Source of the DNA: Nitrospirota bacterium
GTDB taxonomy: Bacteria; Nitrospirota; Thermodesulfovibrionia; Thermodesulfovibrionales; SM23-35
Assembly: GCA_040753615.1 (NCBI GenBank)
Contig: JBFMDO010000075.1
Coordinates: 308 to 64,307 of the forward strand
Direction: 5' to 3'
Length of the DNA: 64,000 nt
The position numbers and the translations under genes are program-made. Positions 1 to 64,000 of the stretch are shown in pieces (the stretch's first letter is position 1; every line of letters starts with the position of its first letter). The notes under the pieces are model-generated. The model did no database searches. It had not been told where the DNA came from and saw nothing but the letters and a program-made list of their open reading frames with translations.

Positions 1-1
1 A

Positions 2-88
2 AAGGAAGCAATTCAGGCATTTTCAAAATCCGCCGATGAACCTACCATCCGCCTTGCACTGAAAGTTATAAGGGCTCTCGCCAGATAA
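2..88 (+). CDS. 3' end of an ORF cut by the window edge (…KEAIQAFSKSADEPTIRLALKVIRALAR*); possibly a helical-repeat protein
   Basis: Frame 2 is open from the window edge to TAA at 86-88. Too short for a family call. Confidence 0.25.
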   Translation, partial: KEAIQAFSKSADEPTIRLALKVIRALAR

Positions 89-170
89 TATACTGAACTG
101 GCAAGGTGTGATTCTCGGAACTTTAATGTCTCAAAAGAAATTGAATCTGCAACAATTCAAAAGTGCAATA

Positions 171-198
171 GACCATAGTCCATAGTCCATAGTCCAAA
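171..198. repeat. Heptanucleotide tandem repeat GACCATA GTCCATA GTCCATA GTCCAAA
   Basis: Four consecutive 7-nt units read directly. Same GTCY-NNN periodicity as the arrays at 25131-25219 and 27221-27280. Confidence 0.8.
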
Positions 199-254
199 GG
201 GCAAAAGTTCGGGAGGCTGGAGGTTCGATCTATCTGAAATAGCGCAGAAAACCA

Positions 255-1406
255 TCAATCAAAAACCTTTGCCAGATCTTTTACGGGAAGTGTGAAAACA
301 TTTTTGCCTATCGGGTAAGATTCCATACCTGGATATACAATATAGCCTTTTCTACAGGACAGGTCTTCATATGCATTCCAGAATCCCCTTTCAAGCTTCG
401 GAGTCATAGAATATTTAATCTCAATTGCTATGGGTTTATGTTTACTGTCGAACAATATTAAATCTATTTCTGCGCCTGCGCCTGTTCTGTAAAAATAAGC
501 CTGACGCCTTTCGGGAAGAACTCCTATAATCTGTTCAACAATGAAGCCTTCCCATGAACTGCCCATAGATGGGTGGCTATACAGGTCATTGATAGTTTTT
601 ATGTTCAACAGTGCGTGCAGTAAGCCTGAATCTCGAATATAAACCTTCGGTGACTTTATGAGCCGCTTTTTAATGTTGGAATGATATGGCTGTGTCTGCC
701 TCACAATAAAGGTCTCCTCAAGAATGTCCAGATAGCTTCTCACAGTAGGCGCGGATATTCCAAGACTGCTTGCCATCTTGCTCGCATTCCATAACTGACC
801 GTGAGAGTGTGCAATCATTGTCCAGAATCTTCTTAGCTGCTGTGCAGGAATACGAATTCCAAGCTGAGGAATGTCCATTTCAAGGTAGGTTTTTATAAAG
901 GCTTCACGCCATATAAAACTTTCTTCATCGTTTTCAGATAAGTAACTATTAGGATATCCGCCCCGCAGCCAAAGCTTCTGAAGTTTCTTCCTGTCTATTT
1001 CCTGAAATATAAATGGAGATAGTTCATGATATATGATACGTCCTGCCAAACTCTCGGATGAATGCCGTATGAGTTCAGGAGAAGCAGATCCCAATATAAG
1101 AAATCTGCCTGCTATTCTCTTTCTGTCAATAAGTGCGCGTAATAAAGGGAATAATGATGGCATACGCTGGATCTCATCAATGATTACAAGCATGTTTGTA
1201 AACTGGCTGAGATATAACTCCGGCTCTTGCAGCTTATTCAGATCAGAAGGAAGTTCCAGATCAAGATAAACAACGTCTTTTTTTATTTTCTCTTTTATCA
1301 TTTTGGCGAGTGTTGTTTTTCCGGCCTGACGAGGTCCCAATATGCCTACAATAGGATATTTCATCAGGGATTGTTCGACCCTCTCCTGGAGCAACCTCTT
1401 TATCAT
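255..1406 (-). CDS. AAA+ ATPase, AAA_14/DUF4143-type orphan ATPase
   Basis: 383-aa ORF. Walker A GPRQAGKTT, Walker B-like LVIIDEIQ. The C-terminal half resembles the DUF4143 region typical of this family. Confidence 0.85.
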   Translation of the reverse strand: MIKRLLQERVEQSLMKYPIVGILGPRQAGKTTLAKMIKEKIKKDVVYLDLELPSDLNKLQEPELYLSQFTNMLVIIDEIQRMPSLFPLLRALIDRKRIAGRFLILGSASPELIRHSSESLAGRIIYHELSPFIFQEIDRKKLQKLWLRGGYPNSYLSENDEESFIWREAFIKTYLEMDIPQLGIRIPAQQLRRFWTMIAHSHGQLWNASKMASSLGISAPTVRSYLDILEETFIVRQTQPYHSNIKKRLIKSPKVYIRDSGLLHALLNIKTINDLYSHPSMGSSWEGFIVEQIIGVLPERRQAYFYRTGAGAEIDLILFDSKHKPIAIEIKYSMTPKLERGFWNAYEDLSCRKGYIVYPGMESYPIGKNVFTLPVKDLAKVFD

Positions 1407-1451
1407 TCTTGTATTTTAAAAGATTAGCTTTCAATTTGCAAGGTTACGAAC

Positions 1452-1504
1452 TGCCTCATCAAAAATCTATATAAAACTGAATTGTTGCCTCATTTAAAAA
1501 TCTA
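1452..1504. repeat. Two direct copies of tgcctcat(c/t)(a/t)aaaaatcta, spaced 34 nt start to start, upstream of the 255-1406 gene
   Basis: Copies at 1452-1469 and 1486-1504 read directly. Followed by further tgcct motifs and an imperfect hairpin at 1528-1560. Confidence 0.4.
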
Positions 1505-1634
1505 AATGAAAACACCTGCCTGAGCGTTGCCTGTCTGCCGTAACTCCGGCACGGACAGGCTCTCGGTCAGGGAGGTATGGCATGGGAAGGATAACGATGT
1601 TTATTTGCTGGTCCGATTGGCATTGTTAAAGCAG

Positions 1635-2756
1635 TTATTCGATATTTATCCATGCTCCTAAAACAGGGTCAGTCACCCTGTATTTATTCTCACTGTCTTT
1701 TTCAATTAAATCTTTTGAAAGAAGGGCATGCATTGCCCTCTGAGTACCGCCCAGTGACAGTCTGTGTAATTCCAAAAATTCTCTTGAATAAGGAGATGGT
1801 GTGGGAGTCTTTGCGATTGCTCTTAGCACTGATTTTTGTATCAGAGATAACCCGCTCCATATGCCTTCAAAGTCAGGCGTTTCTATTTCCAGCAAAGCAT
1901 TATATGCCTGCAATACCGTATTTGTGGTGCAACTTTTTGTGGTCATGTCCCAAACTATAGAAGCTAATTTCTGGACATAATAAGGATACCCTCTTACCGA
2001 ATCATATATATTTCCGGCTGCGATTTCAGGGCATGCCTTATTTGTTTTATTAAATTTATTTTCAATATACGGGATAAAATCTTGTTTTGGAATCTCTTTC
2101 AGCATATAATTATATGCGCTTTTATAAAATGGCCTATTCTTATCATTAAACATATCATGCAGTATGCGTCTCCTGCTTCCTATGTAAGAATAAGCAACCC
2201 CTTTTTGAGTCTGTATATGAGAGCGTAATATGCCTTCTATTTTTTTTGATTCCGGAAGTTCGGTAATCTCCTGAAACTCATCCAGAGCAACGCATATTTT
2301 TTGTTTTTTCTTTTCTGTATAGATATAGAGACCTTCCATAAGGTCATCAAGAAGCAAGTCAGTACTGGCAGTGTTGTCAATTTTTGCAGAGATATTGACA
2401 CCATCGGGCTTTACTTCTATATTCGGCACAATCCTCTTGAATATACTGCCGACTTTATCAATAAATGAACGGGGATCTGCCTTCCTGCCGATTCCCTTAA
2501 GAACAGCATTTGAAAACCGTGTAATGAAATGCTGTTCTGATGATATGGGGAATAGGTCAACATAAACAGTCATAAAATTATCTTTCTGAAGAATATCAAA
2601 GACCTGCTTTATCAAAGATGATTTTCCATATCTTCTGGGAGAAAAGAGGACAACATTATTGCTGTTTCTGGCATAAGCCAATAAGTCGGCCAATTCTTTT
2701 TTGCGGTTACAGAAATCTTCTCTTTGGGCAATTCTCAATGTAAAAGGGTTGCTCAC
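1635..2756 (-). CDS. P-loop ATPase, archaeal-type ATPase (Arch_ATPase/DUF234-like) family
   Basis: 373-aa ORF. P-loop SPRRYGKSSL, Walker B VALDEFQ. The C-terminal region is winged-helix-like. Confidence 0.8.
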   Translation of the reverse strand: MSNPFTLRIAQREDFCNRKKELADLLAYARNSNNVVLFSPRRYGKSSLIKQVFDILQKDNFMTVYVDLFPISSEQHFITRFSNAVLKGIGRKADPRSFIDKVGSIFKRIVPNIEVKPDGVNISAKIDNTASTDLLLDDLMEGLYIYTEKKKQKICVALDEFQEITELPESKKIEGILRSHIQTQKGVAYSYIGSRRRILHDMFNDKNRPFYKSAYNYMLKEIPKQDFIPYIENKFNKTNKACPEIAAGNIYDSVRGYPYYVQKLASIVWDMTTKSCTTNTVLQAYNALLEIETPDFEGIWSGLSLIQKSVLRAIAKTPTPSPYSREFLELHRLSLGGTQRAMHALLSKDLIEKDSENKYRVTDPVLGAWINIE

Positions 2757-2786
2757 AGTTGTTTAACCCCCTATGCAAAATCAATT

Positions 2787-2799
2787 ATGCAATTTGCAT
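2787..2799. promoter_or_regulatory. Palindrome ATGCAA-t-TTGCAT within a cluster of ATGCA motifs just upstream of the 1635-2756 gene; possible operator
   Basis: Perfect 6+1+6 palindrome read directly. Four ATGCA(A/T) copies lie in 2772-2812. Confidence 0.25.
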
Positions 2800-2974
2800 T
2801 ATGCATTAAGCATACAATAAAAAAATAATGATATCAAGTCAAGAAAAAAAGTTAATCGTAAATGGGCAGTTGAACGATTACATGCAGTTGGAATATCATA
2901 TAAAACTGCAATTCTCAGTAAGGCTTTTACATCGCTCTCAAATATTAAAAAAATTGAGTTTGGATTTATTCAGT

Positions 2975-3205
2975 CTAATCCAATATTTCAAGGACATAAC
3001 GCTTGTCGAGCTTAGTACCCGCAGCGCTCAGTATTGTTCTCATTGCTTGCGCTGTTTTTCCATGTTTTCCGACAACTTTCCCAATATCACTTGTAGCAAC
3101 ACGCAATTCAAAGAGAGCAGTTTTTTCTCCACCTACCTCGGTTACTGCAACATCCTCCGGTTTATCTACCAGAGATTTCGCCATTAGTTCAATAAGTGCC
3201 TTCAT
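2975..3205 (-). CDS. KH-domain RNA-binding protein (UPF0109/YlqC-like)
   Basis: Sequence MKALIELMAKSLVDKPEDV…IGKVVGKHGKTAQAMRTI contains the GxxG KH motif. The ATG at 3205 is preceded by GGAGGTG; the upstream in-frame ATG at 3223 lacks an SD. Confidence 0.85.
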   Translation of the reverse strand: MKALIELMAKSLVDKPEDVAVTEVGGEKTALFELRVATSDIGKVVGKHGKTAQAMRTILSAAGTKLDKRYVLEILD

Positions 3206-3477
3206 ATCCACCTCCATAAGCATTTGGGCTGTTTTTTACAGACCCAATCTTTTTAAGAGTTTGTACAATAATCTGTGGGGTTATCTAAAGGTTATGTATA
3301 AATGTTATGTGCGTTTCTTAATATCTTAGAGCCTTCATTCGTTTCTCTATTTTCAGAAGGTTACTCATATGATTTTCTTCGCTTTTTTTCTTTAAAAAGA
3401 CCTTGCTTTTGTAATCTACGCATAAGGACTTTCAATGCCCATTCGATATTGTTCTTATTGACTTTAATCTCCAAAAA

Positions 3478-3792
3478 CTATCTCCAACCTCCCCCTGCCC
3501 CAGCTCCACCATAGCCGCTACTTCTTTTATTAAAACCTTGCCGTTTCTGTTGAGGTCTCGCCTCAGCTACAGTAAGTGATTTCCCCTTGAAATCTTTCCC
3601 ATTAAGGGTTGCAATCGCCTTTTTAGCATCTTGTTCATCTACCATCTCAACAAAACCAAAGCCTCTGGACCGCTCTGTGAATTGCTCCTTTATTATTTTT
3701 AATGATTCGATCTCTCCATACTCTGAGAAGAGCTCTCTTAAATCTTGTTCAGTTGCATTAAATGCAATGTTTCCAACATACATTTTCTTCAT
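3478..3792 (-). CDS. RRM (RNP-1/RNP-2) RNA-binding protein with a glycine-rich tail
   Basis: RNP-2 MYVGNI, RNP-1 RGFGFVEM, C-terminal GYGGAGAGGG. SD AGGAGG upstream. Confidence 0.9.
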   Translation of the reverse strand: MKKMYVGNIAFNATEQDLRELFSEYGEIESLKIIKEQFTERSRGFGFVEMVDEQDAKKAIATLNGKDFKGKSLTVAEARPQQKRQGFNKRSSGYGGAGAGGGWR

Positions 3793-3881
3793 TGTCTACC
3801 TCCTGTTTTGTGATAAAACCTCTAATCCTTCAACTTTCTTAGATACTCTTGAATACTTAGTTCTAAATATTAGCCTCCTTA

Positions 3882-4124
3882 TCATTCTTTGTTTGTCTTC
3901 GCTTCTGGTTCTACACCACCGCAATATCGTTTTAAAAACTCTTCTTTGCTCATCTTATGTCCCAAACATAAACCAGAAACATCCATCCTCTCACATTCTA
4001 AAGTCTGATAATGTCCATTAAATCGTATTACTTCAGAATGAAACATCATGCTATTACGCTTTCCATTATTTATATAACGGACATGAGGCAGAATGATAGA
4101 CTTACCTATACAATATGCTTTCAT
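3882..4124 (-). CDS. Hypothetical small Cys-rich protein
   Basis: 80-aa ORF co-directional with its neighbours. No recognisable family. Confidence 0.35.
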   Translation of the reverse strand: MKAYCIGKSIILPHVRYINNGKRNSMMFHSEVIRFNGHYQTLECERMDVSGLCLGHKMSKEEFLKRYCGGVEPEAKTNKE

Positions 4125-4527
4125 GTTTTTTAATTTTGCACTCGCATGTACTTATAAAGTGGCATAACGTTCTTTCTCAAAGATAAGAGCAAAATAAACC
4201 GATTATTAATTGGGAGGTCGCTAAAAGATAAGATGTGCGAAATGAAATATCTTCTTCAGTGTCCCTATTCGTCTATTTTCCTCTTGTATTAAGCATAACA
4301 TATTATCTCAATCTTATATTTCTTTTTTCTTTGATAGACAGTACAATGTGTGATCTTTTTATATTATTTTAAGGATAATAACGACTTTAGCACAAAGCGC
4401 TAAGCAGAAGGTCATTCCTGAAACTACAACATTAGGAACGAATACCTTCAAAAACACATTGGGCGCTGACTCTGTGCATGAGAGATGCTTTTATCTCAAA
4501 TGTATCGCAAGATTAAAGGACAGCTAT

Positions 4528-4896
4528 TTACGTGTATTGTATAGCAACTTCATAAACAATATCCGAGTGGCTGGCGGAAGAATCTGTGCCTTTGCAGATC
4601 AGCGCTCCTTTTGCCTCCGCTTTGCGGTTTCTGATCATCGCGGTTATAACCTGGGTTAAATCAAACCCACCACCAACACAGTCTTGTCTTAAGCAGTTTA
4701 CTATAAAAAAAGCATAACTGTTAGGAGTGAATTTAAATGTCCGAAGTATCGATTTTGTCCCCCTCTGGTTATATGTCATGTTCATGACGATGCTTGCAAC
4801 CTCAGGGAAGTGTGTTGCTACAGAGCCCGCTTCATGTCTCTGCTGCATCATCTCCTGCTTCCTCTCCATCATTGCTGCATGCTTATTGTTATTCAT
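4528..4896 (-). CDS. Hypothetical protein
   Basis: The start is moved to the ATG at 4896 (MNNNKHAAMM…), which is preceded by GAGAGG. The longer ORF start at 4947 lies inside the hairpin at 4922-4948. Confidence 0.5.
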   Translation of the reverse strand: MNNNKHAAMMERKQEMMQQRHEAGSVATHFPEVASIVMNMTYNQRGTKSILRTFKFTPNSYAFFIVNCLRQDCVGGGFDLTQVITAMIRNRKAEAKGALICKGTDSSASHSDIVYEVAIQYT

Positions 4897-4921
4897 GTTC
4901 CTCTCATTCCTCTCAAAGGAG

Positions 4922-4948
4922 AATGCCCCCTCCTCCGGAGGGGGCATT
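4922..4948 (-). terminator. Perfect 12-bp G/C-run hairpin (AATGCCCCCTCC-tcc-GGAGGGGGCATT) 10 nt after the csp stop
   Basis: Stem read directly. On the minus strand it is followed by CUCCUUU, a weak U-tract. Confidence 0.45.
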
Positions 4949-4958
4949 GACCAATTAA

Positions 4959-5159
4959 TTAGAGTTTAACCACATTGATCGCCTTAGGACCTTTCGGGCC
5001 TTGTTCAGTATCAAAGCTGACATTGTCACCTTCGGCAAGGCTTTTAAAGCCATTGCCTTGGATAGATGTATGGTGGACAAAGACATCACTGTTGTCTTCA
5101 GCAGTAATGAAGCCAAAACCTTTGTTGTCGTTGAACCACTTCACAGTTCCTTGTGTCAT
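4959..5159 (-). CDS. Cold-shock protein (CspA family)
   Basis: [15 protein letters not shown] (RNP-1) and VFVHHT (RNP-2). 66 aa. SD AAGGAGG. Confidence 0.95.
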
Positions 5160-5202
5160 TTTGTTTACCTCCTTATCTATAAACTAAAATCTCAGAAGGA
5201 CT

Positions 5203-5243
5203 CAATAAAAAAGGCCCCAAAGACTAAAAGTCTTTGGGGCCTT
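5203..5243 (-). terminator. Intrinsic terminator-like hairpin (14-bp stem AAGGCCCCAAAGAC/GTCTTTGGGGCCTT, 5-nt loop) followed by a U-tract on the minus strand
   Basis: On the minus strand the stem is followed by UUUUUUAUU. It lies about 45 nt upstream of the csp ATG and about 300 nt downstream of the comM/yifB stop. Confidence 0.6.
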
Positions 5244-5549
5244 CTGTAAACGCAAAAACCTCTAAAATCTTGTTAATACAATATCATATCTTTGGGCACT
5301 TAGTCAAGGTAATTCAAGTATGACAGTAAATACTTAGAATTGGCTCATGCTTTCTTTGAAATCTTTCTTATATAATTCTCAAGTATTTCAATTCCCAATA
5401 ACTACCCTCAAAAGGAATCATCCTGAAATTATACCTCACCTTATGGAAAGGCTTAAAAATTACTTATCGGCTAAACCTGAGATGAATCACTATTAAAGGC
5501 AAGTTATTTTTAATAGAAGTTCATAGAATCAAAATTAAAGAAAACCTCA

Positions 5550-7082
5550 CTACATCCCTCGATCCAATGTCCTGTACTGTATCGCCTCTGAGACATGGTG
5601 GGACCGAATTTCTTCAGATGCTTCAAGGTCTGCAATGGTGCGGGATAATTTCAATATCCTTGTATATGCCCTTGCAGAAAGAGAGAGCTTGTGCATTGCG
5701 TTTTCGAGGAGAGATATCGCATCAGGATGGAGTTTACAGTATTTCTTTATATGCCTTGTTTTCATATGGCCATTTGAATATACCTTTTTCTCGTTGTTGA
5801 ACCTTTCAAGCTGAATATTCCGTGCAGTAACAACCCTTTCCCTTATGTCTTCTGACTTCTCACCTGAATATTCATTAGATAACTCTTTATACGGCACAGC
5901 AGGGACTTCTATGTGTATATCAATCCTGTCGAGAAGCGGTCCTGAAACCCTGTGTCTGTACCGATGTATCTGCCCTGATGTGCATGTACATTGATGCTTA
6001 GGATCTCCCCAGAACCCGCAGGGACAGGGGTTCATTGCAGCAACGAGCATAAAGCTTGCCGGATATGTAATGGATGCAACTGCTCTTGATACTGTAACCT
6101 CTCCATTTTCAAGAGGCTGTCTTAAAACCTCGAGTACATTCCTCTTAAACTCGGGCAATTCATCTAAGAAAAGCACTCCATTGTGTGCAATACTGACTTC
6201 TCCTGGTTTTGGTATCTGTCCGCCGCCAATTAATGCGATATCTGATATTGTATGATGCGGTGACCTGAAGGGTCTTGTTGCAAGCAAAGGTTGTCCTTCT
6301 TTGAGAAATCCTGCAACGCTATGCACCCTCGTTGTCTCTAATGCCTCATCAAATGTCATTCCCGGAAGTATTGTCGGCAGCCTTTTTGCGAGCATTGTCT
6401 TGCCCGAACCCGGCGGCCCGATCATCAGCACATTATGCCCGCCTGCTGCTGCAACCTCAAGTGCGCGCTTTGCATGTTCCTGTCCTTTAACATCAATAAA
6501 ATCATCTTCGTAAACAGAATTTCTCTCCATTGCCTTATGGATATCTATTTCAAATGGTTTTCTGAGACTGTTATCCCGCAGAAAATCAATGACTTCTGGA
6601 AGGCTTTTCATGCCAAATACAGATATCCCTGCAACAACCGCTGTTTCAGGTGCATTTTCCTCAGGAAGGATTATTCCTTTTAATCCAAGCTCTCTTGCCT
6701 TAAGAGCCATTGATAAACTACCCCTAATAGGTTTAATTTTTCCGTCGAGTGAAAGTTCACCGCTAAGGAAATAACTATTAGCTGAACTTAATTCAAGCAC
6801 GCCTTCGGCTGCAATAATTCCGATAGCAATCGGGAGATCAAAGGACGAGCCTTCTTTCTTCAGATCAGCAGGCGCGAGATTAACTGTAATCTGTTTAAGA
6901 GGAAATGCAAAACCGATATTCTTAAGCGCAGCCCTGACCCTGTCTTTTGATTCTTTAACAGCAGTGTCAGGGAGTCCTACCATTGAAAAATGGGGAAGTC
7001 CCCTTGAAGAAATATCCACCTCTACTTCTACAGGATAAGCATCAATGCCTATTATACTCGCACTGAGAACCTTCGAGAGCAT
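5550..7082 (-). CDS. YifB/ComM family Mg-chelatase-like ATPase
   Basis: N-terminal Lon-protease-like ChlI domain. Walker A GPPGSGKT, Walker B LFLDEL. C-terminal Mg_chelatase_C-like region. Confidence 0.9.
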   Translation of the reverse strand: MLSKVLSASIIGIDAYPVEVEVDISSRGLPHFSMVGLPDTAVKESKDRVRAALKNIGFAFPLKQITVNLAPADLKKEGSSFDLPIAIGIIAAEGVLELSSANSYFLSGELSLDGKIKPIRGSLSMALKARELGLKGIILPEENAPETAVVAGISVFGMKSLPEVIDFLRDNSLRKPFEIDIHKAMERNSVYEDDFIDVKGQEHAKRALEVAAAGGHNVLMIGPPGSGKTMLAKRLPTILPGMTFDEALETTRVHSVAGFLKEGQPLLATRPFRSPHHTISDIALIGGGQIPKPGEVSIAHNGVLFLDELPEFKRNVLEVLRQPLENGEVTVSRAVASITYPASFMLVAAMNPCPCGFWGDPKHQCTCTSGQIHRYRHRVSGPLLDRIDIHIEVPAVPYKELSNEYSGEKSEDIRERVVTARNIQLERFNNEKKVYSNGHMKTRHIKKYCKLHPDAISLLENAMHKLSLSARAYTRILKLSRTIADLEASEEIRSHHVSEAIQYRTLDRGM

Positions 7083-7190
7083 GGTAGATTATATTTATTA
7101 AGACAAAAGAATTGCAAGGCAGAAAGTAAGTTAAGCGAAGCTCGCTCTACAAAGATTGTCTATTAAGTTACGAATAGAGTATCATTAAAG

Positions 7191-8204
7191 ATGTTCGAAC
7201 CTTTTACAACAACAGGCATTGGAAGCCTTCCTCACACAAATCCAACTGAGGCATGTGGACTTGCGCTTAAAACATGCGATATCCCTTTCTGGCCTCAGCT
7301 TCCGAGACTATCATTTCGTGAATCAATGGTGCCTCAGTTTTCTGAAGGTATGCCATGCATAAAGATTGATGAGCATAGAGAAATAATATGGATAGAGAAA
7401 GACAAGGGGGATGACCTCGCAAGATTCTATGAAACCTATTCTGAAGACTTAAAAATCGCTGTTTCTGAAGACTATGCCAGAGGGTTTTATGCATTTATAG
7501 AGATGTTAGAAGGTAGAGATTTTAAATATCTCAAGGGACAGGTTACAGGCCCGCTCACCTTCACCCTCGGATTAAAGGATTCAGACGGAAGACCTGTATA
7601 TTTTGACGAAGAACTCCGTGAGATCTCCCTCATGGTTCTTAAGGCAAAGATTTTTTGGCAGATAAGGATATTAAAACGGTTTGCTGAACATATAATCATA
7701 TTTATAGATGAACCTATTTTATCCGCACTCGGCAGTACAAGTTACATCGGCGTAAATCCTGATGAGGCATTGAGACTATTAAGGGAAACGTCAGATGCTA
7801 TAAAACATGCCGGCGGTATTCCCGGCATTCATTGCTGCGGAAAGGCTGATTGGCAGATGGTAATTAATAGCAAGGTTGAGATTATTAACTTCGACGCATA
7901 CGAATATGTTGAAACAATCTCCCTTTATCCTGACGAATTTACTGCATTCCTGAAAAATGGTGGATATCTTGCGTGGGGTATTGTTCCTACAACAGATTCG
8001 ATTAAAGGAGAAAATACAGATTCGATAAAGAGACGATTTAAAAACGGGTTTGAAAGATTGTCAAAATCATTGTCTCCTGACCTTTTATTATCAAAAGTTC
8101 TCCTTACTCCTTCATGCGGAGCAGGCTCAAGGAGCATAGCAGAAACATTAAAGATTTTCAGTATCTTAGCAGAGTTAAAAAATTCCCTTAAAGGTATTCA
8201 CTAA
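7191..8204 (+). CDS. Cobalamin-independent methionine synthase (MetE C-terminal-like / URO-D-like) family protein
   Basis: N-terminal GIGSLPH. Candidate Zn ligands IHCCG and TPSCGAG lie in MetE-like positions. Function not established. Confidence 0.55.
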   Translation: MFEPFTTTGIGSLPHTNPTEACGLALKTCDIPFWPQLPRLSFRESMVPQFSEGMPCIKIDEHREIIWIEKDKGDDLARFYETYSEDLKIAVSEDYARGFYAFIEMLEGRDFKYLKGQVTGPLTFTLGLKDSDGRPVYFDEELREISLMVLKAKIFWQIRILKRFAEHIIIFIDEPILSALGSTSYIGVNPDEALRLLRETSDAIKHAGGIPGIHCCGKADWQMVINSKVEIINFDAYEYVETISLYPDEFTAFLKNGGYLAWGIVPTTDSIKGENTDSIKRRFKNGFERLSKSLSPDLLLSKVLLTPSCGAGSRSIAETLKIFSILAELKNSLKGIH

Positions 8205-8830
8205 TGAAAGGCATATTTATATCTTTCGAGGGAATTGAGGGCACAGGCAAGTCCACACAGGCAAGGTTTTTATATCAGCACCTAAAAGACAGCGGATACG
8301 AGGTTATTCTTACAGAAGAACCAGGCGGAACTCAAATTAGTCTTAAGATAAGGGAAATTCTTCTTTCTGCAGGAAATAAGAGCATGACACCTCTTACAGA
8401 ATTGCTTCTCTATAATGCCTCCCGCTCACAGCACATACACGAAGTTATTCTGCCTGCAATAAAAAAGGGGTGTATAGTCATAACAGACAGGTTTGTTGAT
8501 TCAACTATTGCGTATCAGGGTTATGGAAGAGGAATAGATTTAAACCTCATTTTTTCTATTGATAAAATAGTAACAGATAATCTGCGGACTGACATTACTA
8601 TACTTCTTGACCTTGATGCTGAGACAGGGCTGAAGAGGAATAAGGGCATCAATAAAACAGACAGGCTCGAACTTGAGGATATAGAGTTCCATAAAAGGGT
8701 GAGAAACGGTTATCTTGAGCTTGCAAAAAAGGAACCAGAAAGGATAAAGCTAATAGATGCTTCATGGACTATAGAACGGGTACAAAGTAAAATAGTTCAT
8801 ATAATTACAGATTTTCTTAAAGGCATTTAA
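8204..8830 (+). CDS. tmk: Thymidylate kinase
   Basis: P-loop FEGIEGTGKST, DRF motif TDRF. 208 aa. Confidence 0.95.
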   Translation: MKGIFISFEGIEGTGKSTQARFLYQHLKDSGYEVILTEEPGGTQISLKIREILLSAGNKSMTPLTELLLYNASRSQHIHEVILPAIKKGCIVITDRFVDSTIAYQGYGRGIDLNLIFSIDKIVTDNLRTDITILLDLDAETGLKRNKGINKTDRLELEDIEFHKRVRNGYLELAKKEPERIKLIDASWTIERVQSKIVHIITDFLKGI

Positions 8831-8831
8831 C

Positions 8832-9845
8832 ATGGCATTAAAAGATATTATAGGACAGGATAAGGCAATAAACATACTTCTCGGCACTATTCAAAGAGGA
8901 AGGGTGCCATCATCTTATCTATTTGCAGGCGAATCCGGCATAGGTAAAAAATTTACTGCTGTAAATCTTGCAAAGGCAGTAAACTGTCTGAAGACAGCAC
9001 CTCCTGAACTCCGAACTCAAATTGATGCCTGTGACAAATGCCTTTCCTGCAAAAAGATTGATGCCTCTACTCATCCAGACTTTTTGCTTATATCACCTGA
9101 AAACGGGCAAATCAGGGTTGAAGAGATACGGAAAATAGAAGGTCTGCTTTCTTTAAAACCATTTGAGGGAAGAAAAAAGATTGTAATTGTTGATGATGCA
9201 GATAAAATGAATCTGTCAGCAGCGAATGCATTTCTCAAGACTCTTGAAGAACCTCCTGAAGATAGCCTGATAATACTTATCTCATCAAATCCTGACCGTC
9301 TTCCGTCTACAATAAGATCGCGATGTTCACGCATAAACTTCACGCCTCTCTCTGACGAGGATTGCAAAAGGGTAGTCAGTCGCTACCTTTCTAATCAAAA
9401 AACAACAACCAAAACCAATGAGATAATGGACACTAAGCTTACAACGCTCATTCGGCTTTCTATGGGAAGACCTGGTATTGCGATACAAAAAGATATTATT
9501 GAAGTGAGGGCATGGTTTATAAAACTCCTGAAAGGAATGCTGAATAAGGAAAAAGACGGCTGGAAATCGAGGGAAGAAATGGAAAGGTGGATTGACCTCA
9601 TGTTAATCCTGCTAAGGGATATGGCTACATCAAAGATAACAGGGGATGAAGCATATCTCATCAATGCTGACCTTAAAGACTATTTAAGGAGGTTGAGCCA
9701 TACTATTGATTTAAAGGTTATAATAGAAAATTATCAAAAATTGAATACATTAAAGGGATATCTTAATTTTAATCTAAATAAAGCCCTTACTTGGAACTAT
9801 ACAGGTTCTTTACTCAGAAAGACAATGGATGTTAAATATGCCTGA
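8832..9845 (+). CDS. holB: DNA polymerase III delta' subunit
   Basis: AGESGIGKK, Cys cluster CDKCLSCKK, IVIVDDADKM, SRC motif RSRC. The position after tmk is typical. Confidence 0.9.
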   Translation: MALKDIIGQDKAINILLGTIQRGRVPSSYLFAGESGIGKKFTAVNLAKAVNCLKTAPPELRTQIDACDKCLSCKKIDASTHPDFLLISPENGQIRVEEIRKIEGLLSLKPFEGRKKIVIVDDADKMNLSAANAFLKTLEEPPEDSLIILISSNPDRLPSTIRSRCSRINFTPLSDEDCKRVVSRYLSNQKTTTKTNEIMDTKLTTLIRLSMGRPGIAIQKDIIEVRAWFIKLLKGMLNKEKDGWKSREEMERWIDLMLILLRDMATSKITGDEAYLINADLKDYLRRLSHTIDLKVIIENYQKLNTLKGYLNFNLNKALTWNYTGSLLRKTMDVKYA

Positions 9846-10680
9846 AGTAGTAGGGATAAGGTTTAAGCCGAGCGGCAAGATATACGACTTTGAAGTAGAC
9901 GGCGTGGATGTAAAAATGGGCGACGTTGTGGTTGTAGAGTCTGAACTCGGGATGAGCATAGGAAGTGTAGTTACATCCTGCCATACAGTTGAAGAAACTG
10001 AAAAAAAGTTTAAGAAAGTCATTCGAAAGGCAAATGAAGAAGACATCCGCCAGAGAGAGGAAAACAAAAATCTTGAAATAGAGGCAAGGAATAATTGTCT
10101 TGATAGGATTGAAGCTCGTGGACTGCCTATGAAACTCGTCTCTACAGAAGTAACCCTCGATAGAAAACGGATTATCTTTTATTTTACTGCGGAAAAGAGG
10201 ATTGATTTCAGAGAACTTGTTAAGGACCTTGCTGCAAAATTCAAGACAAGGATTGAGATGAGGCAGATAGGCATAAGAGATGAAGCAAAGATGTTGGGTG
10301 GTTTGGGTATATGTGGAAGGGAACTATGCTGTACAAGATTTCTGACATCTTTTGAGCCTGTATCTATCAAAATGGCAAAGAAGCAGGAACTCACTCTTAA
10401 CACCACTAAATTATCCGGTATTTGTGGAAGACTTATGTGTTGCCTGAGTTTTGAATATGCAGACGAGGATAATTCTCTGCAAAAAGCTGAATCACTACCT
10501 CTTTCAGAAGAGCCCAATATGACTGAAATAGTTGTTGACTCGACTGATTCCCCTGCGGACGTAAATAAACCTGTCAGTCCCCCAGAGACCAGTTCACAGC
10601 AACTCCCACCCCAACAGGAAAAACGAAAAAGATTTCCAAGACACAGGAGAAAACGCAGGAGGATGTATCATAAAAAGTGA
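9829..10680 (+). CDS. PSP1 domain protein (YaaT/RicT-like)
   Basis: PSP1 C-terminal domain with RELCC…LMCCL Cys motifs. The true start may be the ATG at 9838 (MPEVVGIRF). Basic C-terminal tail. Confidence 0.9.
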   Translation: MLNMPEVVGIRFKPSGKIYDFEVDGVDVKMGDVVVVESELGMSIGSVVTSCHTVEETEKKFKKVIRKANEEDIRQREENKNLEIEARNNCLDRIEARGLPMKLVSTEVTLDRKRIIFYFTAEKRIDFRELVKDLAAKFKTRIEMRQIGIRDEAKMLGGLGICGRELCCTRFLTSFEPVSIKMAKKQELTLNTTKLSGICGRLMCCLSFEYADEDNSLQKAESLPLSEEPNMTEIVVDSTDSPADVNKPVSPPETSSQQLPPQQEKRKRFPRHRRKRRRMYHKK

Positions 10681-12281
10681 AGAGTAAATTCTATATTACG
10701 ACCCCAATATATTATGTGAATGATATACCCCATATAGGTCATGCATATACAACCATAGCAGCAGATATCCTCGCAAGATATAATCGTCTAAAGGACAGAG
10801 AGGTGTTTTTTTTGACAGGGACAGATGAACATGGCCAGAAGGTTGAAAAGGCAGCAAAAGAAAAGGGGATGATTCCTAAAAAACATGCTGACTTAATGGT
10901 AGAAAACTATAAAGCACTCTGGGCAAAGCTTAATATTCAGAATGATGCGTTTATACGCACAACAGATCCAGAACACATAAAGGTTGTTCAGGCAATATTA
11001 GAAAAACTTTATGAAAAGGGTGAAATACAAAAGAGGCTATATTCAGGCTGGTACTGTATTCCGGATGAACGTTTCTGGACAGAGAAAGAAGTTGTGGATG
11101 GAAGATGCCCAGACTGCAAAAGACCTGTCGAGCATATTGCAGAGGAAAACTACTTCTTCCTAATGTCGAGGTATAAGGAAAAACTTATAAGGCATATTGA
11201 GGAAAATCCACATTATATCCTTCCAGAGACACGGAAAAACGAGGTTTTAGGTTTCCTGAAAAATAATCCACTCGGCGACCTCTGTATTTCAAGGCCAAAA
11301 CACAGGCTTTCATGGGGGATACCACTGCCTTTTGATGAAAATTTTGTTACATATGTCTGGTTTGATGCACTTTTAAACTATTACTCGGCAACAATATATC
11401 TACCTCCAGAAATACGGGATACAGGATACAGAAGCCAGATATTAGAAATTTCAGAGAAAAATCTCAAATCTCAAGATTGGTGGCCACCTGAACATCATTT
11501 ATTAGGAAAAGATATCCTAACAACACATGCTATATACTGGTCAGCCATGTTAATGGCAATTGAACTGCCGCTTCCAAAAAACATCTTTGCGCACGGGTGG
11601 TGGACTGTTGAAGGGAAAAAGATGTCCAAGTCACTCGGCAATGTTGTAGACCCGTTAAGGATGACTGAGAAATACGGAGTTGATGCATTCAGATATTTTC
11701 TTTTCAGGGAAGTGCCATTCGGACTTGATGGAGATTTTTCTGAACAGGCGCTTATAAAACGTATAAACACTGACCTCGCAAATGACCTCGGGAACCTATT
11801 AAGCCGTTCTTTAACAATGATAGAAAAATATAGAAATGGAAAGATTCCTCCTCCTATAGAAAGCAAAGATAGAGATGGACTGGAAAAAAAAGTAAAGGTA
11901 TGGTTTACGGATTCTGAGAATAATCTTTTAGCCAGTTTCGACGGATTCATCAAAAAACTGGAATTTCATAATGCCCTTACCCAATTATGGGTTGTTATAA
12001 ATGAGATAAATGAATATATTCAACATGCATCCCCTTGGAAGGAAAGAGATCAAGATGTCCTTTCAAATATACTTTATATCTTAGCTGAAGCCCTGCGCAT
12101 CATTGCAATTTATATCTCTCCCTTTATGCCGTCCACTGCAAAAAAGATATGGGAACAACTTAACCTTGAAGGAGATCTATCCACTATAAATATTAATAAC
12201 GAGGCAATTTGGGGAAGGCTAAAGACAGGGAAAGAGATTAAAAAAGGGTCACCATTATTTCCGAGGATTAATATTCAGTGA
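10677..12281 (+). CDS. metG: Methionine--tRNA ligase (short form without a C-terminal tRNA-binding domain)
   Basis: HIGH motif PHIGHAYT, KMSKS present, Zn knuckle CPDCKRP. The GTG start overlaps the upstream stop. Confidence 0.95.
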   Translation: MKSKFYITTPIYYVNDIPHIGHAYTTIAADILARYNRLKDREVFFLTGTDEHGQKVEKAAKEKGMIPKKHADLMVENYKALWAKLNIQNDAFIRTTDPEHIKVVQAILEKLYEKGEIQKRLYSGWYCIPDERFWTEKEVVDGRCPDCKRPVEHIAEENYFFLMSRYKEKLIRHIEENPHYILPETRKNEVLGFLKNNPLGDLCISRPKHRLSWGIPLPFDENFVTYVWFDALLNYYSATIYLPPEIRDTGYRSQILEISEKNLKSQDWWPPEHHLLGKDILTTHAIYWSAMLMAIELPLPKNIFAHGWWTVEGKKMSKSLGNVVDPLRMTEKYGVDAFRYFLFREVPFGLDGDFSEQALIKRINTDLANDLGNLLSRSLTMIEKYRNGKIPPPIESKDRDGLEKKVKVWFTDSENNLLASFDGFIKKLEFHNALTQLWVVINEINEYIQHASPWKERDQDVLSNILYILAEALRIIAIYISPFMPSTAKKIWEQLNLEGDLSTININNEAIWGRLKTGKEIKKGSPLFPRINIQ

Positions 12282-12282
12282 T

Positions 12283-13647
12283 ATGATAGCTTGTGGTAAA
12301 ATATCAAATTCTGATATGCACAAAATATTTAAAAATAAAATAATTGTAATTGTTTTATCGCTGTTGCTTTTTTTATCCTTACATGGCTGTACACCGGGAT
12401 ACACCAAGGGTAAGGTTGTAGATTCTTTAACAGGGAAGCCCATAAAAGGAGCTTATGTCACTGTTAATAATACAGTTATTCAGACTGATGAAAAAGGCAT
12501 TTTTATTATAAAAACCTTTGCTGAAAAGATTTTAGTCAGGGCGCATGGATATATGAGGACAGAACAGATTATAACCCATCCCCTGATATCTTTACACCCG
12601 TTTATTGCACCATCTTCCAATCCGCCTCTCGAAATAAAACTTGTGCCCTTTAAACCAAGGGCTGTCTATCTTTCATTTTATGGCGCAGGAGATAAAACAC
12701 TGCGAGGAGATGTTCTTAAACTCATTGAAGAGACAGAGTTAAATGCAGTTGTCATAGACATAAAAGGTGATAGAGGCATGATATCTTATAAGAGCTCGGT
12801 CTCCCTTGCCTCAGAAATCGGCGCCCAGAGAATAAAGACAATAAAAGATATAAATGGATTAGTAAAATCTTTAAAAGAAAAAGACATTTACACTATCGCA
12901 AGGATAGTAGTATTTAAAGACAATCTCCTTGCACTGGCAAAACCTGACCTATCAGTAAAGACACCGGATGGGGCTATATGGTTTGATAAAGAAACCCTTG
13001 CATGGGTAGATCCATTCAAAAAAGAGGTCTGGGATTATAATATAAGTATTGCGATAGAGGCAGCTCAATGCGGATTTGACGAGATACAGTTTGATTATGT
13101 CCGGTTTCCAGATGCTGTTGGACTCAAGTTTTCAATGCCAAATACAGAAGAAAACAGGGTAAAGGCAATCTCAGGGTTTCTATTGGAGGCAAAAAAACGT
13201 CTTGTGCCTTACAATGTTTTTCTCGCTGCGGATATCTTTGGTTATGTTTTCTGGAACAATAATGATACAGATATCGGGCAGAGGTATGAAGACCTTGTGC
13301 CTCACATAGATTATTTATCTCCCATGCTTTATCCTTCGGGATTTCGACACGGGATTCCGGGTTACAGAAATCCTGTTGCTTATCCTTATGAAATCGTTTA
13401 TCTTAGTCTTAGAAAGGCACAGGAGCGTACACATATTCCATCATGCCGCTTTAGACCATGGCTTCAGGCATTTAGAGACTATGCGTTTGACGGAAGGATT
13501 TTTGGCAGCAAGGAAATAAGGGACCAGATAAATGCCTCGGAAAAATTCGGGACACATGGCTGGATGCTCTGGAACCCACGCAATATTTATTCTAAGGATT
13601 GGTTGAGTAATACAGATGATAACCTATTGACCACAAAAATTTTTTAA
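12283..13647 (+). CDS. Putative glycoside hydrolase-like lipoprotein (DUF4015/GHL-type TIM barrel) with an N-terminal CarboxypepD_reg-like domain
   Basis: Lipobox-like LHGC after MHKIF…, so the start may be 12316. GKVVDSLTGKPIKGAYV. IQFDYVRFP motif. Confidence 0.7.
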   Translation: MIACGKISNSDMHKIFKNKIIVIVLSLLLFLSLHGCTPGYTKGKVVDSLTGKPIKGAYVTVNNTVIQTDEKGIFIIKTFAEKILVRAHGYMRTEQIITHPLISLHPFIAPSSNPPLEIKLVPFKPRAVYLSFYGAGDKTLRGDVLKLIEETELNAVVIDIKGDRGMISYKSSVSLASEIGAQRIKTIKDINGLVKSLKEKDIYTIARIVVFKDNLLALAKPDLSVKTPDGAIWFDKETLAWVDPFKKEVWDYNISIAIEAAQCGFDEIQFDYVRFPDAVGLKFSMPNTEENRVKAISGFLLEAKKRLVPYNVFLAADIFGYVFWNNNDTDIGQRYEDLVPHIDYLSPMLYPSGFRHGIPGYRNPVAYPYEIVYLSLRKAQERTHIPSCRFRPWLQAFRDYAFDGRIFGSKEIRDQINASEKFGTHGWMLWNPRNIYSKDWLSNTDDNLLTTKIF

Positions 13648-16050
13648 GTGAAGCAACATATTTCAAAACAAGTTTTCATCACTCTTTCCATATTTATCCT
13701 GTGCGGTTTTATATTCTTTATATTGAACAAACCAAAAGTTTTTTCTGTCACAGAATCTTTTCCAGTGTTACAAGAAGAAAAATTTGAGCCTGTTACAGAA
13801 ATAATTGAAAAAGCAGTATATGAAGGCAAAATCACAGGTGCTGTTATCATGATAGGCAATCAGGGAAAGGTTCCATATCACCGAGCATTTGGATACCGTA
13901 CAATCAAGCCCAAAAAGATTCCGATGTCTATAGACACCATTTTTGATATCGCCTCTCTTACAAAGGTAGTAGCAACCACTACTGCTGTAATGCAATTGTT
14001 CGAGAAAGGAAAATTAAGACTTGATGTTCCTGTTGCTGAGTATTGGCCCGAATTCAAGGCAAATGGTAAGGAGCAGATAACAATACGCCAACTATTGACA
14101 CATTATTCAGGGCTACGGCCAGGATTGTCCCTGACACCTGAGTGGGATGGATATGATATAGCCTTGAAAAAGATTATAGAAGAAAAACCGGTATATACGC
14201 CGGGCACACGCTTTGTTTATAGCGACATAAATTTTAAAATCTTAGGTGAGATCGTCAGGCGTATTTCAGGTCAACCACTCAATACCTATTGCGAAGAAAA
14301 TATCTTCAAACCGCTCGGCATGAGTAATACCTGCTTCAATCCTTCACCAACGCTCCGAGAACGAATCACCCCTATACAAGGGGAGAATGGAATAAAGGGT
14401 GGGGCTGGAGAAGTTCATGATCCGTCATGCTCCAGAATGGGCGGGGTAGCAGGACATGCCGGACTTTTTTCAACTACTGGGGATCTTTCGATATTTATAG
14501 AGATGCTGCTTGCAGGTGGAACATACAACGGCAAATATATACTCAGCCCTCTTACCATAGAAAAGATGACCACTCCACAATCTCCTCCTAACAAGATGGT
14601 TTTAAGAGGGCTTGGTTGGGATATTGATTCACCCTTTTCTTCCAGTAGGGGAGGATTATTCCCAGTAGGTTCTTACGGACATACAGGATATACTGGAAGC
14701 TCTGTGTGGATTGATCCTGCCACCAAAACTTATGTTATCTTGCTGCTCAATCGTATTTATCCCGGGAATAATGGGGATATACCGAATTTACGCTCACAGA
14801 TATCTACAGTTGTATCTGCAGCCATTAGAAACTTCTCACCAGAACATATCACGAATAGCCGGCGATCTCTCACAGGCTATCACGAATTGATGAAAAGCTA
14901 TGGGATAAAAATACCGAGGAATGGAAGAGTAAAAACCGGGATAGATGTTCTTAAAACTGAAAAATTTGCGCCGCTTAAGGGTCTTCGTATAGGATTGATA
15001 ACCAACCATTCTGGCATAAATTCTTCTGGAGAACGGGACATAGATTTGCTCTATAAAGCACCAAAAGTTAAGCTGGTGGCTATATTCACTCCTGAACATG
15101 GTTTATCTGGCAATGAAGAGACGCATGTGTCTTCAGGCACAGAACCAGTGACAGGATTACCCGTTTATAGTCTATACAATAATGTAAAACAGCCTACTAC
15201 AGAAATGCTTAAAGGGATAGATGCGTTGGTCTTTGATATTCAGGATGTTGGTGCCCGTTTCTTTACCTATATCACTACTATGGGATATGCGATGGAGGCT
15301 GCTGCCAAAAAAGGCATTGCGTTTTATGTTCTCGACAGACCAAACCCCATTACTGCCTCAATTGTTGAAGGACATGTTATAGATGAGGATTTAAAGTCTT
15401 TTACAGGTTATTTTCCAATACCGATCAGGCATGGTATGACAATAGGAGAACTTGCTCAGATGTTTAATACAGAAAACAAGATTGGCGCCAAACTGCACAT
15501 AATAAAAATGCAGGACTACCAACGAACTGACTGGTTCGATGAAACAGGACTGCTGTGGGTGAATCCATCGCCTAATTTACGGACTCTTACCGAGGTTATA
15601 CTTTATCCAGGGGTAGCAATGGTTGAGGGTGCAAATGTGAGCGTAGGAAGGGGGACTGATACGCCCTTTGAACTTCTTGGAGCGCCTTGGATTAATGCAA
15701 AGGAATTGGCATCATATCTGAATGAACGCGAGATTCAGGGCGTTCGTTTTATGCCAGTAGATTTCATACCGAGAAGCAGCCAGTTTGAGAATCAGTTATG
15801 CCATGGCGTTCAGATTATCTTGTTGGACCGCGAGGCGCTGGATACATCTGCGCTTGGGATCGAGATTATAAGTGCGATTTATAATCTTTATCCAGAGGAA
15901 TTTGAGATTGACAAAACGCTTGATCTTATTGCATCACGTAAGGTTATGGAAAATATAAAGGCTGGAAAAGATCCTCATTCTATTATAATGGGCTGGCAGG
16001 AATCACTCGAGCGGTTCAGGGAAATATGGTCTAAATATTTATTATATTAA
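13648..16050 (+). CDS. Fusion protein: serine hydrolase (beta-lactamase/AmiE-like fold) + DUF1343 (NamZ-like exo-muramidase family)
   Basis: N-terminal TM segment. Motifs SLTK (S-x-x-K), YSD and HTG in the first half. From about aa 425, GLITNHSG…FTPEHG…DIQDVGARFFTYI is typical of DUF1343. Confidence 0.85.
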   Translation: MKQHISKQVFITLSIFILCGFIFFILNKPKVFSVTESFPVLQEEKFEPVTEIIEKAVYEGKITGAVIMIGNQGKVPYHRAFGYRTIKPKKIPMSIDTIFDIASLTKVVATTTAVMQLFEKGKLRLDVPVAEYWPEFKANGKEQITIRQLLTHYSGLRPGLSLTPEWDGYDIALKKIIEEKPVYTPGTRFVYSDINFKILGEIVRRISGQPLNTYCEENIFKPLGMSNTCFNPSPTLRERITPIQGENGIKGGAGEVHDPSCSRMGGVAGHAGLFSTTGDLSIFIEMLLAGGTYNGKYILSPLTIEKMTTPQSPPNKMVLRGLGWDIDSPFSSSRGGLFPVGSYGHTGYTGSSVWIDPATKTYVILLLNRIYPGNNGDIPNLRSQISTVVSAAIRNFSPEHITNSRRSLTGYHELMKSYGIKIPRNGRVKTGIDVLKTEKFAPLKGLRIGLITNHSGINSSGERDIDLLYKAPKVKLVAIFTPEHGLSGNEETHVSSGTEPVTGLPVYSLYNNVKQPTTEMLKGIDALVFDIQDVGARFFTYITTMGYAMEAAAKKGIAFYVLDRPNPITASIVEGHVIDEDLKSFTGYFPIPIRHGMTIGELAQMFNTENKIGAKLHIIKMQDYQRTDWFDETGLLWVNPSPNLRTLTEVILYPGVAMVEGANVSVGRGTDTPFELLGAPWINAKELASYLNEREIQGVRFMPVDFIPRSSQFENQLCHGVQIILLDREALDTSALGIEIISAIYNLYPEEFEIDKTLDLIASRKVMENIKAGKDPHSIIMGWQESLERFREIWSKYLLY

Positions 16051-16059
16051 TAGCATCTT

Positions 16060-17097
16060 ATGAACATACGGCAGCAATCAGAAGATATTGAAAGAAAAAC
16101 ACTTCATCCAAAGGCTTGTCTCAGCTCGCATAGCAAGGGGAGGGTAAAGCCTGAGAATGAAGATGAGATAAGGACATGTTTTCAACGCGATAGAGACAGG
16201 ATTATCCATTCCAAGTCTTTTAGGAGGTTGAAACACAAGACACAGGTTTTTCTCGCTCCAAAAGGGGACCATTACAGAACACGTCTTACACATGTGCTTG
16301 AGGTATCGCAGATAGCAAGGACAATATCCAGGGCATTAAGACTGAACGAAGATTTGACAGAGGCAATTGCTCTGGGACATGACCTCGGACACACACCATT
16401 CGGTCATGCAGGTGAGGCTATTCTCAGAGAGATACACCCAGGGGGATTCGAACATTATAAGCAGAGTCTGCGTGTGGTTGACTTTCTCGAAAAAGACGGA
16501 AGGGGATTAAATCTTACACATGAAGTAAGGGATGGAATATTAAAACATTCTAAAGGAAAAGGTCTTATAATACCTGACAAAAAGGCAGACAGGGCAATTA
16601 CTCTCGAAGGGCTGGTGGTACGGATATCTGACATTATTGCATATGTAAATCATGACCTTGATGACGCCTTAAGGGCAGGTGTAATAAAAAATTCTGATAT
16701 CCCGGGAAAGATTATCAGGATTCTCGGTGAGAGACATTCAAAAAGAATAAATACGATGGTAGAGGATCTTATATATAACTCAAGAAAGACTGATCTGGAG
16801 GAATTATGCATAAGCAATGATATCTTATCCGCTATCTATATGCTGAGAGATTTTCTCTTTGAGCATGTATACGAAGGCAATAAGATATTGAAGGAATTTG
16901 AAAAAACAAAGAAGATTTTGCGGGATTTATATTTCTATTATCTTGAACATATGGAAGAGATATTTGTTGATATACCCAAGGAAGAAAAAATAAACAAACA
17001 CCGCATGGTTTGCGATTTTATTGCAGGAATGACTGACAGATTTGCGTTCATGACATATGAGAGGCTTTTTCTGCCGCAACAATGGACTGTGTTTTGA
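16060..17097 (+). CDS. dGTP triphosphohydrolase-like HD-domain protein
   Basis: [33 protein letters not shown]. Confidence 0.9.
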
Positions 17098-17118
17098 TTA
17101 TTAGGTTAATAAGGTTTC

Positions 17119-19527
17119 TCATTCTTTCTCCACAACCTTTCCAATACTCACAACCTTAGCTTCTCCTTCAACATCCATAAGCCTCACGCCCTGAGTGTTT
17201 CTTCCGAGGATTGAAATGTTTTGTGCAAGTGTGCGTATAAGCTTGCCAGAACTTGTTATCATCACGACTTCGTCCTCATCCCTCACCTGCATAAGTCCAA
17301 CTGCCTTGCCGCCTTTTTCAGTAATCTTTATTGAAATAACTCCTTTGCCACCTCGTCCCTGAACAGGATATTCTTCTATTTGTGTTCGTTTGCCAAGTCC
17401 TTTTTCTGTTACGGTAAGGATAGATGTCTTTTCTTCTGCAACTTCTGCTGAGACAACCTCGTCTCCCTTCATGAGTTTAATCCCTTTAACCCCCCTCGCA
17501 GTGCGTCCTGTCTCGCGCACGTCTTCTTCATTAAACCTTATTGAAAGGCCATTTTTTGTACCTATAATAAGATCGCTTTTGCCATCAGTCTTTCTTACAG
17601 CAATCAGTTCATCTCCTTCATCGAGTGTTACAGCGATAACACCTTTTCCCCGAGGGTTGCTATATTTCTCCAGCGCAGTCTTTTTTACTATGCCATTTTT
17701 TGTAAACATCACGAGAAAGCCCTCTTTAAAGTTGCGGACAGGGAGAGCTGTTGTAATCAACTCGCCTTCTGAAAGGGCAAGAAGATTTACAAGTGCCTTG
17801 CCTTTTGCTGCCCTTCCTGCCTCTGGTATCTGATATGCCTTTAGCCAGTAAAGCCGTCCGAGATTCGAAAAAAAGAGCATGTAGTCATGAGTTGAACTAA
17901 TAAAGAGTTCTTCAACAAAGTCCTCTTCTTTTGTCTCCATTCCGATTGAACCTTTTCCTCCACGGCGCTGGCTTCTGTATGCACTAAGCGGGTTTCTCTT
18001 TATATACCCAGTATGAGAAAGTGTAATTACCATTTCTTCCTCGGTTATCAGGTCTTCTATGGTAATCTCTTTTGTTTCCGAGGTAATCTCTGTCCTTCTC
18101 TCGTCTGTGTATTTGTTCTTGATCTCAAGAAGTTCATCCTTGATAATCTTAGAAACAAGGGCGTCGCTTCCGAGTATAGCCTTCAATCTCTCTATCTCTT
18201 TTAGAGTATCAGCAAATTCTTTTACTATCTTTTCCCTTTCGAGTCCTGTTAATCTCTGGAGTTTCATGTCTAAGATAGCCTGTGCCTGTGTCTCTGACAA
18301 TGGATAATCCCTCATTAAGGCGTCCTTAGCATCCTGAGGTGTCTTTGAGCCTTTTATAAGGGCTATTATCTCATCCAGATGGTCAAGTGCTATCTTAAGT
18401 CCTTCAAGTATATGCGCCCTTTCTTCTGCCTTCCTGAGTTCAAAGCGTGTTCTTCTAAGTACAACATCTCTTCTATGCTGCAAGAAGTAGTCAAGAAGTT
18501 CTTTTAGGTTTAAAATCTTCGGTTGTCCATTAACAAGTGCGAGCATAATTATTCCAAAGGTAGTTTCCATCTGTGTGTGTTTATAGAGATTGTTCAGTAC
18601 AACCTGCGCCATCTCGCCCCGTTTGAGTTCAAGCACAACCCTTATCCCATCCCTGTCAGATTCATCTCTAATCTCAGATAGCCCCTCGATCTTCTTTTCT
18701 TTCACAAGCTCGGCAATCTTTTCAATTAATCTTGCCTTGTTTACCTGATAAGGAATTTCAGTAATAATAATATTCTCGCCGCCCCTGTGTTCGCGCTCTA
18801 TCCTCGCCTTTGCCCTGATCTTAATAAGTCCTCTTCCGCTATTATATGCCTGAATAATTCCGTCTGCGCCATAAATGGCGCCCCCTGTTGGAAAATCAGG
18901 ACCCTTTATAACAGTGGCAAGGTCTTTTATGCTCACATGGGGATTTCCGAGCAACATTACAAGTCCATCTATAATTTCCCCAAGATTATGTGGCGGTATG
19001 TTTGTGGCCATACCAACAGCAATTCCTGATGAGCCGTTTACAATTAAATTTGGGACCCTCGATGGCAATATAATAGGCTCTTTTGTTGTCTCATCAAAAT
19101 TCGGGATAAAATTGACGGTATCTTTATCTATATCAGCAAGGAGTTCCTCTGCAATTGCTGAAAGCCTTGCTTCTGTATATCTATATGCAGCAGGCGGGTC
19201 TCCGTCAACAGAGCCAAAATTTCCCTGACCATCAACAAAGGGATATCGCATATTAAAGTCCTGAGCAAGCCTTACGAGTGCATCATAAACAGCCGTATCA
19301 CCATGGGGGTGATATTTCTTTAAGACCTCGCCTACAACACCAGCGGATTTTGAATATTTCTTTCCGGGAAGAAGTCCTTCCCTGAACATTGCGTAAAGTA
19401 TCCTTCTCTGAACAGGCTTGAGACCATCCCTTACTTCGGGAAGCGCCCTGCCTATGATTACGCTCATTGCGTAATCAAGATAAGAAACTTTCATTTCTTC
19501 TTCTATGCTTACTGGTAACTTTGCCAT
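17119..19527 (-). CDS. gyrA: DNA gyrase subunit A
   Basis: [13 protein letters not shown], catalytic Tyr region [11 protein letters not shown]-terminal beta-pinwheel repeats. 802 aa. Confidence 0.97.
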
Positions 19528-19823
19528 TTACCCTCCTGGTAATTTACACCAACAATTATTTTAACATATTGCTTTTATGTGGCGTTTAAAAAGTTATGAG
19601 GCGGTTCTTTTCGGGTTAAACCTAAAAATGCAATTCATTATTTGTCAGGCATATGTGCAGAAAAAGCTTTACCAGCAGCACCGTTGTAGGCGGTTTGATT
19701 ATCAAATAGACCATCACGTTTTCCTTTTTGCAATATGATTACCCTTAATACCCAAATTCTGCTTTGTAAAGATTTTTATGCATATGTGCCTGCCTTAATT
19801 ATTATTCTATTATATTTTTCGGG

Positions 19824-21668
19824 TTAAACATTGTGCCCACGTTGTCTCTTTAATCTCTCTATTGCTACCATCAGGAGTGAAATAGCAGCAGGCGTGATGC
19901 CCGGAATCCTGCTCGCCTGCCCAAGTGTTGCAGGTCTTACTTCCTGTAGCTTGCCAAAAACCTCCCTTGAAAGTCCGCTTACCAATGCATAATCAAAGTC
20001 TTGAGGAATCTTTTTCCCCTCTACCTTTTTGAGTCTCTCGACCATCGCCATCTGTTGGAGGATATAGCCATTGTATTTGACCTGTATTTCAACCTGCCTT
20101 TTTATGTCAGGAGAAAGTGGTTTATCAGAAGGCAAAATTTCATCTATGAATTTATACGTTATCTCAGGTCTTTTTAAAATTTGCTCAAGGGATTCACTCT
20201 TTGTCCTGTCTAACTTGACACGAGTAGTTTTAATTCGTTGCATTTCATCTTCGATAAGCCTTCTTTTCTCGATAAATCTCTGATAAACATCCTTATCAAT
20301 AAGGCCTATTTCATACCCCTTATCCATCAACCGCAGATCAGCATTGTCATGTCTCAAAAGAAGTCTGTATTCTGCCCTTGATGTGAACATCCTGTAGGGC
20401 TCATTTGTACCTTTTGTAATAAGGTCATCAATGAGAATACCAATATATGCTTCATGCCTTTTTAGTATCAGGGGTTCCTTCCCCTGAACTTTTAAAGCCG
20501 CATTTATGCCTGCCATGAGTCCTTGTGCAGCAGCTTCTTCATAACCTGAGGTGCCGTTTATCTGCCCTGCGAGGAAAAGTCCGTCTATTATTTTTGTTTC
20601 GAGGGCATAATTTAATTGTGTCGGAAAAACGAAATCATACTCAATAGCATACCCGGGCCTCATAATCTCAGCCTGTTCAAGCCCCGGGATTGTCCGAACA
20701 AATTTAACCTGTACATCATAAGGGAGGCTTGTTGGTATCCCGTTTGCATAATATTCCTTTGTCTCAAGCCCCTCTGGTTCAAGAAAGACCTGATGACGCT
20801 CACGCTCTGAAAAACGCACAACCTTATCTTCTATAGAAGGACAATATCGTGCACCAGTCCCTTTAATCTTGCCGCTATAAAGAGGAGAGCGGTCAAGGTT
20901 GTCAAGAATTATCTTATGGGTTTCTTTATTTGTATATGTTATATAGCACGGGAGTTGGGGATTGGTTATTTTTTCAGTGCTATGCGAAAATGGCAGCGGC
21001 GGTTCATCTCCATATTGTGGTTCTGTTTTTGAAAAATCTATTGTTTTTGCATCAAGCCTCGGCGGCGTGCCTGTTTTCAGACGGCCTATCTTAAGACCGA
21101 GTTCTCTGAGAGAATCAGAAAGCCCTACTGATGGAAACTCTCCAGCCCGTCCTGCTGAGAAATTATCAAGTCCAATATGTATCAATCCCTTGAGAAAAGT
21201 ACCTGTTGTTACAATAACAGCCCTTGCACCGTAGAAGGTGCCAATAGATGTAACAACACCTTTAACTTTTCCATTTTCTGCAACAATCTTTTCTATGATT
21301 GCCTGTTTTATATCAAGATTTTCTTGAGATTCAAGAATCTTCCTCATAACAAGCCTGTATAAAACCCTGTCTGCCTGTGCCCTTAATGACCAGACAGCAG
21401 GGCCTTTGCTCATATTCAACATCCTGAACTGTATCCCTGCCCTGTCTGTTACCTTTGCCATCTCACCGCCGAGGGCATCTATCTCCCTCACAAGATGGCC
21501 TTTTGCAAGACCGCCAATAGCAGGGTTGCAGGACATCTGCGCAATTGTATCGAGGTTCATGGTGAAAAGACATGTAGAAAGCCCCATACGGGCAGATGCG
21601 AGAGCAGCCTCACAGCCAGCGTGGCCTGCACCAATAACAATTACATCATAATCACGGTCTTTATACAT
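19824..21668 (-). CDS. mnmG: tRNA uridine 5-carboxymethylaminomethyl modification enzyme MnmG (GidA)
   Basis: FAD motif VIVIGAGHAGCEAA. Conserved GidA core and C-terminal domain. 614 aa. Confidence 0.97.
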   Translation of the reverse strand: MYKDRDYDVIVIGAGHAGCEAALASARMGLSTCLFTMNLDTIAQMSCNPAIGGLAKGHLVREIDALGGEMAKVTDRAGIQFRMLNMSKGPAVWSLRAQADRVLYRLVMRKILESQENLDIKQAIIEKIVAENGKVKGVVTSIGTFYGARAVIVTTGTFLKGLIHIGLDNFSAGRAGEFPSVGLSDSLRELGLKIGRLKTGTPPRLDAKTIDFSKTEPQYGDEPPLPFSHSTEKITNPQLPCYITYTNKETHKIILDNLDRSPLYSGKIKGTGARYCPSIEDKVVRFSERERHQVFLEPEGLETKEYYANGIPTSLPYDVQVKFVRTIPGLEQAEIMRPGYAIEYDFVFPTQLNYALETKIIDGLFLAGQINGTSGYEEAAAQGLMAGINAALKVQGKEPLILKRHEAYIGILIDDLITKGTNEPYRMFTSRAEYRLLLRHDNADLRLMDKGYEIGLIDKDVYQRFIEKRRLIEDEMQRIKTTRVKLDRTKSESLEQILKRPEITYKFIDEILPSDKPLSPDIKRQVEIQVKYNGYILQQMAMVERLKKVEGKKIPQDFDYALVSGLSREVFGKLQEVRPATLGQASRIPGITPAAISLLMVAIERLKRQRGHNV

Positions 21669-21680
21669 GCTTGCTTGCTG

Positions 21681-22085
21681 TTATTTTGAATCAACTCTCA
21701 AGAGTTTTGCATGCCCTTCTGCTATTAATGTATTATCTTGTTTCCTAATGCTTGCTGATGTCTCGATTATCTTTTTATTCATTTTCATTATAGTTGCCTC
21801 AACTATTGTCTTTTCTCCAACCATAAGTGGATTCTTGAACCTTATTGTAATCTCAGCAGTAACAGCGGGAATTCCCTGCAAAAGGGCAGCTTTAACCATT
21901 GCCTCGTCGAGGATTGTGGATATTATCCCGCCATGAACTATGTCCTTGTATCCCTGATGAAGTTTTTGAGGGATAAACTCAGTAAATACCGTACCATCTT
22001 TGAGGGAAAATTTGAGTCTTATCCCCTGAGGATTTTTTTCTCCGCATACAAAGCAGTAATTGTCGTCTTCCAAACTGTTTATCAT
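21681..22085 (-). CDS. PaaI-family hotdog-fold thioesterase
   Basis: N-terminal CFVCG…NPQGIRLKF and HGGIISTILDEAM are typical of this family. Confidence 0.8.
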   Translation of the reverse strand: MINSLEDDNYCFVCGEKNPQGIRLKFSLKDGTVFTEFIPQKLHQGYKDIVHGGIISTILDEAMVKAALLQGIPAVTAEITIRFKNPLMVGEKTIVEATIMKMNKKIIETSASIRKQDNTLIAEGHAKLLRVDSK

Positions 22086-22109
22086 TTGTGGAGATCGAGA
22101 AAAGCGAGG

Positions 22110-23399
22110 TTACTTGTTCATCATATCCAGAAAATCTTTATTGCCCTTTGTACCCATTAGTTTGCCGAGCAGGAATTCCATGCTTTCAACTGTGCTGAGG
22201 GGTGTAAAAACCTTCCTCAGAATCCACATCTTGTTGAGTACATCTTTCTCTACAAGGAGCTCTTCTTTTCGTGTTCCTGAAGCATTAATGTCAATGCTCG
22301 GGAATATCCTTTTGTCTACAAGTTTTCTGTCAAGATGGAGCTCCATGTTTCCTGTGCCCTTGAATTCCTCGAATATAACATCATCCATCCTGCTGCCTGT
22401 ATCTACGAGTGCAGTGGCCAGGATTGTAAGGCTACCGCCGGTTTCAATATTTCTTGCAGTGCCAAAAAATCTTTTAGGTTTCTGGAGGGCATTTGAATCA
22501 AGACCTCCTGAAAGCACCTTTCCGCTGGCGGGTATTATAGAATTATATGCCCTCGCAAGCCTTGTAATACTGTCGAGTAGGATTACAACATCTTTTTTAC
22601 ATTCAACAAGCCGCTTAGCCCTCTCAATAACTATTTCCGCTACCTGACAATGTCTTTGAGGAGGTTCATCGAATGTTGAACTTATTATTACCGCAGTAGG
22701 CACCTGCCGTTTCCAGTCTGTCACCTCTTCAGGTCTTTCATCAATCAATAGTATTATGAGATGAATCTCCCGGTGATTTTTCCTCGTAGCCTTTGCTATA
22801 GACTGTAAAAGCATGGTCTTGCCTGTCCTTGGTGCAGCGACTATCATACCCCTCTGTCCTTTGCCAATAGGTGTTATAAGATCCATAACCCTTGTGGAGT
22901 AATCATTCGCATCATATTCAAGTTTTATCTTTTCAGTTGGATAATAAGGGACAAGATTATCAAAAAACGGTCTATTTATATTTTCTTCTGGAGGGTCATG
23001 GTTTATTGCCTCTACCTTTAAGAGGGCAAAGTACCTTTCACCTTCTTTTGGGGGTCTTATCTGTCCTGAAACGAGGTCGCCTGTCCTGAGACTAAACCTT
23101 CTTATCTGTGACGGCGAAACATATATATCATCAGGACCTGGAAGATAACTATAATCAGGCGATCTCAGGAACCCAAATCCGTCAGGAAGTATTTCAAGCA
23201 CGCCCTCGGAGAAAACATAGCCTATCTTTTCAGTTTGTGCATGAAGAATCGCAAATATAAGGTCTTGCTTCCTCATGCCAGTTGCACCTTCCACATTGAG
23301 GTCCTTTGCAACCGATGTGAGCTCATCAATGGTCTTTTGTTTGAGTTCTGAAATAGAAATATGGTCTGTTGCTGTTAGACTCTTTTTTGAGTTTTGCAT
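22110..23399 (-). CDS. rho: Transcription termination factor Rho
   Basis: N-terminal Rho_N, CSD-like RNA-binding domain GFGFLR, Walker A AAPRTGKT. 429 aa. Confidence 0.97.
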
Positions 23400-23571
23400 A
23401 TTAAACTCCTAATTTGGATTTCGATATGGTGGTTTTTCTCTTCTAACCTGGTAGGTCTGTACCTATGGTTAGGTATAATTTATACAAGAAGAACTATTTA
23501 GAAATACCATACTAAAAGGCAGATAAAATTGTCAATACCCCGTCTTGCGTTGAGGTTACCATTTTGAAGTG

Positions 23572-25116
23572 TCACACTTCCCTATGCGTTTCGTATATCT
23601 CCTCAAAGTAATGGGATGTTTCCTTAAATGCCTGCAATATTCGTGGGTCAAAGTGATGGGGCATTGTCCTTCCGTCACCTTCGGTTATAATGTGATATGT
23701 TTTCTGATGGTCAAAAGCAGGCTTATAGACCCTTGCATTTCTCAGGGCATCATACTGATCTGCGATATTCAATATCCTTCCAGAAAGCGGTATCTGTTCT
23801 CCTTTTAAGCCATAGGGGTATCCACTACCATCCCATCGTTCATGATGAGAGAGGGCAATCTCCTTTGCAAGCATAAGCCTCACATGGTCGCCTAAAATCT
23901 TCGCGCCGTATATAGTATGCTGCTTCATCTGGTCAAATTCCTCTGGAGTCAGCTTCCCCGGTTTTCTTAGAATGTCCGGATGGATATGTATCTTGCCAAC
24001 ATCATGCATTTGTGCCTGAAGACGCACTAAATTTATAAAGTTTTCTGACAGTCCAAGTTGTTTCGCGATTATACTGCAGTATGCACCAACCCTTATGATA
24101 TGATTCCCTGTGTCTTCATCATTTGCTTCTGCTGCTCTCGCAAGGGCATAGACAATATAGTCAAAGGCATCCTCTGTCTCTCTCACCTGTTTAGAAAGAG
24201 ACATCAGAAACATGCTCTGCATAACAAGGCTGTTTAAAACAGAGGCATCATATGCTGTCACATCCCTGCCGTAATTGAGCGCAAGGATAACAAGCTTATC
24301 ACTGCAATAGCAGACCATATTTGACACAGCTATGCTGTTAGGTTCAAATTTCGCTATATCTGCTATAAATGGACAGCATTCGGATTTTCCAATATCTGCC
24401 TTGTTGGAAAATTCAATCTTTGTTTGCCTTTGATATTGTGAGGTGAAGGCAGTCAACTTGCTGCTAAAATGATTTTCGATCTCATGCTTCGTGATTTCAC
24501 CCCCGAGGCATTGATATTTAAACCATTGCCATTGCTTTGTCTTGTCAGGCAGACCGATAATAATAGTCTCAGGTTTTTCTACCATGTCTTCAGTCTTTCT
24601 GATACACATGCTTACGATGTTGTCCAGCATAGGCATTAGATTAAAATGAAGTGGATCGAAATGTTTTACGATCTCCTCGCCATACGAGACCATGCTGTTA
24701 ATATTTAGATAGGCAGAATTAAGTCTTTCATTGAGGCTCTTTACTTTTAAGAGCATATTAATCCTCGCCAGTATCTCTCCGTGGTCAAATGGTTTCGATA
24801 TAAAATCATCGGCGCCTGACTCTATGCCCCTAACCCTGTCTTTGCTTGACCCTAATGCAGTGACCAATATGACAGGAATATTCCGGTATATTTCTTCTTT
24901 CTTGATCATTTTGCAGACATCGAACCCGTTAATTTCCGGCATCATAACATCCAGTAACACGAGGTCAATCTTATTTTGACTAATCTTCTCCATCGCTTCC
25001 CTGCCGTTTACTGCCTTGATGACTTCATATCCACGGGCGGTGAGCATTGCCTCAAGGAGTCTAAGATTTGACGGCTCATCATCAACACACAAGATATTTG
25101 GTTTTCCGATAGTCAT
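23572..25116 (-). CDS. Response regulator with a C-terminal HD-GYP domain (putative c-di-GMP phosphodiesterase) and an unassigned middle domain
   Basis: REC domain (ILCVDDEP…LLDVMMP). HD motif MHDVGK, HHERWDGSGYPYG. Confidence 0.9.
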   Translation of the reverse strand: MTIGKPNILCVDDEPSNLRLLEAMLTARGYEVIKAVNGREAMEKISQNKIDLVLLDVMMPEINGFDVCKMIKKEEIYRNIPVILVTALGSSKDRVRGIESGADDFISKPFDHGEILARINMLLKVKSLNERLNSAYLNINSMVSYGEEIVKHFDPLHFNLMPMLDNIVSMCIRKTEDMVEKPETIIIGLPDKTKQWQWFKYQCLGGEITKHEIENHFSSKLTAFTSQYQRQTKIEFSNKADIGKSECCPFIADIAKFEPNSIAVSNMVCYCSDKLVILALNYGRDVTAYDASVLNSLVMQSMFLMSLSKQVRETEDAFDYIVYALARAAEANDEDTGNHIIRVGAYCSIIAKQLGLSENFINLVRLQAQMHDVGKIHIHPDILRKPGKLTPEEFDQMKQHTIYGAKILGDHVRLMLAKEIALSHHERWDGSGYPYGLKGEQIPLSGRILNIADQYDALRNARVYKPAFDHQKTYHIITEGDGRTMPHHFDPRILQAFKETSHYFEEIYETHREV

Positions 25117-25130
25117 AAGTTCTCCTTTAT

Positions 25131-25219
25131 CAGACCAAAGACTACAGACTACAGACCTTTTTATTTTTTAGTCTTTAGTCCGTTGTCTGTTGTCTTCGGT
25201 CTTTGGTCTGTTGTCTTAA
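25131..25219. repeat. Inverted arrays of GTCT-NNN heptads: four units on the minus strand (25131-25157), a T-rich loop, and seven units on the plus strand (25171-25219)
   Basis: Units read directly: GTCTTTA GTCCGTT GTCTGTT GTCTTCG GTCTTTG GTCTGTT GTCTTAA. Left arm reverse complement: G GTCTGTA GTCTGTA GTCTTTG GTCTG. The arrays span the kinase stop (25161) and sit just upstream of the RR SD/ATG (25116). Confidence 0.85.
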
Positions 25220-26435
25220 TGGATATTACAAAACTAAATTTGCTGCCCTTTCCATATTCACTCTCCACCCATATTCTACCGCCGTGGAGTTCAACGAGTT
25301 TTTTTGTCAGGGCAAGCCCAATACCTGTTCCTGCATACTTTTTGGTGTACGGAGATTCGATCTGTGTAAATTCCTTGAAAAGTTTATCCATGTCTTCAGG
25401 TTTTATGCCGATACCTGTATCAGCGACAGAAATTTCAATAAAATCGCTTAATCCCCCCTCGCCCCCCTTTAGCAAAGGGGGGACGGGGGGGTTTTGTCCT
25501 TCCTGTATCGTGTATCCTGTATCGTGCATCGTGACACGTCGCGCAGCGACGTGCACGGAGCCCCCCTCCTGTGTATACTTGAGTGCATTGTCCATGAGAT
25601 TAAACATAATCTGTTTCATTACACCTGAATCTGCTTCAATCTCTATCTCAGCCTCACGAGCTATATCAAGGTTTAAACGAATATTCTTTTCCACCGACTT
25701 TTCTTTGAATAACATAACCATGCTCGCCAAAAGGTCTTTTAGAAAGAATTTGGTTTTTTTCAACTTTTCTACGCCGGCATCCAGCTTTGCTATATCAAAT
25801 ATGTCATTGAGCAGCCCTATCAGAGATATCCCGCTCTTGAGAACATCTGACACATATTCCTTTTGTTTCTCATTCAATTCTCCATATAAACCGTCCTGAA
25901 GAATCTGAGAAAATCCTATAATAGAATTCAAAGGTGTAATTAGTTCATGACTCATGTTTGCAAGAAAATCAGACTTTGTCTTATTTGCAGCTTCAGCCAA
26001 AATTCTTAGCTCCTCTGCCTTTTTTAAGGCTTCTTTAAGAGCTTCCTCCGAATCTCTTAATCGCAGAATTGCCTGTACTCGTGCCAGCAGTTCCCTGCCT
26101 GAAACAGGACGCACAATATAGCCATCTGCTCCTGCCTCAAGTCCTTTCGCCTGTATCTCTGAAGAAATCTCTTTCCCGGAGATTAAAATTATATGGGTAC
26201 CAAAAAGCTCCTTGTCTGATTTGATCTGTTTGCAGACATCAAAGCCGTATATGTCAGGGAGAACTACGTCAAGCAGGATCAGGTCAGGATGTTCTTTTCT
26301 TGTTGTTTCGATACATTCATTCCCTGTTGCAGCTTCAAGTACTTCGTAGCCTGCTGAACGCAAGATGTTCACATTTATATTGAGAATGTCCGACTCATCA
26401 TCAACACAGAGAATCTTCGCTCGTGGAATAATCAT
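25161..26435 (-). CDS. Hybrid sensor kinase: N-terminal REC + coiled coil + HisKA + HATPase_c, with a loop insertion in the ATPase domain
   Basis: REC (ILCVDDESD…LLDVVLP). H-box FLANMSHEL. N/G boxes. A 30-aa insertion TMHDTGYTIQEGQNPPVPPLLKGGEGGLSD precedes DTGIGI. Confidence 0.9.
   Translation of the reverse strand: MIIPRAKILCVDDESDILNINVNILRSAGYEVLEAATGNECIETTRKEHPDLILLDVVLPDIYGFDVCKQIKSDKELFGTHIILISGKEISSEIQAKGLEAGADGYIVRPVSGRELLARVQAILRLRDSEEALKEALKKAEELRILAEAANKTKSDFLANMSHELITPLNSIIGFSQILQDGLYGELNEKQKEYVSDVLKSGISLIGLLNDIFDIAKLDAGVEKLKKTKFFLKDLLASMVMLFKEKSVEKNIRLNLDIAREAEIEIEADSGVMKQIMFNLMDNALKYTQEGGSVHVAARRVTMHDTGYTIQEGQNPPVPPLLKGGEGGLSDFIEISVADTGIGIKPEDMDKLFKEFTQIESPYTKKYAGTGIGLALTKKLVELHGGRIWVESEYGKGSKFSFVISIKTTDQRPKTTDNGLKTKK
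25448..25493. repeat. G/C-run hairpin element, copy A (ttaatcccccctcgcccccctttagcaaaggggggacgggggggtt), inside the kinase CDS
   Basis: Core stem CCCCCCTTT/AAAGGGGGG with loop AGC on the plus strand (GCT on the coding strand), flanked by additional C-run/G-run pairing. Near-identical to 27513-27559 and related to 42113-42153. Confidence 0.85.
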
Positions 26436-26520
26436 ATATTCTCCATCAAAAGGCTTTTTACCCTCACTGGCAACTCTCTTGCCAAATAGAAATAATTGGA
26501 ATTGGGGATAATTGGAATTC

Positions 26521-26549
26521 TTGACAATACCTTATGGCATTGATACAAT
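26521..26549 (+). promoter_or_regulatory. Sigma70-like promoter TTGACA-17 nt-TACAAT
   Basis: -35 at 26521-26526, -10 at 26544-26549. The ATG at 26555 begins 6 nt after the -10 and no SD lies between them. Confidence 0.5.
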
Positions 26550-26554
26550 TATGT

Positions 26555-26815
26555 ATGTCAACAGCAATAGATACCCTTAAAGTATATGAAAGGCTTAAGG
26601 CAGCAGATCTGCCTGAAAGAGCTGCAAAAGAAATCGCAGCGGTTATTAAAGATATGATTGAGGAACGCCTCGTTACAAAAGCAGACCTTAAGGAGCTTGA
26701 AGTAAATCTTCGCTGTGAAATGGCAGAAATAAAAGCAAGTATCATTAAATGGGTTGCAGGAATGCTTGTTGCACAGGCAGCCGTCATTACAGCATTAGTT
26801 AAACTTCTCCAATAA
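26555..26815 (+). CDS. DUF1640-like coiled-coil protein with a C-terminal TM helix
   Basis: MSTAIDTLKVYERLKAADLPERAAKEIA…KWVAGMLVAQAAVITALVKLL. The start is placed at 26555 on promoter geometry; the ORF track begins at 26534. Confidence 0.7.
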   Translation: MSTAIDTLKVYERLKAADLPERAAKEIAAVIKDMIEERLVTKADLKELEVNLRCEMAEIKASIIKWVAGMLVAQAAVITALVKLLQ

Positions 26816-26836
26816 TCCATCATTTTTAATTACTTC

Positions 26837-27205
26837 TTATATCCCAATTAGCCTTTCCATTACCTTTGGCAATTCTCTTGTATTAATCGGCTTCGATATA
26901 TAATCATCAGCCCCTGCCTCCAGAATTTTTTCCCTGTCTCCTAACATCGCAAAGGATGTTACGGCGACAATTTTTATATGTTTAGTTTCAGGATCATTTT
27001 TTAATATCTTTATTGCATCATACCCGTTCAGAACAGGCATCTGAAGATCCATAAGTATCAAATCAGGTTTATGTTCCTTAGCCATTTTTATTCCTTCCTC
27101 ACCATTCTCTGCCTCGATAATCTCATAGCCGTAATAAGTCATTATATCCTTTATCAAGCGACGATTTTTCTCATTATCTTCAACTATGAGTATCTTCTTT
27201 GACAT
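26837..27205 (-). CDS. Single-domain response regulator (CheY-like receiver)
   Basis: ILIVEDNE…ILMDLQMP…SKP. The ATG at 27205 lies 6 nt after AAGGAG; the GTG at 27208 is the alternative. Confidence 0.9.
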   Translation of the reverse strand: MSKKILIVEDNEKNRRLIKDIMTYYGYEIIEAENGEEGIKMAKEHKPDLILMDLQMPVLNGYDAIKILKNDPETKHIKIVAVTSFAMLGDREKILEAGADDYISKPINTRELPKVMERLIGI

Positions 27206-27220
27206 CACAAACTCCTTTTT

Positions 27221-27280
27221 AGACTATAGACCAAAGACTACAGACCTTCTTTAATTTTAAGTCTTCGGTCTTTGGTCTAC
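27221..27280. repeat. Second inverted GTCT-NNN heptad array at a kinase-stop/RR-start junction
   Basis: Left arm reverse complement: G GTCTGTA GTCTTTG GTCTATA GTCT. Right arm: GTCTTCG GTCTTTG GTCTACT. There is a perfect 12-bp pairing tagaccaaagac/gtctttggtcta. Confidence 0.85.
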
Positions 27281-29853
27281 TCTATGGGTATCACAAAGGT
27301 AAACTTGCTCCCTTTTCCATATTCACTCTCTGCCCAAATCTTTCCGCCGTGAAGTTCAACAAATTTCTTCGTTAAAGCCAGTCCAAGCCCGGTGCCTTCA
27401 TATTTCTTTTCATATGGTGTTTCCAGTTGTGAGAATCCCTTAAAAAGTTTATCCATGTCTTCAGGTTTTATGCCGATACCTGTGTCTTCAACAGAGATTT
27501 CAATGAAATCGCTTAATCCCCCCTCGCCCCCCTTTAGCAAAGGGGGGATGGGGGGGATTTGTCCTTCCTGTATCGTGTATCCTGTATCGTGCATCGTGAC
27601 ACGTCGCGCAGCGACGTGCACAGAGCCTCCCTCCGGTGTAAACTTCACTGCATTGCTCAGAAGATTGAACATTATCTGCTTGAGTTTCCTCTCATCCGCT
27701 TCAATCTCAATATCAGCATCAGGTTCGATATCAAGACTCAATTTAATGCCGTGCTTCACCGCCTTTTCTTTCAACATTGACATAGATACATCAAGAACAT
27801 TTCTTAAAAGAAATCTTGTCAATTCAAGTTCCATTTTACCTGACTCTACTTTTGATAGATCAAGGATTTCGTTTATGAGATTTAATAAGTGCCTGCCGCT
27901 CCCTACGATGTCATTGATATATTCCTTTTGCTTTTCGTTAAGTTTTCCGTACATCTCATCCTGAAGTATCTCTGAAAATCCTATTATTGAATTCAAAGGC
28001 GTCCTCAATTCATGCGACATGTTTGCAAGAAAGTCGGACTTCGCCTTGTTAGCCGAAATTGCCTGAAGTTTTGACATCTCTGCCTCCTGCCTTCGCTGGA
28101 TAAGTTCAGAGTTTAAAAACTCAAGTTCACGATTTGCATTTTCAAGTTCCTCTGTCCTCTCTCTTACTAATTCTTCAAGATGCTCACGGTATTTCCTAAG
28201 CTCCTCCTCTACCTGTTTGCGCTCGGTAATGTCCTGAAAAGAACCGCGTACTTTCACAACCCTTCCGTCTTCAATAATCGGGTGCCCAATTGTTCTAACC
28301 CATTTATGATTTCCTTTAGCTGTTATTATCTCCAATTCCAAATCGTAGGGCTTTCCAATTTCAATCGCTTCTCTGACCGCTGTTTCGATTTTGATGCGGG
28401 ATTCACCATGGTAGAAACTGAGACCTAATTCTGCGTTTGTTTCTGCTCTGGGATCAAGTTCATGAATTCGGGCTACTTCATCTGTCCACGTTCCCTTAAG
28501 GCTAACTGGATCAAACTCCCAACCCCCGACTTTTGTAATTTTGCCGGTTTCATTTAGCAGTTCTTCATGGTATTTTAAAGCCTTTTCCGCCTGTTTAATC
28601 TCGGTGATATCTGTAAAAGCTATGACTGCTCCAATAATATTGCCATCTCCTATAATAGGAGTGCTTATATATTTAACCGGGAAACTTGTGCCATCCTTTT
28701 TCCAGAACACCTCTGTATCCACAGTATGGCTTACTCCATCCTTATAAGCGCGGCAGATTAGACACTCCTCTGCTGGATATGGACTTCCATTTGCTTTCGA
28801 ATGGTGCCAGATTGTATGGCTATTTTTACCAATAAGTTCCCCAACTTCATATCCGAGCATTTTAGCCGCAGATGGATTAACAAATATGTGATTCCCATAT
28901 TGATCTAAGCCCAAAATCCCTTCGCCTGCTGAGTTCAGAATCAGTTCGTTTTGACGCATGAGCCTTTTAATTGCCTTTTCCGCCTGCTTGCGTTCGGTAA
29001 TTTCCTGTTGAAGAAGGATATTTGCTTTTGAAAGCTCAGCAGTACGTTCTTCAACTTTTCTCTCCAATTCGTCATGAGCCTTCTGAAGCTCTTCCTCTGC
29101 CTGCTTGCGTTTCTGTTCGGTCTGTATCAGGCGTTGGGCAGCCAGTCCAATCCCGCTCATGCCGGCTATCCAGAGCAGAACGCAAACAAGTGTAAAAGTT
29201 AAGATATGTCCACGCTCAACAGCAATAAAGGAGTCCATAGGAATCGAAATGCTGATCCCGCCCCGAATGTCTCCTACACGGTATCCCTGCTTAGCATGGC
29301 ATTTTAGACAACCTTTTTCAGTAATTAACGGACTCATTAGCCGCATGTATTCTCTGCCTTCCAGTTTTTCAACCGAACTGATCTCGATCTCTCCACGCTC
29401 AAATGCATGGAGTGCAATGGTTTCCCACGAGTCAGGAGCATTCTCGGGACGGATTGGATTTAAGCTCGTGATATGTCCGCGAACACCAAGCTTCTGCTTC
29501 TCCAGTTCATGCACCTGGCGTGTCATATAAGCAGGATTCATTAGCGTTAGCAGTTTGCCCGATGGTGTGGTTATATCGCGCTCAGGTATGTGGGACAGAT
29601 GAGGGTTCGGCAGCGTCTCATTGGTAACCGGCACGTAGACCCCGCCGTGACCAGCGTTCCATCGGCGGTATATGATATCTTTCTCGTAAGTTGCCCGTGC
29701 TTGGATTTTCGCTTGTTCAAGTATCCCCTGTTTTGTGTCAACTATGTGCCACATCAGTGATGCAACAATGATAATCGTCCACGCCACTGCTACGACCCAA
29801 CTATAACGTTTCAGTTGGAGGGAAGGCAGTTTAACCTTTTCAAGAGCATTCAT
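27277..29853 (-). CDS. Sensor histidine kinase: TM, periplasmic Tll0287-like/DUF3365-like domain with CxxCH, TM, coiled coil, 2 PAS, HisKA, HATPase_c (with the same loop insertion)
   Basis: CLKCH at aa 182-186 (nt 29296-29310). PAS cores. H-box FLANMSHEL. Insertion TMHDTGYTIQEGQIPPIPPLLKGGEGGLSD. Confidence 0.9.
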   Translation of the reverse strand: MNALEKVKLPSLQLKRYSWVVAVAWTIIIVASLMWHIVDTKQGILEQAKIQARATYEKDIIYRRWNAGHGGVYVPVTNETLPNPHLSHIPERDITTPSGKLLTLMNPAYMTRQVHELEKQKLGVRGHITSLNPIRPENAPDSWETIALHAFERGEIEISSVEKLEGREYMRLMSPLITEKGCLKCHAKQGYRVGDIRGGISISIPMDSFIAVERGHILTFTLVCVLLWIAGMSGIGLAAQRLIQTEQKRKQAEEELQKAHDELERKVEERTAELSKANILLQQEITERKQAEKAIKRLMRQNELILNSAGEGILGLDQYGNHIFVNPSAAKMLGYEVGELIGKNSHTIWHHSKANGSPYPAEECLICRAYKDGVSHTVDTEVFWKKDGTSFPVKYISTPIIGDGNIIGAVIAFTDITEIKQAEKALKYHEELLNETGKITKVGGWEFDPVSLKGTWTDEVARIHELDPRAETNAELGLSFYHGESRIKIETAVREAIEIGKPYDLELEIITAKGNHKWVRTIGHPIIEDGRVVKVRGSFQDITERKQVEEELRKYREHLEELVRERTEELENANRELEFLNSELIQRRQEAEMSKLQAISANKAKSDFLANMSHELRTPLNSIIGFSEILQDEMYGKLNEKQKEYINDIVGSGRHLLNLINEILDLSKVESGKMELELTRFLLRNVLDVSMSMLKEKAVKHGIKLSLDIEPDADIEIEADERKLKQIMFNLLSNAVKFTPEGGSVHVAARRVTMHDTGYTIQEGQIPPIPPLLKGGEGGLSDFIEISVEDTGIGIKPEDMDKLFKGFSQLETPYEKKYEGTGLGLALTKKFVELHGGKIWAESEYGKGSKFTFVIPIE
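27513..27559. repeat. G/C-run hairpin element, copy B, inside the kinase CDS
   Basis: ttaatcccccctcgcccccctttagcaaaggggggatgggggggatt. Two mismatches to copy A. Confidence 0.85.
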
Positions 29854-29992
29854 AACAATATGCCTGATTTTATTTTAAATTAAAAATCGGACTCTATTAA
29901 AATTCTATCAGAAATAGTTAAGGTGTCAAGAGTTTTGTCAGCAGCACCCCATATCTTTGCAAATTTAAGATTAACTTTATGCATAATCCGGG

Positions 29993-30397
29993 TTAATAAT
30001 CTGGAGCTACATTACCACGTTCATTAGAAATTCTCTCCAATATCTCCCTAACTGTTTTTATAAAATCTTTAATATTTACAGGCTTTGAGATATACCCATC
30101 AAATCCTTCACTGAGGAATTTTTCTTTGCCGCCTGCCTTCGCATATGAAGTTATAGCAATAACAGGAATTGAAGATGTGGAGTGATCAGATTTAAGTATC
30201 TTCAAGGCTGATAATCCATCCATGATAGGCATTTGTATGTCCATTAAGATAAGATGGGGGATATGCTCTTTTGCCAATTCAATGCCCCGCTTGCCATTTT
30301 CTGCCTCTAATGTTTCGTAGCCATGTTTTTGAAGCATCACCGTAAACAATTTTCGATTGCCATCTTTGTCATCTACTATGAGTATTTTCTTAGACAT
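29993..30397 (-). CDS. Single-domain response regulator
   Basis: ILIVDDKD…ILMDIQMP…SKP. 134 aa. Confidence 0.9.
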   Translation of the reverse strand: MSKKILIVDDKDGNRKLFTVMLQKHGYETLEAENGKRGIELAKEHIPHLILMDIQMPIMDGLSALKILKSDHSTSSIPVIAITSYAKAGGKEKFLSEGFDGYISKPVNIKDFIKTVREILERISNERGNVAPDY

Positions 30398-30586
30398 AAT
30401 TACCCCCTGAATTGATAATCCCCTGTAACGTACAACCTATCCTTACATAAAAAGATTATATCCTTTAAAAAAATATGTCTATCGCAGGATGTATTATTTT
30501 TTGTAGTGGATTTTATTAATAATTTGTAGTCGTTTCAGTTACAAAACTTATTTAATACAGATATGAGAAATTATTGATATAGTCTA

Positions 30587-31225
30587 TCAATTTACCAACG
30601 TGTGCTTAATTGCGTAATGGATTAATTCTGCAGTGGTTTTCATATCCATTTTTTCGAGGATACGGTTGCGATATGTTCCGACTGTATTTACACTGAGGGA
30701 AAGTTCCTCAGCTATTTCTTTTGGCTTTATCCCTTTTGCTATCATACATAAGATATTATATTCACGTTCTGTAAGTCTTTCATGGGGTAATTTTTCCTCC
30801 TTATCTTTACCAATAAGATAGAAGGTCAATTTTTTAGCAAGTGAAGCACTAATATATCTCCTGCCCCCTGATATTCTCCTGATAGCTGAATCAAGTTCTT
30901 CAAATGCAGATTTTTTTGACAGATATCCTGAGGCGCCTAATTTCAGTGCTTTAATTACATATTGTTCTTCATCATGGATACTGAGCACCAAAACAGGGAG
31001 TTCCGGCTTTTTTTCTCTCAATTCGTTCAGGATATCCAGTCCGCTTCTGTCAGGCAGGGAGATATCAAGTAAAAGGATGTCATACGTATTCTTTTCTATT
31101 TTATTCAATACTTCCTGAGCAGTCGTTGCCTCTCCAGTTACCTTGATATCTGGAATATTCTCGAGCATCTTTTTTATCCCTTCACGAACAACTGGATGAT
31201 CATCTGCAATAAGAATCTTAATCAT
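30587..31225 (-). CDS. NarL/FixJ (LuxR-type HTH) family response regulator
   Basis: REC (ILIADDHP…LLDISLP) plus C-terminal LuxR HTH (LTEREYNILCMIAKG…IAEELSLSVNTVGTY). Confidence 0.92.
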   Translation of the reverse strand: MIKILIADDHPVVREGIKKMLENIPDIKVTGEATTAQEVLNKIEKNTYDILLLDISLPDRSGLDILNELREKKPELPVLVLSIHDEEQYVIKALKLGASGYLSKKSAFEELDSAIRRISGGRRYISASLAKKLTFYLIGKDKEEKLPHERLTEREYNILCMIAKGIKPKEIAEELSLSVNTVGTYRNRILEKMDMKTTAELIHYAIKHTLVN

Positions 31226-33015
31226 CTGGGAACACTTACCTCCACCGTAGTCCCTTTCCCATGAATCCCCTGAATTGAAAATGTGCCTCCCAGAAACTGA
31301 ATACGCTCCTTTATCCCGAGCAGTCCGAGTGAGCGGGGATTGGCAATCTGTTGTTCTGTAATGCCTATACCATTATCCTCTATAATTAAGTTTATTCTGT
31401 CAGGCTTTTCTTTCAGGATAATATTGACCTTTGTTGCTCTCGCATGACGCGCAATATTGGTTAATGTCTCCTGAAGGATGCGGAAAAGATTGATAGAGGT
31501 CTTTCTATCAATCTTAATTTCTTCTTCTCTTTCCATAGTAACTTCGCATTTTATATGTGTCCTGTTTTCAAATTCTTCCGCCTGCCATCTAATTGCTGCT
31601 AATAATCCGAGATCATCCAGTATAGCAGGCCTGAGCTCTCTGGATATCTTTTGGACTGTATCAATAGCTTTATCTAACAACTGGCTTATCGAATCTATGT
31701 GCGCAGCAACTTCATTTTTTTCAGGCTTTATTCCATTAAATAAAATACGACATTGTATTTTCAAGCCAGTAAGTAACTGCCCCAGTTCATCATGTATCTC
31801 GCGTGAGAGAAGCACCCTCTCTTCCTCCCTTATTGTTTGCAAACGGGAGTAAAGATTGCGTAATTGGTCGCGTGAATTTTTCAGATTCTCCTCTGCCTCT
31901 TTGCGTTCGGTGATGTCTCTCACTGAGCTTATTACCTGAACCACGTTTCCATTATTATCAAAAATTGGGGTGCCCTGACTATCAAAATATTTTATGGTGC
32001 CGTCTCTTAAAACCGCCTTTTTTTCCACACGAACCGCTTCACCTTTTTCAAAAACAGGTTGAGCCGAACATATTTCACAAGGCTTATCACAGTGTTGAAA
32101 TACCTTGTAGCAATTTTTACCAATAACTTGTTCTTCCTTCAACCCTAATGCCTCAAGACGATATCTGTTTACCTGTTTAACAATTAGGTCTTTATCCATG
32201 ATAGCCAGTCCATCATTGATAGAATTAAAGATTGTTTGTAATTTATTAGCAACTTCGACAGCCTTGTCCTCTAATTGTTTTTTCTCTGTAACATCGTTTA
32301 TAACGCAGGCTACGCCGCTTATCCTTTCCCCCTCGTAAAAGGGTCTGGCTTGAACTTCAATATAAAACTTGCTGCCATCTTTTTTAATGGCAGCAAGTTT
32401 TATATTCTCAGGAAAAATCCTTGTATCAATGGCTTTTTCAAATTCCTTCCATATTCTATCTCTCATTTCTGAATGAACAAACTCACGAAAATGTCTTCCT
32501 ATAATCTCTCCCGGTCCGTCATAGCCAAACATTTTTAACAGGGACTTGTTAACAAATGTTATTGTTCCTTTTATATCAGTGCTGAAAAAGCAATTTTGTA
32601 TCTCGGTCAATATAGTGCGATACCTCTCCTCCTCTTCCTTTATTCGCTGAACTTCTATCGCACGTTCTATAACCACCTTTAAAATCATAAAGTCTATTGG
32701 TTTTGTAATGAAATCGAAAGCGCCTGCCTTCATTGCCTCAACAGCATCAGGGAGGGTGCCTTTCCCTGATATCATGATGCAGACAAGATGAGGACCTGTC
32801 TTTGTTGCTGCCTTTATTAATTCAATCCCATTTATCTTCGGCATTATAAGATCAGCAAGAAGCAGGTTGAATTTCTGGTGTTTCAATAACTCAAGTGCAT
32901 CTTTGCCTGAGGCAACCCCCACTGCATCGTAGCCAAATTTTTTGAGGAAGGCACAGATGGCATTCAAGGTATCAGTTTCATCATCAACAACAAGGACACT
33001 TCCTGAAATGGTCAT
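31222..33015 (-). CDS. Hybrid kinase: REC + 2 PAS + HisKA_3 + HATPase_c (NarX/DegS-type)
   Basis: REC (VLVVDDETD…). H-box REIHDELGQ. HATPase DNGIGI. 4-nt overlap with the downstream regulator gene. Confidence 0.9.
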   Translation of the reverse strand: MTISGSVLVVDDETDTLNAICAFLKKFGYDAVGVASGKDALELLKHQKFNLLLADLIMPKINGIELIKAATKTGPHLVCIMISGKGTLPDAVEAMKAGAFDFITKPIDFMILKVVIERAIEVQRIKEEEERYRTILTEIQNCFFSTDIKGTITFVNKSLLKMFGYDGPGEIIGRHFREFVHSEMRDRIWKEFEKAIDTRIFPENIKLAAIKKDGSKFYIEVQARPFYEGERISGVACVINDVTEKKQLEDKAVEVANKLQTIFNSINDGLAIMDKDLIVKQVNRYRLEALGLKEEQVIGKNCYKVFQHCDKPCEICSAQPVFEKGEAVRVEKKAVLRDGTIKYFDSQGTPIFDNNGNVVQVISSVRDITERKEAEENLKNSRDQLRNLYSRLQTIREEERVLLSREIHDELGQLLTGLKIQCRILFNGIKPEKNEVAAHIDSISQLLDKAIDTVQKISRELRPAILDDLGLLAAIRWQAEEFENRTHIKCEVTMEREEEIKIDRKTSINLFRILQETLTNIARHARATKVNIILKEKPDRINLIIEDNGIGITEQQIANPRSLGLLGIKERIQFLGGTFSIQGIHGKGTTVEVSVPR

Positions 33016-33080
33016 TTTATCTCCTTTTTAATTTTATCACAATAAAATGGTTCTAAAAAGGGCTGCAATCAGAATAAAAC

Positions 33081-33109
33081 TTGACAATAATAAATCCTTT
33101 TGGTATTTC
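33081..33109 (+). promoter_or_regulatory. Candidate promoter TTGACA-17 nt-TATTTC upstream of the envelope cluster
   Basis: Perfect -35 hexamer at 33081-33086. The -10 candidate at 33104-33109 is weak. SD AAGGAGGG precedes the ATG at 33161. Confidence 0.3.
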
Positions 33110-33130
33110 TACTATAGAATTTCTGTAGTA
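33110..33130. promoter_or_regulatory. Inverted repeat TACTATAG-aattt-CTGTAGTA (one mismatch); possible operator
   Basis: Read directly. It overlaps or follows the candidate -10 in the divergent region next to the NarL-type pair. Confidence 0.25.
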
Positions 33131-33160
33131 TAAATCTTTTAATTTAAAGGAGGGACTTTT

Positions 33161-33925
33161 ATGAAAAAGTCTTCAGTTTTTGCAGGAATCTTATTTTTAG
33201 CTCTGGCTTTTCTGGTTCCGCACACTGCGTCTGCCATCGGTTTTGAGGCAGCTATTGGTGGATGGCAACAGGATCCATCAGGTGATATTAGTTATAAGGG
33301 TGAATCTCTGAGCGTTGAGGACGAACTGAAATATGATGCAGAAACCAAGATATTCGGCAGGGTAAAGATTGATATGCCCTCAGTGCTTCCCAATATTTAC
33401 CTTATGGCAACACCAATGAAGTTTGAGGCTGAAGGAAGCAAAGATATAAGCTTTACATTCGGCGACGAGACATTTGCTGCTAATGTGCCTTTTGATTCAA
33501 GTGTCCAGCTCAACCATTATGATATTTGTTTATATTATGGGTTGCCTTTCGTCGAAACCGCTTCACTCGGAAAACTCAATGCAGAGATAGGGATTAATGC
33601 AAGAATTATTGATTTTGAAGCCGAGGTAAGTCAGGACACAATAAATATAAGTGAATCAACAAGTCTTACCATCCCTGTACCTATGATATATGTTGGCATA
33701 CAGGTTAAACCTGTTGACCTTATAGCAGTTGAGGCTGAGGCAAGGGGAATTGCATATAGCGGAAATCATTATTATGACCTTATCGGCAGATTAAAGGTTA
33801 AACCAGTAGACCCTCTTTTTATTGCAGGCGGTTACAGATATGAAAATATAAAGATAGATGAAAGCGATGTAGAGGCAGAATTTACATTTCAGGGTCCTTT
33901 TCTCGAGGCAGGAGTTGAGTTTTAA
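33161..33925 (+). CDS. Outer-membrane beta-barrel protein (resembles the TIGR04219 GlyGly OMP family)
   Basis: Signal peptide …PHTASA. AAIGGWQQDPSGDISYKG. Alternating-hydrophobic strands with a terminal aromatic (…GVEF). Confidence 0.6.
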   Translation: MKKSSVFAGILFLALAFLVPHTASAIGFEAAIGGWQQDPSGDISYKGESLSVEDELKYDAETKIFGRVKIDMPSVLPNIYLMATPMKFEAEGSKDISFTFGDETFAANVPFDSSVQLNHYDICLYYGLPFVETASLGKLNAEIGINARIIDFEAEVSQDTINISESTSLTIPVPMIYVGIQVKPVDLIAVEAEARGIAYSGNHYYDLIGRLKVKPVDPLFIAGGYRYENIKIDESDVEAEFTFQGPFLEAGVEF

Positions 33926-33974
33926 ATAAAAATATTACGAATATAGATTATTAAACAATGAGGTAGAAGGACAA

Positions 33975-35132
33975 ATGTGCAAAAAAATATTTGTGATATT
34001 TCTTCTTATGTTTTTCTCCTATCTCTCAGAAGGGTTGGCAGGCATTAAATGTATTGACGCCGAGGGCGAGGCGGTTATATTAAACAATGATATCCCTTCC
34101 TCCAAGGCAGAGGCTGTTGCAAGGGCAAAATGGTCTGCGATAGAACAGACAATTGGTGTTGAGGTCAAGGCACAGAGCATAGTGCAGAATTTTGCTATTG
34201 TTGATGATGCAGTAAGCAAAAATATACAGGGTCTTGTCACAGGTTACAAAGTTCTTGCTCAAGATACTCGTGAAGATACATTCTGGGTCAGGGCAAATGT
34301 ATGCATTGAGTCGAGAAAGGCAGAGGATGCATTGATGTCATTGGCATTGAACAATTCTATAGCCGTGTTTATTCCTGCAAGAAAACCAAAGGTTATAAGC
34401 GAATATGACACAAAGCACAGTAGTTATCTTCATACAACCGATGAATATGAAGAAACAAATATCCTTTCAGAGACAGTGATAGGCAAGCTTATAGAACACG
34501 GGTATCAGGTAGTTGATGTTGCTCCAACACATGCAATGGATGCTGCTGACATTGAAAAGGCAGTAAAGTCAGGGAATTACATGACTGTAAGGTCGCTGAT
34601 GTATAAATTTCTCTCTAATGTCCTTCTCATTGGAAAGATTGACTATACTGTATCAACCAAAAAAGGAGAAGATGTGGGTTATGGCATCTCAATGCCATTT
34701 CATAATGTTACTGTAAGGCTTACTTACAGGCTTATCACGCGGGATAAGACAGGGAAAAACGTCATTCTCCATGCAGGTGTGGAAGAGGCAAAAGGCATGG
34801 CTATGAGTGTTAATGATGCAACAGAAAAAGGCATCAAGGAACTCGCAGACAAGGTAACGCCTGCCATCCTGAATGCTATGGCAAAACATGCACAAGGGGC
34901 TTCGAAAAAGATAATCTTTACAGTAAGAAATGTGCCTGACATAAGCACAAATTTTGAGATAAAGGAAATATTACAGAATACTACATGGGTGACCTCTGTA
35001 GAGGAAAAGAAACTCGGAGAGTTTCTAATTGGCTATCCAGAGAATATAGTCTATCTAATAAACAGCCTTGTTCAGAGAAATTTCAGGCTTGTAGATTTCA
35101 CAAATTATTCCACAACAATGGACTATAGATAG
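33975..35132 (+). CDS. Exported protein with an LPP20/FlgT-N-like N-terminal domain
   Basis: Signal peptide. SSKAEAVARAKWSAIEQTIGVEVKAQS…GLVTGYKVL matches the LPP20/FlgT_N pattern by eye. Confidence 0.45.
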   Translation: MCKKIFVIFLLMFFSYLSEGLAGIKCIDAEGEAVILNNDIPSSKAEAVARAKWSAIEQTIGVEVKAQSIVQNFAIVDDAVSKNIQGLVTGYKVLAQDTREDTFWVRANVCIESRKAEDALMSLALNNSIAVFIPARKPKVISEYDTKHSSYLHTTDEYEETNILSETVIGKLIEHGYQVVDVAPTHAMDAADIEKAVKSGNYMTVRSLMYKFLSNVLLIGKIDYTVSTKKGEDVGYGISMPFHNVTVRLTYRLITRDKTGKNVILHAGVEEAKGMAMSVNDATEKGIKELADKVTPAILNAMAKHAQGASKKIIFTVRNVPDISTNFEIKEILQNTTWVTSVEEKKLGEFLIGYPENIVYLINSLVQRNFRLVDFTNYSTTMDYR

Positions 35133-35189
35133 ATTAAGTGTAAACCGTGTTGTAGCAAAGAAAAAATATCTAAACAAATAAAAAAAGAG

Positions 35190-36215
35190 ATGAAAAAAAC
35201 CATAGTGTTTCTTGTGTTCTTTTTCTTTGTAATTTCTTCTCTTAATTTTGTCAGTGCGGAGGACAAAGAATCTGATATAGTATTTTTGGCTGTCGGGGAT
35301 ATTATGCTGAGCAGATACATCGGCAAGGTGATGGCAGTAAAAGGCAATGATTATCCTTTTGAGAAGGTTATGCCATTCCTCCGTAAAGGAGACATTGTCT
35401 TTGGCAACCTCGAATCTGTCATTAGTGCAAATTATAATACCCCTTTTTTCCCTGAAAAGCCTTACAATTTTCTCGCCTCTCCAGACATAGTTAAAACCCT
35501 CAGAGATGCTGGTTTCACTGTATTCAATATAGCTAATAACCATGCAATGGATTATGGACCTGCTGCTTTATTGGAAATGCGTCAGCTTTTAAAGGATTCG
35601 GGGATAGATGTTTTCGGAGCCGGCAAAGATTTAGAGGAGGCACGCTGTCCTGCTGTGATCACTGTCAACGGATTACGGCTTGCAATTCTCGGTTATGGGG
35701 TAGCTCATTCCAATCAGGTGTATGCAGGACACAGCAAGGCAGGCATATTGCCTGTTCGGCTCGATTATATCCGTAAGGATATCCAGACTTTACGCAGCAA
35801 GGTAGATTTTTTAATAGTCTCATTACACTGGGGAAAAGAATATGAGAGATTTCCGACTGAAGATCAGCGAAGAATTGCACATCTGGTAATTGACTGGGGA
35901 GCAGATATGATCCTCGGTCACCATCCCCATGTATTGCAGGGCATAGAGCTATACAAAGACAAAATGATTGTATACAGCCTCGGCAACTTCCTTTTTGACC
36001 AGAAGGGGAACGGCACTGATGGAAGTATTATCTTAGCCTGCAGGTTTAAAGATAAAGTTCTACATTCAATGGAAGTTATCCCATTAGATAGATTCCGCGC
36101 ATTCTTTCCAAAGGTGGCTGAGGGCAGCAAAAAAGAGGAAATATTGGGAGATTTAAAAAGGTTCTCGCTGCCACTAAATTCTGATCCAGCTATATTAAAA
36201 GATATTGGGTTATAA
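35190..36215 (+). CDS. CapA/PGA_cap family metallophosphoesterase-like protein, exported
   Basis: Signal peptide. AVGDIMLSR, GNLES, NIANNHAMDYG, SLHWGKEY, GHHPHVLQG, SLGNFLFDQ. Confidence 0.85.
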   Translation: MKKTIVFLVFFFFVISSLNFVSAEDKESDIVFLAVGDIMLSRYIGKVMAVKGNDYPFEKVMPFLRKGDIVFGNLESVISANYNTPFFPEKPYNFLASPDIVKTLRDAGFTVFNIANNHAMDYGPAALLEMRQLLKDSGIDVFGAGKDLEEARCPAVITVNGLRLAILGYGVAHSNQVYAGHSKAGILPVRLDYIRKDIQTLRSKVDFLIVSLHWGKEYERFPTEDQRRIAHLVIDWGADMILGHHPHVLQGIELYKDKMIVYSLGNFLFDQKGNGTDGSIILACRFKDKVLHSMEVIPLDRFRAFFPKVAEGSKKEEILGDLKRFSLPLNSDPAILKDIGL

Positions 36216-36231
36216 ATAGAGGAGGCGCGAT

Positions 36232-38928
36232 ATGTCAAAACAGGGCGGTTTGCTTCGTGTCATATTTGTAGCAGTTTTACTAATAGCAGGGAACTTCTCC
36301 TATGCTGATGAGACATTTGTGGTGACAGAGGAAGTAGTATTTGTTCGTGAGGATCCTAAAAAGGTATTGCCACATGAGGATGGAATATATAGCGAACCAT
36401 TTCCTCCACATTTCTTTTATGGAGAAAATATAACCGGGGTAGTAGAAAGGGAAAATCCTGATGTTGTAAAGGCAAAAATAACACTGTATGAATGGGAGCA
36501 GAATAAACGCAAGGAAAAAAAGATTACAGGTTATATAGATAGAAAAAAGCTATGGCAGGAACCATCTCTGATGAAAGTTCCAACAAATCTCTATATGACC
36601 TTGCAAGATACAGATGTCTATCTTATCCCTGAGGAAACATCTCAAATTGTCATTTCATTATATCAGGGAGAGGTTGTTGAGGTTGTAGGACAGGTGAAAT
36701 ATGGTAATACCTCATGGATAAAGACGAAATTCGGCAGTACTGATAAAGGAAGTTACTATGGTTATTCCGAGGATAAAATAAGAGAATCATCTGAGCCTGC
36801 ACGTTTTGGTTATATTAAGGAAGGCGATCTTCAACCCTTAGAAGCAGGGAAAGTAGATGAGTCAAAATTGGCTATTTCAGAAATCCCAAAAACAATGCGT
36901 TATTCTAAGCTAACTTTTTCAGATGAGGAAAGAGAACGTCTTGCTGCACGCGGATTCTATATCGAATCTGTTCTCCCGGCTAAAAAAGTATATATTGATG
37001 ACATGGTTGACCTCTATCAAAATGTTAGCTCAGCGATTTTTATCACCTCAGACCTATACCTTCACTCCTTTCATCTTATCTTTGATAGGATGCTTCAGGA
37101 TATTGAGGAGAAAAGGTTATTTCCTGAGATTGAGAGCTTGACAAAAAAGCTCGTAGAAGTGACTAAAAAAGAGATTAAATCAAACAGGAGTAATTATAAT
37201 AAGACTAAAAGGGCATTTTTGCATATTCTGAATGTTGCAGGTTTTGCAAATTTTCAGATCAGTAGTAATGATAAAATCGAAAATGCACTCTTGCATAATC
37301 TCTTCTTCTTCTCTGTTGCAGCAAAACTTTTTGATCCCGAGTTTGTTGTGCCACTGGAGGTTCGCTCAGATGTAGAATCAATTGTTCAAAGGATAGTGAT
37401 AGCAGAAGGACCATTGCCTTCGTTAAAGAACAAGATTGAACTTGGCGAAGAAGATTTTACGCAATACCGCGTTCGAGGACATTATCAGAAAAAAACTCAC
37501 AAAACAGGAATGACTGAGGAAGTGGTAACAGATGACCTGCTCGAACGGTATTTTCGCGGGATGATGTGGTATGGAAGGCATCCATTTCTCTTGTCAGGTG
37601 ATATAAAAACCATTTCTGCTATTTTGATTACGCGGGCATTAGAAACCTCAGGTGAAATGAAAAGATGGGAAAGAATTAATGCGATGCTGGCAAGGCTTAT
37701 CGGCAAAACAGACGACTGGTCTCCTGAAGATTATAGTAAGGTAATTGAAAAGGTGTTCGGGACCACGTCACCCAATCTTGAAGATATTGCAACCAATGAT
37801 AAGATAAAAGATTTTAAAGAACAAGCTGTAAAAATGCTCCCGAGCCAGAGGATTGTCAGTATGCAGACAGGTGGTGGCTTTACTCAGAAAGAACGGTTGG
37901 AAATGACCTCTGGATTCAAGTTCATGGGGCAGAGGTTTACTCCAGATGCATATATATTTAGTCAACTTATATTACCATCCGTCCCTCGCAATCTTCCCAC
38001 TTCTCTGGATGTAATGTCAATATTGGGTTCAAAAGCAGCAGAAGATATACTTAAAGAAAAAATTAGCGCACATGAATGGGCAGAAGATTATAAATCTCAA
38101 GCAGATAAGCTTAAAAAAGAGATAGTCAGTGAAATAGAGAAAAAAGAAACATCATATAGCAACTGGCTTTATACTCTTGCATCTCTATACCATGCAACTA
38201 AAAGTAAACAGCTTTTTGCGATACAAGAGCCATGGTTATATAAAAATCTAAATACCGCACTCGGCTCATGGACTGAGCTTAAGCATGATACGATCCTTTA
38301 CTCCGAGCAGTGCTACGCGGAGCACGGCGAGGGGACCTGTTTTGAGATTCCTGTTTATGAACCGCCTTATGTAAAGGGCTATGTTGAGCCAAATCCAGAA
38401 TTTTTCAAAAGACTTATGGAGATGGTTTCAATAATGCGATTAGACCTTCAAAAAAACAGGTTTATAACTGACGAATATAATGACAAGCTTCAGACATTTG
38501 AATCACTGGTTAAAAGGGCTTGCGAAATAGCAAAAAAAGAAATAGAAGGTAATCCTATTACAAAGGAAGATTATCGCTGGATGTTGAGCATGACCAGATC
38601 GTTTGACAGAAGCCTTATCCTTTCCCGTGATTCTTATGCCGTCGTGGATTCCGAAACACTAAAGATGGCAGTTATCGCAGATGTGGCTACTGATGCAGTA
38701 TCCGGACAGGTTCTTGAAGTAGCAGTAGGTATCCCTCAGAGGATCACCGTTGTTGTCAAAGATTCCTATGGCGGTACAAGAATTACCACAGGCTATGTTT
38801 ATTCATGGTACGAATTTGCAGATACAAAGAGATGGACAGATGAGGAATGGAAGGCACTGGTTTATGATGAGGATCAGGATAAGTTGAAAAAGCTGGGGAC
38901 CTCATGGTATTCAAGATTCGAAAACTAA
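36232..38928 (+). CDS. Large exported protein: SH3b-like N-terminal region + DUF3160-like domain
   Basis: Signal peptide. SH3-like QGEVVEVVGQVKYGNTSWIKTKF. DUF3160-like motifs ITSDLYLHSFHLIFDRML, FMGQRFTPDAYIF, LGSWTELKHDTILYSEQ. Confidence 0.65.
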   Translation: MSKQGGLLRVIFVAVLLIAGNFSYADETFVVTEEVVFVREDPKKVLPHEDGIYSEPFPPHFFYGENITGVVERENPDVVKAKITLYEWEQNKRKEKKITGYIDRKKLWQEPSLMKVPTNLYMTLQDTDVYLIPEETSQIVISLYQGEVVEVVGQVKYGNTSWIKTKFGSTDKGSYYGYSEDKIRESSEPARFGYIKEGDLQPLEAGKVDESKLAISEIPKTMRYSKLTFSDEERERLAARGFYIESVLPAKKVYIDDMVDLYQNVSSAIFITSDLYLHSFHLIFDRMLQDIEEKRLFPEIESLTKKLVEVTKKEIKSNRSNYNKTKRAFLHILNVAGFANFQISSNDKIENALLHNLFFFSVAAKLFDPEFVVPLEVRSDVESIVQRIVIAEGPLPSLKNKIELGEEDFTQYRVRGHYQKKTHKTGMTEEVVTDDLLERYFRGMMWYGRHPFLLSGDIKTISAILITRALETSGEMKRWERINAMLARLIGKTDDWSPEDYSKVIEKVFGTTSPNLEDIATNDKIKDFKEQAVKMLPSQRIVSMQTGGGFTQKERLEMTSGFKFMGQRFTPDAYIFSQLILPSVPRNLPTSLDVMSILGSKAAEDILKEKISAHEWAEDYKSQADKLKKEIVSEIEKKETSYSNWLYTLASLYHATKSKQLFAIQEPWLYKNLNTALGSWTELKHDTILYSEQCYAEHGEGTCFEIPVYEPPYVKGYVEPNPEFFKRLMEMVSIMRLDLQKNRFITDEYNDKLQTFESLVKRACEIAKKEIEGNPITKEDYRWMLSMTRSFDRSLILSRDSYAVVDSETLKMAVIADVATDAVSGQVLEVAVGIPQRITVVVKDSYGGTRITTGYVYSWYEFADTKRWTDEEWKALVYDEDQDKLKKLGTSWYSRFEN

Positions 38929-39818
38929 CAATAACCATAATGTTTTTATTGTTATTATTTACTGAATCGCTTTATGCCCGTGATCACCATTTTTCATACT
39001 ACAGTGATATGCCTGAGATATTTTTGAATGTGATAGAAAATTACAGGAGTTCACAGCCTGAAGCATGCAAACAGGAAAACGGGATTATCCGTGGAGGTAT
39101 AGTAACTCATCATTTTCTTGCAAGCCGGCTGATGGTAGATTTTTTTGAATGCCTCGCTTCGCAGGCTGAACCTGAACGAATCATCCTGATCGGACCTGAC
39201 CACTTTGCTAAAGGGGTTTACCCTATTACGGTTTCTGCACTTCCATGGAAAACTCCCTTTGGGGAATTACCTGCGGATGAAAGTATCGTTAGCAGGATAA
39301 AAGAATTACTCAACCTGAGTGATGACGTCGAAGCCTTCAGCGGAGAGCACTCTATCGGAATTATTGTGCCTTTTATCCGATATTATTTTCCAAGAAGCAA
39401 GATTATACCTATTATAATACAGGGGCAGATTTCCATGTACACATTGGTCGAACTTAAGCAAATAATTAGTCAACTTCTTAATGATCATAAGACCCTTGTC
39501 CTCTTGAGCATGGATTTTTCACACAACCAGACATCTGAGGAAGCTGATCAGAGAGACGAAAATTCAAGAGATGCGATACTTCAGCTTGATTGCAAACGAA
39601 TAAGTGAACTTGATATTGACTGCCGCCATGGTCTTTTTCTCTTGATGGCAACTTTAAAGGAATTGAAAACTATGAATATTTACTTCCGACAGCATACTAA
39701 CTCAGCAAAGATTACGGGATTAAAAAATTTAAAAGACATTACAAGTTACTATACGATATTTTTCTATAAGCAGGACCTCTCTAAGCAAAATGATAGGGGG
39801 GAGAAGAAAGATGAATAA
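38904..39818 (+). CDS. Memo-like (AmmeMemoRadiSam system protein B / class III extradiol dioxygenase B-like) protein with an N-terminal hydrophobic leader
   Basis: GGIVTHHFLAS, IILIGPDHF, SGEHSIGIIVPFIRYYFP, LSMDFSHNQ. Leader TITIMFLLLLFTESLYA. Confidence 0.7.
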   Translation: MVFKIRKLTITIMFLLLLFTESLYARDHHFSYYSDMPEIFLNVIENYRSSQPEACKQENGIIRGGIVTHHFLASRLMVDFFECLASQAEPERIILIGPDHFAKGVYPITVSALPWKTPFGELPADESIVSRIKELLNLSDDVEAFSGEHSIGIIVPFIRYYFPRSKIIPIIIQGQISMYTLVELKQIISQLLNDHKTLVLLSMDFSHNQTSEEADQRDENSRDAILQLDCKRISELDIDCRHGLFLLMATLKELKTMNIYFRQHTNSAKITGLKNLKDITSYYTIFFYKQDLSKQNDRGEKKDE

Positions 39819-39850
39819 CAACACTCAAGTGTCCTAAAATAATATATTAA

Positions 39851-39880
39851 CTGACACAACACTGCTGATTATGAGATAAT
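39851..39880 (+). promoter_or_regulatory. Candidate internal promoter CTGACA-18 nt-GATAAT upstream of the CsgG-like gene
   Basis: Each hexamer matches consensus at 5 of 6 positions. It lies in the 94-nt gap before the strong SD GAGGGAGG. Confidence 0.35.
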
Positions 39881-39912
39881 ATTTATTATTTTTATAAGAG
39901 GGAGGATGAACG

Positions 39913-40872
39913 ATGAAAAAAGTTTTGATGGGCTTCTTGGTCATTGCATTTATTTGCTTCAGCGCTTACACATCAGAGGCTGCAAAAAAGAAGGTTGCGG
40001 TTCTTGATTTTGAATACGGAACCATAAGAGACAGGTGGTGGCCAGGTGAATGGAATTTAGGCAAAGGGATTTCTGACATGGTAGTCACACAACTCGTAAA
40101 AGACGGCACTTTTTCTGTTATAGAAAGAAACAGGCTTGAAGCTGTTATAAATGAGCAGAAACTCGGCGCAAGCGGACTTGTGGATGCCTCTACAGCAGCA
40201 CAGATTGGCAAAATCCTTGGCGTACAATATGTAGTTATAGGAAGCATAACCCAATTCAGCCTTGATACAAGAACCATTGACACCGGTGGGATTGGAAGAT
40301 TATTTGGGGTTGGTGCAGATGTAGGAGTATCTACAACCACTGCCACCGTATATATTGATGCAAGAATGGTTGATACCACAACTGCTGAAATAGTTGCTGT
40401 GGCTGAGGGCAAGGCATCTGAGAGCAAGAAAGGATTAAAAATTTCTGCTGCTGATTTTAGGGGCCGCGGTCATATGGCATTAGGTGGTAAAGGATTTGAA
40501 GAAACCCTGCTTGGTCAGGCAACACGCCAGTCTGTAAATGACGTAGTAAAGCAACTCTCAGGCAAGGCTGACACAGGAGAGGCAGAGGTTACAGAAAAGG
40601 GAATAAAGGCAAAGATCGCTCATGCTGAAGATGGAATTATTATTATTGATGCTGGCAGCGACCAGGGGGTAAGCGTTGACCAGACACTATACATTGTCAG
40701 AGTAAAAAAAGAGATAAAAAGCCCTACAACAGGGGAGGTGATAAAGAGATTGACAGAAATAATAGCAGAGATAAAGGTAACAGAGGTTGATAATCTTTCT
40801 GCAACTGCTGAAATTGTAAAAGGCAATATAAAAGATATTCATGTTGGCGATGAAGTAAGTTCTGTAAAATAA
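39913..40872 (+). CDS. CsgG/HfaB-family protein with a C-terminal beta-rich extension
   Basis: Signal peptide. KKKVAVLDFEY…GKGISDMVVTQLVKDGTFSVIERNRLEAVINEQKLGASGLVD…GVQYVVIGSITQF. Confidence 0.8.
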   Translation: MKKVLMGFLVIAFICFSAYTSEAAKKKVAVLDFEYGTIRDRWWPGEWNLGKGISDMVVTQLVKDGTFSVIERNRLEAVINEQKLGASGLVDASTAAQIGKILGVQYVVIGSITQFSLDTRTIDTGGIGRLFGVGADVGVSTTTATVYIDARMVDTTTAEIVAVAEGKASESKKGLKISAADFRGRGHMALGGKGFEETLLGQATRQSVNDVVKQLSGKADTGEAEVTEKGIKAKIAHAEDGIIIIDAGSDQGVSVDQTLYIVRVKKEIKSPTTGEVIKRLTEIIAEIKVTEVDNLSATAEIVKGNIKDIHVGDEVSSVK

Positions 40873-40893
40873 AACCCTGAAAAGGAGGTTTTT

Positions 40894-42102
40894 ATGAGAA
40901 GTTATTTTAAGTTTTTGTATTTAGTATTAATTCTTATATCTATTACAGCTTGTGCAAAGCCAGCAGTTAAATGCACATCTCCTGAAGATAATCCGCCTCA
41001 TCATTATCTCAGGGGTATGGAGAATATTGAACAGGGGAAGGTTGATGTTGCGAAAGAGAAATTTGAAAGGTCACTCTACTGTGATGAAAAATTCTCTCCT
41101 GCGCACAGTGGTCTTGCGATTGTATATGCTGAAAAGGCTAAGGCAGAGAGCGATCCCAAATTTAGAGTTATTGAATCTGAACGTGCTAAAGAATACCTGA
41201 AAAAGGCGGATAAATTTACCAAGACTGATGAAGATAAGTTCATCTATTTTTTAGCAGTCATGAGAGTGAACACTATACTGAAAGAAGAAGATTGGCTTGA
41301 AGATACAAAGGATGCATTCGATGACTGCAAGGACCTGAAGGTTGACGAGAAGAAACTTATCTATTACCAGGGCGTAGAGGCTGCTGATTATTTTATGGGA
41401 CTGGCATATCTGGAGGCAAAGGAATTTCAGAAGGCACGTGATAAATTTGCTGACGTTCTTAATATGAAGAGAGAAGGCAAATGGCATGAAAAGGCAGATA
41501 GGGCATGGAAGCGTGTTGATAAGATAGTGCGGGCAATGGCAGGAATAACAGTAGGGGATGTGGGCAAACAGATAGCAATTAAGGATACCGTCACAAGGGC
41601 AGACCTTGCAGCCCTTCTTATTGATGAGCTTAAACTGAATAAGTTGTTTGCAGGCCGTATCCCTTCACAGTCACAGGAAGAAAAGATGCAAGCGGAATTT
41701 ACACCTGCAGATGTGCTTAATCATAAGTTCAAGGAAGAAGTTCTAACGATAATGAAATGGAAGGTCAGGGGACTTGAACCCAGATATGATGAAATTACAA
41801 AGGCATATCTTTTTAAACCCGCAGAGCCTGTATTAAGGAAAGAAATGGCATTAATCCTCGAGGATGTGCTGATAAAACTTACAGGTGACGAGACGATTTC
41901 GACTGCCTATTTCGGTCATGATAGATCACCATTTCCTGATGTAAAACCAACAGCACCATGGTACAATGCTGTTATGAATATGACCACAAGAGGAATAATG
42001 GAACCTGAACTCTCTGGTGACTTTAGAGCAGAATCACCTGTTGACGGTGCAGAGGCTATTCTTGCAATAAGGGTGTTAAGACAGAAATTAAATATTTATT
42101 AA
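40894..42102 (+). CDS. Lipoprotein with N-terminal TPR-like repeats and C-terminal SLH-like repeats
   Basis: Lipobox ITAC. TPR-like helices. SLH-like FPDVKPTAPWYNAVMNMTTRGIM…VDGAEAILAI, plus VTRADLAALL and LRKEMALIL. Confidence 0.55.
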   Translation: MRSYFKFLYLVLILISITACAKPAVKCTSPEDNPPHHYLRGMENIEQGKVDVAKEKFERSLYCDEKFSPAHSGLAIVYAEKAKAESDPKFRVIESERAKEYLKKADKFTKTDEDKFIYFLAVMRVNTILKEEDWLEDTKDAFDDCKDLKVDEKKLIYYQGVEAADYFMGLAYLEAKEFQKARDKFADVLNMKREGKWHEKADRAWKRVDKIVRAMAGITVGDVGKQIAIKDTVTRADLAALLIDELKLNKLFAGRIPSQSQEEKMQAEFTPADVLNHKFKEEVLTIMKWKVRGLEPRYDEITKAYLFKPAEPVLRKEMALILEDVLIKLTGDETISTAYFGHDRSPFPDVKPTAPWYNAVMNMTTRGIMEPELSGDFRAESPVDGAEAILAIRVLRQKLNIY

Positions 42103-42112
42103 AAATCCACCC

Positions 42113-42153
42113 TTAATCCCCCTTTGCTAAAGGGGGACTGAGGGGGGATTAAT
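42113..42153. repeat. G/C-run hairpin element, intergenic copy (opposite orientation to the kinase copies)
   Basis: ttaatccccctttgctaaagggggactgaggggggattaa. Its reverse complement aligns with copies A and B. It lies between the stop at 42102 and the SD/ATG at 42166. Confidence 0.8.
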
Positions 42154-42165
42154 ATAGGAGGTATT

Positions 42166-43128
42166 ATGAAAAAGATATTTGCAATAGTTGCATGTATGAT
42201 TTTCCTTGTAGCAAGTATTGCCATAACTCAGGAACAACCTTTAGAACAAACCCAGCCCTCAATGCCTTCACAGGAACAACAAGTCCCATCTCCAGTTGAT
42301 GAACGGTTTCAAAAGGCAAACGAGTGGCTCAATCAAAATAATCTGTCTGTTACTGGGTCTTCCTCCGATGCTTTCAGAAGCGGCTATATCCTTGTAGTTG
42401 GCGAGGGTCTTCCAAAAGAAGGCACTGTAAGTGCCGGCAAGAAAAGAATAACCGCAGAAAGGGCAGCAGAGGTAATGGCATACAGGAAATTGGCTGAGTT
42501 TCTGGATGGTGTTGCAGTAGTCGGAGACTCATTAGTAAAGGACGCTTCTTTGGAGTATGACATTGTCAGAACAGCTGTAGCAGGTTTTGTGAAGGGTGCA
42601 CAGGTCGTTTATAAGGAATATAGCAAAGAAGAAGAAATAGCCCTCGTAATAATGAAAGTGGGCATGACAGGCCCTGGCAGTTTTGCTGATGCACTCTATG
42701 GAAAGATATTAAAACCTGAACTAAAGAAAGATTTAGTAGAGCCTCAGCCATCAACAGAGTATAAAACACAGCCTATACCACTTGATGAAAAACATGATGG
42801 ACTTATTGTTGATGCTACAGAACAAAATTTCAGGCCTGCACTGATAAACAGGATATTTACTCAGCAGGGCGAGGTAATTTATGACCCATCAAAAGTAAGC
42901 CAAAAGGTGCTTGTAGAGGAGGGTTGCGGTGAATATACAAACAGCGTTGATAAGGCAAAGGCAGCCCTCGAACAAAGAGGCACAAAAAATCCTTTGATTA
43001 TAAAAGCTGTCGGAACTGTAAGCCCGTCAGACCTCCAGATTTCGGATGACGATGCAGTAAGGATATTTTCTGCAAACCAGAAGGCAAATTTTCTTGCAAG
43101 CGCTAAGGTTGCATTTGTGCTGAGATAG
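42166..43128 (+). CDS. Exported LPP20/FlgP-like protein with a Q/P-rich N-terminal linker
   Basis: Signal peptide. GYILVVGEGLP…RITAERAAEVMAYRKLAEFLDGVAV…AGFVKGAQVV matches the LPP20-like pattern by eye. Confidence 0.45.
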   Translation: MKKIFAIVACMIFLVASIAITQEQPLEQTQPSMPSQEQQVPSPVDERFQKANEWLNQNNLSVTGSSSDAFRSGYILVVGEGLPKEGTVSAGKKRITAERAAEVMAYRKLAEFLDGVAVVGDSLVKDASLEYDIVRTAVAGFVKGAQVVYKEYSKEEEIALVIMKVGMTGPGSFADALYGKILKPELKKDLVEPQPSTEYKTQPIPLDEKHDGLIVDATEQNFRPALINRIFTQQGEVIYDPSKVSQKVLVEEGCGEYTNSVDKAKAALEQRGTKNPLIIKAVGTVSPSDLQISDDDAVRIFSANQKANFLASAKVAFVLR

Positions 43129-43136
43129 AATTAGTC

Positions 43137-43171
43137 ATGAGTGACGGGCTTTTTACCCGCCCGTCACTCAT
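43137..43171 (+). promoter_or_regulatory. 13-bp perfect hairpin (atgagtgacgggc / gcccgtcactcat, 9-nt loop) between the LPP20-like and transglutaminase genes
   Basis: Read directly. It starts 9 nt after the stop at 43128 and contains the GTG at 43141 that opens the downstream ORF. No clear U-tract. Confidence 0.5.
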
Positions 43172-44886
43172 ATATTGCACGGGTTAAAAGATTAGTGCAT
43201 ATTTTAATTATATACCTTATATACCTTCTTATAATTTTTATTATATCTGCACCCTTCCCATGTTCTGCCAAAACCCTTATACTTGATGGAGGCTTAAAAA
43301 GCAGAATTAAAACAACACAGCAGATCAATTTTGATATAGATAAGAATTTAAAAACACTCATTTTCAGGTTTGCGATTCCTACCACCTTTTTAAACAAGGT
43401 AACATCTCAGGACATAGATGGATTACAGATAAGATTTTCTCCTGAGCCAATATCTGTGACAGATGATATAGATAAATTCGGTAATAAATTCAAAAGGGCA
43501 AGATGGGAAAATTTAAGTCAGAACGCCTCTGTCACTATATCATTCAATGCATTTTTAAAATCGGAACTGCGTTCTATGGAAAGCAAGTCGTCATTTCCAA
43601 TAAAGGGCATTTCTGAGGAAGAAAAAGTATTTTTGAAACCTACGGACATGGTTCAGAGCGATAATGAAGAGATTATACTCCTTTCAAAAAGACTTACAGG
43701 AAATGCACAAACAGTGCATAATGCTGTAAATGCAATCTTAAACTGGGTGTCTGACAATGTAAAATACACTTATAATCCGCCACAATATGATGCATTATAT
43801 ACACTTAAAACAGGCAAAGGGAATTGCCAGAATTTTGCGCATCTTTCTATGGCATTGCTAAGGGCGTCAGGTATCCCTTCAAGGATTGTAGGGGGCATCA
43901 GTCTCAAGCGGCAATGGAAGGTTCCTGTTGAAAACGGATATCTGGTGCAGGACATGGGACAAGGGGGCCATGCATGGATGGAGATATTCTTCCCTAATCT
44001 GGGATGGCTTTCCTACGACCCCCAACAGTCAAGGCAGTTCACATCAACTAGGCATATAAAGCAAACCCATGGTCTGGATTCAAAAGACATTAATGATTCA
44101 TGGTCAGCATCGCCATATCTGCCTGGATATAATGAAAATATAGATGCGGTCTTTGACGCAGACGTGGTAGATATAAAACTTGAAACTACATTTGACGCTC
44201 CTGATTCATATATAATGAGCAATAATCTTATAGCAAAGGCTATTGAGGTTCCAATAATAAAGCCTGAACCGCCCCTTAAACCTATCCTCCCACCCAAACC
44301 TGAACCTGTAGCCAAACCTTCTCAGCCTCCTCCACCACCAAAAAAAGGACAGATTGAATTTGGCAATATGGAATTTCCAACACTTGTAGAGGCTTACCAT
44401 ATCAGTGGTAATCAGGCAACAAAAATCCTCGATAAGGAAACATCTGAGTATGTAACATCACGCTATGTTTATGCACAGGCATTTACAGTCGAAAACACCA
44501 TGAGTATAGAGAGTGTTTCGCTTGCCATGCGAAAATTCGGAGGTGATGGCACACTTTATATAGACATTGCAAAAGACGAAAAAGGAAAACCGGGCTTTAT
44601 GGGAGAAAGATCATTGCCTGTACCGCTTAACAAGATAAAGTTCATGCCCGGCTATTACTGGATAAACTTCGTCTTTGCACGAGGCAACGAACCACTGCCT
44701 GTTCTTAAGCAGGGCAAATACTGGATAATTTTAAGACATTCAGGAGAGGCAATAGCAAACTGGTTTTATATCCCGGGGAATCCATACCGCGATAGCGACG
44801 ATACAAGGTCTACCCTCAAAGGGTATAAGTGGGAAGACCTCTTGAATTATGATTTTGTATTTAAGGTAAAAGGGGAAATACAATGA
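43141..44886 (+). CDS. Transglutaminase-like cysteine protease/cross-linking enzyme with a Pro-rich linker and a C-terminal beta-rich domain
   Basis: Core GKGNCQNFAHL…GGHAWMEIF…SYDP (Cys-His-Asp). Linker PEPPLKPILPPKPEPVAKPSQPPPPPKK. The start is uncertain: GTG 43141 lies inside the hairpin, and GTG 43195 is the alternative. Confidence 0.8.
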   Translation: MTGFLPARHSYIARVKRLVHILIIYLIYLLIIFIISAPFPCSAKTLILDGGLKSRIKTTQQINFDIDKNLKTLIFRFAIPTTFLNKVTSQDIDGLQIRFSPEPISVTDDIDKFGNKFKRARWENLSQNASVTISFNAFLKSELRSMESKSSFPIKGISEEEKVFLKPTDMVQSDNEEIILLSKRLTGNAQTVHNAVNAILNWVSDNVKYTYNPPQYDALYTLKTGKGNCQNFAHLSMALLRASGIPSRIVGGISLKRQWKVPVENGYLVQDMGQGGHAWMEIFFPNLGWLSYDPQQSRQFTSTRHIKQTHGLDSKDINDSWSASPYLPGYNENIDAVFDADVVDIKLETTFDAPDSYIMSNNLIAKAIEVPIIKPEPPLKPILPPKPEPVAKPSQPPPPPKKGQIEFGNMEFPTLVEAYHISGNQATKILDKETSEYVTSRYVYAQAFTVENTMSIESVSLAMRKFGGDGTLYIDIAKDEKGKPGFMGERSLPVPLNKIKFMPGYYWINFVFARGNEPLPVLKQGKYWIILRHSGEAIANWFYIPGNPYRDSDDTRSTLKGYKWEDLLNYDFVFKVKGEIQ

Positions 44887-45335
44887 GGCTGTTGAAATGG
44901 TGCTTCCCCCTAATGCTTCTATTTTTGTTTTCTGCAAATGCATTCCCAGCAGGAAAAGAACAACCTTTGCCAAAAGAATATGTCCAGAAACTAAGAAAGA
45001 TAGCAAATTTTTTTGCTGACGAACTGGAAAAAAGAGAGATAAAGACCATTACAGTAAAAGATTTCACCAACATTTATGGCAAACCTTCTGTAATGGGTAA
45101 AAAGATGGCAAGAGAACTCTCAAGACAATTAAAATCTATTGGCAACAAAAATTTCCGTGTAATCAAGGCAGGCGGAGATGCTGTTATTACAGGTATTCTC
45201 GTGCCTTTCACGGAAACCAAAAACTGGAAGCTCGATATAAAAATAGTCTCTGCTGACAGAAGCATGGTTATAATGTCTTATACCGGAATCTTCAAAAAAC
45301 CAGATATAGTAAAGAAAGAGAAAAACCAGAAATAA
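44883..45335 (+). CDS. Small exported protein with a FlgO/LpoB/TolB-N-like pattern
   Basis: Signal peptide …SANAFPAG. IKTITVKDFTN…GKKMARELSRQL…AVITGILVPF. 4-nt overlap with the upstream gene. Confidence 0.6.
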   Translation: MRLLKWCFPLMLLFLFSANAFPAGKEQPLPKEYVQKLRKIANFFADELEKREIKTITVKDFTNIYGKPSVMGKKMARELSRQLKSIGNKNFRVIKAGGDAVITGILVPFTETKNWKLDIKIVSADRSMVIMSYTGIFKKPDIVKKEKNQK

Positions 45336-45446
45336 TCTTTATGTTGCTCTTTATTTCCTATGCCTCTAAAAAGCCTGTCCGGACTGAGGCGGATAGCGAG
45401 ATGAGGCAGGATAGAAAAAATAGACACGAAAATTATTAAAAATTTA

Positions 45447-45593
45447 ATGATACCGAAACCAGATGTCATTGAGCAATCTCACATAACATCCATTCTTTCC
45501 AAAGCCGATAAAAAAATACAAAAAGAACAAGTTAAAAGGAAACAATTATCCCAAGAGGAAGTCCTTGAAGGGTATTTTCCATACTGTAGATAA
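45447..45593 (+). pseudogene. Possible fragment of a type I R-M specificity subunit (HsdS conserved-region-like), 48 codons
   Basis: MIPKPDVIEQSHITSILSKADKKIQKEQVKRKQL resembles the HsdS motif (I/V)P(L/I)PPLxEQxxIxxxLxxxDxxI. There are stops upstream in frame. Confidence 0.3.
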
Positions 45594-45731
45594 TCGCGTC
45601 AAAGGGAAAGCAGATGATATTTTTAAGGGGGTGATATAGAATATCTATAAGTCTATAAGAGGAAAGGTATTTGAAGGATATAGGGTTATTCTCTTGCTCT
45701 GTGATAAAATAGTTTCAAAAGAAGGATTTGT

Positions 45732-46145
45732 ATGTTCAGAGATATAAAAGATACGGAAATATTTACAAGATTGGCAGATTTTTTGGGGGAAACGCCTGAA
45801 GTTTTGCTTGTCTTTCTCTTTGGATCTGCAGCAAGCAGGAAAATGGCAGAAGGAAGCGACATAGATATTGGAATCCTTTTTGAATACAAGCCTGATGTTC
45901 ATGAGATTAATAAGCTTGAAAGTAAATTGAACTCGATATTTAAAAGAGACATTGATATTGCTGTCTTAAATTCTGCTTCGCCTATTTTAAAGATGCAAGT
46001 CTTAAAAAATGGTATTTTGGTTTTTGCAAAAGATAAAAGGATTTATACCCAATTTTATGTGGATGCAATCAATCAATATGATGATTTAAAACAGACGAGG
46101 AAGATATGTGAGGATAATATTCTGAAAGGAAGAATATATGCCTGA
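45732..46145 (+). CDS. Nucleotidyltransferase-domain protein (MNT-type antitoxin family)
   Basis: LFGSAASRKMAEGSDIDIGILF (GS…DxD NTase motif). 137 aa. Confidence 0.85.
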   Translation: MFRDIKDTEIFTRLADFLGETPEVLLVFLFGSAASRKMAEGSDIDIGILFEYKPDVHEINKLESKLNSIFKRDIDIAVLNSASPILKMQVLKNGILVFAKDKRIYTQFYVDAINQYDDLKQTRKICEDNILKGRIYA

Positions 46146-46173
46146 TAAGGATGTTGTTTTTGCAAAGCAGTAG
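46138..46173 (+). pseudogene. 11-codon remnant of the expected HepT/DUF86 partner (MPDKDVVFAKQ*)
   Basis: The ATG overlaps the MNT stop by 8 nt, as is typical of MNT-HepT operons. The N-terminus resembles DUF86 starts. There is a premature TAG and no DUF86-like sequence afterwards. Confidence 0.35.
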
Positions 46174-46325
46174 AGGAAGTATTGGTGGATGTAGGGTTAT
46201 GAAAATGAAGGGTAATTTTATCTCTTTAATCAGTCACGGTATTGAAGCTATTCTTGTACCAAAAAAGGTTATTTTAATAGAAAAGGAGTTAATCAAGTAA
46301 TCATACACCATGTGAGGGGGTAAAA

Positions 46326-48614
46326 ATGTTTACTCGGCAATGGTTATATTTAATTTTTTTTATTTTGCTGATTCTCGCATCCTGTGCCCCGACTCAAGAG
46401 ATTAAAAAAGAGAACCCTGATGTAGCAGTCTCAAAAAAAGAAATTCCAAGAATAGTTGCAATTCTGCCTTTTCAGAATGAAACAGAGGAGTGGGGTATTG
46501 CAAATACGGTCAGAAAGGCGTTTTATAATCATTTCAGTTCTAAGCCATACAGGGATATAGAGCTTTCGGTTGTTGATGAAAAGACAGTCCATCTCGAAAA
46601 ATCTACAGGTAAGACTATTCTTGAATTAAGTCCTGCTGAAATATGTAAGTCAATGGATTGTGAAGGGCTAATCTATGGAAAGGTTACAGATTATAAAAAA
46701 GTTTATGCAGCACTTTATTCTCAACTCAGCATTGAGGCTGAGGTATGGATGGTAAATATAAAAACAGGCAAGGAGGTTTTCAGGATAAAGGATTCTGTAA
46801 AATACCATGAAGGAAGTTTTCCGCTATCCCCTTTAGGAGCAATAATGACTGCGGTGTCTACAGCAATGAATCTCAGGGAGATTCAGCAGGTCAGGCTGAT
46901 TAATGAACTTGCATATAAATTCAATGAAAAGATTCCATCTCCCGAAGGAATTATGGCAAATGATAGACCTTTGATTAAAGAAATCTTAACCAATGTAAAA
47001 GAGGGACCATTTGGCAAAGGGGAACTCATACGAGTTGGCTTGGACGGGGAGCATGGTGCAGTTGCAACTTTTGATATAGGAAATTTCAAAAAAGGCATCC
47101 TAATGAAAGAGGCAGAGTCAGGCATCTATATCGGTGATTATCTTGTAATGCCCGGAGATAATGCATCTGATATGCCTGTTATTGCATATCTGAAAAGACC
47201 AGGAGGGCTTGAAAGCCAGTGGATTGATGTGAGCGGGTTTGTGACAATAGATACAACTCCTCCATCACAGATCAAGAATGTCAGGGCAAAAGGTTTTCAG
47301 GACAGGATAGAGATTTTATGGGATGCAATAAAGGACACGCCTGACCTTAAAGGATATATAGTATTAAGAAGCGAACAGCCATTAAGCGGTTATAGCGAGA
47401 TAGCAAGAGTAGAATTGAATGCATTTGAGGACAGAACTGTACAACCTGACACTGTTTACTTTTACAGGGTCTTAGGGTTTGACCATGCTGAGAATGAATC
47501 AGAAATTCATGATCCTGTAAAGGCATGCCTTATCCCAAAAGAGCCTGTAATTCTTACAGAAAAAATCCAGAAAGATACAGTTCTTTCAGGTGGCACATAT
47601 CTAATCAAAGAAAGTTTAATTATTCCAAAGGGACTTTCCCTAACAATAGACCCGGAAACAAGAATGATGTTTGAGGAAGATTCATCTCTTTATATTTATG
47701 GGAAAATGATTGTTAATGGGAAGGACTCGCCTGTTGAATTTATTCCTTCAGGAGATAAAAAGTGGAAGGGTATAATTGCTGAGGGCGGAAATATAGTGTT
47801 TAACGGTTTTCGTATAAAAGGCGCTCTGACTGCTATGCTCCTGAAGGATACAGAGGGGTTTGTTGAAAACGGGGTAATCACAGGCAATGATCTCGGCATC
47901 TCGATCTCAGGAATACCTTCTGTTACAATTAAAGGCTCCTCGGTTTCAGGAAATAGGACTGGGATAGAACTTCAAAAGACAGATGTTAATATTATTCAGA
48001 ACAATATCTTCCAGAATCTGGATGGTATTATTATCAAAGGCTGTTCAGGAGAAATTAAAGACAATAATATTTTTGATAATAATAGAAATATATCCTCTGA
48101 CACTATCACAAAGATTGGAGCAAATTACATCGGCTCGTTAAACATAGAAGACATGAAGATAAGTGGTATTAATTTAACTAAGATTTACGACAACAAGTTC
48201 CCGGATGGAAAAATAGTAGACCCTGTATCTAATCCCTATGCCGCATTAAGCCATGAAGACCGCCAGCAAAAGGCAACAGAACTTCTTATCGAGGCGGGCA
48301 ATTATTTCAGACAGAGAAATTATGGAAAGGCATCTGCTCTTTTTGAAGAGACTATTAAGGCATCCCCATCTGCTGAGGCATACTACTATCTTGCTGTATG
48401 CTATCAGGAGATGAAGGATGATGAAAAAGCCTTGAGATTTCTCAAAGAGGGCGCTGAAAAATTCTCAAAGGATTCTGCTTTGATAAAGGCTTTAGGACTG
48501 ATGTATTATCAGAAGGGCGATGAAACAGAGGCAAAAAAGGCTTTTGAAGAGGTTATCAGGTTAAATCCTGAAGACAGGCAGGTAAAATTTTTACTCGAAA
48601 GGATAGAAAGGTGA
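46326..48614 (+). CDS. Multidomain lipoprotein: DUF799/GNA1162-like N-domain + FN3-like + right-handed parallel beta-helix + C-terminal TPR
   Basis: Lipobox LASC. PRIVAILPFQNETEEWGIANTVRKAF…GLIYGKVTDY. FN3-like PPSQIKNVRAKG…YFYRV. PbH1-like repeats (NNIFQN, DNNIFDNN). TPR (YYLAVCYQEM…). Confidence 0.7.
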   Translation: MFTRQWLYLIFFILLILASCAPTQEIKKENPDVAVSKKEIPRIVAILPFQNETEEWGIANTVRKAFYNHFSSKPYRDIELSVVDEKTVHLEKSTGKTILELSPAEICKSMDCEGLIYGKVTDYKKVYAALYSQLSIEAEVWMVNIKTGKEVFRIKDSVKYHEGSFPLSPLGAIMTAVSTAMNLREIQQVRLINELAYKFNEKIPSPEGIMANDRPLIKEILTNVKEGPFGKGELIRVGLDGEHGAVATFDIGNFKKGILMKEAESGIYIGDYLVMPGDNASDMPVIAYLKRPGGLESQWIDVSGFVTIDTTPPSQIKNVRAKGFQDRIEILWDAIKDTPDLKGYIVLRSEQPLSGYSEIARVELNAFEDRTVQPDTVYFYRVLGFDHAENESEIHDPVKACLIPKEPVILTEKIQKDTVLSGGTYLIKESLIIPKGLSLTIDPETRMMFEEDSSLYIYGKMIVNGKDSPVEFIPSGDKKWKGIIAEGGNIVFNGFRIKGALTAMLLKDTEGFVENGVITGNDLGISISGIPSVTIKGSSVSGNRTGIELQKTDVNIIQNNIFQNLDGIIIKGCSGEIKDNNIFDNNRNISSDTITKIGANYIGSLNIEDMKISGINLTKIYDNKFPDGKIVDPVSNPYAALSHEDRQQKATELLIEAGNYFRQRNYGKASALFEETIKASPSAEAYYYLAVCYQEMKDDEKALRFLKEGAEKFSKDSALIKALGLMYYQKGDETEAKKAFEEVIRLNPEDRQVKFLLERIER

Positions 48615-48626
48615 GGAGGTTAGGAT

Positions 48627-49694
48627 ATGGCTAAAAATATTATGAAAATGCGGTGGATATTACTCTTATGTGTTTTTTTGTTGTTCTATCCTGTTTCTTC
48701 TGAGGGTGCTGTAAAGGGTATTGGTAAGATAAGTAATCTCAGCGGTAAAGTCTTATACAGGGAAAAATCTGATATCCCTTATCTTGCTGTGCAAAAAGGG
48801 GCAATAATTTCCAAAGGTTACTGGATAAAAACCGGCTCCGATGGCTGGGCTGTGCTTGCATTAAATGACGGAAGCAGCCTTACCCTCGCAAACAATACAG
48901 AGCTTGAGATAACAGAATTAGTTATTGGCAAAAATAAAAAAAGCGGGGTTTTCAGTATGACACAGGGAAAACTCAGGGCATCTGTGGTTAAGCTCGCAGG
49001 TGAAAGGGTGGATTACAAAGTGAAAAGCCCTACAGCAGTAGCAGGGATTAAAGGAACTGAATTTATGATGATGACACAAGGACATGCTAATGTATTTTTC
49101 GGAAACAAGGGAAAGGCAAAGATATCAGGTTATGATACTTCAGAGAAAACTCTGAGTGTTGATACCATGGTTCAAAATACAAGAGGATATTCGCCTACTA
49201 ATCCAGTGAAGATTGAGCCAGATACCCCACTTCACACAGCAAAAAAGAATTTCGAGGAGATAACAGGGATAATGCCTCCAGAGGACTGGGAGCTTTCAGG
49301 TAATCTACCCAACATTATAGCAAGGTGGAACATAAACTATGGGCATTATTTAGCAGATTCAGGAAGATACAATGATGCCCTTTATGTATTTCAGATAGCC
49401 CTTGATTTAACAGCCCTTCCGGAAATAAGGAGTGACGCGCGCCTCGAAAGAGGAGCAGTTTATTCCAGATTTTTGAATAATCCAGAGGCTGCATTGGCTG
49501 AATATCTGCTTATACTCGAGGAATACCCTGTTGTTCCACAGAGGGAAAATGCACTATATCTTACAGGGATGACGCTTTATGAGCTGGGCTTTAAACCTGA
49601 GGCAAAGGAGAGATTATTCCAGTATAAAAGAGAATATCCTTCGGGGAAATATATAGGCAATGTGGAGACTTTATTAAATGTGCTTGAGAGATAA
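48627..49694 (+). CDS. FecR-domain exported protein with C-terminal TPR-like repeats
   Basis: Signal peptide. GKISNLSGKVLYRE…TGSDGWAVLALNDGSSLTLANNTELEI…SPTAVAGIKGTEF. Confidence 0.8.
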   Translation: MAKNIMKMRWILLLCVFLLFYPVSSEGAVKGIGKISNLSGKVLYREKSDIPYLAVQKGAIISKGYWIKTGSDGWAVLALNDGSSLTLANNTELEITELVIGKNKKSGVFSMTQGKLRASVVKLAGERVDYKVKSPTAVAGIKGTEFMMMTQGHANVFFGNKGKAKISGYDTSEKTLSVDTMVQNTRGYSPTNPVKIEPDTPLHTAKKNFEEITGIMPPEDWELSGNLPNIIARWNINYGHYLADSGRYNDALYVFQIALDLTALPEIRSDARLERGAVYSRFLNNPEAALAEYLLILEEYPVVPQRENALYLTGMTLYELGFKPEAKERLFQYKREYPSGKYIGNVETLLNVLER

Positions 49695-49702
49695 TATAAA
49701 TT

Positions 49703-51817
49703 ATGAAAACCCGCCGATTATTTATCCTATCAATAATAGGGATTGTCTCAGCCTTACTGACGATTTTTCTTTATGCAAAGAATTTTGACTCCTTTTATGC
49801 CATTGATTTAAAACTAAGGGATGTAAGGTTCAAGACAAGGGGAGATATAAAACCTGACAGTAGAATTGTTGTTGTTGCAATAGATGCAAAAAGCATTAAT
49901 GAACTCGGAAGATGGCCATGGGACAGAAAAATAATCGCGCACCTAATAGAAACTCTTAAGTCATATGGTGTAAAGACTATCGCCCTTGATATCGTCTTTT
50001 CAGAACCATCCAATTCTGAATCTGATAAAGCCCTTTCAGAGGTTATCAGAAAAAGCGGCAATGTAGTTTCAGGCTATTTTTTTAGACACGAAGAAGAAAG
50101 TAAATCGGATACAGTGACGGAATTGCTCCAGCACTCGAGAATAAAGGTTGTAAGGGTTCAGGAAAATGTTACAGAAGTGCCTGTTTTAACATACCCTAAT
50201 TTGGAGACAAATTTGGCTCTTATCTCAAAGGCATCTGTCAGCTCCGGATTTTTTAATATCATTCCTGACAGAGACGGAATCATAAGGGTATCCAACATGC
50301 TCATGCTTTATGAGGGGGATATATATCCATCTCTTGCCCTTTCTGCTTTACGCCATTATCTTGGAAGCGAGATTATTCTTGATATTGCTTATTATGGAGT
50401 GGATGGACTTATTATTGGAGACAGAAAAATTCCTGTGGATGAATCAGGCAGATTTACTCTTAACTATTATGGCAAACAGGGGACATTTAGAACCATCTCT
50501 GCAGTGGATGTGATAAGAGGCAAAAGCAATAAAGATGCATTAAAAAACACTCTCGTTTTTATAGGAGCTACTGAGATAGGAATTTATGATATGAGGGCTA
50601 CCCCTTTAGACCCTGTGCTCCCTGGTGTTGAAATTCATGCGACAGTTGCATCTAATATATTACAGAATCAATTTCTGATACGAGATGGCCGCGTGCAGAT
50701 GCTTGAAGTTGCTTTTATCATGATATTCCCCGTTTTGCTGTCTGTCCTTTTATGCCTTGTTCGCAGAACAATATATGCACTGATATTGTTTTTAGCTGTT
50801 ATAAATGTATATTTTTATTTTGATTACATCCCCTTTGCCTATTATTTCTTCAATACAAATGTTATCTACCCATTCATCTCTATCGGCATTACTTATGTTG
50901 TCTCTGAGGCTTACAGGAATCTGATAGAAGAAAGACATGGGCGTTTCCTGAAGAAGGCATTTAGTAGTTATGTATCTCCTGAACTCGTGGGTGAAATAAT
51001 AAAAAATCCGAATCTTCTTAAACTCGGCGGTGAAAAAAGAGAAATAACAGTCCTTTTTTTAGATATAAGAGATTTTACTGCTATATCTGAGAAACTTGTT
51101 CCTGAGTCCCTTGTTATGCTCTTAAACCAATTTCTTGGACCTATGACAGATATAATATTGAAGCACAAGGGAACACTTGATAAATATATTGGTGATGCCA
51201 TCATGGCTCTCTATAATGCCCCCCTTAAAGTAGAAGAACATCCATTAATGGCATGTAAAAGCGCTCTCGTAATGAGAGAGAGGCTCAAAGATATTAATAA
51301 AGATTTTAGTAAAAAAGGGTTGCCGGAAATTGACATCGGTATTGGCATAAATACAGGAGATGTTATTGTAGGAAATATGGGAACAGATATAAGGTTTGAT
51401 TATACTGCTATCGGGGATACAGTTAACCTTGCTTCAAGATTAGAAGGCATGAATAAGATATATAAAACACATATTATAGTGAGTGAGTTTACAGTTAGAA
51501 AACTCTCTGAACGCCGTACTATGAACTCCGAACTTAAATTCAGGGAACTCGATCTTATAAGGGTTAAAGGTAAAGAAAAGCCTGTTAAAATTTATGAGAT
51601 GTCTACCTCACTGGATGAGGTATTAATCAAAAAATTTGAAGGAGCTTTGGGTCTTTATAGAAGACAGCAATTCAAAGAAGCAGAGGAAAAATTTAAATGC
51701 CTTTCTGCTGAATATGGGGATAAGCCCTCAGACGTTTTTGCTGAAAGATGTACTGAATTTATAAACAACCCTCCAGAAAAAGAATGGAATGGTGTTTACA
51801 TAGCAAAAATAAAATAA
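49703..51817 (+). CDS. CHASE2-domain class III adenylate/guanylate cyclase
   Basis: N-terminal TM, CHASE2 (VVVAIDAKSINELGRWPWDR), three TM helices, cyclase core (ITVLFLDIRDFT…GDAIMALYNAP…IGINTGDVIVGNMG). Confidence 0.9.
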   Translation: MKTRRLFILSIIGIVSALLTIFLYAKNFDSFYAIDLKLRDVRFKTRGDIKPDSRIVVVAIDAKSINELGRWPWDRKIIAHLIETLKSYGVKTIALDIVFSEPSNSESDKALSEVIRKSGNVVSGYFFRHEEESKSDTVTELLQHSRIKVVRVQENVTEVPVLTYPNLETNLALISKASVSSGFFNIIPDRDGIIRVSNMLMLYEGDIYPSLALSALRHYLGSEIILDIAYYGVDGLIIGDRKIPVDESGRFTLNYYGKQGTFRTISAVDVIRGKSNKDALKNTLVFIGATEIGIYDMRATPLDPVLPGVEIHATVASNILQNQFLIRDGRVQMLEVAFIMIFPVLLSVLLCLVRRTIYALILFLAVINVYFYFDYIPFAYYFFNTNVIYPFISIGITYVVSEAYRNLIEERHGRFLKKAFSSYVSPELVGEIIKNPNLLKLGGEKREITVLFLDIRDFTAISEKLVPESLVMLLNQFLGPMTDIILKHKGTLDKYIGDAIMALYNAPLKVEEHPLMACKSALVMRERLKDINKDFSKKGLPEIDIGIGINTGDVIVGNMGTDIRFDYTAIGDTVNLASRLEGMNKIYKTHIIVSEFTVRKLSERRTMNSELKFRELDLIRVKGKEKPVKIYEMSTSLDEVLIKKFEGALGLYRRQQFKEAEEKFKCLSAEYGDKPSDVFAERCTEFINNPPEKEWNGVYIAKIK

Positions 51818-51836
51818 CTGAAGATTTTAGGATGTC

Positions 51837-52205
51837 CTATTTAGACAGATATTCACTGACTATTTTTAGTAATTCCTGCGTCTGTATCGGTTTTGTGAGA
51901 TAATTACTAGCGCCTATAGCAATCGCCTTTTTTTTATCTTCTTCTGCACCTTCTGTTGTAATCATTATTACAGGGATATTTTTGTAAACAGGGTTGCTCT
52001 TGACAAGGCTCAATAATTTAAGTCCATCCATAACCGGCATATTTATATCCGCTAATATGATATCTATCTTTTCTGAAGACAATTTTTTTAAGGCGTCAAC
52101 ACCGTCATTTGCCTCAATAACCTTTGAATCAGGAATTCTTTTCATGGCAAAACTTATCAATTGTCGCATTGTTGGTGAATCTTCAACAACAAGGATAGTT
52201 GGCAT
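51837..52205 (-). CDS. cheY: CheY-like single-domain response regulator
   Basis: ILVVEDSPTMRQ…ILADINMP…TKP. Last gene of the che-like operon. Confidence 0.9.
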   Translation of the reverse strand: MPTILVVEDSPTMRQLISFAMKRIPDSKVIEANDGVDALKKLSSEKIDIILADINMPVMDGLKLLSLVKSNPVYKNIPVIMITTEGAEEDKKKAIAIGASNYLTKPIQTQELLKIVSEYLSK

Positions 52206-52222
52206 ATTCTCTCCCTTTTATA

Positions 52223-53047
52223 TCACTTTTTTGGCTTTTCCTTAAGAAGATCGAGGAAACTCTGTATGGTAGTAAGTTTCCTCTCAGACTGGGTATACAG
52301 CTTTGATGAAAATATTGCGGTTGCTGCATGACCTGCGAGCAGATTGAAAAGTTCATAATCCACATTAGTAAATCCAGCCTTCTGCACAAAAAGTGAATAT
52401 ATTGAGATAACCCCTATAACATGCTCTTTGATCTTAAGTGGTATGCATACTATAGGATTTTTGGTATCAATAGTCTCAGCATTATACATCATATTCTCTG
52501 AAAAATAGCTCTCTCCTTGCTTTGCCACTATGCCTATCCTGCCCTCACCTGTCTTTACCTTGGGCATATCACTCAAAGACAAACCCTCAGAAGCAGCAGG
52601 CAATAACTCATTCGTCTTTTCATCCATAAGATATAGTGCAAATTTTTCAGCGCCTATTAGATTAATAATTATCTCAAGGACAATCTTTAAAACCTCGTTA
52701 AAATCCAGTGTTGAATGAAGCTGATAGCTGGCAACATACAGATTAGCAAGGTTATTATTCTCTGTTTCTACTTCAATATATTTTGAAGCGAAGTCTTTAT
52801 TTTCATCCTCTACCTTCTTGTACCTTTCCATGAGTGAATTTATTTCATTTTCGAGCGCCTTTATCCTTTCCTCATAGAGTCTATTTTTTTCCTCATTCCC
52901 TGTTTTTTCAAGGGCTCCTTCAAGTTGAGCAACCCTGAATCTAAGCCTCTCATTCTCTTTAATCAGCTCCTTTGTGAACTCCTCTCCTTTCTTAAATACC
53001 TGAAGAAACTCATCTGCCTTTTTTAAAAAACCAGGCTCTCTTTCCAT
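52223..53047 (-). CDS. Coiled-coil + GAF domain protein
   Basis: The first ~100 aa are heptad-rich (LRFRVAQLEGALEK…). The C-terminal half is GAF-like (…FALYLMDEKTNELLP…PLKIKEHVIGVISIY). Confidence 0.75.
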   Translation of the reverse strand: MEREPGFLKKADEFLQVFKKGEEFTKELIKENERLRFRVAQLEGALEKTGNEEKNRLYEERIKALENEINSLMERYKKVEDENKDFASKYIEVETENNNLANLYVASYQLHSTLDFNEVLKIVLEIIINLIGAEKFALYLMDEKTNELLPAASEGLSLSDMPKVKTGEGRIGIVAKQGESYFSENMMYNAETIDTKNPIVCIPLKIKEHVIGVISIYSLFVQKAGFTNVDYELFNLLAGHAATAIFSSKLYTQSERKLTTIQSFLDLLKEKPKK

Positions 53048-54108
53048 TAATCATCTCCTTCTTTTTTTTCTATAACTAATTTTATTATTTCATCAGGTAT
53101 CTCAGAAAGGGGTAAAACCCTACCTGCGGCACCTGCCTTTATCGCTTCTCCGGGCATACCAAAAACAACAGCAGTATCTTCTGATTCTGCTATAGTATAC
53201 CCTCCTTGCTTTTTAATTTCCAGCATCCCTTGAGTCCCGTCGTTTCCCATACCGGTAAGTACAACTCCCATTGTTCTATTTCCAAAAATTTCTGCAGCGG
53301 ATATCATCATCATGTCAACAGAAGGTATATATTTATCTGCATTACTGGATTCTTTAATATTTGTAATTATTTTTCGCCCGGTTTTCCTAAAAGACATGTG
53401 ATGCCCTCCAGGACAGATAAGGACCTTGCCTTTTTCTATCTCATCACCTTCTTCTGCTTCTTTTACATGCAAGTTCGAGATTCCATTAAGTCTTTCTGCA
53501 AACGAGGCAGTAAAACCCCTTGGCATGTGCTGACTTATTACCACACCTGCAGGGAAATCTGATGGGAATCTTGAAAGTATAATCTTAATCGCCGCAGGAC
53601 CCCCTGTTGACGATCCTATAGCTATGGTTTCAATGCCACGTCCTGTCTTTTCTACATTTATTATCTTGGACTGTCCCTCTTCAAGGAGCTCGAGATTTTT
53701 ACTCAACCTATCCAGCCGCAACTGTTTTATTCCTCTTACCTTTTTCAATAAATCATTTTCGAAATTTTGAAGTTCTGAGGCTGCTCGGGGTGGTTTTGCT
53801 ATAAAATCAGCAGCACCGAGTTCAAGCGCTTTAAACACAGTCTTTGAATCAGAATATGAACTTAGAACTATTACAGGTATAGGATTGTTTTTCATCAGCC
53901 ATCTCAGGAAACTAAAACCATCCATCTTTGGCATCATGATGTCCAGTGTGATAAGGTCAGGCTTTAGCCTGATGGTTTTCGACATAGCGTCTATTCCATC
54001 CGTTGAAATTCCAGCGATATCTATATTAGGTTCTTTTTCAAGCGTTTTTCTGACAATCTGTCTGCTATACGCAGAATCATCAACAATAAGAACCCTAACT
54101 TTCGGCAA
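53047..54108 (-). CDS. cheB: Protein-glutamate methylesterase CheB
   Basis: REC (RVLIVDDSAY) plus esterase domain (IGSSTGGP, HMP, TGMGNDG). Confidence 0.95.
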   Translation of the reverse strand: MPKVRVLIVDDSAYSRQIVRKTLEKEPNIDIAGISTDGIDAMSKTIRLKPDLITLDIMMPKMDGFSFLRWLMKNNPIPVIVLSSYSDSKTVFKALELGAADFIAKPPRAASELQNFENDLLKKVRGIKQLRLDRLSKNLELLEEGQSKIINVEKTGRGIETIAIGSSTGGPAAIKIILSRFPSDFPAGVVISQHMPRGFTASFAERLNGISNLHVKEAEEGDEIEKGKVLICPGGHHMSFRKTGRKIITNIKESSNADKYIPSVDMMMISAAEIFGNRTMGVVLTGMGNDGTQGMLEIKKQGGYTIAESEDTAVVFGMPGEAIKAGAAGRVLPLSEIPDEIIKLVIEKKEGDD

Positions 54109-54984
54109 CTATAAGTCCTCCTTTTTTACAGGTTTTTGGTAAACCATATCATGCTTAAAATGCTTAAGCGTAAAGGCAGTAGATATATTTATAAGAGACT
54201 CAGCATGCCCCAGCAATAGATAACCTCCATCTGTAAGTCTCTCAAAAAACATATCTATGACCTTTTTCCTCGAAGGATAATCAAAATAGATTAACACGTT
54301 TCTGCAAAATATTACATCCATCGCTCCTACTAATTTTACCTTATAAGGATCGAGAAGATTTAGATGGCTGAAATTTACATATTTTTTGATGCTGTCTGAT
54401 ATCCTGAAAACACCATCTTCTTCCTGAAAATATTTATTAAGAAAATAAGGCTCTGTTGTCCGGAAAGAGTTTCTCCTGTATTTACCACTTCTTGCTACCT
54501 GTAGCACTCTTTGGTTAATATCACTTCCAAATATCTCTATGTCCCAACCATTGAATTTATCATTTTCACGTATAAACATGGCAATAGTATATGGCTCCTC
54601 CCCTGTAGAACAACCTGCAGACCATATCCTCAGTTTCTTAACCCCTTTATTTTTCTCCCTGAGTTCAGATAGTATCTCTTCATTAAAAGTAGTAAGTTGG
54701 TTTTGCTCCCTGAAAAAATATGTCTCATTAACTGTAAGGATATCTGTTATAATAGCAAATTCTTCCTCGCGGTTTTTATCATAGAGCAAATATCTAAAAT
54801 ATTCTCTAAAACTATTGAAGTGATGGGTTTGTACTCTCCTTGCAAGTCTCTTTTCAAGGAGATACTTCGAATCATCATCAAAATATATTCCGCAATAATC
54901 TCTTATAAGGTCTCTTATAAGCCTGAATACGTCTTCCGGCAGATGTATTAACGCTTCATTTTCTAATACCAATGCTCTCTTCAA
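54109..54984 (-). CDS. cheR: Chemotaxis protein methyltransferase CheR
   Basis: SAM-binding RIWSAGCSTGEEPYT…FCRNVLIYF. Confidence 0.93.
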   Translation of the reverse strand: MKRALVLENEALIHLPEDVFRLIRDLIRDYCGIYFDDDSKYLLEKRLARRVQTHHFNSFREYFRYLLYDKNREEEFAIITDILTVNETYFFREQNQLTTFNEEILSELREKNKGVKKLRIWSAGCSTGEEPYTIAMFIRENDKFNGWDIEIFGSDINQRVLQVARSGKYRRNSFRTTEPYFLNKYFQEEDGVFRISDSIKKYVNFSHLNLLDPYKVKLVGAMDVIFCRNVLIYFDYPSRKKVIDMFFERLTDGGYLLLGHAESLINISTAFTLKHFKHDMVYQKPVKKEDL

Positions 54985-56944
54985 CCGCCTTTTTTACTAC
55001 AGGATCTTCTTCTATATCCAGAAGTTTTTCGAGTTCATTTTTAATGTTTCTTTTAGACTTTCTTTTAGCCAATACTTCAATAGCAGCCATTCTGGTAGCC
55101 CAGTCCTCGTCTCTTAGAAATGGAATTATTTTTTCCTCTATGCCATCAAACGATGAAAGTGATTTTATCGCAGTCCTGATAATTTCTTTATCTTTAGAAG
55201 AAAGCTTGTGAATTAGGGCAGACCTTGCATCGCTCCCACCTATCATGCTTAATGACTCCATGGCTGTTGCAACAACAAACCCATTTTTATCAGAGAGCAA
55301 ACCAATAAGCGGTTTAATTGCCCTTTTATCTTTAAGCATTCCAATGGATCTTGCTGCTGCCCCTCTTACTGAATCATCTGAGTCAGCAAGAAGAATAGAT
55401 AATGCCTCAAAAACCCCATTGCCTCCTATTCGTCCAAGACTCAGAGCTGACATAACCCTTATATCAGGTTTCTCATCAGTTAGTGCGAGGATAAGAAATT
55501 TGATAGACTCCTCTGTCTTAATATTAGAAAAGGCGATAACAACAGCCTTTCTTACACTGATATTCCCATCTTTAAGTGCAAATCCCAGTGCTGGCACTGC
55601 CTCTTTTGCCCTGATTTTCCCAAGTAATAGGGCAGCGTTTTTTCTTATTGCAGGATTAGGATTATCAAGCATGCCTAGCAGTTCAGTGGTAGAAAGCCCA
55701 TCCCTTAAATTATAAAGTGCCTCTACTGCAAATTCCTGTACATCTTCGTATGAATCAGCAAGGAGTTTTTTTACAGGTTCTATTGCCTTTAGATTGCCGA
55801 GCTTGGAAATTGCCAGAGCAGCGAGGGACCGGATGTGTCCATCCTCATGCTCCAGTAGCTTTTCGAGGATATCGTAATAGACAGGGGCAGCAATTTTATC
55901 TGCGACTTCGCATAAGAAACGTTTCTGGGAAAAGCTCTCGGTCTCAAAAAGCCTTAGCAGAGATTCCGGGCTATCTTTCCCTATAAAGACAAATGCCCTC
56001 ATCACATCTTCTCTGAGATTTTCCTCCTGCGAAATTTCAAGCAGAGGAGTATATGCCCTTTCATCCTTCATCATCCCAAGGATAAGTATTGCAACTACTC
56101 TTACATCAGGCTTTTGTGACCATGCATGTGCAACTAATATATCAAGAACCTTATCACCGATAAGACTTTTTATCTCGTCTGTAATAAAATCCTCACTAAC
56201 CCCTTTATGATAAAATCTCTCTATGCTCCGCAGAGCTTCTTCCTGAATGGTCTTTGACGAGTCTCCTATAAAAGGCACTATATATTTCAATGTTTTTGGG
56301 TCTCCAATATAACTTAATGCCTTTATAGCCGGTTCTCTCAGCGTCTTTTTATCAAGTGCCTTTATCAGTGCAGGAATTGCCTTTCTGTCCCCAATTCTCC
56401 CAAGTGCATCAGCAGCAGGATAGGCGCTCCAGAGATCGCCACCCTTGAGAACTTCTATGAGAGAATCTACTACTGACGATTCGCCTACTTTACCGAGATG
56501 CTCTATGGCTGTAGCACGCACATTTTCATCTTCGTCTTTTAATGCATCGAGCATAAGCGGTAGGGATCTGCTGTCCTTGAATTCGCCGAGGATATCTATA
56601 ATGAATTTTCTTACATCCTTGTTAGGTGTGTTGAATGCCTCGATTAAAGAAGTTGTTACCCTTTTATTGAGTCTAACAAGCGCTTCTATTGCAGAATTTC
56701 TTGCGCCTGCGTTGTCTTCGCAATAAAGTAGCTGTATTAACCCTCCCACATATTTTTCAACAGGATAATCTTCAAGGAGGATATCTATAGCCGTATGCCT
56801 TATCCTCCAGCTTATATCTTTCATTCCGGATAGAAGAATATTTATGTAGCGATCGTTCGGCTTTCCCCTTATACTCTCGAGAGCGCCCCTTCTGATCTCA
56901 ACATCATTGCTCTTAAGGAGTTTTGCCAGATTCTCTATTCTCAT
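54956..56944 (-). CDS. HEAT-repeat (PBS-lyase-type) protein
   Basis: More than 15 repeats of the pattern D…VR..A..ALG.IGD..A...L over 662 aa. Overlaps both neighbours. Confidence 0.85.
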   Translation of the reverse strand: MRIENLAKLLKSNDVEIRRGALESIRGKPNDRYINILLSGMKDISWRIRHTAIDILLEDYPVEKYVGGLIQLLYCEDNAGARNSAIEALVRLNKRVTTSLIEAFNTPNKDVRKFIIDILGEFKDSRSLPLMLDALKDEDENVRATAIEHLGKVGESSVVDSLIEVLKGGDLWSAYPAADALGRIGDRKAIPALIKALDKKTLREPAIKALSYIGDPKTLKYIVPFIGDSSKTIQEEALRSIERFYHKGVSEDFITDEIKSLIGDKVLDILVAHAWSQKPDVRVVAILILGMMKDERAYTPLLEISQEENLREDVMRAFVFIGKDSPESLLRLFETESFSQKRFLCEVADKIAAPVYYDILEKLLEHEDGHIRSLAALAISKLGNLKAIEPVKKLLADSYEDVQEFAVEALYNLRDGLSTTELLGMLDNPNPAIRKNAALLLGKIRAKEAVPALGFALKDGNISVRKAVVIAFSNIKTEESIKFLILALTDEKPDIRVMSALSLGRIGGNGVFEALSILLADSDDSVRGAAARSIGMLKDKRAIKPLIGLLSDKNGFVVATAMESLSMIGGSDARSALIHKLSSKDKEIIRTAIKSLSSFDGIEEKIIPFLRDEDWATRMAAIEVLAKRKSKRNIKNELEKLLDIEEDPVVKKAVEESIGIRK

Positions 56945-57404
56945 TAACTATATCTTCTGACTCCTTTGTTTCCTTTAGCATTATCTTTTCCTCTGATGTT
57001 AGGAGGTCGTCTATATTGAGAAGGATTATTATCCTGTCGTCTTTCTTACCAATACCGGAAAGATATTTTCTCCTCAACCCTTTAAATATCTTGGGGGGGG
57101 TCGTTATTTCATCAGGAGCAAGCGATATTATGTCCTTTACTTCATCTACAAGAAGCCCGATCTTCTCAGCATCATACCGTATTGTTATTATGCGGTCTTG
57201 CTTTTTCACAGAAGATTGGATGCTAAACCGCTTTCTTAGGTCAAGAAGGGGTATTATTTCACCCCTTACATTTATAACACCTGAAAGAAATTCAGGCAGA
57301 TCAGGCAGTGTATAAATCTTTTGTGTTTTGAGTATTTCAACAACCCTTTTGATCTCTACTCCAAAATCTTCTTCACCTATCTTAAATATAGCAAATTTCT
57401 CCAC
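56913..57404 (-). CDS. cheW: CheW coupling protein
   Basis: FKIGEEDFGVEI…VINVRGEIIPLLDLRKRF…GLLVDEV. Confidence 0.92.
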   Translation of the reverse strand: MEKFAIFKIGEEDFGVEIKRVVEILKTQKIYTLPDLPEFLSGVINVRGEIIPLLDLRKRFSIQSSVKKQDRIITIRYDAEKIGLLVDEVKDIISLAPDEITTPPKIFKGLRRKYLSGIGKKDDRIIILLNIDDLLTSEEKIMLKETKESEDIVNENRESGKTP

Positions 57405-57453
57405 CTCATCTCCCCTTTTCCAATCTTATAAGTCTGTTTTCTTACTTGTCTCT

Positions 57454-60348
57454 CTAAAGCATTCCTAACTTCAACATCATAACCCTTACATTAGTATATT
57501 CATCGCCAGATGTCTCTTTAAAACCTGTATAACGTTTATATATTTCATGAAGGATTGAAGCCCCTTCAGGTGTTGCATCACTCAGTGATATGAGTGCAGC
57601 CTTTAAGGTATTTCTATCTTTTTCAGGCATTGTCCTGCTTGCGCATATACAGGATACAGGCAGCTCTTCAGAAAACTTTAAACATTTAATCCCCTTGTCT
57701 TTAAACTTATGTGCTATACCATCTGTAATACCACCTGCGTCAAACTTACCCTCTACCACTGCCTCTAATACCTCTTGTTGGGAAGCAAAATATTTATAAT
57801 AAAGCAAATCCTTACAGTCTATCCCGGCTTCAAGAAGCATAAACATAGGTGCTATATAGCTGGACACTGAATGCGGATCTCCAAAAGCAAATGTTCGTCC
57901 CTTGATGTCTTCTATAGAATTTATCCCACTGTTACTCCTCGTTATAATAACTGACCGATAAGTTGACTTTCCTTCTGTCAATGCCTTTACAAGGGGTTGC
58001 ACGCCGTATTTCTTATTTGCTTCCACATATGTAGTTGGAGCCATATAACAGGCATGTGTAATACCGTAACCTATATCTCTTATGGCGCTCTCATACCCAG
58101 AAACTGGCTTTAAGTTAACCTTCCTGCCAAGTTTCTTGCTGAGGTATTCAGCCAATGGAGCGAATCTTTTTATTGCCTCCACAGGTGATATGCCAACAGG
58201 CTCTATTCCAAATCCGAAGACATCTTCAGACATATCATAAACCGTGCTTTCTTCATAGAGCTTAAACCTTTCTGTCTCTTTCGCTACGATCTCAATACTT
58301 CTGAACAAACTTCTCATAGAAAGATTTATATTATATACTGTGTTCATAGTATTTTTAGGTATTTCCTTTATCTTCTCCACAGACAGTAATATCTGTGACG
58401 ACCCTGTCTTTTGCTCACTGACAGACGTGGCTATCTTTTGACTTTCTCCTGTCACAAATTCTACAGAACTGGATATACGTTTGGCAGTTGTGAGCTGTTC
58501 AGACGTTGCGGTCTTAACCTGAGTGGTAACGTCCCTAACTTTTTCTGCTGCCTTTGCAATAAGGGAAACGCCTTTATTCTGTTCGGATGTAGCCATTGCA
58601 ACCTGCGATACCATATTTTTTACCCTTTCCATTGAAGCCGAGACAAACCTTGTTGCCTTTGTCTGCTCTTCTGTTGAGCGGTCTATAGCCAAAGCCATAT
58701 CTGCTGATTGTTTAGACACCTCTATTATCTTTTTTAGTGCATCGCTTGCTCCATCTGCAACCTTTAATCCATCTCCTACTGATTTTAATCCTTCATTCAT
58801 TGCCTGTATGGCGTCCTTTACCTCTTTTTGGACAGTTTGTATAAGAGAGGCTATTTCCTGCGTTGAGAGGGATGTCCTCTCTGCAAGGTCTTTTATCTCA
58901 TCAGCAACAACAGAAAATCCCTTGCCATGTTCGCCTGCCTGCGAAGCAAGAATAGCTGCATTTAAGGCAAGCAAGGTTGTCTGATCAGTTATTTCCTCTA
59001 TAACATTTAATATCTTGCCTATCTCGTTAGATCTGCTGCCGAGTTTCATTATTAAATCTGCTGTTTTTTCTACTGATGATTTAATATTCTGCATTCCTTC
59101 GATTGTCTTCTCTACTGATCTTATTCCAAAAGAGGAGGCATCATTTTTGACCTTTTCTGAAAACATTGCAGATTTTTTTGCATTCTGTTCCACTTCTTTA
59201 ACAGAAGACAAAATTTCCTCTGTTGCAGCGAGCGTCTCCTCTGATGAGGCAGTAAGTTCTTGTGTCCTCTGTACAATTTCTTTTGTTGTTGCAGACAGCT
59301 CCTCTACAGAGGTTGTTGTAGAGTCAACCTCAACTGAAAGTTCTTGTGTAATCTTTGCAACCTGACTTATACTTGTAACCATTTCAGACATTGAAGCGGA
59401 TGTTTCCTCTGCTGAGGCTGTAAGATGTTCGGCAATTTTCGATATCTCTGCGGCGGCTGAATTCATTTGTTCCAGAGAACTTGCTATATTGGCTATTGAC
59501 TCAGATTCGAGCTTTGAACTTTCCGAGACCTTTTCGAATTCAGTCTCTACTTTTTCAGAAACCTCTAAAGCTTGTTTTGAGCTACCCTTGATCCGGTTAA
59601 TGACTCCCCCAAGAGAAAATATAGAGGTATTGATGGACTTGCTAAGCCTTCCTATCTCATCTTTTGATTTAATAGCCACTTTAAAAGAAAGATCTCCTTC
59701 AGCTATTGATTGGCAGGCGGTTTCAATAGATCGTATCGGTGATAACACAATCCTTCTTAAGATAATCCAAAAAAAAAGAGTAAATGCGGCAATGCCAGCT
59801 ATTGAGATTATAGTAGTCCATAAGATAAAGCTCAAACTTTTTCCATAAATCTTTTCGAGTGATGCCCCGACTTTAACAGCGCCTAATATTTTGCCTTCCT
59901 GTGCATGGCAGCTCTTGCAATAAAGAGTGTTTTCAAATGGCTTATAAAACACAATGGTCTTATCAGATTTGGATAAAAATGGGGCAGCGGTTTTAGATAT
60001 TTTTTGCATAACATCCGCTTCTGTTACCTCAGAGGTTTTATTAAATGCCTCCCTGCCCTCTGCATTCAATATTTTAACTTCATCTATGCTTTTTACAGTC
60101 TTAAGTCCATTAATAATCTCATTGGACACCAGAGATTTTTTTTCGACCGTCTCGTGCATAGCCCTCGTGATGTCAATTGTAACTATGGTAGCCACTGCAT
60201 CTAAGTTTTCTTCGGCTGTGGAATAAAGATTATTTTTAAAATATGCAGATACAGAAAGGGACCAGATAATGCCGGCTATCAAAAGAACCATCACAAAAAT
60301 CATATATCGTAGTTCGAGTCTTTCACGTACAAGGTTTATAACATTCAT
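57454..60348 (-). CDS. Methyl-accepting chemotaxis protein with a periplasmic CxxCH module, HAMP, MCP signalling domain and a C-terminal PhnD-like substrate-binding-protein domain
   Basis: Two TM helices. CKSCH at aa 144-148 (nt 59905-59919). HAMP. Signalling hairpin (…[34 protein letters not shown]…). The last ~270 aa match the PhnD/phosphonate-binding pattern (…[10 protein letters not shown]…[15 protein letters not shown]…). Confidence 0.88.
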
Positions 60349-61103
60349 AAACTTATCGCTACTGCCTCTTCCATATTTATTATGGATGTAAAACGATTGC
60401 CTATTACAGCTACACCCCCTATAAACTTGAGTTCCGCCTCTGTAAGATGCGCAGGTGGAGGCTTAACCTCAGTCTTTGCAATTCGAGCAACACCCACTAC
60501 TTTATCTACTATTATGCCGATTGGTCCTTTTGTTCCCTTGATTATCAGTATCTTACACTTCTGATCTATATTCGGGAGTTTGTCTGTAAGTGAAAGTCTG
60601 ACCTTAAGGTCTATTACAGGGATAACCTTGCCTCTTAGAGAAGTTAGCCCAACAACATAATTGGGCGTCTTAGGAACCATGGTTATCCTCTGATATCTTA
60701 ATATCTCTGCAACCTGAGAGATTTCAAAGGCAAAATCTTCTTTTAGCAGGCTAAAAAGAACTAACTCAACAATATCATCAGGCATTTCTTCTTCAATTTC
60801 AGCTTTAGCCTTGACAGGTTCTTCCCTTATCTCTTTTTCCTCTGTTATTTCCGCTTCCTGAGTAAAGCCAGCCGATGTTTCTGTTAATTCTGGTTTCTTT
60901 TCTTCAGCTTCTGTATGCGGTACCTCTTTACCTTCTGTTTTATCTTCTGCCTTTTCTGGTTCGGGGGTCTTTTCCTCAGGCTTTACCTTCTTGCTGTCCT
61001 CTACCTTTTGATCATTGACTTCAGATTGCTGGCTTTCTTTTGTTTCTTTCAGCTTTTTTCTAATTTTCGCGATATCCATTGAGTCCAAGCTCCCTCGCTG
61101 CAT
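60345..61103 (-). CDS. CheW-like domain protein with a ~110-aa K/E-rich disordered N-terminal extension
   Basis: C-terminal [12 protein letters not shown]…[16 protein letters not shown]…GIIVDKV. The start may be the ATG at 61079. Confidence 0.85.
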
Positions 61104-61878
61104 TATTTATAATATATTCATCTATAGATTTTAGCGATTTTCCAAATCCTTCGAGGAGTGCCGATGTAGCAATATTATTTATCATTCTCGGTATGCCACC
61201 TGAGTATTGATAAATTTTTTTAATCGCCTCATCTGTAAATAAAGGATGTCCAAGACCAGAAACCCTCAGCCTGTGATTTATATAATCTTCTATTTCATCC
61301 TCTGTTAAGGGCCCAAGATGATAATATAGTCCGATCCTTTGTCTTAAAGGAAGGTATGTTTTATGATTTAACCTTCTTCTCAGGTCTGTCTGTCCAACGA
61401 GTATAAGGCTGAGAAGGTTTGTATCATCAAGCTGAAAGTTAGTAAGGAGTCTTATTTCCTCAAAGGTGCCTTTGCTTGGTATTAGTTGTGCCTCATCTAT
61501 GATGATTACTGGACATATCCCTGACTCATAGTCCTTATAGACCTTTTCGTAAATTGCCTCAAGTAAATTATCTTTAAAATTATAAGGGATATCTAAATCA
61601 AACCGCTTTGCAATCGTTCTCAAAAATTGAAGAGGTGTTAGCATTGGATTTATTACCAATATTATCCTGTGCTTTTCATCGAGAGAATCTATCAATGCTC
61701 GTGTAAGCGTGGTCTTCCCACTGCCTATTTCGCCTGTAAGCAATATCAGTTCCTTTTCTTCAACTGCATATTGCAATCTCGCTAAGGCTTCTTCATGGGT
61801 CTTGCTTAAAAAAAGAAACCGAGGATCAGGTGTTTTTGTAAAAGGCTTTTGTTTCAAGCCGTAAAAATCTTCATACAT
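61060..61878 (-). CDS. ExeA/GspA/MshM-like AAA ATPase (AAA_22 type)
   Basis: FYGLKQKPFTKTPDPRFLFLSKTHEEALARLQYAV…LTGEIGSGKTTL, Walker B VIIIDEAQ. Overlaps cheA (8 nt) and the downstream cheW-like gene. Confidence 0.8.
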   Translation of the reverse strand: MYEDFYGLKQKPFTKTPDPRFLFLSKTHEEALARLQYAVEEKELILLTGEIGSGKTTLTRALIDSLDEKHRIILVINPMLTPLQFLRTIAKRFDLDIPYNFKDNLLEAIYEKVYKDYESGICPVIIIDEAQLIPSKGTFEEIRLLTNFQLDDTNLLSLILVGQTDLRRRLNHKTYLPLRQRIGLYYHLGPLTEDEIEDYINHRLRVSGLGHPLFTDEAIKKIYQYSGGIPRMINNIATSALLEGFGKSLKSIDEYIINNAARELGLNGYREN

Positions 61879-63832
61879 AAGATACGCCTTCCTGTTTTAC
61901 TAAGGATTTCTCTATCAGGGACTCAACATCAAGGACGAGTATAACCTCATGCTTGCCTATCTCCGCTGCACCAGCGAAACCGCTTAGCCCTTTAAAATAT
62001 TCACCGAGCGGCTTTATAACAATCTCTTGTTGCCCCAGAAGTTCGTCTACAAGAAGTCCTAACTTTCTTTTACCAAGACCTAAAACAACACCGAATGATA
62101 TGTCGCCCTCCGCAGTCTCTATATTGAATATTTTACCTGCACTCATTACTGGAAGCATTTCTCCTCTGAGGTAATACACATATTTCCACTCTATAGTCTG
62201 AATATCTTTATGTTCGATTACTACTGTTTCTGATAATGCTGTTAATGGTATAGCAAATTTCTCTGTGCCAACTCTCACAAGAAGCGCTTTTATTATTGCG
62301 AGTGTGATCGGGAGAGTAAGCGTGAATGCTAATCCTTCATCTTTCTTAGTATAAACCTCTACAAAGCCGCCCATTGCAGAAAGTTTTTCTTTTACTACAT
62401 CCATGCCTACGCCTCTTCCTGAAATCTCGGTTACAGTATCCTTTGTGCTAAATCCTGCTGTAAAAATGAGATCAACCGCTGTCTTCTCATCAATCACGGC
62501 GTTGGGTTCGAGTAATCCTTTTTCTATAGCTTTTTTTCTGACCTTTTCCATATCAATGCCCCTGCCGTCATCTATTACCTCGATTACGACGTGATTCCCC
62601 TTCTGAAACGCCTTTAAAGTAATTTTACCGGCTTCTTTCTTCCCCTTAGATACTCTCTCCTCAGCCGTTTCTATACCATGATCAATTGAGTTTCTTACAA
62701 GATGCATAAGGGGGTCAACTATCTCTTCAGCCAGCGATTTGTCAATCTCTGTATCTTCGCCGTAAAGCATAAGATTTATTTCTTTCCCCATCTCTTTTGA
62801 ATAACGCCTTATCACCTGTGCAAGCCTTGAAAATATCTGACCTATTGGAACCATCCTTATTTCAAGGACTTCATCCTGTAACTCCAGAAGCTTTCTTTCA
62901 AACGTCTGAGAAATCTTATGGGCATCACTCACAAGCGGTGAATAGCGATATGCATCGGATAACTCTGTACTGATTCTCTTAACAGCATCCTTTGCGAGGG
63001 TAAGCTCGCCTATTGTATTTAATATTCTATCAAGTTTATCTATATCAACCCTTACAGTAGTTGCTGCACTTTTAATAGAGCTTTCAAGTCTTCTGGTCTG
63101 TGGCGCCCCTGCCTGTTTTGATTGAACAAGTACGTCTATATCGCTTCCTATTTCTTCTTTTATCTCATTTATTGGATGCCCGCTGGTAAATAAAAGATTA
63201 AAGCCTATATAGCCGTCAGGTATATCTGTGGATGTAGGAAGTGTGGATATAAGTTCACCTTTTGATTTTATCTTCTTTGTCATCTCATCGAGCAATGTGT
63301 CAAAGTTAGAAAGTCCAAATACTGCCTTTGCAATATATATACCCTTGCCATCTTTTATATTTGCCTTAAGCCTGTGTTCCTCATATTCTGAAAGAACCTT
63401 TACTATGGACTCATCTATAACGCCTTGAAGATTAAAACTCTTATCACCTGCTTTTACTGATTCCCTGAAATTCTTTATTCCATCTATATGTTCTGTTAAA
63501 TCTGTTTCTTTGTCTTCCTTAATATTATCAATAGCAGTTTTCATTACATCTATGTTTTTAAAAAGGAAATTTACTACATCATCAGTTACATCCATCTTCC
63601 CGAGTCTTATGTCATCTAATAATGATTCGAGGGCATGGCTGAGATTTGTTATCCCCTGACTTCCAAAGAGTCCTGAAAGTCCTTTTAGCGTATGCATTGA
63701 CCGGAAGAGTGCATTAATTGTATCAGGATTTATTTCTGTCTGGTAAGTATCCTGTATCTCAAGCAATAGTTGCTGGGACTCAAACAGGAGGTCTTCTGCT
63801 TCTGCTACAAATTCTTTTTTAGATGCCTTCAT
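61871..63832 (-). CDS. cheA: Chemotaxis histidine kinase CheA
   Basis: Hpt (FRSMHTLKGLSG), dimerisation domain, HATPase (DDGRGID, GRGVGMD), C-terminal CheW-like domain. Confidence 0.95.
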   Translation of the reverse strand: MKASKKEFVAEAEDLLFESQQLLLEIQDTYQTEINPDTINALFRSMHTLKGLSGLFGSQGITNLSHALESLLDDIRLGKMDVTDDVVNFLFKNIDVMKTAIDNIKEDKETDLTEHIDGIKNFRESVKAGDKSFNLQGVIDESIVKVLSEYEEHRLKANIKDGKGIYIAKAVFGLSNFDTLLDEMTKKIKSKGELISTLPTSTDIPDGYIGFNLLFTSGHPINEIKEEIGSDIDVLVQSKQAGAPQTRRLESSIKSAATTVRVDIDKLDRILNTIGELTLAKDAVKRISTELSDAYRYSPLVSDAHKISQTFERKLLELQDEVLEIRMVPIGQIFSRLAQVIRRYSKEMGKEINLMLYGEDTEIDKSLAEEIVDPLMHLVRNSIDHGIETAEERVSKGKKEAGKITLKAFQKGNHVVIEVIDDGRGIDMEKVRKKAIEKGLLEPNAVIDEKTAVDLIFTAGFSTKDTVTEISGRGVGMDVVKEKLSAMGGFVEVYTKKDEGLAFTLTLPITLAIIKALLVRVGTEKFAIPLTALSETVVIEHKDIQTIEWKYVYYLRGEMLPVMSAGKIFNIETAEGDISFGVVLGLGKRKLGLLVDELLGQQEIVIKPLGEYFKGLSGFAGAAEIGKHEVILVLDVESLIEKSLVKQEGVSYV

Positions 63833-64000
63833 AATTTAATTGCCTGCTTTATAACTTCCTGAAGTTCATGTGCCTTGAAAGGTTTGGTAATATATGCCAT
63901 TGCACCCAATGCAATACCGCGATTTCTATCCTCCTCGCTTCTCTCTGTGCTGACAATTATTAAAGGAATGTGACTGTACTTAGGATTATTCTTCATGAAG
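63829..64000 (-). CDS. CheY-like receiver, C-terminal part only (cut by the window edge)
   Basis: The reverse translation reads …KYSHIPLIIVSTERSEEDRNRGIALGAMAYITKPFKAHELQEVIKQAIKL*. Its TGA overlaps the cheA ATG (ATGA). Confidence 0.8.
   Translation of the reverse strand, partial: FMKNNPKYSHIPLIIVSTERSEEDRNRGIALGAMAYITKPFKAHELQEVIKQAIKL

Follow-up and report, generated by a model that had tools for sequence, protein, structure and literature searches.

A repeat-derived hairpin cassette in two paralogous histidine kinases, probably homogenized by recent gene conversion

Introduction

Two paralogous histidine kinase genes lying 2 kb apart in the window (the whole 64,000-nucleotide stretch of DNA analysed here) carry a cassette of repeat-derived DNA inserted in frame into their ATP-binding domains, and its near-identity in the two genes is probably the result of recent gene conversion between them. 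A sequence-only reading had drawn attention to a structured block in these genes that is much better conserved than its surroundings, and had proposed selection at the nucleotide or RNA level, recent gene conversion or independent insertion of one element as explanations. The in-frame colonization of genes by palindromic repeats is a textbook oddity of Rickettsia. A much smaller GC-rich hairpin, described below, does likewise in free-living bacteria of many phyla, with essential genes (those for IspD, QueA and GlnRS) among its hosts.

Results

Kinase A (positions 25161–26435, minus strand; 424 residues) is a hybrid REC-HisKA-HATPase_c histidine kinase, assigned from its open reading frame, translation and Pfam, and matches a protein of a Nitrospirota MAG with 100% identity. 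Kinase B (27277–29853, minus strand; 858 residues), assigned in the same way, is a Tll0287-like/PAS/HisKA/HATPase_c histidine kinase. Both have the catalytic core of a histidine kinase, with HisKA and HATPase_c above the Pfam gathering threshold (66.6 and 94.5 bits in A, 85.2 and 104.1 bits in B), H, N and G1 boxes and the motifs SHELxTPLN, NAxK(Y/F)T and DTGIGI. Each also contains the loop TMHDTGYTIQEGQ(N/I)PP(V/I)PPLLKGGEGGLSD, flanked by GGSVHVAARRV and FIEISV.DTGIGI. Codon-anchored alignment and an AF2 model place the in-frame insert of 30 codons (TMHD…GLSD) at 25443–25532 of the minus strand in A; the same 30 codons in B (27508–27597, minus strand) differ at two nucleotides, both differences being non-synonymous.

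Positions 5–108 of the HATPase_c profile are matched by 134 residues of A in Pfam, and the spacing between the N box and the G1 box is 62 residues here versus 34, by the same measure, in relatives that lack the insert and read ARR-DGD-FIEISV at this site. The profile gap and the spacing identify the loop as a true insertion and bear out the earlier remark that it is unusually long for an HATPase_c domain. The insert is the tip of a β-hairpin of HATPase_c, joining the strand that follows the N box to the strand that precedes the G1 box. Residues 302–331 of the AF2 model of A, between strands E293–301 and E332–339, have a pLDDT below 60, suggesting a Pro/Gly-rich loop of about 30 residues that is probably disordered. 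Given the open reading frame, the 90-nt insert would be translated as a surface loop.

Positions 25441–25556 of A and 27506–27621 of B differ at two of 116 nucleotides (25484 and 25492; codon-anchored alignment), and the wider block at 25378–25556 differs from its counterpart in B at eight, against a p-distance of ∼0.35 in the flanks; the probability of two or fewer differences in 116 nt is ∼5 × 10−19. The block is therefore conserved to the extent originally described, and identity is far from uniform along the two genes. Synonymous differences are found in none of 27 eligible loop codons, compared with 67 of 144 in the flanks (Fisher test, 4 × 10−7). Judged from the mismatch map and from four-taxon patterns and boundaries, the homogenized tract extends at most over 25378–25575 in A and 27443–27640 in B, and it encloses a patch (25419–25431 plus 25440) in which B has kept B-type bases.

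Several kinds of repeat DNA make up the block, which the sequence-only reading had taken for a single element; the coordinates of each motif in A plus 2065 give those in B. All three motifs that had been held to encode the loop are present, but the first, an 8 bp palindrome CACGTCGC/gca/GCGACGTG at 25535–25553 (27600–27618 in B), lies outside the inserted loop in the codons of the β-strand VHVAARRV. This palindrome demands rare codons (P ∼ 2 × 10−5 given the peptide and the codon usage of this genome). The second motif consists of four tandem heptamers, GTATCGT GTATCCT GTATCGT GCATCGT, at 25505–25532 (27570–27597 in B; TRF period 7, 4.3 copies), which encode TMHDTGYTI in A. The third is a nested GC hairpin of ∼55 nt, AATCCCCCC-tcg-CCCCCCTTTagcAAAGGGGGG-ac-GGGGGGG in A (25445–25499), which folds and scores 68.9 bits against a covariance model of the hairpin family, R1; the copy in B (27510–27564) is the nearest to the family consensus and gives the top match (71.9 bits). 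Folding of the block as RNA, a check that had been called for, gives −57 kcal mol−1 (z = −3.6), and folding of the DNA strand gives z = −5.9.

The composite of heptamers and hairpin was found only in these kinases among everything searched. The heptamer array had no match elsewhere in the metagenome contigs scanned; a scan of metagenomes with the heptamer–hairpin junction gave four chance matches with no hairpin or heptamers nearby, a weak negative as the source lineage itself was not returned. A protein word-index search with the insert peptide yielded zero candidates, and an exhaustive HMMER search with the 30-residue insert against 1.84 billion cluster representatives retrieved just two spurious repeat ORFs. 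An Rfam 15 covariance scan of 25000–28000 at E ≤ 1 gave no match over the element. An intrinsic terminator was considered and rejected: there is no T tract, and none of the three hairpin copies in the window was called as one.

The GC hairpin is the one part of the block with a wide distribution. The third copy in the window, at 42100–42154, is intergenic, between a stop at 42102 and a start at 42166 (R1 63.5 bits), and three copies in 64 kb compare with zero expected by chance. An exact 19-nt core occurs at at least 120 loci over many phyla, where ∼4 would be expected, and R1 gives 271 strand-hits in 0.82 Mb. Across the family 91% of cells are paired, with compensatory changes from C-G to U-A; compensatory cells number 99 versus 45 in shuffles, none of 500 shuffles reaching as high, in a count for which the alignment was fitted to the model and palindromic sites contributed both of their strands. 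The hairpin measures ∼45–55 nt and is built of modules: an outer stem encloses from one to three inner hairpins.

Most copies are intergenic, with enrichment between co-directional and convergent genes, and about a quarter lie within ORFs. In-frame copies occur in IspD, RtcA, QueA, GlnRS and a P-type ATPase (confirmed with Pfam) and in a UvrD-like helicase and Mfd (identified from sequence). Four of the six reading frames of the hairpin are stop-free and all four are used by in-gene copies, which accounts for the survival of copies in frame inside unrelated genes. Since the carriers include long-read assemblies such as the MFD MAGs and the genome of an isolate, Chromatium okenii LaCa, whose GlnRS has three hairpins, the dispersed copies are unlikely to be assembly artefacts. 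This distribution suggests that the hairpin may be mobile. The copies showed no sign of a transposase, a target-site duplication or an empty-site polymorphism, and the flanking TTA/TAA belong to the palindrome, leaving no separate target-site duplication to be distinguished. The hairpin had no BLAST match in annotated plasmids and phages, probably owing to low-complexity masking, and searches of the literature, whether by topic or by peptide or DNA string, returned no account of this family.

The case for conversion comes from orthologues. A related outgroup genome (L001), an independent Logan assembly from another sample, encodes orthologues of both kinases, here called A′ and B′. A′ has the same insert as A. 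B′ has instead a sister hairpin, CCTCCCCTTAGATAAGGGGAGG, with neither the heptamers nor the β-strand palindrome, and the same sister hairpin is found in the B-lineage kinase of a further genome (L129). Upstream, 69 of 78 informative sites group (A,A′)|(B,B′), with 5 and 4 for the alternatives, and downstream all five AB|A′B′ sites lie within 45 nt of the insert; the site patterns thus switch: (A,A′)|(B,B′) prevails in the flanks, and inside the block A = B. Within the loop, A and B differ at two positions, B and A′ at six and A and A′ at eight. The tract accordingly shows both raised identity with sharp boundaries and phylogenetic incongruence with its flanks, and of the explanations first offered it is recent gene conversion that is strongly supported. 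A second paralogue pair, in L127, presents a similar contrast with a different insert (insert p-distance 0.086 versus 0.32–0.41 in the flanks).

The different hairpin of B′ and the switching site patterns argue that a short conversion tract took the A-type cassette into B. In such an exchange, a recent non-reciprocal recombination between the paralogues, the A-type cassette and its β-strand codons would have overwritten the original sister hairpin of the B lineage. The adjoining ∼40-nt segment of the G1 box would also have been homogenized, probably in the opposite direction, and the highly conserved codons of the N and G1 boxes probably served as homology arms. The direction of transfer, from A into B, and its timing are inferred from one outgroup genome, L001, together with L129; conceivably it was B′ that was altered instead.

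A separate signal of constraint is seen between orthologues. The loops of A and A′ differ by eight non-synonymous changes and by no synonymous change in 22 codons, compared with 90 of 265 in the flanks (Fisher test, 2 × 10−4), and a 35-nt hairpin core is invariant. Similarly, B′ and the L129 kinase share a 22-nt core without a single difference, while their flanks differ at 33% of sites. From these alignments the hairpin core appears to evolve more slowly than neutral sites, so that something seems to act on the nucleotide sequence itself; the source may be function, self-templated repair of the palindrome or homogenization against other copies. Conversion between A and B leaves the synonymous deficit between orthologues unexplained and is to that extent an incomplete account. 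The conservation of the in-gene core is the part of these results most deserving of experiment.

Could purifying selection on a functional DNA or RNA hairpin (regulatory, pausing or protein-binding) explain the block alone, without conversion? The strong predicted structure, the core that is invariant in two lineages, the entirely non-synonymous changes between A and A′, the compensatory changes in the family and the rare codons of the β-strand palindrome are all in keeping with such selection. It would not, however, give B′ a different hairpin and no composite, make A closer to B (two differences) than to its own orthologue (eight) or carry the homogenized tract into ordinary G1-box codons; moreover, the two derived changes in A weaken the outer stem or fall in an internal loop, uncompensated, and the element has no Rfam match and no terminator-like tail. 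We regard this explanation as unlikely, and as the sole cause it already fails. The nucleotide-level selection envisaged at the outset thus survives as a separate, weaker signal and not as the cause of the near-identity.

The loop site is itself a hot spot. Inserts of at least eight residues, unrelated in sequence, occupy it in 63 of the 104 top homologues, and positional orthologues of A in two further genomes (L126 and L129) have different inserts. Every insert examined folds as an inverted repeat. Most close relatives hold a hairpin-forming insert of some kind at exactly this position, and which insert it is changes from one orthologue to the next. The stems in the β-strand codons are 2–5 bp in the four insert-free kinases and mostly 5–9 bp in those with an insert (one-sided Mann–Whitney p = 0.017, for sequences that are not independent and with n = 4 without insert), which offers a lead that the β-strand palindrome is an insertion target.

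Independent insertion of the same mobile composite into A and B at a preferred target would draw on just these observations: the many different inserts at this site across the clade, the clear dispersal of the hairpin module and the small hairpin in the preceding β-strand codons, with its longer stems in insert-bearing kinases. We nevertheless consider it very unlikely. The near-identity spans kinase codons on both sides of the insert, VHVAARRV (VHITARTV in B′) and ∼40 nt of the G1 box, the ancestral sister hairpin of B would have had to be excised exactly, and the heptamer array and its junction with the hairpin were found nowhere else. What stands of the original suggestion is that the cassette is an inserted repeat in origin; its separate arrival in both genes does not.

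An ordinary protein loop conserved by selection on its amino acids, with incidental nucleotide features, is scarcely credible and was rejected on the synonymous/non-synonymous pattern: the peptide is kept in A, B and A′, but with no synonymous change in 27 codons between paralogues or 22 between orthologues, every change altering an amino acid, and against it also stand the CCC/GGG-rich codons of the insert in a genome of 39.5% GC, the unrelated inserts of positional orthologues, the low confidence of the loop in the AF2 model and the intergenic occurrence of the same DNA. A repeat collapsed or copied between similar genes during assembly has a negligible chance of being the explanation even though the sequence comes from a MAG and the usual assembly k-mers or reads would be longer than the block, as the copies differ at two block sites and have mosaic boundaries, the reading frame is intact in all of them and the independent Logan assembly from another sample has the same insert in A′.

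Discussion

Gene conversion between A and B resembles the ectopic conversion (concerted evolution) of tandem paralogues in its short near-identical tract, diverged flanks, phylogenetic incongruence and donor and recipient inferred from an outgroup. It differs from the typical case in that a repeat-derived cassette replaces a different insert and in that the exchange is apparently mosaic and possibly bidirectional. There are consequences in practice: a local conversion tract mimics strong constraint, so the loop will mislead orthology and selection analyses of these kinases, and intergenic copies of the hairpin yield spurious Pro/Gly-rich hypothetical ORFs.

REPs are extragenic repeats with a conserved GT(A/G)G head, specific to a lineage with its cognate RAYT, and MITEs are marked by target-site duplications and share their ends with a parent IS element. 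The GC hairpin resembles the RAYT-mobilized REP/REPIN elements and MITEs in being short, dispersed, hairpin-forming and mostly intergenic. Its consensus has no GTAG or GTGG head, however, and about a quarter of its copies lie inside ORFs, which sets it apart from REP/REPIN. Terminal inverted repeats of the MITE type are present as the outer arms AATCCCCCC and GGGGGGATT, in an element that is one whole palindrome with arms inseparable from its stem.

A close likeness is to the palindromic elements of Rickettsia (RPEs), which were described by Ogata et al. (2000) and are summarized in a review of MITEs (PMC10969869) as repeats of ∼100–150 bp confined to that genus. Like the RPEs, the hairpin is a small palindrome that is multicopy and dispersed, found both between genes and in frame in unrelated housekeeping genes where the fold tolerates the added peptide, and it has no known transposase of its own. 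By this analogy, the family behaves like the selfish RPEs in surviving in frame within unrelated genes. Unlike them it is ∼45–55 nt long, extremely GC-rich, modular and carried by free-living bacteria of many phyla; size and host thus separate it from RPE-1 to RPE-10, a distinction made on their description. The mobile GC clusters and coding palindromes of mitochondrial genes, for example in Nematomorpha (PMC6649704), are likewise GC-rich or perfect palindromes that lie within protein-coding genes, in genomes richer in AT, and are translated through both arms, but they occur in organelles and represent other sequence families.

The present case adds a single structural site in one kinase clade where inserts build up, differ from one orthologue to another and pass between paralogues, providing many natural replicates of how selfish DNA becomes protein sequence and of where proteins tolerate it. 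A broader picture, which we put forward as speculative and rather doubtful, is that the β-hairpin tip of the ATP-binding domain in this clade is a dedicated landing pad for hairpin-forming DNA, marked or primed by a small conserved DNA hairpin in the β-strand codons, that cassettes are shuffled between paralogues through N-box and G1-box arms and that the nested GC palindrome, AAATCCCCCC...CCCCCCTTTnnnAAAGGGGGG...GGGGGGATTT, is an element not described before and shared across phyla. It would then be either a functional nucleic-acid signal or a mobile sequence, perhaps one moved by a transposase acting on single-stranded DNA, and in either case selection would keep it even in ORFs.

The heptamers have a counterpart in Geobacter metallireducens, where multicopy elements of four tandem heptanucleotides with the consensus GGACCGG (Gmet_H4), located between genes as well as within them, have been described and a regulatory role proposed for them (Aklujkar et al., 2009; PMC2700814). 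The number and length of the units are shared in both kinases (period 7, 4.3 copies by TRF), but the unit here is ACGATAC/GTATCGT and not GGACCGG, and the array was not found elsewhere. The GC hairpin does not appear in the supplementary repeat catalogues for G. metallireducens (PMC2700814). Other heptamer arrays of that genome are drawn as strand-switching hairpins (PMC2700814), similar to the inverted heptamer arrays at 25131–25210 (TRF; repeat family D5), which form a long imperfect hairpin over the 3′ end of A. One arm of these arrays encodes the C-terminal tail of kinase A, and a sister copy is located at 27220–27279, after B.

Results and discussion

The near-identical block shared by the adjacent paralogous kinases A and B is confirmed, and its central feature has an explanation: a cassette derived from repeats lies in frame at a permissive, repeatedly occupied β-hairpin tip of the HATPase_c domain. 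Pfam assigns REC, HisKA and HATPase_c domains to kinase A (25161–26435, minus strand) and Tll0287-like, PAS, HisKA and HATPase_c domains to kinase B (27277–29853, minus strand). As the sequence-only reading had described, both carry a 30-residue segment, TMHDTGYTIQEGQ(N/I)PP(V/I)PPLLKGGEGGLSD, flanked by GGSVHVAARRV and FIEISV.DTGIGI. When the 275 C-terminal codons common to both genes are aligned codon by codon without gaps, nucleotide identity is far from uniform, at 71% overall and 95–98% in 60 nt windows across the block. Segments 25441–25556 and 27506–27621 are mismatched at 25484 and 25492 only (the probability of two or fewer differences in 116 nt is ~5e-19, given a flank divergence of 0.35), and 25378–25556 differs from its B counterpart at eight positions, both counts confirming the initial manual alignment. 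Among degenerate codons for identical residues, synonymous differences number 0/27 in the loop versus 39/84 upstream and 28/60 downstream (Fisher 4e-7). The predicted fold of the block is strong on the mRNA strand (−57 kcal/mol, z = −3.6), with z = −5.9 for the DNA plus strand. The palindrome CACGTCGC/GCGACGTG, initially counted among the motifs encoding the loop, exists at 25535–25553 but sits within the kinase's own β-strand codons (VHVAARRV), outside the insert.

Evidence for gene conversion between the kinases

The near-identity of the two blocks results from a recent, short gene-conversion tract, one of the origins initially proposed. In an independent Logan assembly (L001), the orthologue of A (A', P0002; 76% identity across the queried catalytic core) lies in a matching gene order, with the A-type insert at the corresponding site. 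The kinase at the position of B (B'; ~85% identity with B across the catalytic core) instead carries a sister hairpin at the insertion site (GGSVHITARTVT-PPNLPLDKGRQGGV-IEITV, core CCTCCCCTTAGATAAGGGGAGG), with neither the heptamers of the block nor the β-strand palindrome. The same sister hairpin occurs in a B-lineage kinase from another genome (L129) and is therefore the ancestral state of the B lineage. In the 423 nt upstream, informative four-taxon sites uniting A with A' and B with B' number 69, those uniting A with B and A' with B' five and those uniting A with B' and A' with B four; the corresponding counts in the 222 nt downstream are 19, five and two. All five downstream sites uniting A with B lie at most 45 nt from the insert, and those uniting the orthologues lie, save one, beyond nt 62. 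Loop differences are fewest between A and B (two, compared with six for B–A' and eight for A–A'), indicating that the A and B copies coalesce after the species split. Since B and A' have the family-consensus bases at 25492 and 25484, the two differences in A are derived.

One end of the tract lies between 25557 and 25575 and the other between 25395 and 25378; inside it, B has kept B-type bases at 25419–25431 and at 25440. Because the insert and the VHVAARRV codons derive from the A lineage, transfer in this part ran from A to B. Over ~40 nt of G1-box codons the distances (0.32 for A–A', 0.17 for B–B') suggest transfer from B to A. The exchange is thus a mosaic and probably bidirectional. Independent insertion of one element into A and B does not account for this pattern, as the identity spans the kinase's own codons and the previous hairpin of B was replaced.

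The same signature is found in another genome (L127, 55% GC), where two paralogous kinases have a common insert (TRDEGR...VVLTSEASDRPSS) with a p-distance of 0.086 versus 0.32–0.41 in the flanks and synonymous differences of 4/24 versus 65/120 (Fisher 7e-4). Exchange of insert cassettes among paralogous kinases therefore looks general, and could account for the replacement of one insert by another at the site with no need for recurrent de novo insertion. The heptamer-derived inserts of these paralogues (10001–11188 and 17466–19223 of L127) also differ by a 42 nt (14-codon) indel, equal to six heptamers, which aligns within the TRDEGR repeat region.

An insertion hot spot in the kinase clade

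Of the best 120 homologues of the catalytic core, 104 were measurable. The spacing between the N-box and the G1-box is 34–39 residues in 41 of these, which have a tight turn (ARR-DGD-FIEISV) in place of the insert, and 42–77 residues in the other 63. The inserts are mutually unrelated and resemble translated repeats (TRDEGRGTRDE..., ...SARNDN, GQPRGLPLQ, LGLGI...PNPQSP, PPLPRGEMGG); in the DNA of several homologues, each is a hairpin-forming inverted repeat.

An ordinary conserved protein feature would appear as the same peptide encoded by unrelated nucleotides in orthologous kinases. The order sensor HK, two single-domain response regulators, hybrid REC-HK and REC-HD-GYP regulator is common to the window (23572–29853) and several Nitrospirota assemblies (L001, L126 and L129); the first kinase of this cluster keeps its catalytic core, with Tll0287-like and PAS sensors in the window and dCache, PAS and GAF in the others. 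This synteny makes the hybrid kinases of L126 and L129 positional orthologues of A, and their inserts are completely unlike that of A, which argues against a conserved peptide. Inserts at this site turn over.

In the AlphaFold2 prediction for A (mean pLDDT 83), residues 302–331 form a low-confidence loop between strands E293–301 and E332–339. The ATP lid is a separate low-confidence stretch (359–365). Judging by the established topology of the Bergerat fold, the insert-bearing hairpin tip would face away from the nucleotide pocket.

Conservation at the nucleotide level

Conservation of the hairpin core at the nucleotide level is not accounted for by conversion between A and B. All eight differences between the A and A' loops are nonsynonymous, with synonymous differences of 0/22 in the loop versus 90/265 in the flanks (Fisher 2e-4) and a loop p-distance of 0.089 versus 0.29 at fourfold-degenerate sites; the 35 nt core plus 3' arm is invariant. 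Between B' and the L129 kinase, whose flanks differ at 33% of sites (35/56 fourfold sites), a 22 nt core is identical and all eight insert differences fall in outer arms and spacers. The β-strand palindrome requires the rare codons CAC, GTC, GCG, CGA and CGT (P ~2e-5, given the peptide and genome codon usage). Across the window, L001 and eight further loci (L126–L133), the β-strand codons SV(R/H)VxAR form a short hairpin just before the insertion point in most insert-bearing kinases, mostly of 5–9 bp versus weaker ones of 2–5 bp in four kinases without an insert, in a small set of non-independent sequences. The β-strand hairpins of L128 (GTGCATGTTCATGCAC) and L127 (GTGCGCGTGAGCGCAC) look like compensatory variants.

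The invariance of the core between orthologues, the synonymous deficit and the rare-codon palindrome together indicate that something acts on the nucleotide sequence itself, in partial support of one of the initial suggestions, selection at the nucleotide level. This may be hairpin function (as DNA or RNA), arm-against-arm repair within the palindrome or homogenization against other genomic copies. The two derived changes in A weaken the structure or fall in an internal loop without compensation, a mild argument against strong selection on that copy.

A widespread hairpin family

A third copy of the GC hairpin lies at 42100–42154, in the interval from a stop codon at 42102 to the following start at 42166; its reverse complement has TTAATCCCCCCTC...CCCCCTTTAGCAAAGGGGG in common with the copies in the kinases. 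Apart from these three copies, G or C runs of at least six are rare in the host genome, which has a GC content of 39.5%. In a collection of species-representative genomes, the exact 19 nt core occurs in at least 120 loci, with ~4 expected by chance. Among the matches listed are loci from Nitrospirota, Desulfobacterota, Zixibacteria, Chloroflexi, Gammaproteobacteria, Ignavibacteria, Scalinduaceae, Elusimicrobia, Actinomycetota and others, the carriers including long-read MAGs and the isolate Chromatium okenii. Sequence on either side of the core defines a nested palindrome, AAATCCCCCC-nnn-CCCCCCTTTAGCAAAGGGGGG-nnn-GGGGGGATTT, with two or three inner hairpins within a single outer stem in many copies.

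A covariance model trained on 25 complete copies gave 271 strand-hits in 0.82 Mb of core-bearing loci; in the window it identified exactly three sites. Of the cells in 150 aligned hits, 91% are paired, and two-sided pair changes occupy 99 cells versus 45 ± 5 in shuffles (0/500 as high), in an alignment that is model-fitted and includes palindromic sites on both strands. The clearest compensatory swaps replace C-G by U-A at the stem bases. Rfam gave no match over the element, and the copies have no terminator-like T tract. The searchable literature yielded no description of the family; its cross-phylum spread, the occurrence of copies within essential genes and the hot spot in the kinases likewise appear to be undescribed there.

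A Nitrospirae MAG (JACQXB01, '40_11', represented by L056 and L033), the name of which suggests ~40% GC, has in L056 a hairpin almost identical to the kinase B copy (aatcccccctcgcCCCCC...GGGGGgatggggggatt) within an open frame of ~347 residues for an unrelated protein. Two long database 'proteins' (P0121 and P0122) consist entirely of translated tandem hairpin-like repeats (PPLQRGGTGG, PPLPPLCKGG); such entries almost certainly arose where genes were spuriously called in repeat DNA.

The frame stays open for 150 nt or more to either side of 29 of the 125 seed copies, and a crude gene model places about the same number within ORFs; the others are mostly intergenic (53 between co-directional and 12 between convergent genes). 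In-frame hosts confirmed by Pfam include IspD, RtcA, QueA, GlnRS and a P-type ATPase with two hairpins; Mfd and a UvrD-like helicase are recognizable by sequence. Copies occur in all four stop-free frames (PPLAKGG, PPFSKGG, PPLLKGG, PPFAKGG), the pattern expected of random insertion with selection against stops, unlike that of a selected peptide. The GlnRS of C. okenii LaCa (L022; NZ_PPGH01000035.1, ~1400–1500) has three tandem in-frame hairpins (PPAPPFTKGGEEK...PPLLKGEEEEKPPFEKGGLGGF) between its catalytic and anticodon-binding domains; this isolate would offer a tractable system for asking whether a hairpin insert is translated.

Relation to known repeat elements

The block is nearest in kind to the Rickettsia palindromic elements, which likewise are palindromic repeats found also inside genes (PMC10969869), and to the multicopy elements of four tandem heptanucleotides, intergenic and intragenic, of Geobacter metallireducens (PMC2700814), but belongs to neither family. 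Searches of metagenome contigs and protein databases found no other occurrence of its heptamer array or of the junction with the hairpin, so that the composite is peculiar to this lineage of kinases, the hairpin module alone being widespread.

Period-7 arrays also occur in the window at 168–196 (ATAGTCC × 4.1), 2772–2814 (ATTATGC × 4.3, inside an inverted repeat between divergent ORFs) and 11412–11431 (ATACAGG × 2.9), and such arrays seem to characterize this genome as a whole. Heptamer arrays have likewise been reported from Geobacter and as cyanobacterial STRR sequences. Inverted 7 nt arrays at 25131–25210 and 27220–27279 (GACCAAA/GACTACA versus GGTCTTT/GTCTGTT) form long imperfect hairpins spanning the 3' ends of the kinases. 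The last ~18 codons of kinase A (KTTDQRPKTTDNGLKTKK), which A' lacks, are encoded by one arm of its array, so that a repeat has also lengthened the C-terminus of A.

Follow-up and report, generated by a model that had tools for sequence, protein, structure and literature searches.

A chemosensory operon of a Nitrospirota bacterium, with a predicted c-haem receptor, is one of a family of cassettes conserved in several phyla

Positions 51837 to 64000 of the window (the whole 64,000-nucleotide stretch of Nitrospirota DNA analysed here) hold, on the minus strand, one operon encoding a complete chemosensory pathway with CheA, two CheW, a receptor (MCP), CheR, CheB and two single-domain CheY proteins. 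This operon is not idiosyncratic but a member of a cassette family conserved across phyla, and it is most likely a redox-responsive, non-swimming pathway. ORF calls with Pfam and NCBIfam searches confirmed 10 complete genes and one cut at the window edge, with the domains given to them in an earlier sequence-only reading:

63829..64000, minus strand: 3' part of cheY1 in the window; last 56 codons REC-like
61871..63832, minus strand: cheA, 653 aa; Pfam and NCBIfam CheA models
61060..61878, minus strand: AAA_22 ExeA-like ATPase, 272 aa; AAA_22 86 bits (Pfam)
60345..61103, minus strand: cheW1, 252 aa (244 aa from an alternative start); CheW domain at residues 113-247 (Pfam)
57454..60348, minus strand: MCP, 964 aa; HAMP, MCPsignal and C-terminal Phosphonate-bd (199 bits)
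59833..60240, minus strand: MCP part, periplasmic PAS-like c-haem sensor, aa 37-172; PF21563
58249..59613, minus strand: MCP part, signalling hairpin, aa 246-700; from tip position and arm lengths
57457..58221, minus strand: MCP part, PtxB/PhnD-like domain, aa 710-964; Phosphonate-bd 199 bits
56913..57404, minus strand: cheW2, 163 aa; CheW 121 bits (Pfam)
54956..56944, minus strand: HEAT-repeat protein with PBS-lyase-like repeats, 662 aa; HEAT_2 298 bits in 10 stretches
54109..54984, minus strand: cheR methyltransferase, 291 or 287 aa; CheR 202 bits and CheR_N
53047..54108, minus strand: cheB methylesterase with receiver, 353 aa; CheB_methylest 220 bits and Response_reg
52223..53047, minus strand: coiled-coil and GAF protein, 274 aa; GAF_3, GAF_2 and GAF (Pfam)
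51837..52205, minus strand: cheY2, 122 aa, last gene of the operon; Response_reg 101 bits (Pfam)

The proposal of a single, tightly packed Che-like operon was borne out by the domains and by the recomputed junctions, which from cheY1 to cheY2 measure -4, -8, -44, -4, +49, -32, -29, 0, -1 and +17 nt (negative values are overlaps); the gene caller's alternative starts would change -44 to -20 and -29 to -17. The overlapping and abutting junctions listed previously were correct, but the list lacked the two positive gaps, 49 nt between the MCP gene and cheW2 and 17 nt between the GAF gene and cheY2. For most members a Shine-Dalgarno-like motif falls within the 3' end of the gene before (cheW2 has a GTG start with GGGGAG in front), and no promoter or terminator signals above shuffled expectation were found inside the operon. 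The full cheY1 gene starts 215 nt past the window edge (L001 9618-10004) and encodes 128 aa (Response_reg 96 bits). CheA comprises Hpt, a weak P2, dimerisation, HATPase_c and CheW-like P5 domains and has no fused receiver in Pfam searches, and CheB scores 384 bits against its NCBIfam model, above cutoff. CheW1 has a K/E-rich, probably disordered N-terminal extension of ~110 aa; a long extension of this CheW is common to all related loci (proteins of 215-330 aa).

In the predicted receptor, a periplasmic c-haem sensor lies between two transmembrane segments (TM1 and TM2), followed by HAMP, a signalling hairpin of ~64 heptads and, at the C-terminal end, a PtxB/PhnD-like domain. The last is placed in the cytoplasm because there is no transmembrane segment after aa 202. 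The sensor matches PF21563 at 30.8 bits (cutoff 27) and carries a CKSCH haem-binding motif (aa 144-148, nt 59905-59919); CxxCH is invariant in all 18 of the 18 MCP homologues possessing the domain. Further matches are PDB 3B47 and 3B42, from the MCPs GSU0582 and GSU0935 of G. sulfurreducens, whose sensors likewise lie between TM1 and TM2 and whose CxxCH motifs line up with that of the window receptor. PF21563 is built on these two sensors, but their sequence similarity to the window sensor is low (E about 3e-4), and only the latter is joined to a ~64-heptad hairpin and a C-terminal binding-protein domain. The in-cluster receptor appears to read periplasmic redox state through haem. The hairpin has its tip motif, GEHGKGF, at aa 472-478, with arms of ~228 and ~227 residues, and its EE/EQ pairs E314-E315, E589-Q590, E617-Q618 and E645-Q646, invariant or nearly so, are candidate methylation sites. 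The unusually long hairpin and the c-haem sensor, like the family-wide PATAN gene described below, are absent from the sequence-only reading.

The C-terminal domain scores 126.5 bits against TIGR01098 (cutoff 112) and matches PtxB (5O2J) with E=2e-26, and the best 120 MCP homologues (49-67% identical) all retain MCPsignal together with Phosphonate-bd. It thus shares fold and family with the oxyanion-binding proteins PtxB, PhnD, AioX and ArrX, among which AioX is a precedent for a signalling instead of a transport role. Unlike these proteins, however, it is fused to a cytoplasmic MCP C-terminus and has neither a signal peptide nor ABC transporter genes. In the Ser-x-Ser anion loop, which is conserved, S827 and S829 are invariant, and most family members keep the His of the STS-H motif. 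The window copy has Val for the central Thr and Gln (Q857) for the His, the latter making ligand binding by this domain uncertain. A receptor combining a c-haem sensor, a ~64-heptad hairpin and a cytoplasmic PtxB/PhnD-like domain is a new element of this locus.

Related loci were gathered by ATPase identity, giving 39 loci at 48% or above and 41 at 46% or below. Wherever the contig reaches, all 39 of the former have the core cheY-cheA-ATPase-cheW in the same relative order, and long loci then carry cheW, HEAT, cheR, cheB and usually GAF-cheY, with the HEAT gene at the same position in every locus long enough to show it except L032; che genes are absent from all 41 of the latter. The che-linked loci come from Nitrospirota, Geobacteraceae/Desulfuromonadales, Acidobacteriota and others, so that the ATPase, HEAT, GAF, second CheW and second CheY genes are conserved in orthologous operons across phyla, in support of the earlier reading. 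Identity across phyla is highest on the accessory and output side, for the ATPase (51-60%), CheY1 (51-62%), GAF (50-61%) and CheY2 (56-65%) proteins and lower for CheA (37-42%), CheW (about 30-35%) and HEAT (about 28%). The cassette varies most in its MCP content, from none in the Geobacteraceae loci to one or two elsewhere, so a single dedicated MCP, which the earlier reading took as one sign of a non-swimming pathway, does not define the family.

A PATAN (DUF4388) gene precedes cheY1 in most related loci but is absent upstream at the window locus, and the link to a pilus is therefore weakest exactly here. Synechocystis PATAN domains have PilB1 and PilC as binding partners; this binding, the position of the gene before cheY1 and the neighbours of non-che ATPases (below) are the pointers to a pilus or secretion machine. 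Inside the cassettes of four Nitrospirota loci lie genes for a nine-haem cytochrome, an MtrB/PioB-like porin and a binding protein, and in four Geobacteraceae/Desulfuromonadaceae loci a c7-type polyhaem cytochrome comes just after cheY2. These modules, found in a minority of cassette loci and not in the window, link relatives to redox and extracellular electron transfer and are together with the haem sensor of the MCP the pointers to redox.

By its gene order, the cassette family corresponds to the Geobacter 'beta-group' or Esn cluster (GSU2212-2224 in G. sulfurreducens), a likeness judged from gene order and the Geobacteraceae loci rather than from the GSU sequences. The published order is CheY (GSU2223), CheA (GSU2222, esnC), ATPase (GSU2221) and CheW (GSU2220, esnB), with the response regulator GSU2224 upstream (PMC5585712, PMC8242959). 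Our Geobacteraceae/Desulfuromonadales loci (ATPase 51-55%) read [PATAN-REC]-cheY-cheA-ATPase-cheW-(cheY)-cheW-HEAT-cheR-cheB, followed in four of them by GAF-cheY as in the window. The window differs in lacking the PATAN gene, the extra CheY and the zinc-ribbon-REC protein of Geobacter-type cassettes, and in having an in-cluster MCP with haem sensor, long hairpin and binding-protein domain where the Geobacter clusters have no mcp gene; EsnA, the partner receptor in Geobacter, carries a class 40H annotation (PMC5585712), whereas the window MCP is estimated to be of a long class. GSU2220, GSU2221 and GSU2222 all score in Tn-seq on electrodes, and clean deletions of esnB and esnC cause electrode failure with normal Fe(III) oxide reduction (PMC5585712). 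Biofilms become oxygen-tolerant when Tn5 is inserted in GSU2224, the neighbour of the CheY gene (PMC8242959), and knockouts of the beta-group cluster alter the extracellular matrix according to unpublished work cited in PMC2577667.

Myxococcus xanthus is listed among genomes with a beta-group cluster (PMC2577667). Its Che8 cluster (MXAN_4751-4759), likened to the window by layout rather than by sequence, reads CheY8b-CheA8-CheW8b-CheW8a-(two unlisted genes)-CheR8-CheB8-CheY8a and shares with it two CheW, two CheY and a CheA without fused receiver, but, the locus numbers being consecutive, CheA8 and CheW8b have no room for an ATPase gene between them, and the cluster has no mcp gene. The sequence-only reading had pointed instead to Che7, a che cluster that likewise contains a PBS-lyase-type HEAT-repeat protein (Cpc7). 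Che7 comprises a desaturase and a single CheW and is not known to include an ATPase or a GAF gene; both the Geobacter cluster and Che8 are closer analogues. Darnell et al. (2014), as cited in PMC6194562, deal with the regulation of Cpc7 by the Che7 pathway. Che7 and Che8 fall in one phylogenetic group with Dif (Moine et al.) and are therefore related but distinct.

The rows listed in a MiST-based table of CheAs give no ACF member for G. sulfurreducens and, for M. xanthus, place only the five REC-fused CheAs in ACF; the likely orthologues GSU2222 and CheA8 should therefore belong to some F class, and the ACF assignment considered previously is doubtful. This class, the typically F-class CheA without fused receiver and the canonical look of both CheY proteins, whose full CheY-type active site and aromatic switch residue make a flagellar target compatible with sequence, speak for flagellar energy-taxis or aerotaxis of a minor F class, in which the haem receptor would report redox state, the CheYs would bind an unlinked flagellar switch and the extra genes would be array accessories. 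Chemotaxis clusters are, moreover, often unlinked to flagellar genes, as are all those of Geobacter (PMC2577667). We nevertheless consider swimming rather improbable, since esn mutants of G. sulfurreducens show an electrode colonisation phenotype with otherwise normal growth (PMC5585712). The cluster also has no CheZ, CheC, CheX or CheD gene in Pfam searches. M. xanthus, with its similarly laid-out Che8 cluster, is not known to have flagella. Finally, no flagellar gene was found in window positions 17,119-64,000 (ORFs of 150 aa or longer), in the flanks of L082 and L083 or in the 10 kb adjoining the window edge (L001); pilus genes were likewise not found in those window positions or in the adjoining 10 kb, so that the earlier statement that the window has neither kind stands for the part scanned. 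That reading had named two findings that would count against it, a standard flagellar class with flagellar genes just beyond the window and extra genes not kept in orthologous operons; as the extra genes are conserved and no flagellar genes were found in the 10 kb past the edge, neither holds.

The ATPase has Walker A (GEIGSGKT, 49-56) and Walker B (IIIDEAQ, 125-131) motifs whose residues are invariant in alignment A1, and by sequence is placed in the ExeA/GspA/MshM and PEP-CTERM-ATPase superfamily. Its full-length match to the XrtA/PEP-CTERM model TIGR03015 (240 bits over 264 of 269 model positions) is below the 324.5 cutoff, however, and unlike those families it has no GspB partner and belongs to a separate clade of che-linked ATPases (neighbour-joining tree), always embedded between cheA and cheW. 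It also lacks the membrane segment and peptidoglycan-binding domain of ExeA. Its non-che relatives adjoin genes for GspB-like proteins, TPR and MshE proteins, or EPS-type low-molecular-weight phosphatases. The HEAT protein scores 135 bits against HEAT_PBS (Pfam) and below cutoff against all named lyase and NblB models (NCBIfam), and the GAF protein has weak coiled-coil matches at residues 15-100 before its GAF matches at 114-245. These three proteins could instead be structural or assembly factors of a specialised receptor array, the ATPase acting as an ATP-driven switch that loads or positions CheA and CheW on extra-long receptors and the HEAT protein tethering CheR and CheB, with output through an unlinked regulator such as an EsnD-like diguanylate cyclase. 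Such an array role, unlikely but tenable, would fit the 8-nt cheA/ATPase overlap, which recurs in distant phyla (L002, L082, L021) and suggests co-production of the ATPase with the core complex, the single ORF that joins HEAT and CheR in L014, the TM2-to-tip spacing of ~280 residues common to all cassette-encoded receptors examined, and the esn phenotype shared by the unlinked cyclase EsnD of G. sulfurreducens (PMC5585712). The AF2 model of the ATPase also resembles the assembly-switch AAA+ proteins MuB, TnsC and Cdc6/ORC in its core, but confidence is low outside it (pLDDT 67) and the fold matches are generic; a signalling module, moreover, would more readily account for how extremely conserved the GAF-CheY2 pair is. 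The known array-positioning ATPases ParC and PpfA are of ParA/MinD-type, not AAA+.

The flanks of the operon suggest a third alternative, in which it works with its window neighbours, the GAF protein reading a cyclic nucleotide made by the CHASE2 cyclase and the pathway regulating one of two clusters, either the envelope cluster next to it (CsgG/SLH/transglutaminase) or the polysaccharide cluster that lies divergently upstream. Adjacency is close: cheY2 ends 19 nt from the convergent cyclase stop (51817), as reported before, and a 138-nt divergent gap separates the other end from the polysaccharide cluster; the GAF fold is also compatible with nucleotide binding. The NKFDE motif of cyclic-nucleotide-binding GAF domains was not seen by eye in the window GAF sequence, however, and neither set of neighbours, including the CHASE2/envelope cluster whose linkage had been proposed for checking, adjoins the cassette in any related locus; the only partial exception is L030, where a CHASE2-like match is both weak and distant. 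The closest relatives have the PATAN gene upstream and other genes downstream. The lack of conserved linkage largely refutes this alternative, which we hold to be highly improbable.

The best explanation as a whole, to which we assign a probability of roughly 0.6, is an Esn-type cassette in which haem redox state acts through CheA, CheY and the accessory proteins on colonisation. CheA activity would be set, through both CheW proteins, by the redox or ligand state of the haem in the periplasm, possibly together with a small cytoplasmic oxyanion on the C-terminal domain of the MCP. CheR and CheB would adapt the receptor by methylation; because the receptor lacks a C-terminal pentapeptide, tethering of these two enzymes may fall to the HEAT protein, whose gene overlaps that of CheR. 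CheA would phosphorylate both CheY proteins, whose targets would be the highly conserved ATPase, the GAF protein and, in most other genomes, the PATAN-domain protein rather than the flagellar motor. The process controlled would most likely be colonisation of surfaces or minerals, via a type IV pilus/type II secretion-like or a matrix-export machine, which is our leading guess for the output of the pathway.

The Che-like operon proposed in the sequence-only reading is real, and Pfam and NCBIfam searches returned the domains that had been named for its genes.

51837-64000, minus strand: Che-like operon of eleven ORFs, ten complete and one represented by its 3' end
61060-61878, minus strand: che-linked ATPase
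57454-60348, minus strand: methyl-accepting receptor (MCP)

The first gene, a partial cheY with a REC domain at the window edge, is complete in L001, the public contig with the same DNA that reaches ~10 kb further, and encodes a 128-aa CheY. It is followed by CheA (Hpt, dimerisation, HATPase_c and CheW-like domains, all four above Pfam cutoffs), a 272-aa AAA_22 protein (Pfam), two CheW proteins, the first of which is K/E-rich over its first ~110 residues, with an MCP between them (HAMP, MCPsignal at 136 bits and C-terminal Phosphonate-bd at 199 bits; Pfam), a 662-aa HEAT-repeat protein (HEAT_2 298 bits, HEAT_PBS 135 bits), CheR (202 bits; Pfam), CheB (220 bits; Pfam), a 274-aa protein in which weak coiled-coil matches precede a GAF domain, and a second CheY of 122 aa. 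The locus encodes a complete, adaptable Che pathway. The overlapping and abutting junctions described earlier were reproduced on recomputation (-4, -8, -44, -4, +49, -32, -29, 0, -1 and +17 nt), and start codons from the public gene caller shrink two of them to -20 and -17 nt. Shine-Dalgarno-like motifs lie within the preceding gene for most operon members, and no promoter- or terminator-like sites inside the operon rise above shuffled expectation. A TGG...TTG sigma-54-like string was rejected as the cheY1 promoter since it abuts the cheY1 start codon directly, and an Rfam scan of the window returned no RNA family.

Conservation of the gene order was assessed by a scan with an ATPase alignment using one genome per species, from which 80 loci were kept and the window proteins mapped by tblastn and blastp. 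Homologues of the ATPase number in the thousands, the best 120 clusters all being 72-83% identical to the window copy. Going by the names of homologues, the source organism belongs to Nitrospirota and probably to Thermodesulfovibrionales. At 48% ATPase identity and above, all loci (L002-L040) have cheY-cheA-ATPase-cheW as far as their contigs reach, and the long loci go on with cheW-HEAT-cheR-cheB and usually GAF-cheY. This che-linked set spans Nitrospirota, Geobacteraceae/Desulfuromonadales (one member being the cultured Oryzomonas japonica), Acidobacteriota, Thermoanaerobaculia and unclassified 'Deltaproteobacteria', with the exceptions among long loci being L030 (cheY-cheA-ATPase only), L032 (no HEAT gene) and several Geobacteraceae loci that stop at cheB. 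No che gene lies near the ATPase in any locus at or below 46% identity (L041-L081), and neighbour-joining places all 39 che-linked ATPases in one clade, with L041 as a single extra tip. This tip is a 46% identical ATPase (L041 9470-10261) from a MAG labelled Firmicutes, and the 9.4 kb that its short contig carries upstream of it are devoid of che genes. As in the window, cheA and the ATPase gene overlap by 8 nt in Nitrospirota L002 and L082 and in deltaproteobacterial L021. Cross-phylum identity is highest for CheY2 (56-65%), CheY1 (51-62%), the ATPase (51-60%), the GAF protein (50-61%) and CheR (~50-55%), and lower for CheB (~43-46%), CheA (37-42%), CheW (~30-35%) and the HEAT protein (~28%). 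The ATPase, HEAT and GAF genes, noted at first as extras, are therefore kept across phyla and are core rather than 'non-canonical' members of the cassette.

The variable slot of the cassette is between the two cheW genes, where an extra CheY (Geobacter type), zero to two MCPs, or other genes are found. Loci from four Nitrospirota MAGs (L010, L015, L016 and L026) carry a nine-haem cytochrome and an MtrB/PioB-like outer-membrane barrel in this slot, between the cheW1 and MCP genes, accompanied in three of the four by an ABC_sub_bind protein. A c7-type polyhaem cytochrome lies directly 3' of the cassette in Geobacteraceae/Desulfuromonadaceae loci L020, L022, L035 and L037; that of L035 is repetitive, with 15 CxxCH motifs visible in 416 aa. 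Most related loci reaching upstream, including those of the closest relatives L002, L006 and L082, have a gene with a PATAN (DUF4388/PatA_N) domain directly before cheY1, which in Nitrospirota encodes PATAN plus a further C-terminal region (~374 aa) and in Geobacteraceae and Acidobacteriota a PATAN-REC protein, one example of which also matches GAF weakly. Searches of the window and L001 relaxed to E=10 detected neither a PATAN match nor a remnant of the gene. A protein of ~270-320 aa combining a zinc ribbon with a receiver domain is encoded between cheW2 and HEAT in Geobacter- and Acidobacteria-type cassettes, and the window operon has no counterpart of it.

Variable genes and modules of the related loci
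PATAN genes upstream of cheY1: L082 6506-7630; L083 6343-7464; L002 6491-7612; L035 5841-7559; L021 5844-7538; L017 5604-7598
Zinc-ribbon-REC genes: L035 12519-13487; L021 12521-13444; L017 11689-12513; L011 8459-9361
Cytochrome-barrel modules: L026 11542-15505; L015 13643-17529; L016 14148-18040; L010 5375-7542
Downstream polyhaem cytochromes: L035 18858-20105; L020 17800-19917; L022 16311-18443; L037 16518-18614

In L014, HEAT repeats (aa 3-338) and CheR (aa 350-642) are encoded in one uninterrupted ORF (12761-14719). This may be a natural HEAT-CheR fusion, the alternative being an assembly error, and if natural would point to joint action of the HEAT protein and the methyltransferase.

The operon is flanked by a polysaccharide cluster on one side and an envelope cluster on the other.

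L001 1-9479, upstream of the window edge, divergent: polysaccharide cluster with APS kinase, rmlA, rmlC, epimerase, Wzm/Wzt ABC exporter, three methyltransferases and glycosyltransferase(s)
35190-51817, plus strand, convergent to the che operon: envelope cluster

The polysaccharide cluster is separated from cheY1 by 138 AT-rich bases. It occupies the position of the PATAN gene in relatives, and an insertion or rearrangement may lie behind this. On the other side, gyrA, mnmG, rho and genes for several two-component proteins lie between 17 and 52 kb of the window, along with the envelope cluster, which encodes PGA_cap, DUF3160 (898 aa), Memo-like, CsgG-like, SLH-domain and transglutaminase-like proteins, a GNA1162-like/NosD/TPR lipoprotein, FecR and a CHASE2 adenylate/guanylate cyclase. 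The 19-nt gap noted between the last operon stop codon and the stop of this convergent cyclase was confirmed. The accompanying suggestion of a link between the operon and the CHASE2/envelope cluster did not hold, as the cluster is not beside the cassette in any related che-linked locus. Coupling to the neighbours by linkage was rejected on tblastn searches with the CHASE2 cyclase, FecR, TPR lipoprotein, transglutaminase and CsgG-like proteins on the envelope side, and the APS kinase, Rml, Wzm and Wzt proteins on the upstream side, none of which was found beside any che-linked locus. That neither flank is conserved beside the cassette elsewhere removes the suggested functional link, and an explanation in which the pathway is functionally coupled to its window neighbours is largely refuted and highly improbable.

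A second alternative, a minor F-class flagellar system for energy taxis, is one that we consider unlikely, no linkage to flagellar genes having turned up in the stretches scanned. The earlier observation that flagellar and pilus genes are absent holds for the ORFs scanned (window 17,119-64,000), and flagellar genes are likewise absent from the L001 upstream stretch and from the flanks of L082 and L083.

The ATPase aligns over its full length with TIGR03015 (XrtA/PEP-CTERM-associated ATPase) at 240.1 bits, under the cutoff of 324.5; the range is 223-231 bits for che-type copies in other phyla and 234-320 bits for relatives outside che clusters. Both Walker motifs consist of residues invariant in the ATPase alignment, and a PDB sequence search gave P-loop-level matches only. 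An AlphaFold model (pLDDT 67, core near 80) matched MuB, Cdc6/ORC and TnsC in Foldseek with TM scores of ~0.55-0.6. These three are AAA+ assembly switches, but with a mediocre model and such generic AAA+ matches no specific function follows for the ATPase. Unlike ExeA/GspA, which have a membrane segment, a peptidoglycan-binding domain and a GspB/ExeB partner, the window protein has AAA-type domains only in its 272 aa; its neighbours are cheA and cheW, and a GspB-like partner occurs only beside the non-che homologue of L071. The public names of the che-linked ATPase (TsaE, TadA or ExeA) are misleading. Among other non-che relatives, that of L048 lies beside a TPR protein and an MshE-type ATPase, as in MSHA pilus loci, and those of L045 and L060 lie beside a low-molecular-weight phosphotyrosine phosphatase, as in polysaccharide loci, which indicates that the wider ATPase family accompanies envelope-spanning export machines.

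The receptor has transmembrane helices at residues 15-36 and 174-198, enclosing a periplasmic domain of ~135 residues with a CKSCH motif at aa 144-148. This domain matches Pfam Mcp40H-20_sensor above cutoff and aligns, with CxxCH motifs in register, with the G. sulfurreducens c-haem PAS-like sensors PDB 3B47 and 3B42, identified as Gsu0582 and Gsu0935 (Tran et al., PMC2577667). All 18 aligned homologues that have the sensor domain keep CxxCH, consistent with a haem-type periplasmic input with predicted haem attachment. The hairpin-tip motif at residue 472 is ~228 residues past HAMP and ~227 ahead of the C-terminal domain, and we estimate that the signalling hairpin would comprise ~64 heptads, far longer than in 36H-44H receptors. 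A spacing of ~280 residues from the second transmembrane helix to the tip is common to the other cassette-encoded MCPs examined. Methylation-site-type EE and EQ pairs are invariant or nearly invariant in the MCP alignment, and the C-terminal pentapeptide is absent.

Residues 710-964 of the receptor form a binding-protein-fold domain closest to PtxB, which binds phosphite (5O2J, E=2e-26), and then to ArrX, HtxB and AioX. The domain is cytoplasmic, given that no transmembrane segment lies past residue 202. Compared with the PtxB ligand residues described previously (PMC5700983), S124 and S126 correspond to S827 and S829, invariant in the MCP family, and the T125 position varies; the pocket motif has His in 21 of 23 family members and Gln in the window copy, and both Tyr positions vary. 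PhnD/PtxB binding proteins are secreted, stand-alone and encoded with permease and ATPase genes, whereas the domain here is the C-terminus of an MCP in an operon with no ABC transporter genes. MCPsignal and Phosphonate-bd are both kept in all of the best 120 homologues (49-67% identical, Nitrospirota where named); a variant of ~830 aa lacks the haem sensor. An exhaustive, profile-free search with the C-terminal arm and binding domain found ~25-30 distinct 50%-identity clusters with the same fusion (830-1085 aa) among its best 150 matches, and this recurrence identifies a stable family and rules out an assembly artefact. The public annotation, 'phosphate/phosphite/phosphonate ABC transporter substrate-binding protein', arises because the C-terminal domain passes TIGR01098 (126.5 bits against a cutoff of 112) and is misleading. 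The searchable literature yielded no account of MCPs that end in a Phosphonate-bd domain, nor anything relevant on '40+24H/64H' receptors.

Elsewhere in the window is a histidine kinase with a Tll0287-like domain, from a family of c-haem PAS-like sensors. The kinase is possibly another haem-based sensor, besides the MCP, encoded in this stretch.

27277-29853, minus strand: histidine kinase (Tll0287-like domain, PAS domains, HisKA/HATPase_c), followed by genes for REC-HK (25161-26435) and REC-HD (23572-25116) proteins

By gene order, the cassette corresponds to the 'beta group' of che clusters described in Geobacter, Anaeromyxobacter, Stigmatella, Plesiocystis and M. xanthus, which lack mcp genes (Tran et al., PMC2577667); the window differs from these in having a 964-aa MCP between cheW1 and cheW2. 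The Geobacter-type order is shared with the window by L020-L022, L027, L028, L031, L033-L035 and L037, and by L032 without HEAT, with GAF-cheY or a cytochrome after cheB in L020, L021, L035 and, by position, L022. Recovered Geobacteraceae loci fit the published order GSU2220-2223 of G. sulfurreducens, with PATAN-REC at the position of GSU2224, a correspondence known by gene order; G. sulfurreducens is not named among the best 120 matches to the Oryzomonas ATPase, which returned closer Geobacteraceae clusters. In G. sulfurreducens, Tn-seq revealed electrode defects for GSU2220 (CheW, esnB), GSU2221 (ATPase) and GSU2222 (CheA, esnC) (Chan et al., PMC5585712). Clean esn deletion strains fail on electrodes and reduce Fe(III) oxide normally, and an unlinked GAF-containing MCP of class 40H (EsnA) and a diguanylate cyclase (EsnD) have been proposed as Esn partners (PMC5585712). 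GSU2223 and GSU2224 encode a CheY and a response regulator, respectively, and disrupting the latter gives oxygen-tolerant biofilms (PMC8242959); the PATAN regulator at this position is present in most related loci that reach far enough upstream but absent from the window locus. Beta-group knockouts have also been said to affect the extracellular matrix (unpublished, cited in PMC2577667). In M. xanthus, the layout CheY/CheA/2xCheW/.../CheR/CheB/CheY recurs in Che8 (MXAN_4751-4759) with no slot for an ATPase, and the M. xanthus Che7 type has in common with the window a PBS-lyase-like HEAT protein in the che cluster, although none of the eleven window genes has a desaturase domain as in Des7 of Che7. 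In its listing through class F1, a published MiST-based table of CheA proteins (Table S2, PMC10782961) has no ACF entry for G. sulfurreducens, and its ACF entries for M. xanthus are all REC-fused, which for the likely orthologues argues against the ACF class. No follow-up work on the cassette ATPase, HEAT or GAF proteins was found in the literature.

Taken together, our preferred reading, to which we assign a probability of roughly 60%, is a redox-responsive Che pathway in which the CheY proteins act on accessory proteins and the target is a pilus/secretion-type or matrix-export machine; confidence in the identity of the cassette is much higher than in its output. The redox or ligand state of the haem, possibly together with a cytoplasmic oxyanion, would control CheA, with receptor adaptation by CheR and CheB. 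The HEAT protein may tether these two enzymes, a role proposed because of the single HEAT-CheR ORF of L014 and a receptor without the C-terminal pentapeptide. The two CheY proteins would then act on the ATPase and GAF proteins, plus the PATAN protein where present, and the export machine would govern colonisation of surfaces or electron acceptors. Alternatively, the accessory proteins could be array-assembly factors with output via an unlinked regulator, which is compatible with much of the explanation preferred here and which we regard as unlikely. A more far-reaching reading is offered tentatively, as a possibility well short of even odds: a redox/mineral-surface sensing pathway with an undescribed output machine, in which phospho-CheY, via a Che-specific AAA+ switch ATPase, the coiled-coil GAF protein and, in most genomes, the PATAN protein, gates pilus/T2SS-like or matrix export and thereby times colonisation, with the Nitrospirota receptor adding haem redox and cytoplasmic oxyanion sensing. 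Were this so, anaerobes such as Geobacter and Thermodesulfovibrionia would decide in this way when to colonise an electron acceptor, and the oxyanion would be of phosphorus or arsenic type, sensed by a binding domain borrowed from ABC-transporter binding proteins.

The cassette itself is of a known but poorly understood kind, already represented in databases and in published work on Geobacter and Myxococcus, and no categorically new principle emerges as yet. New are the breadth of its distribution in Nitrospirota and Acidobacteriota, an ATPase clade strictly associated with che genes, the PATAN, zinc-ribbon-REC and cytochrome-module variants, and the in-cluster receptor with a haem sensor, long hairpin and binding-protein domain, the last of these, cytoplasmic and C-terminal, adding a new receptor architecture. 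Multiple Che-like pathways with unexplained output have long left a gap in the understanding of bacterial signalling. This cassette, widespread among anaerobes of sediment and groundwater, has an electrode-colonisation phenotype in the one organism tested and includes four conserved proteins outside any chemotaxis model (ATPase, HEAT, GAF and PATAN). Across phyla, its ATPase, GAF and CheY proteins are better conserved than CheA, and porin-cytochrome genes are embedded in some versions. Taken together, these features of the cassette provide a concrete, testable link from chemosensory signalling to extracellular electron transfer or surface attachment. The cassette is thus a well-defined, widespread and genetically tractable route to non-flagellar Che outputs in metal- and sulfur-cycling anaerobes.
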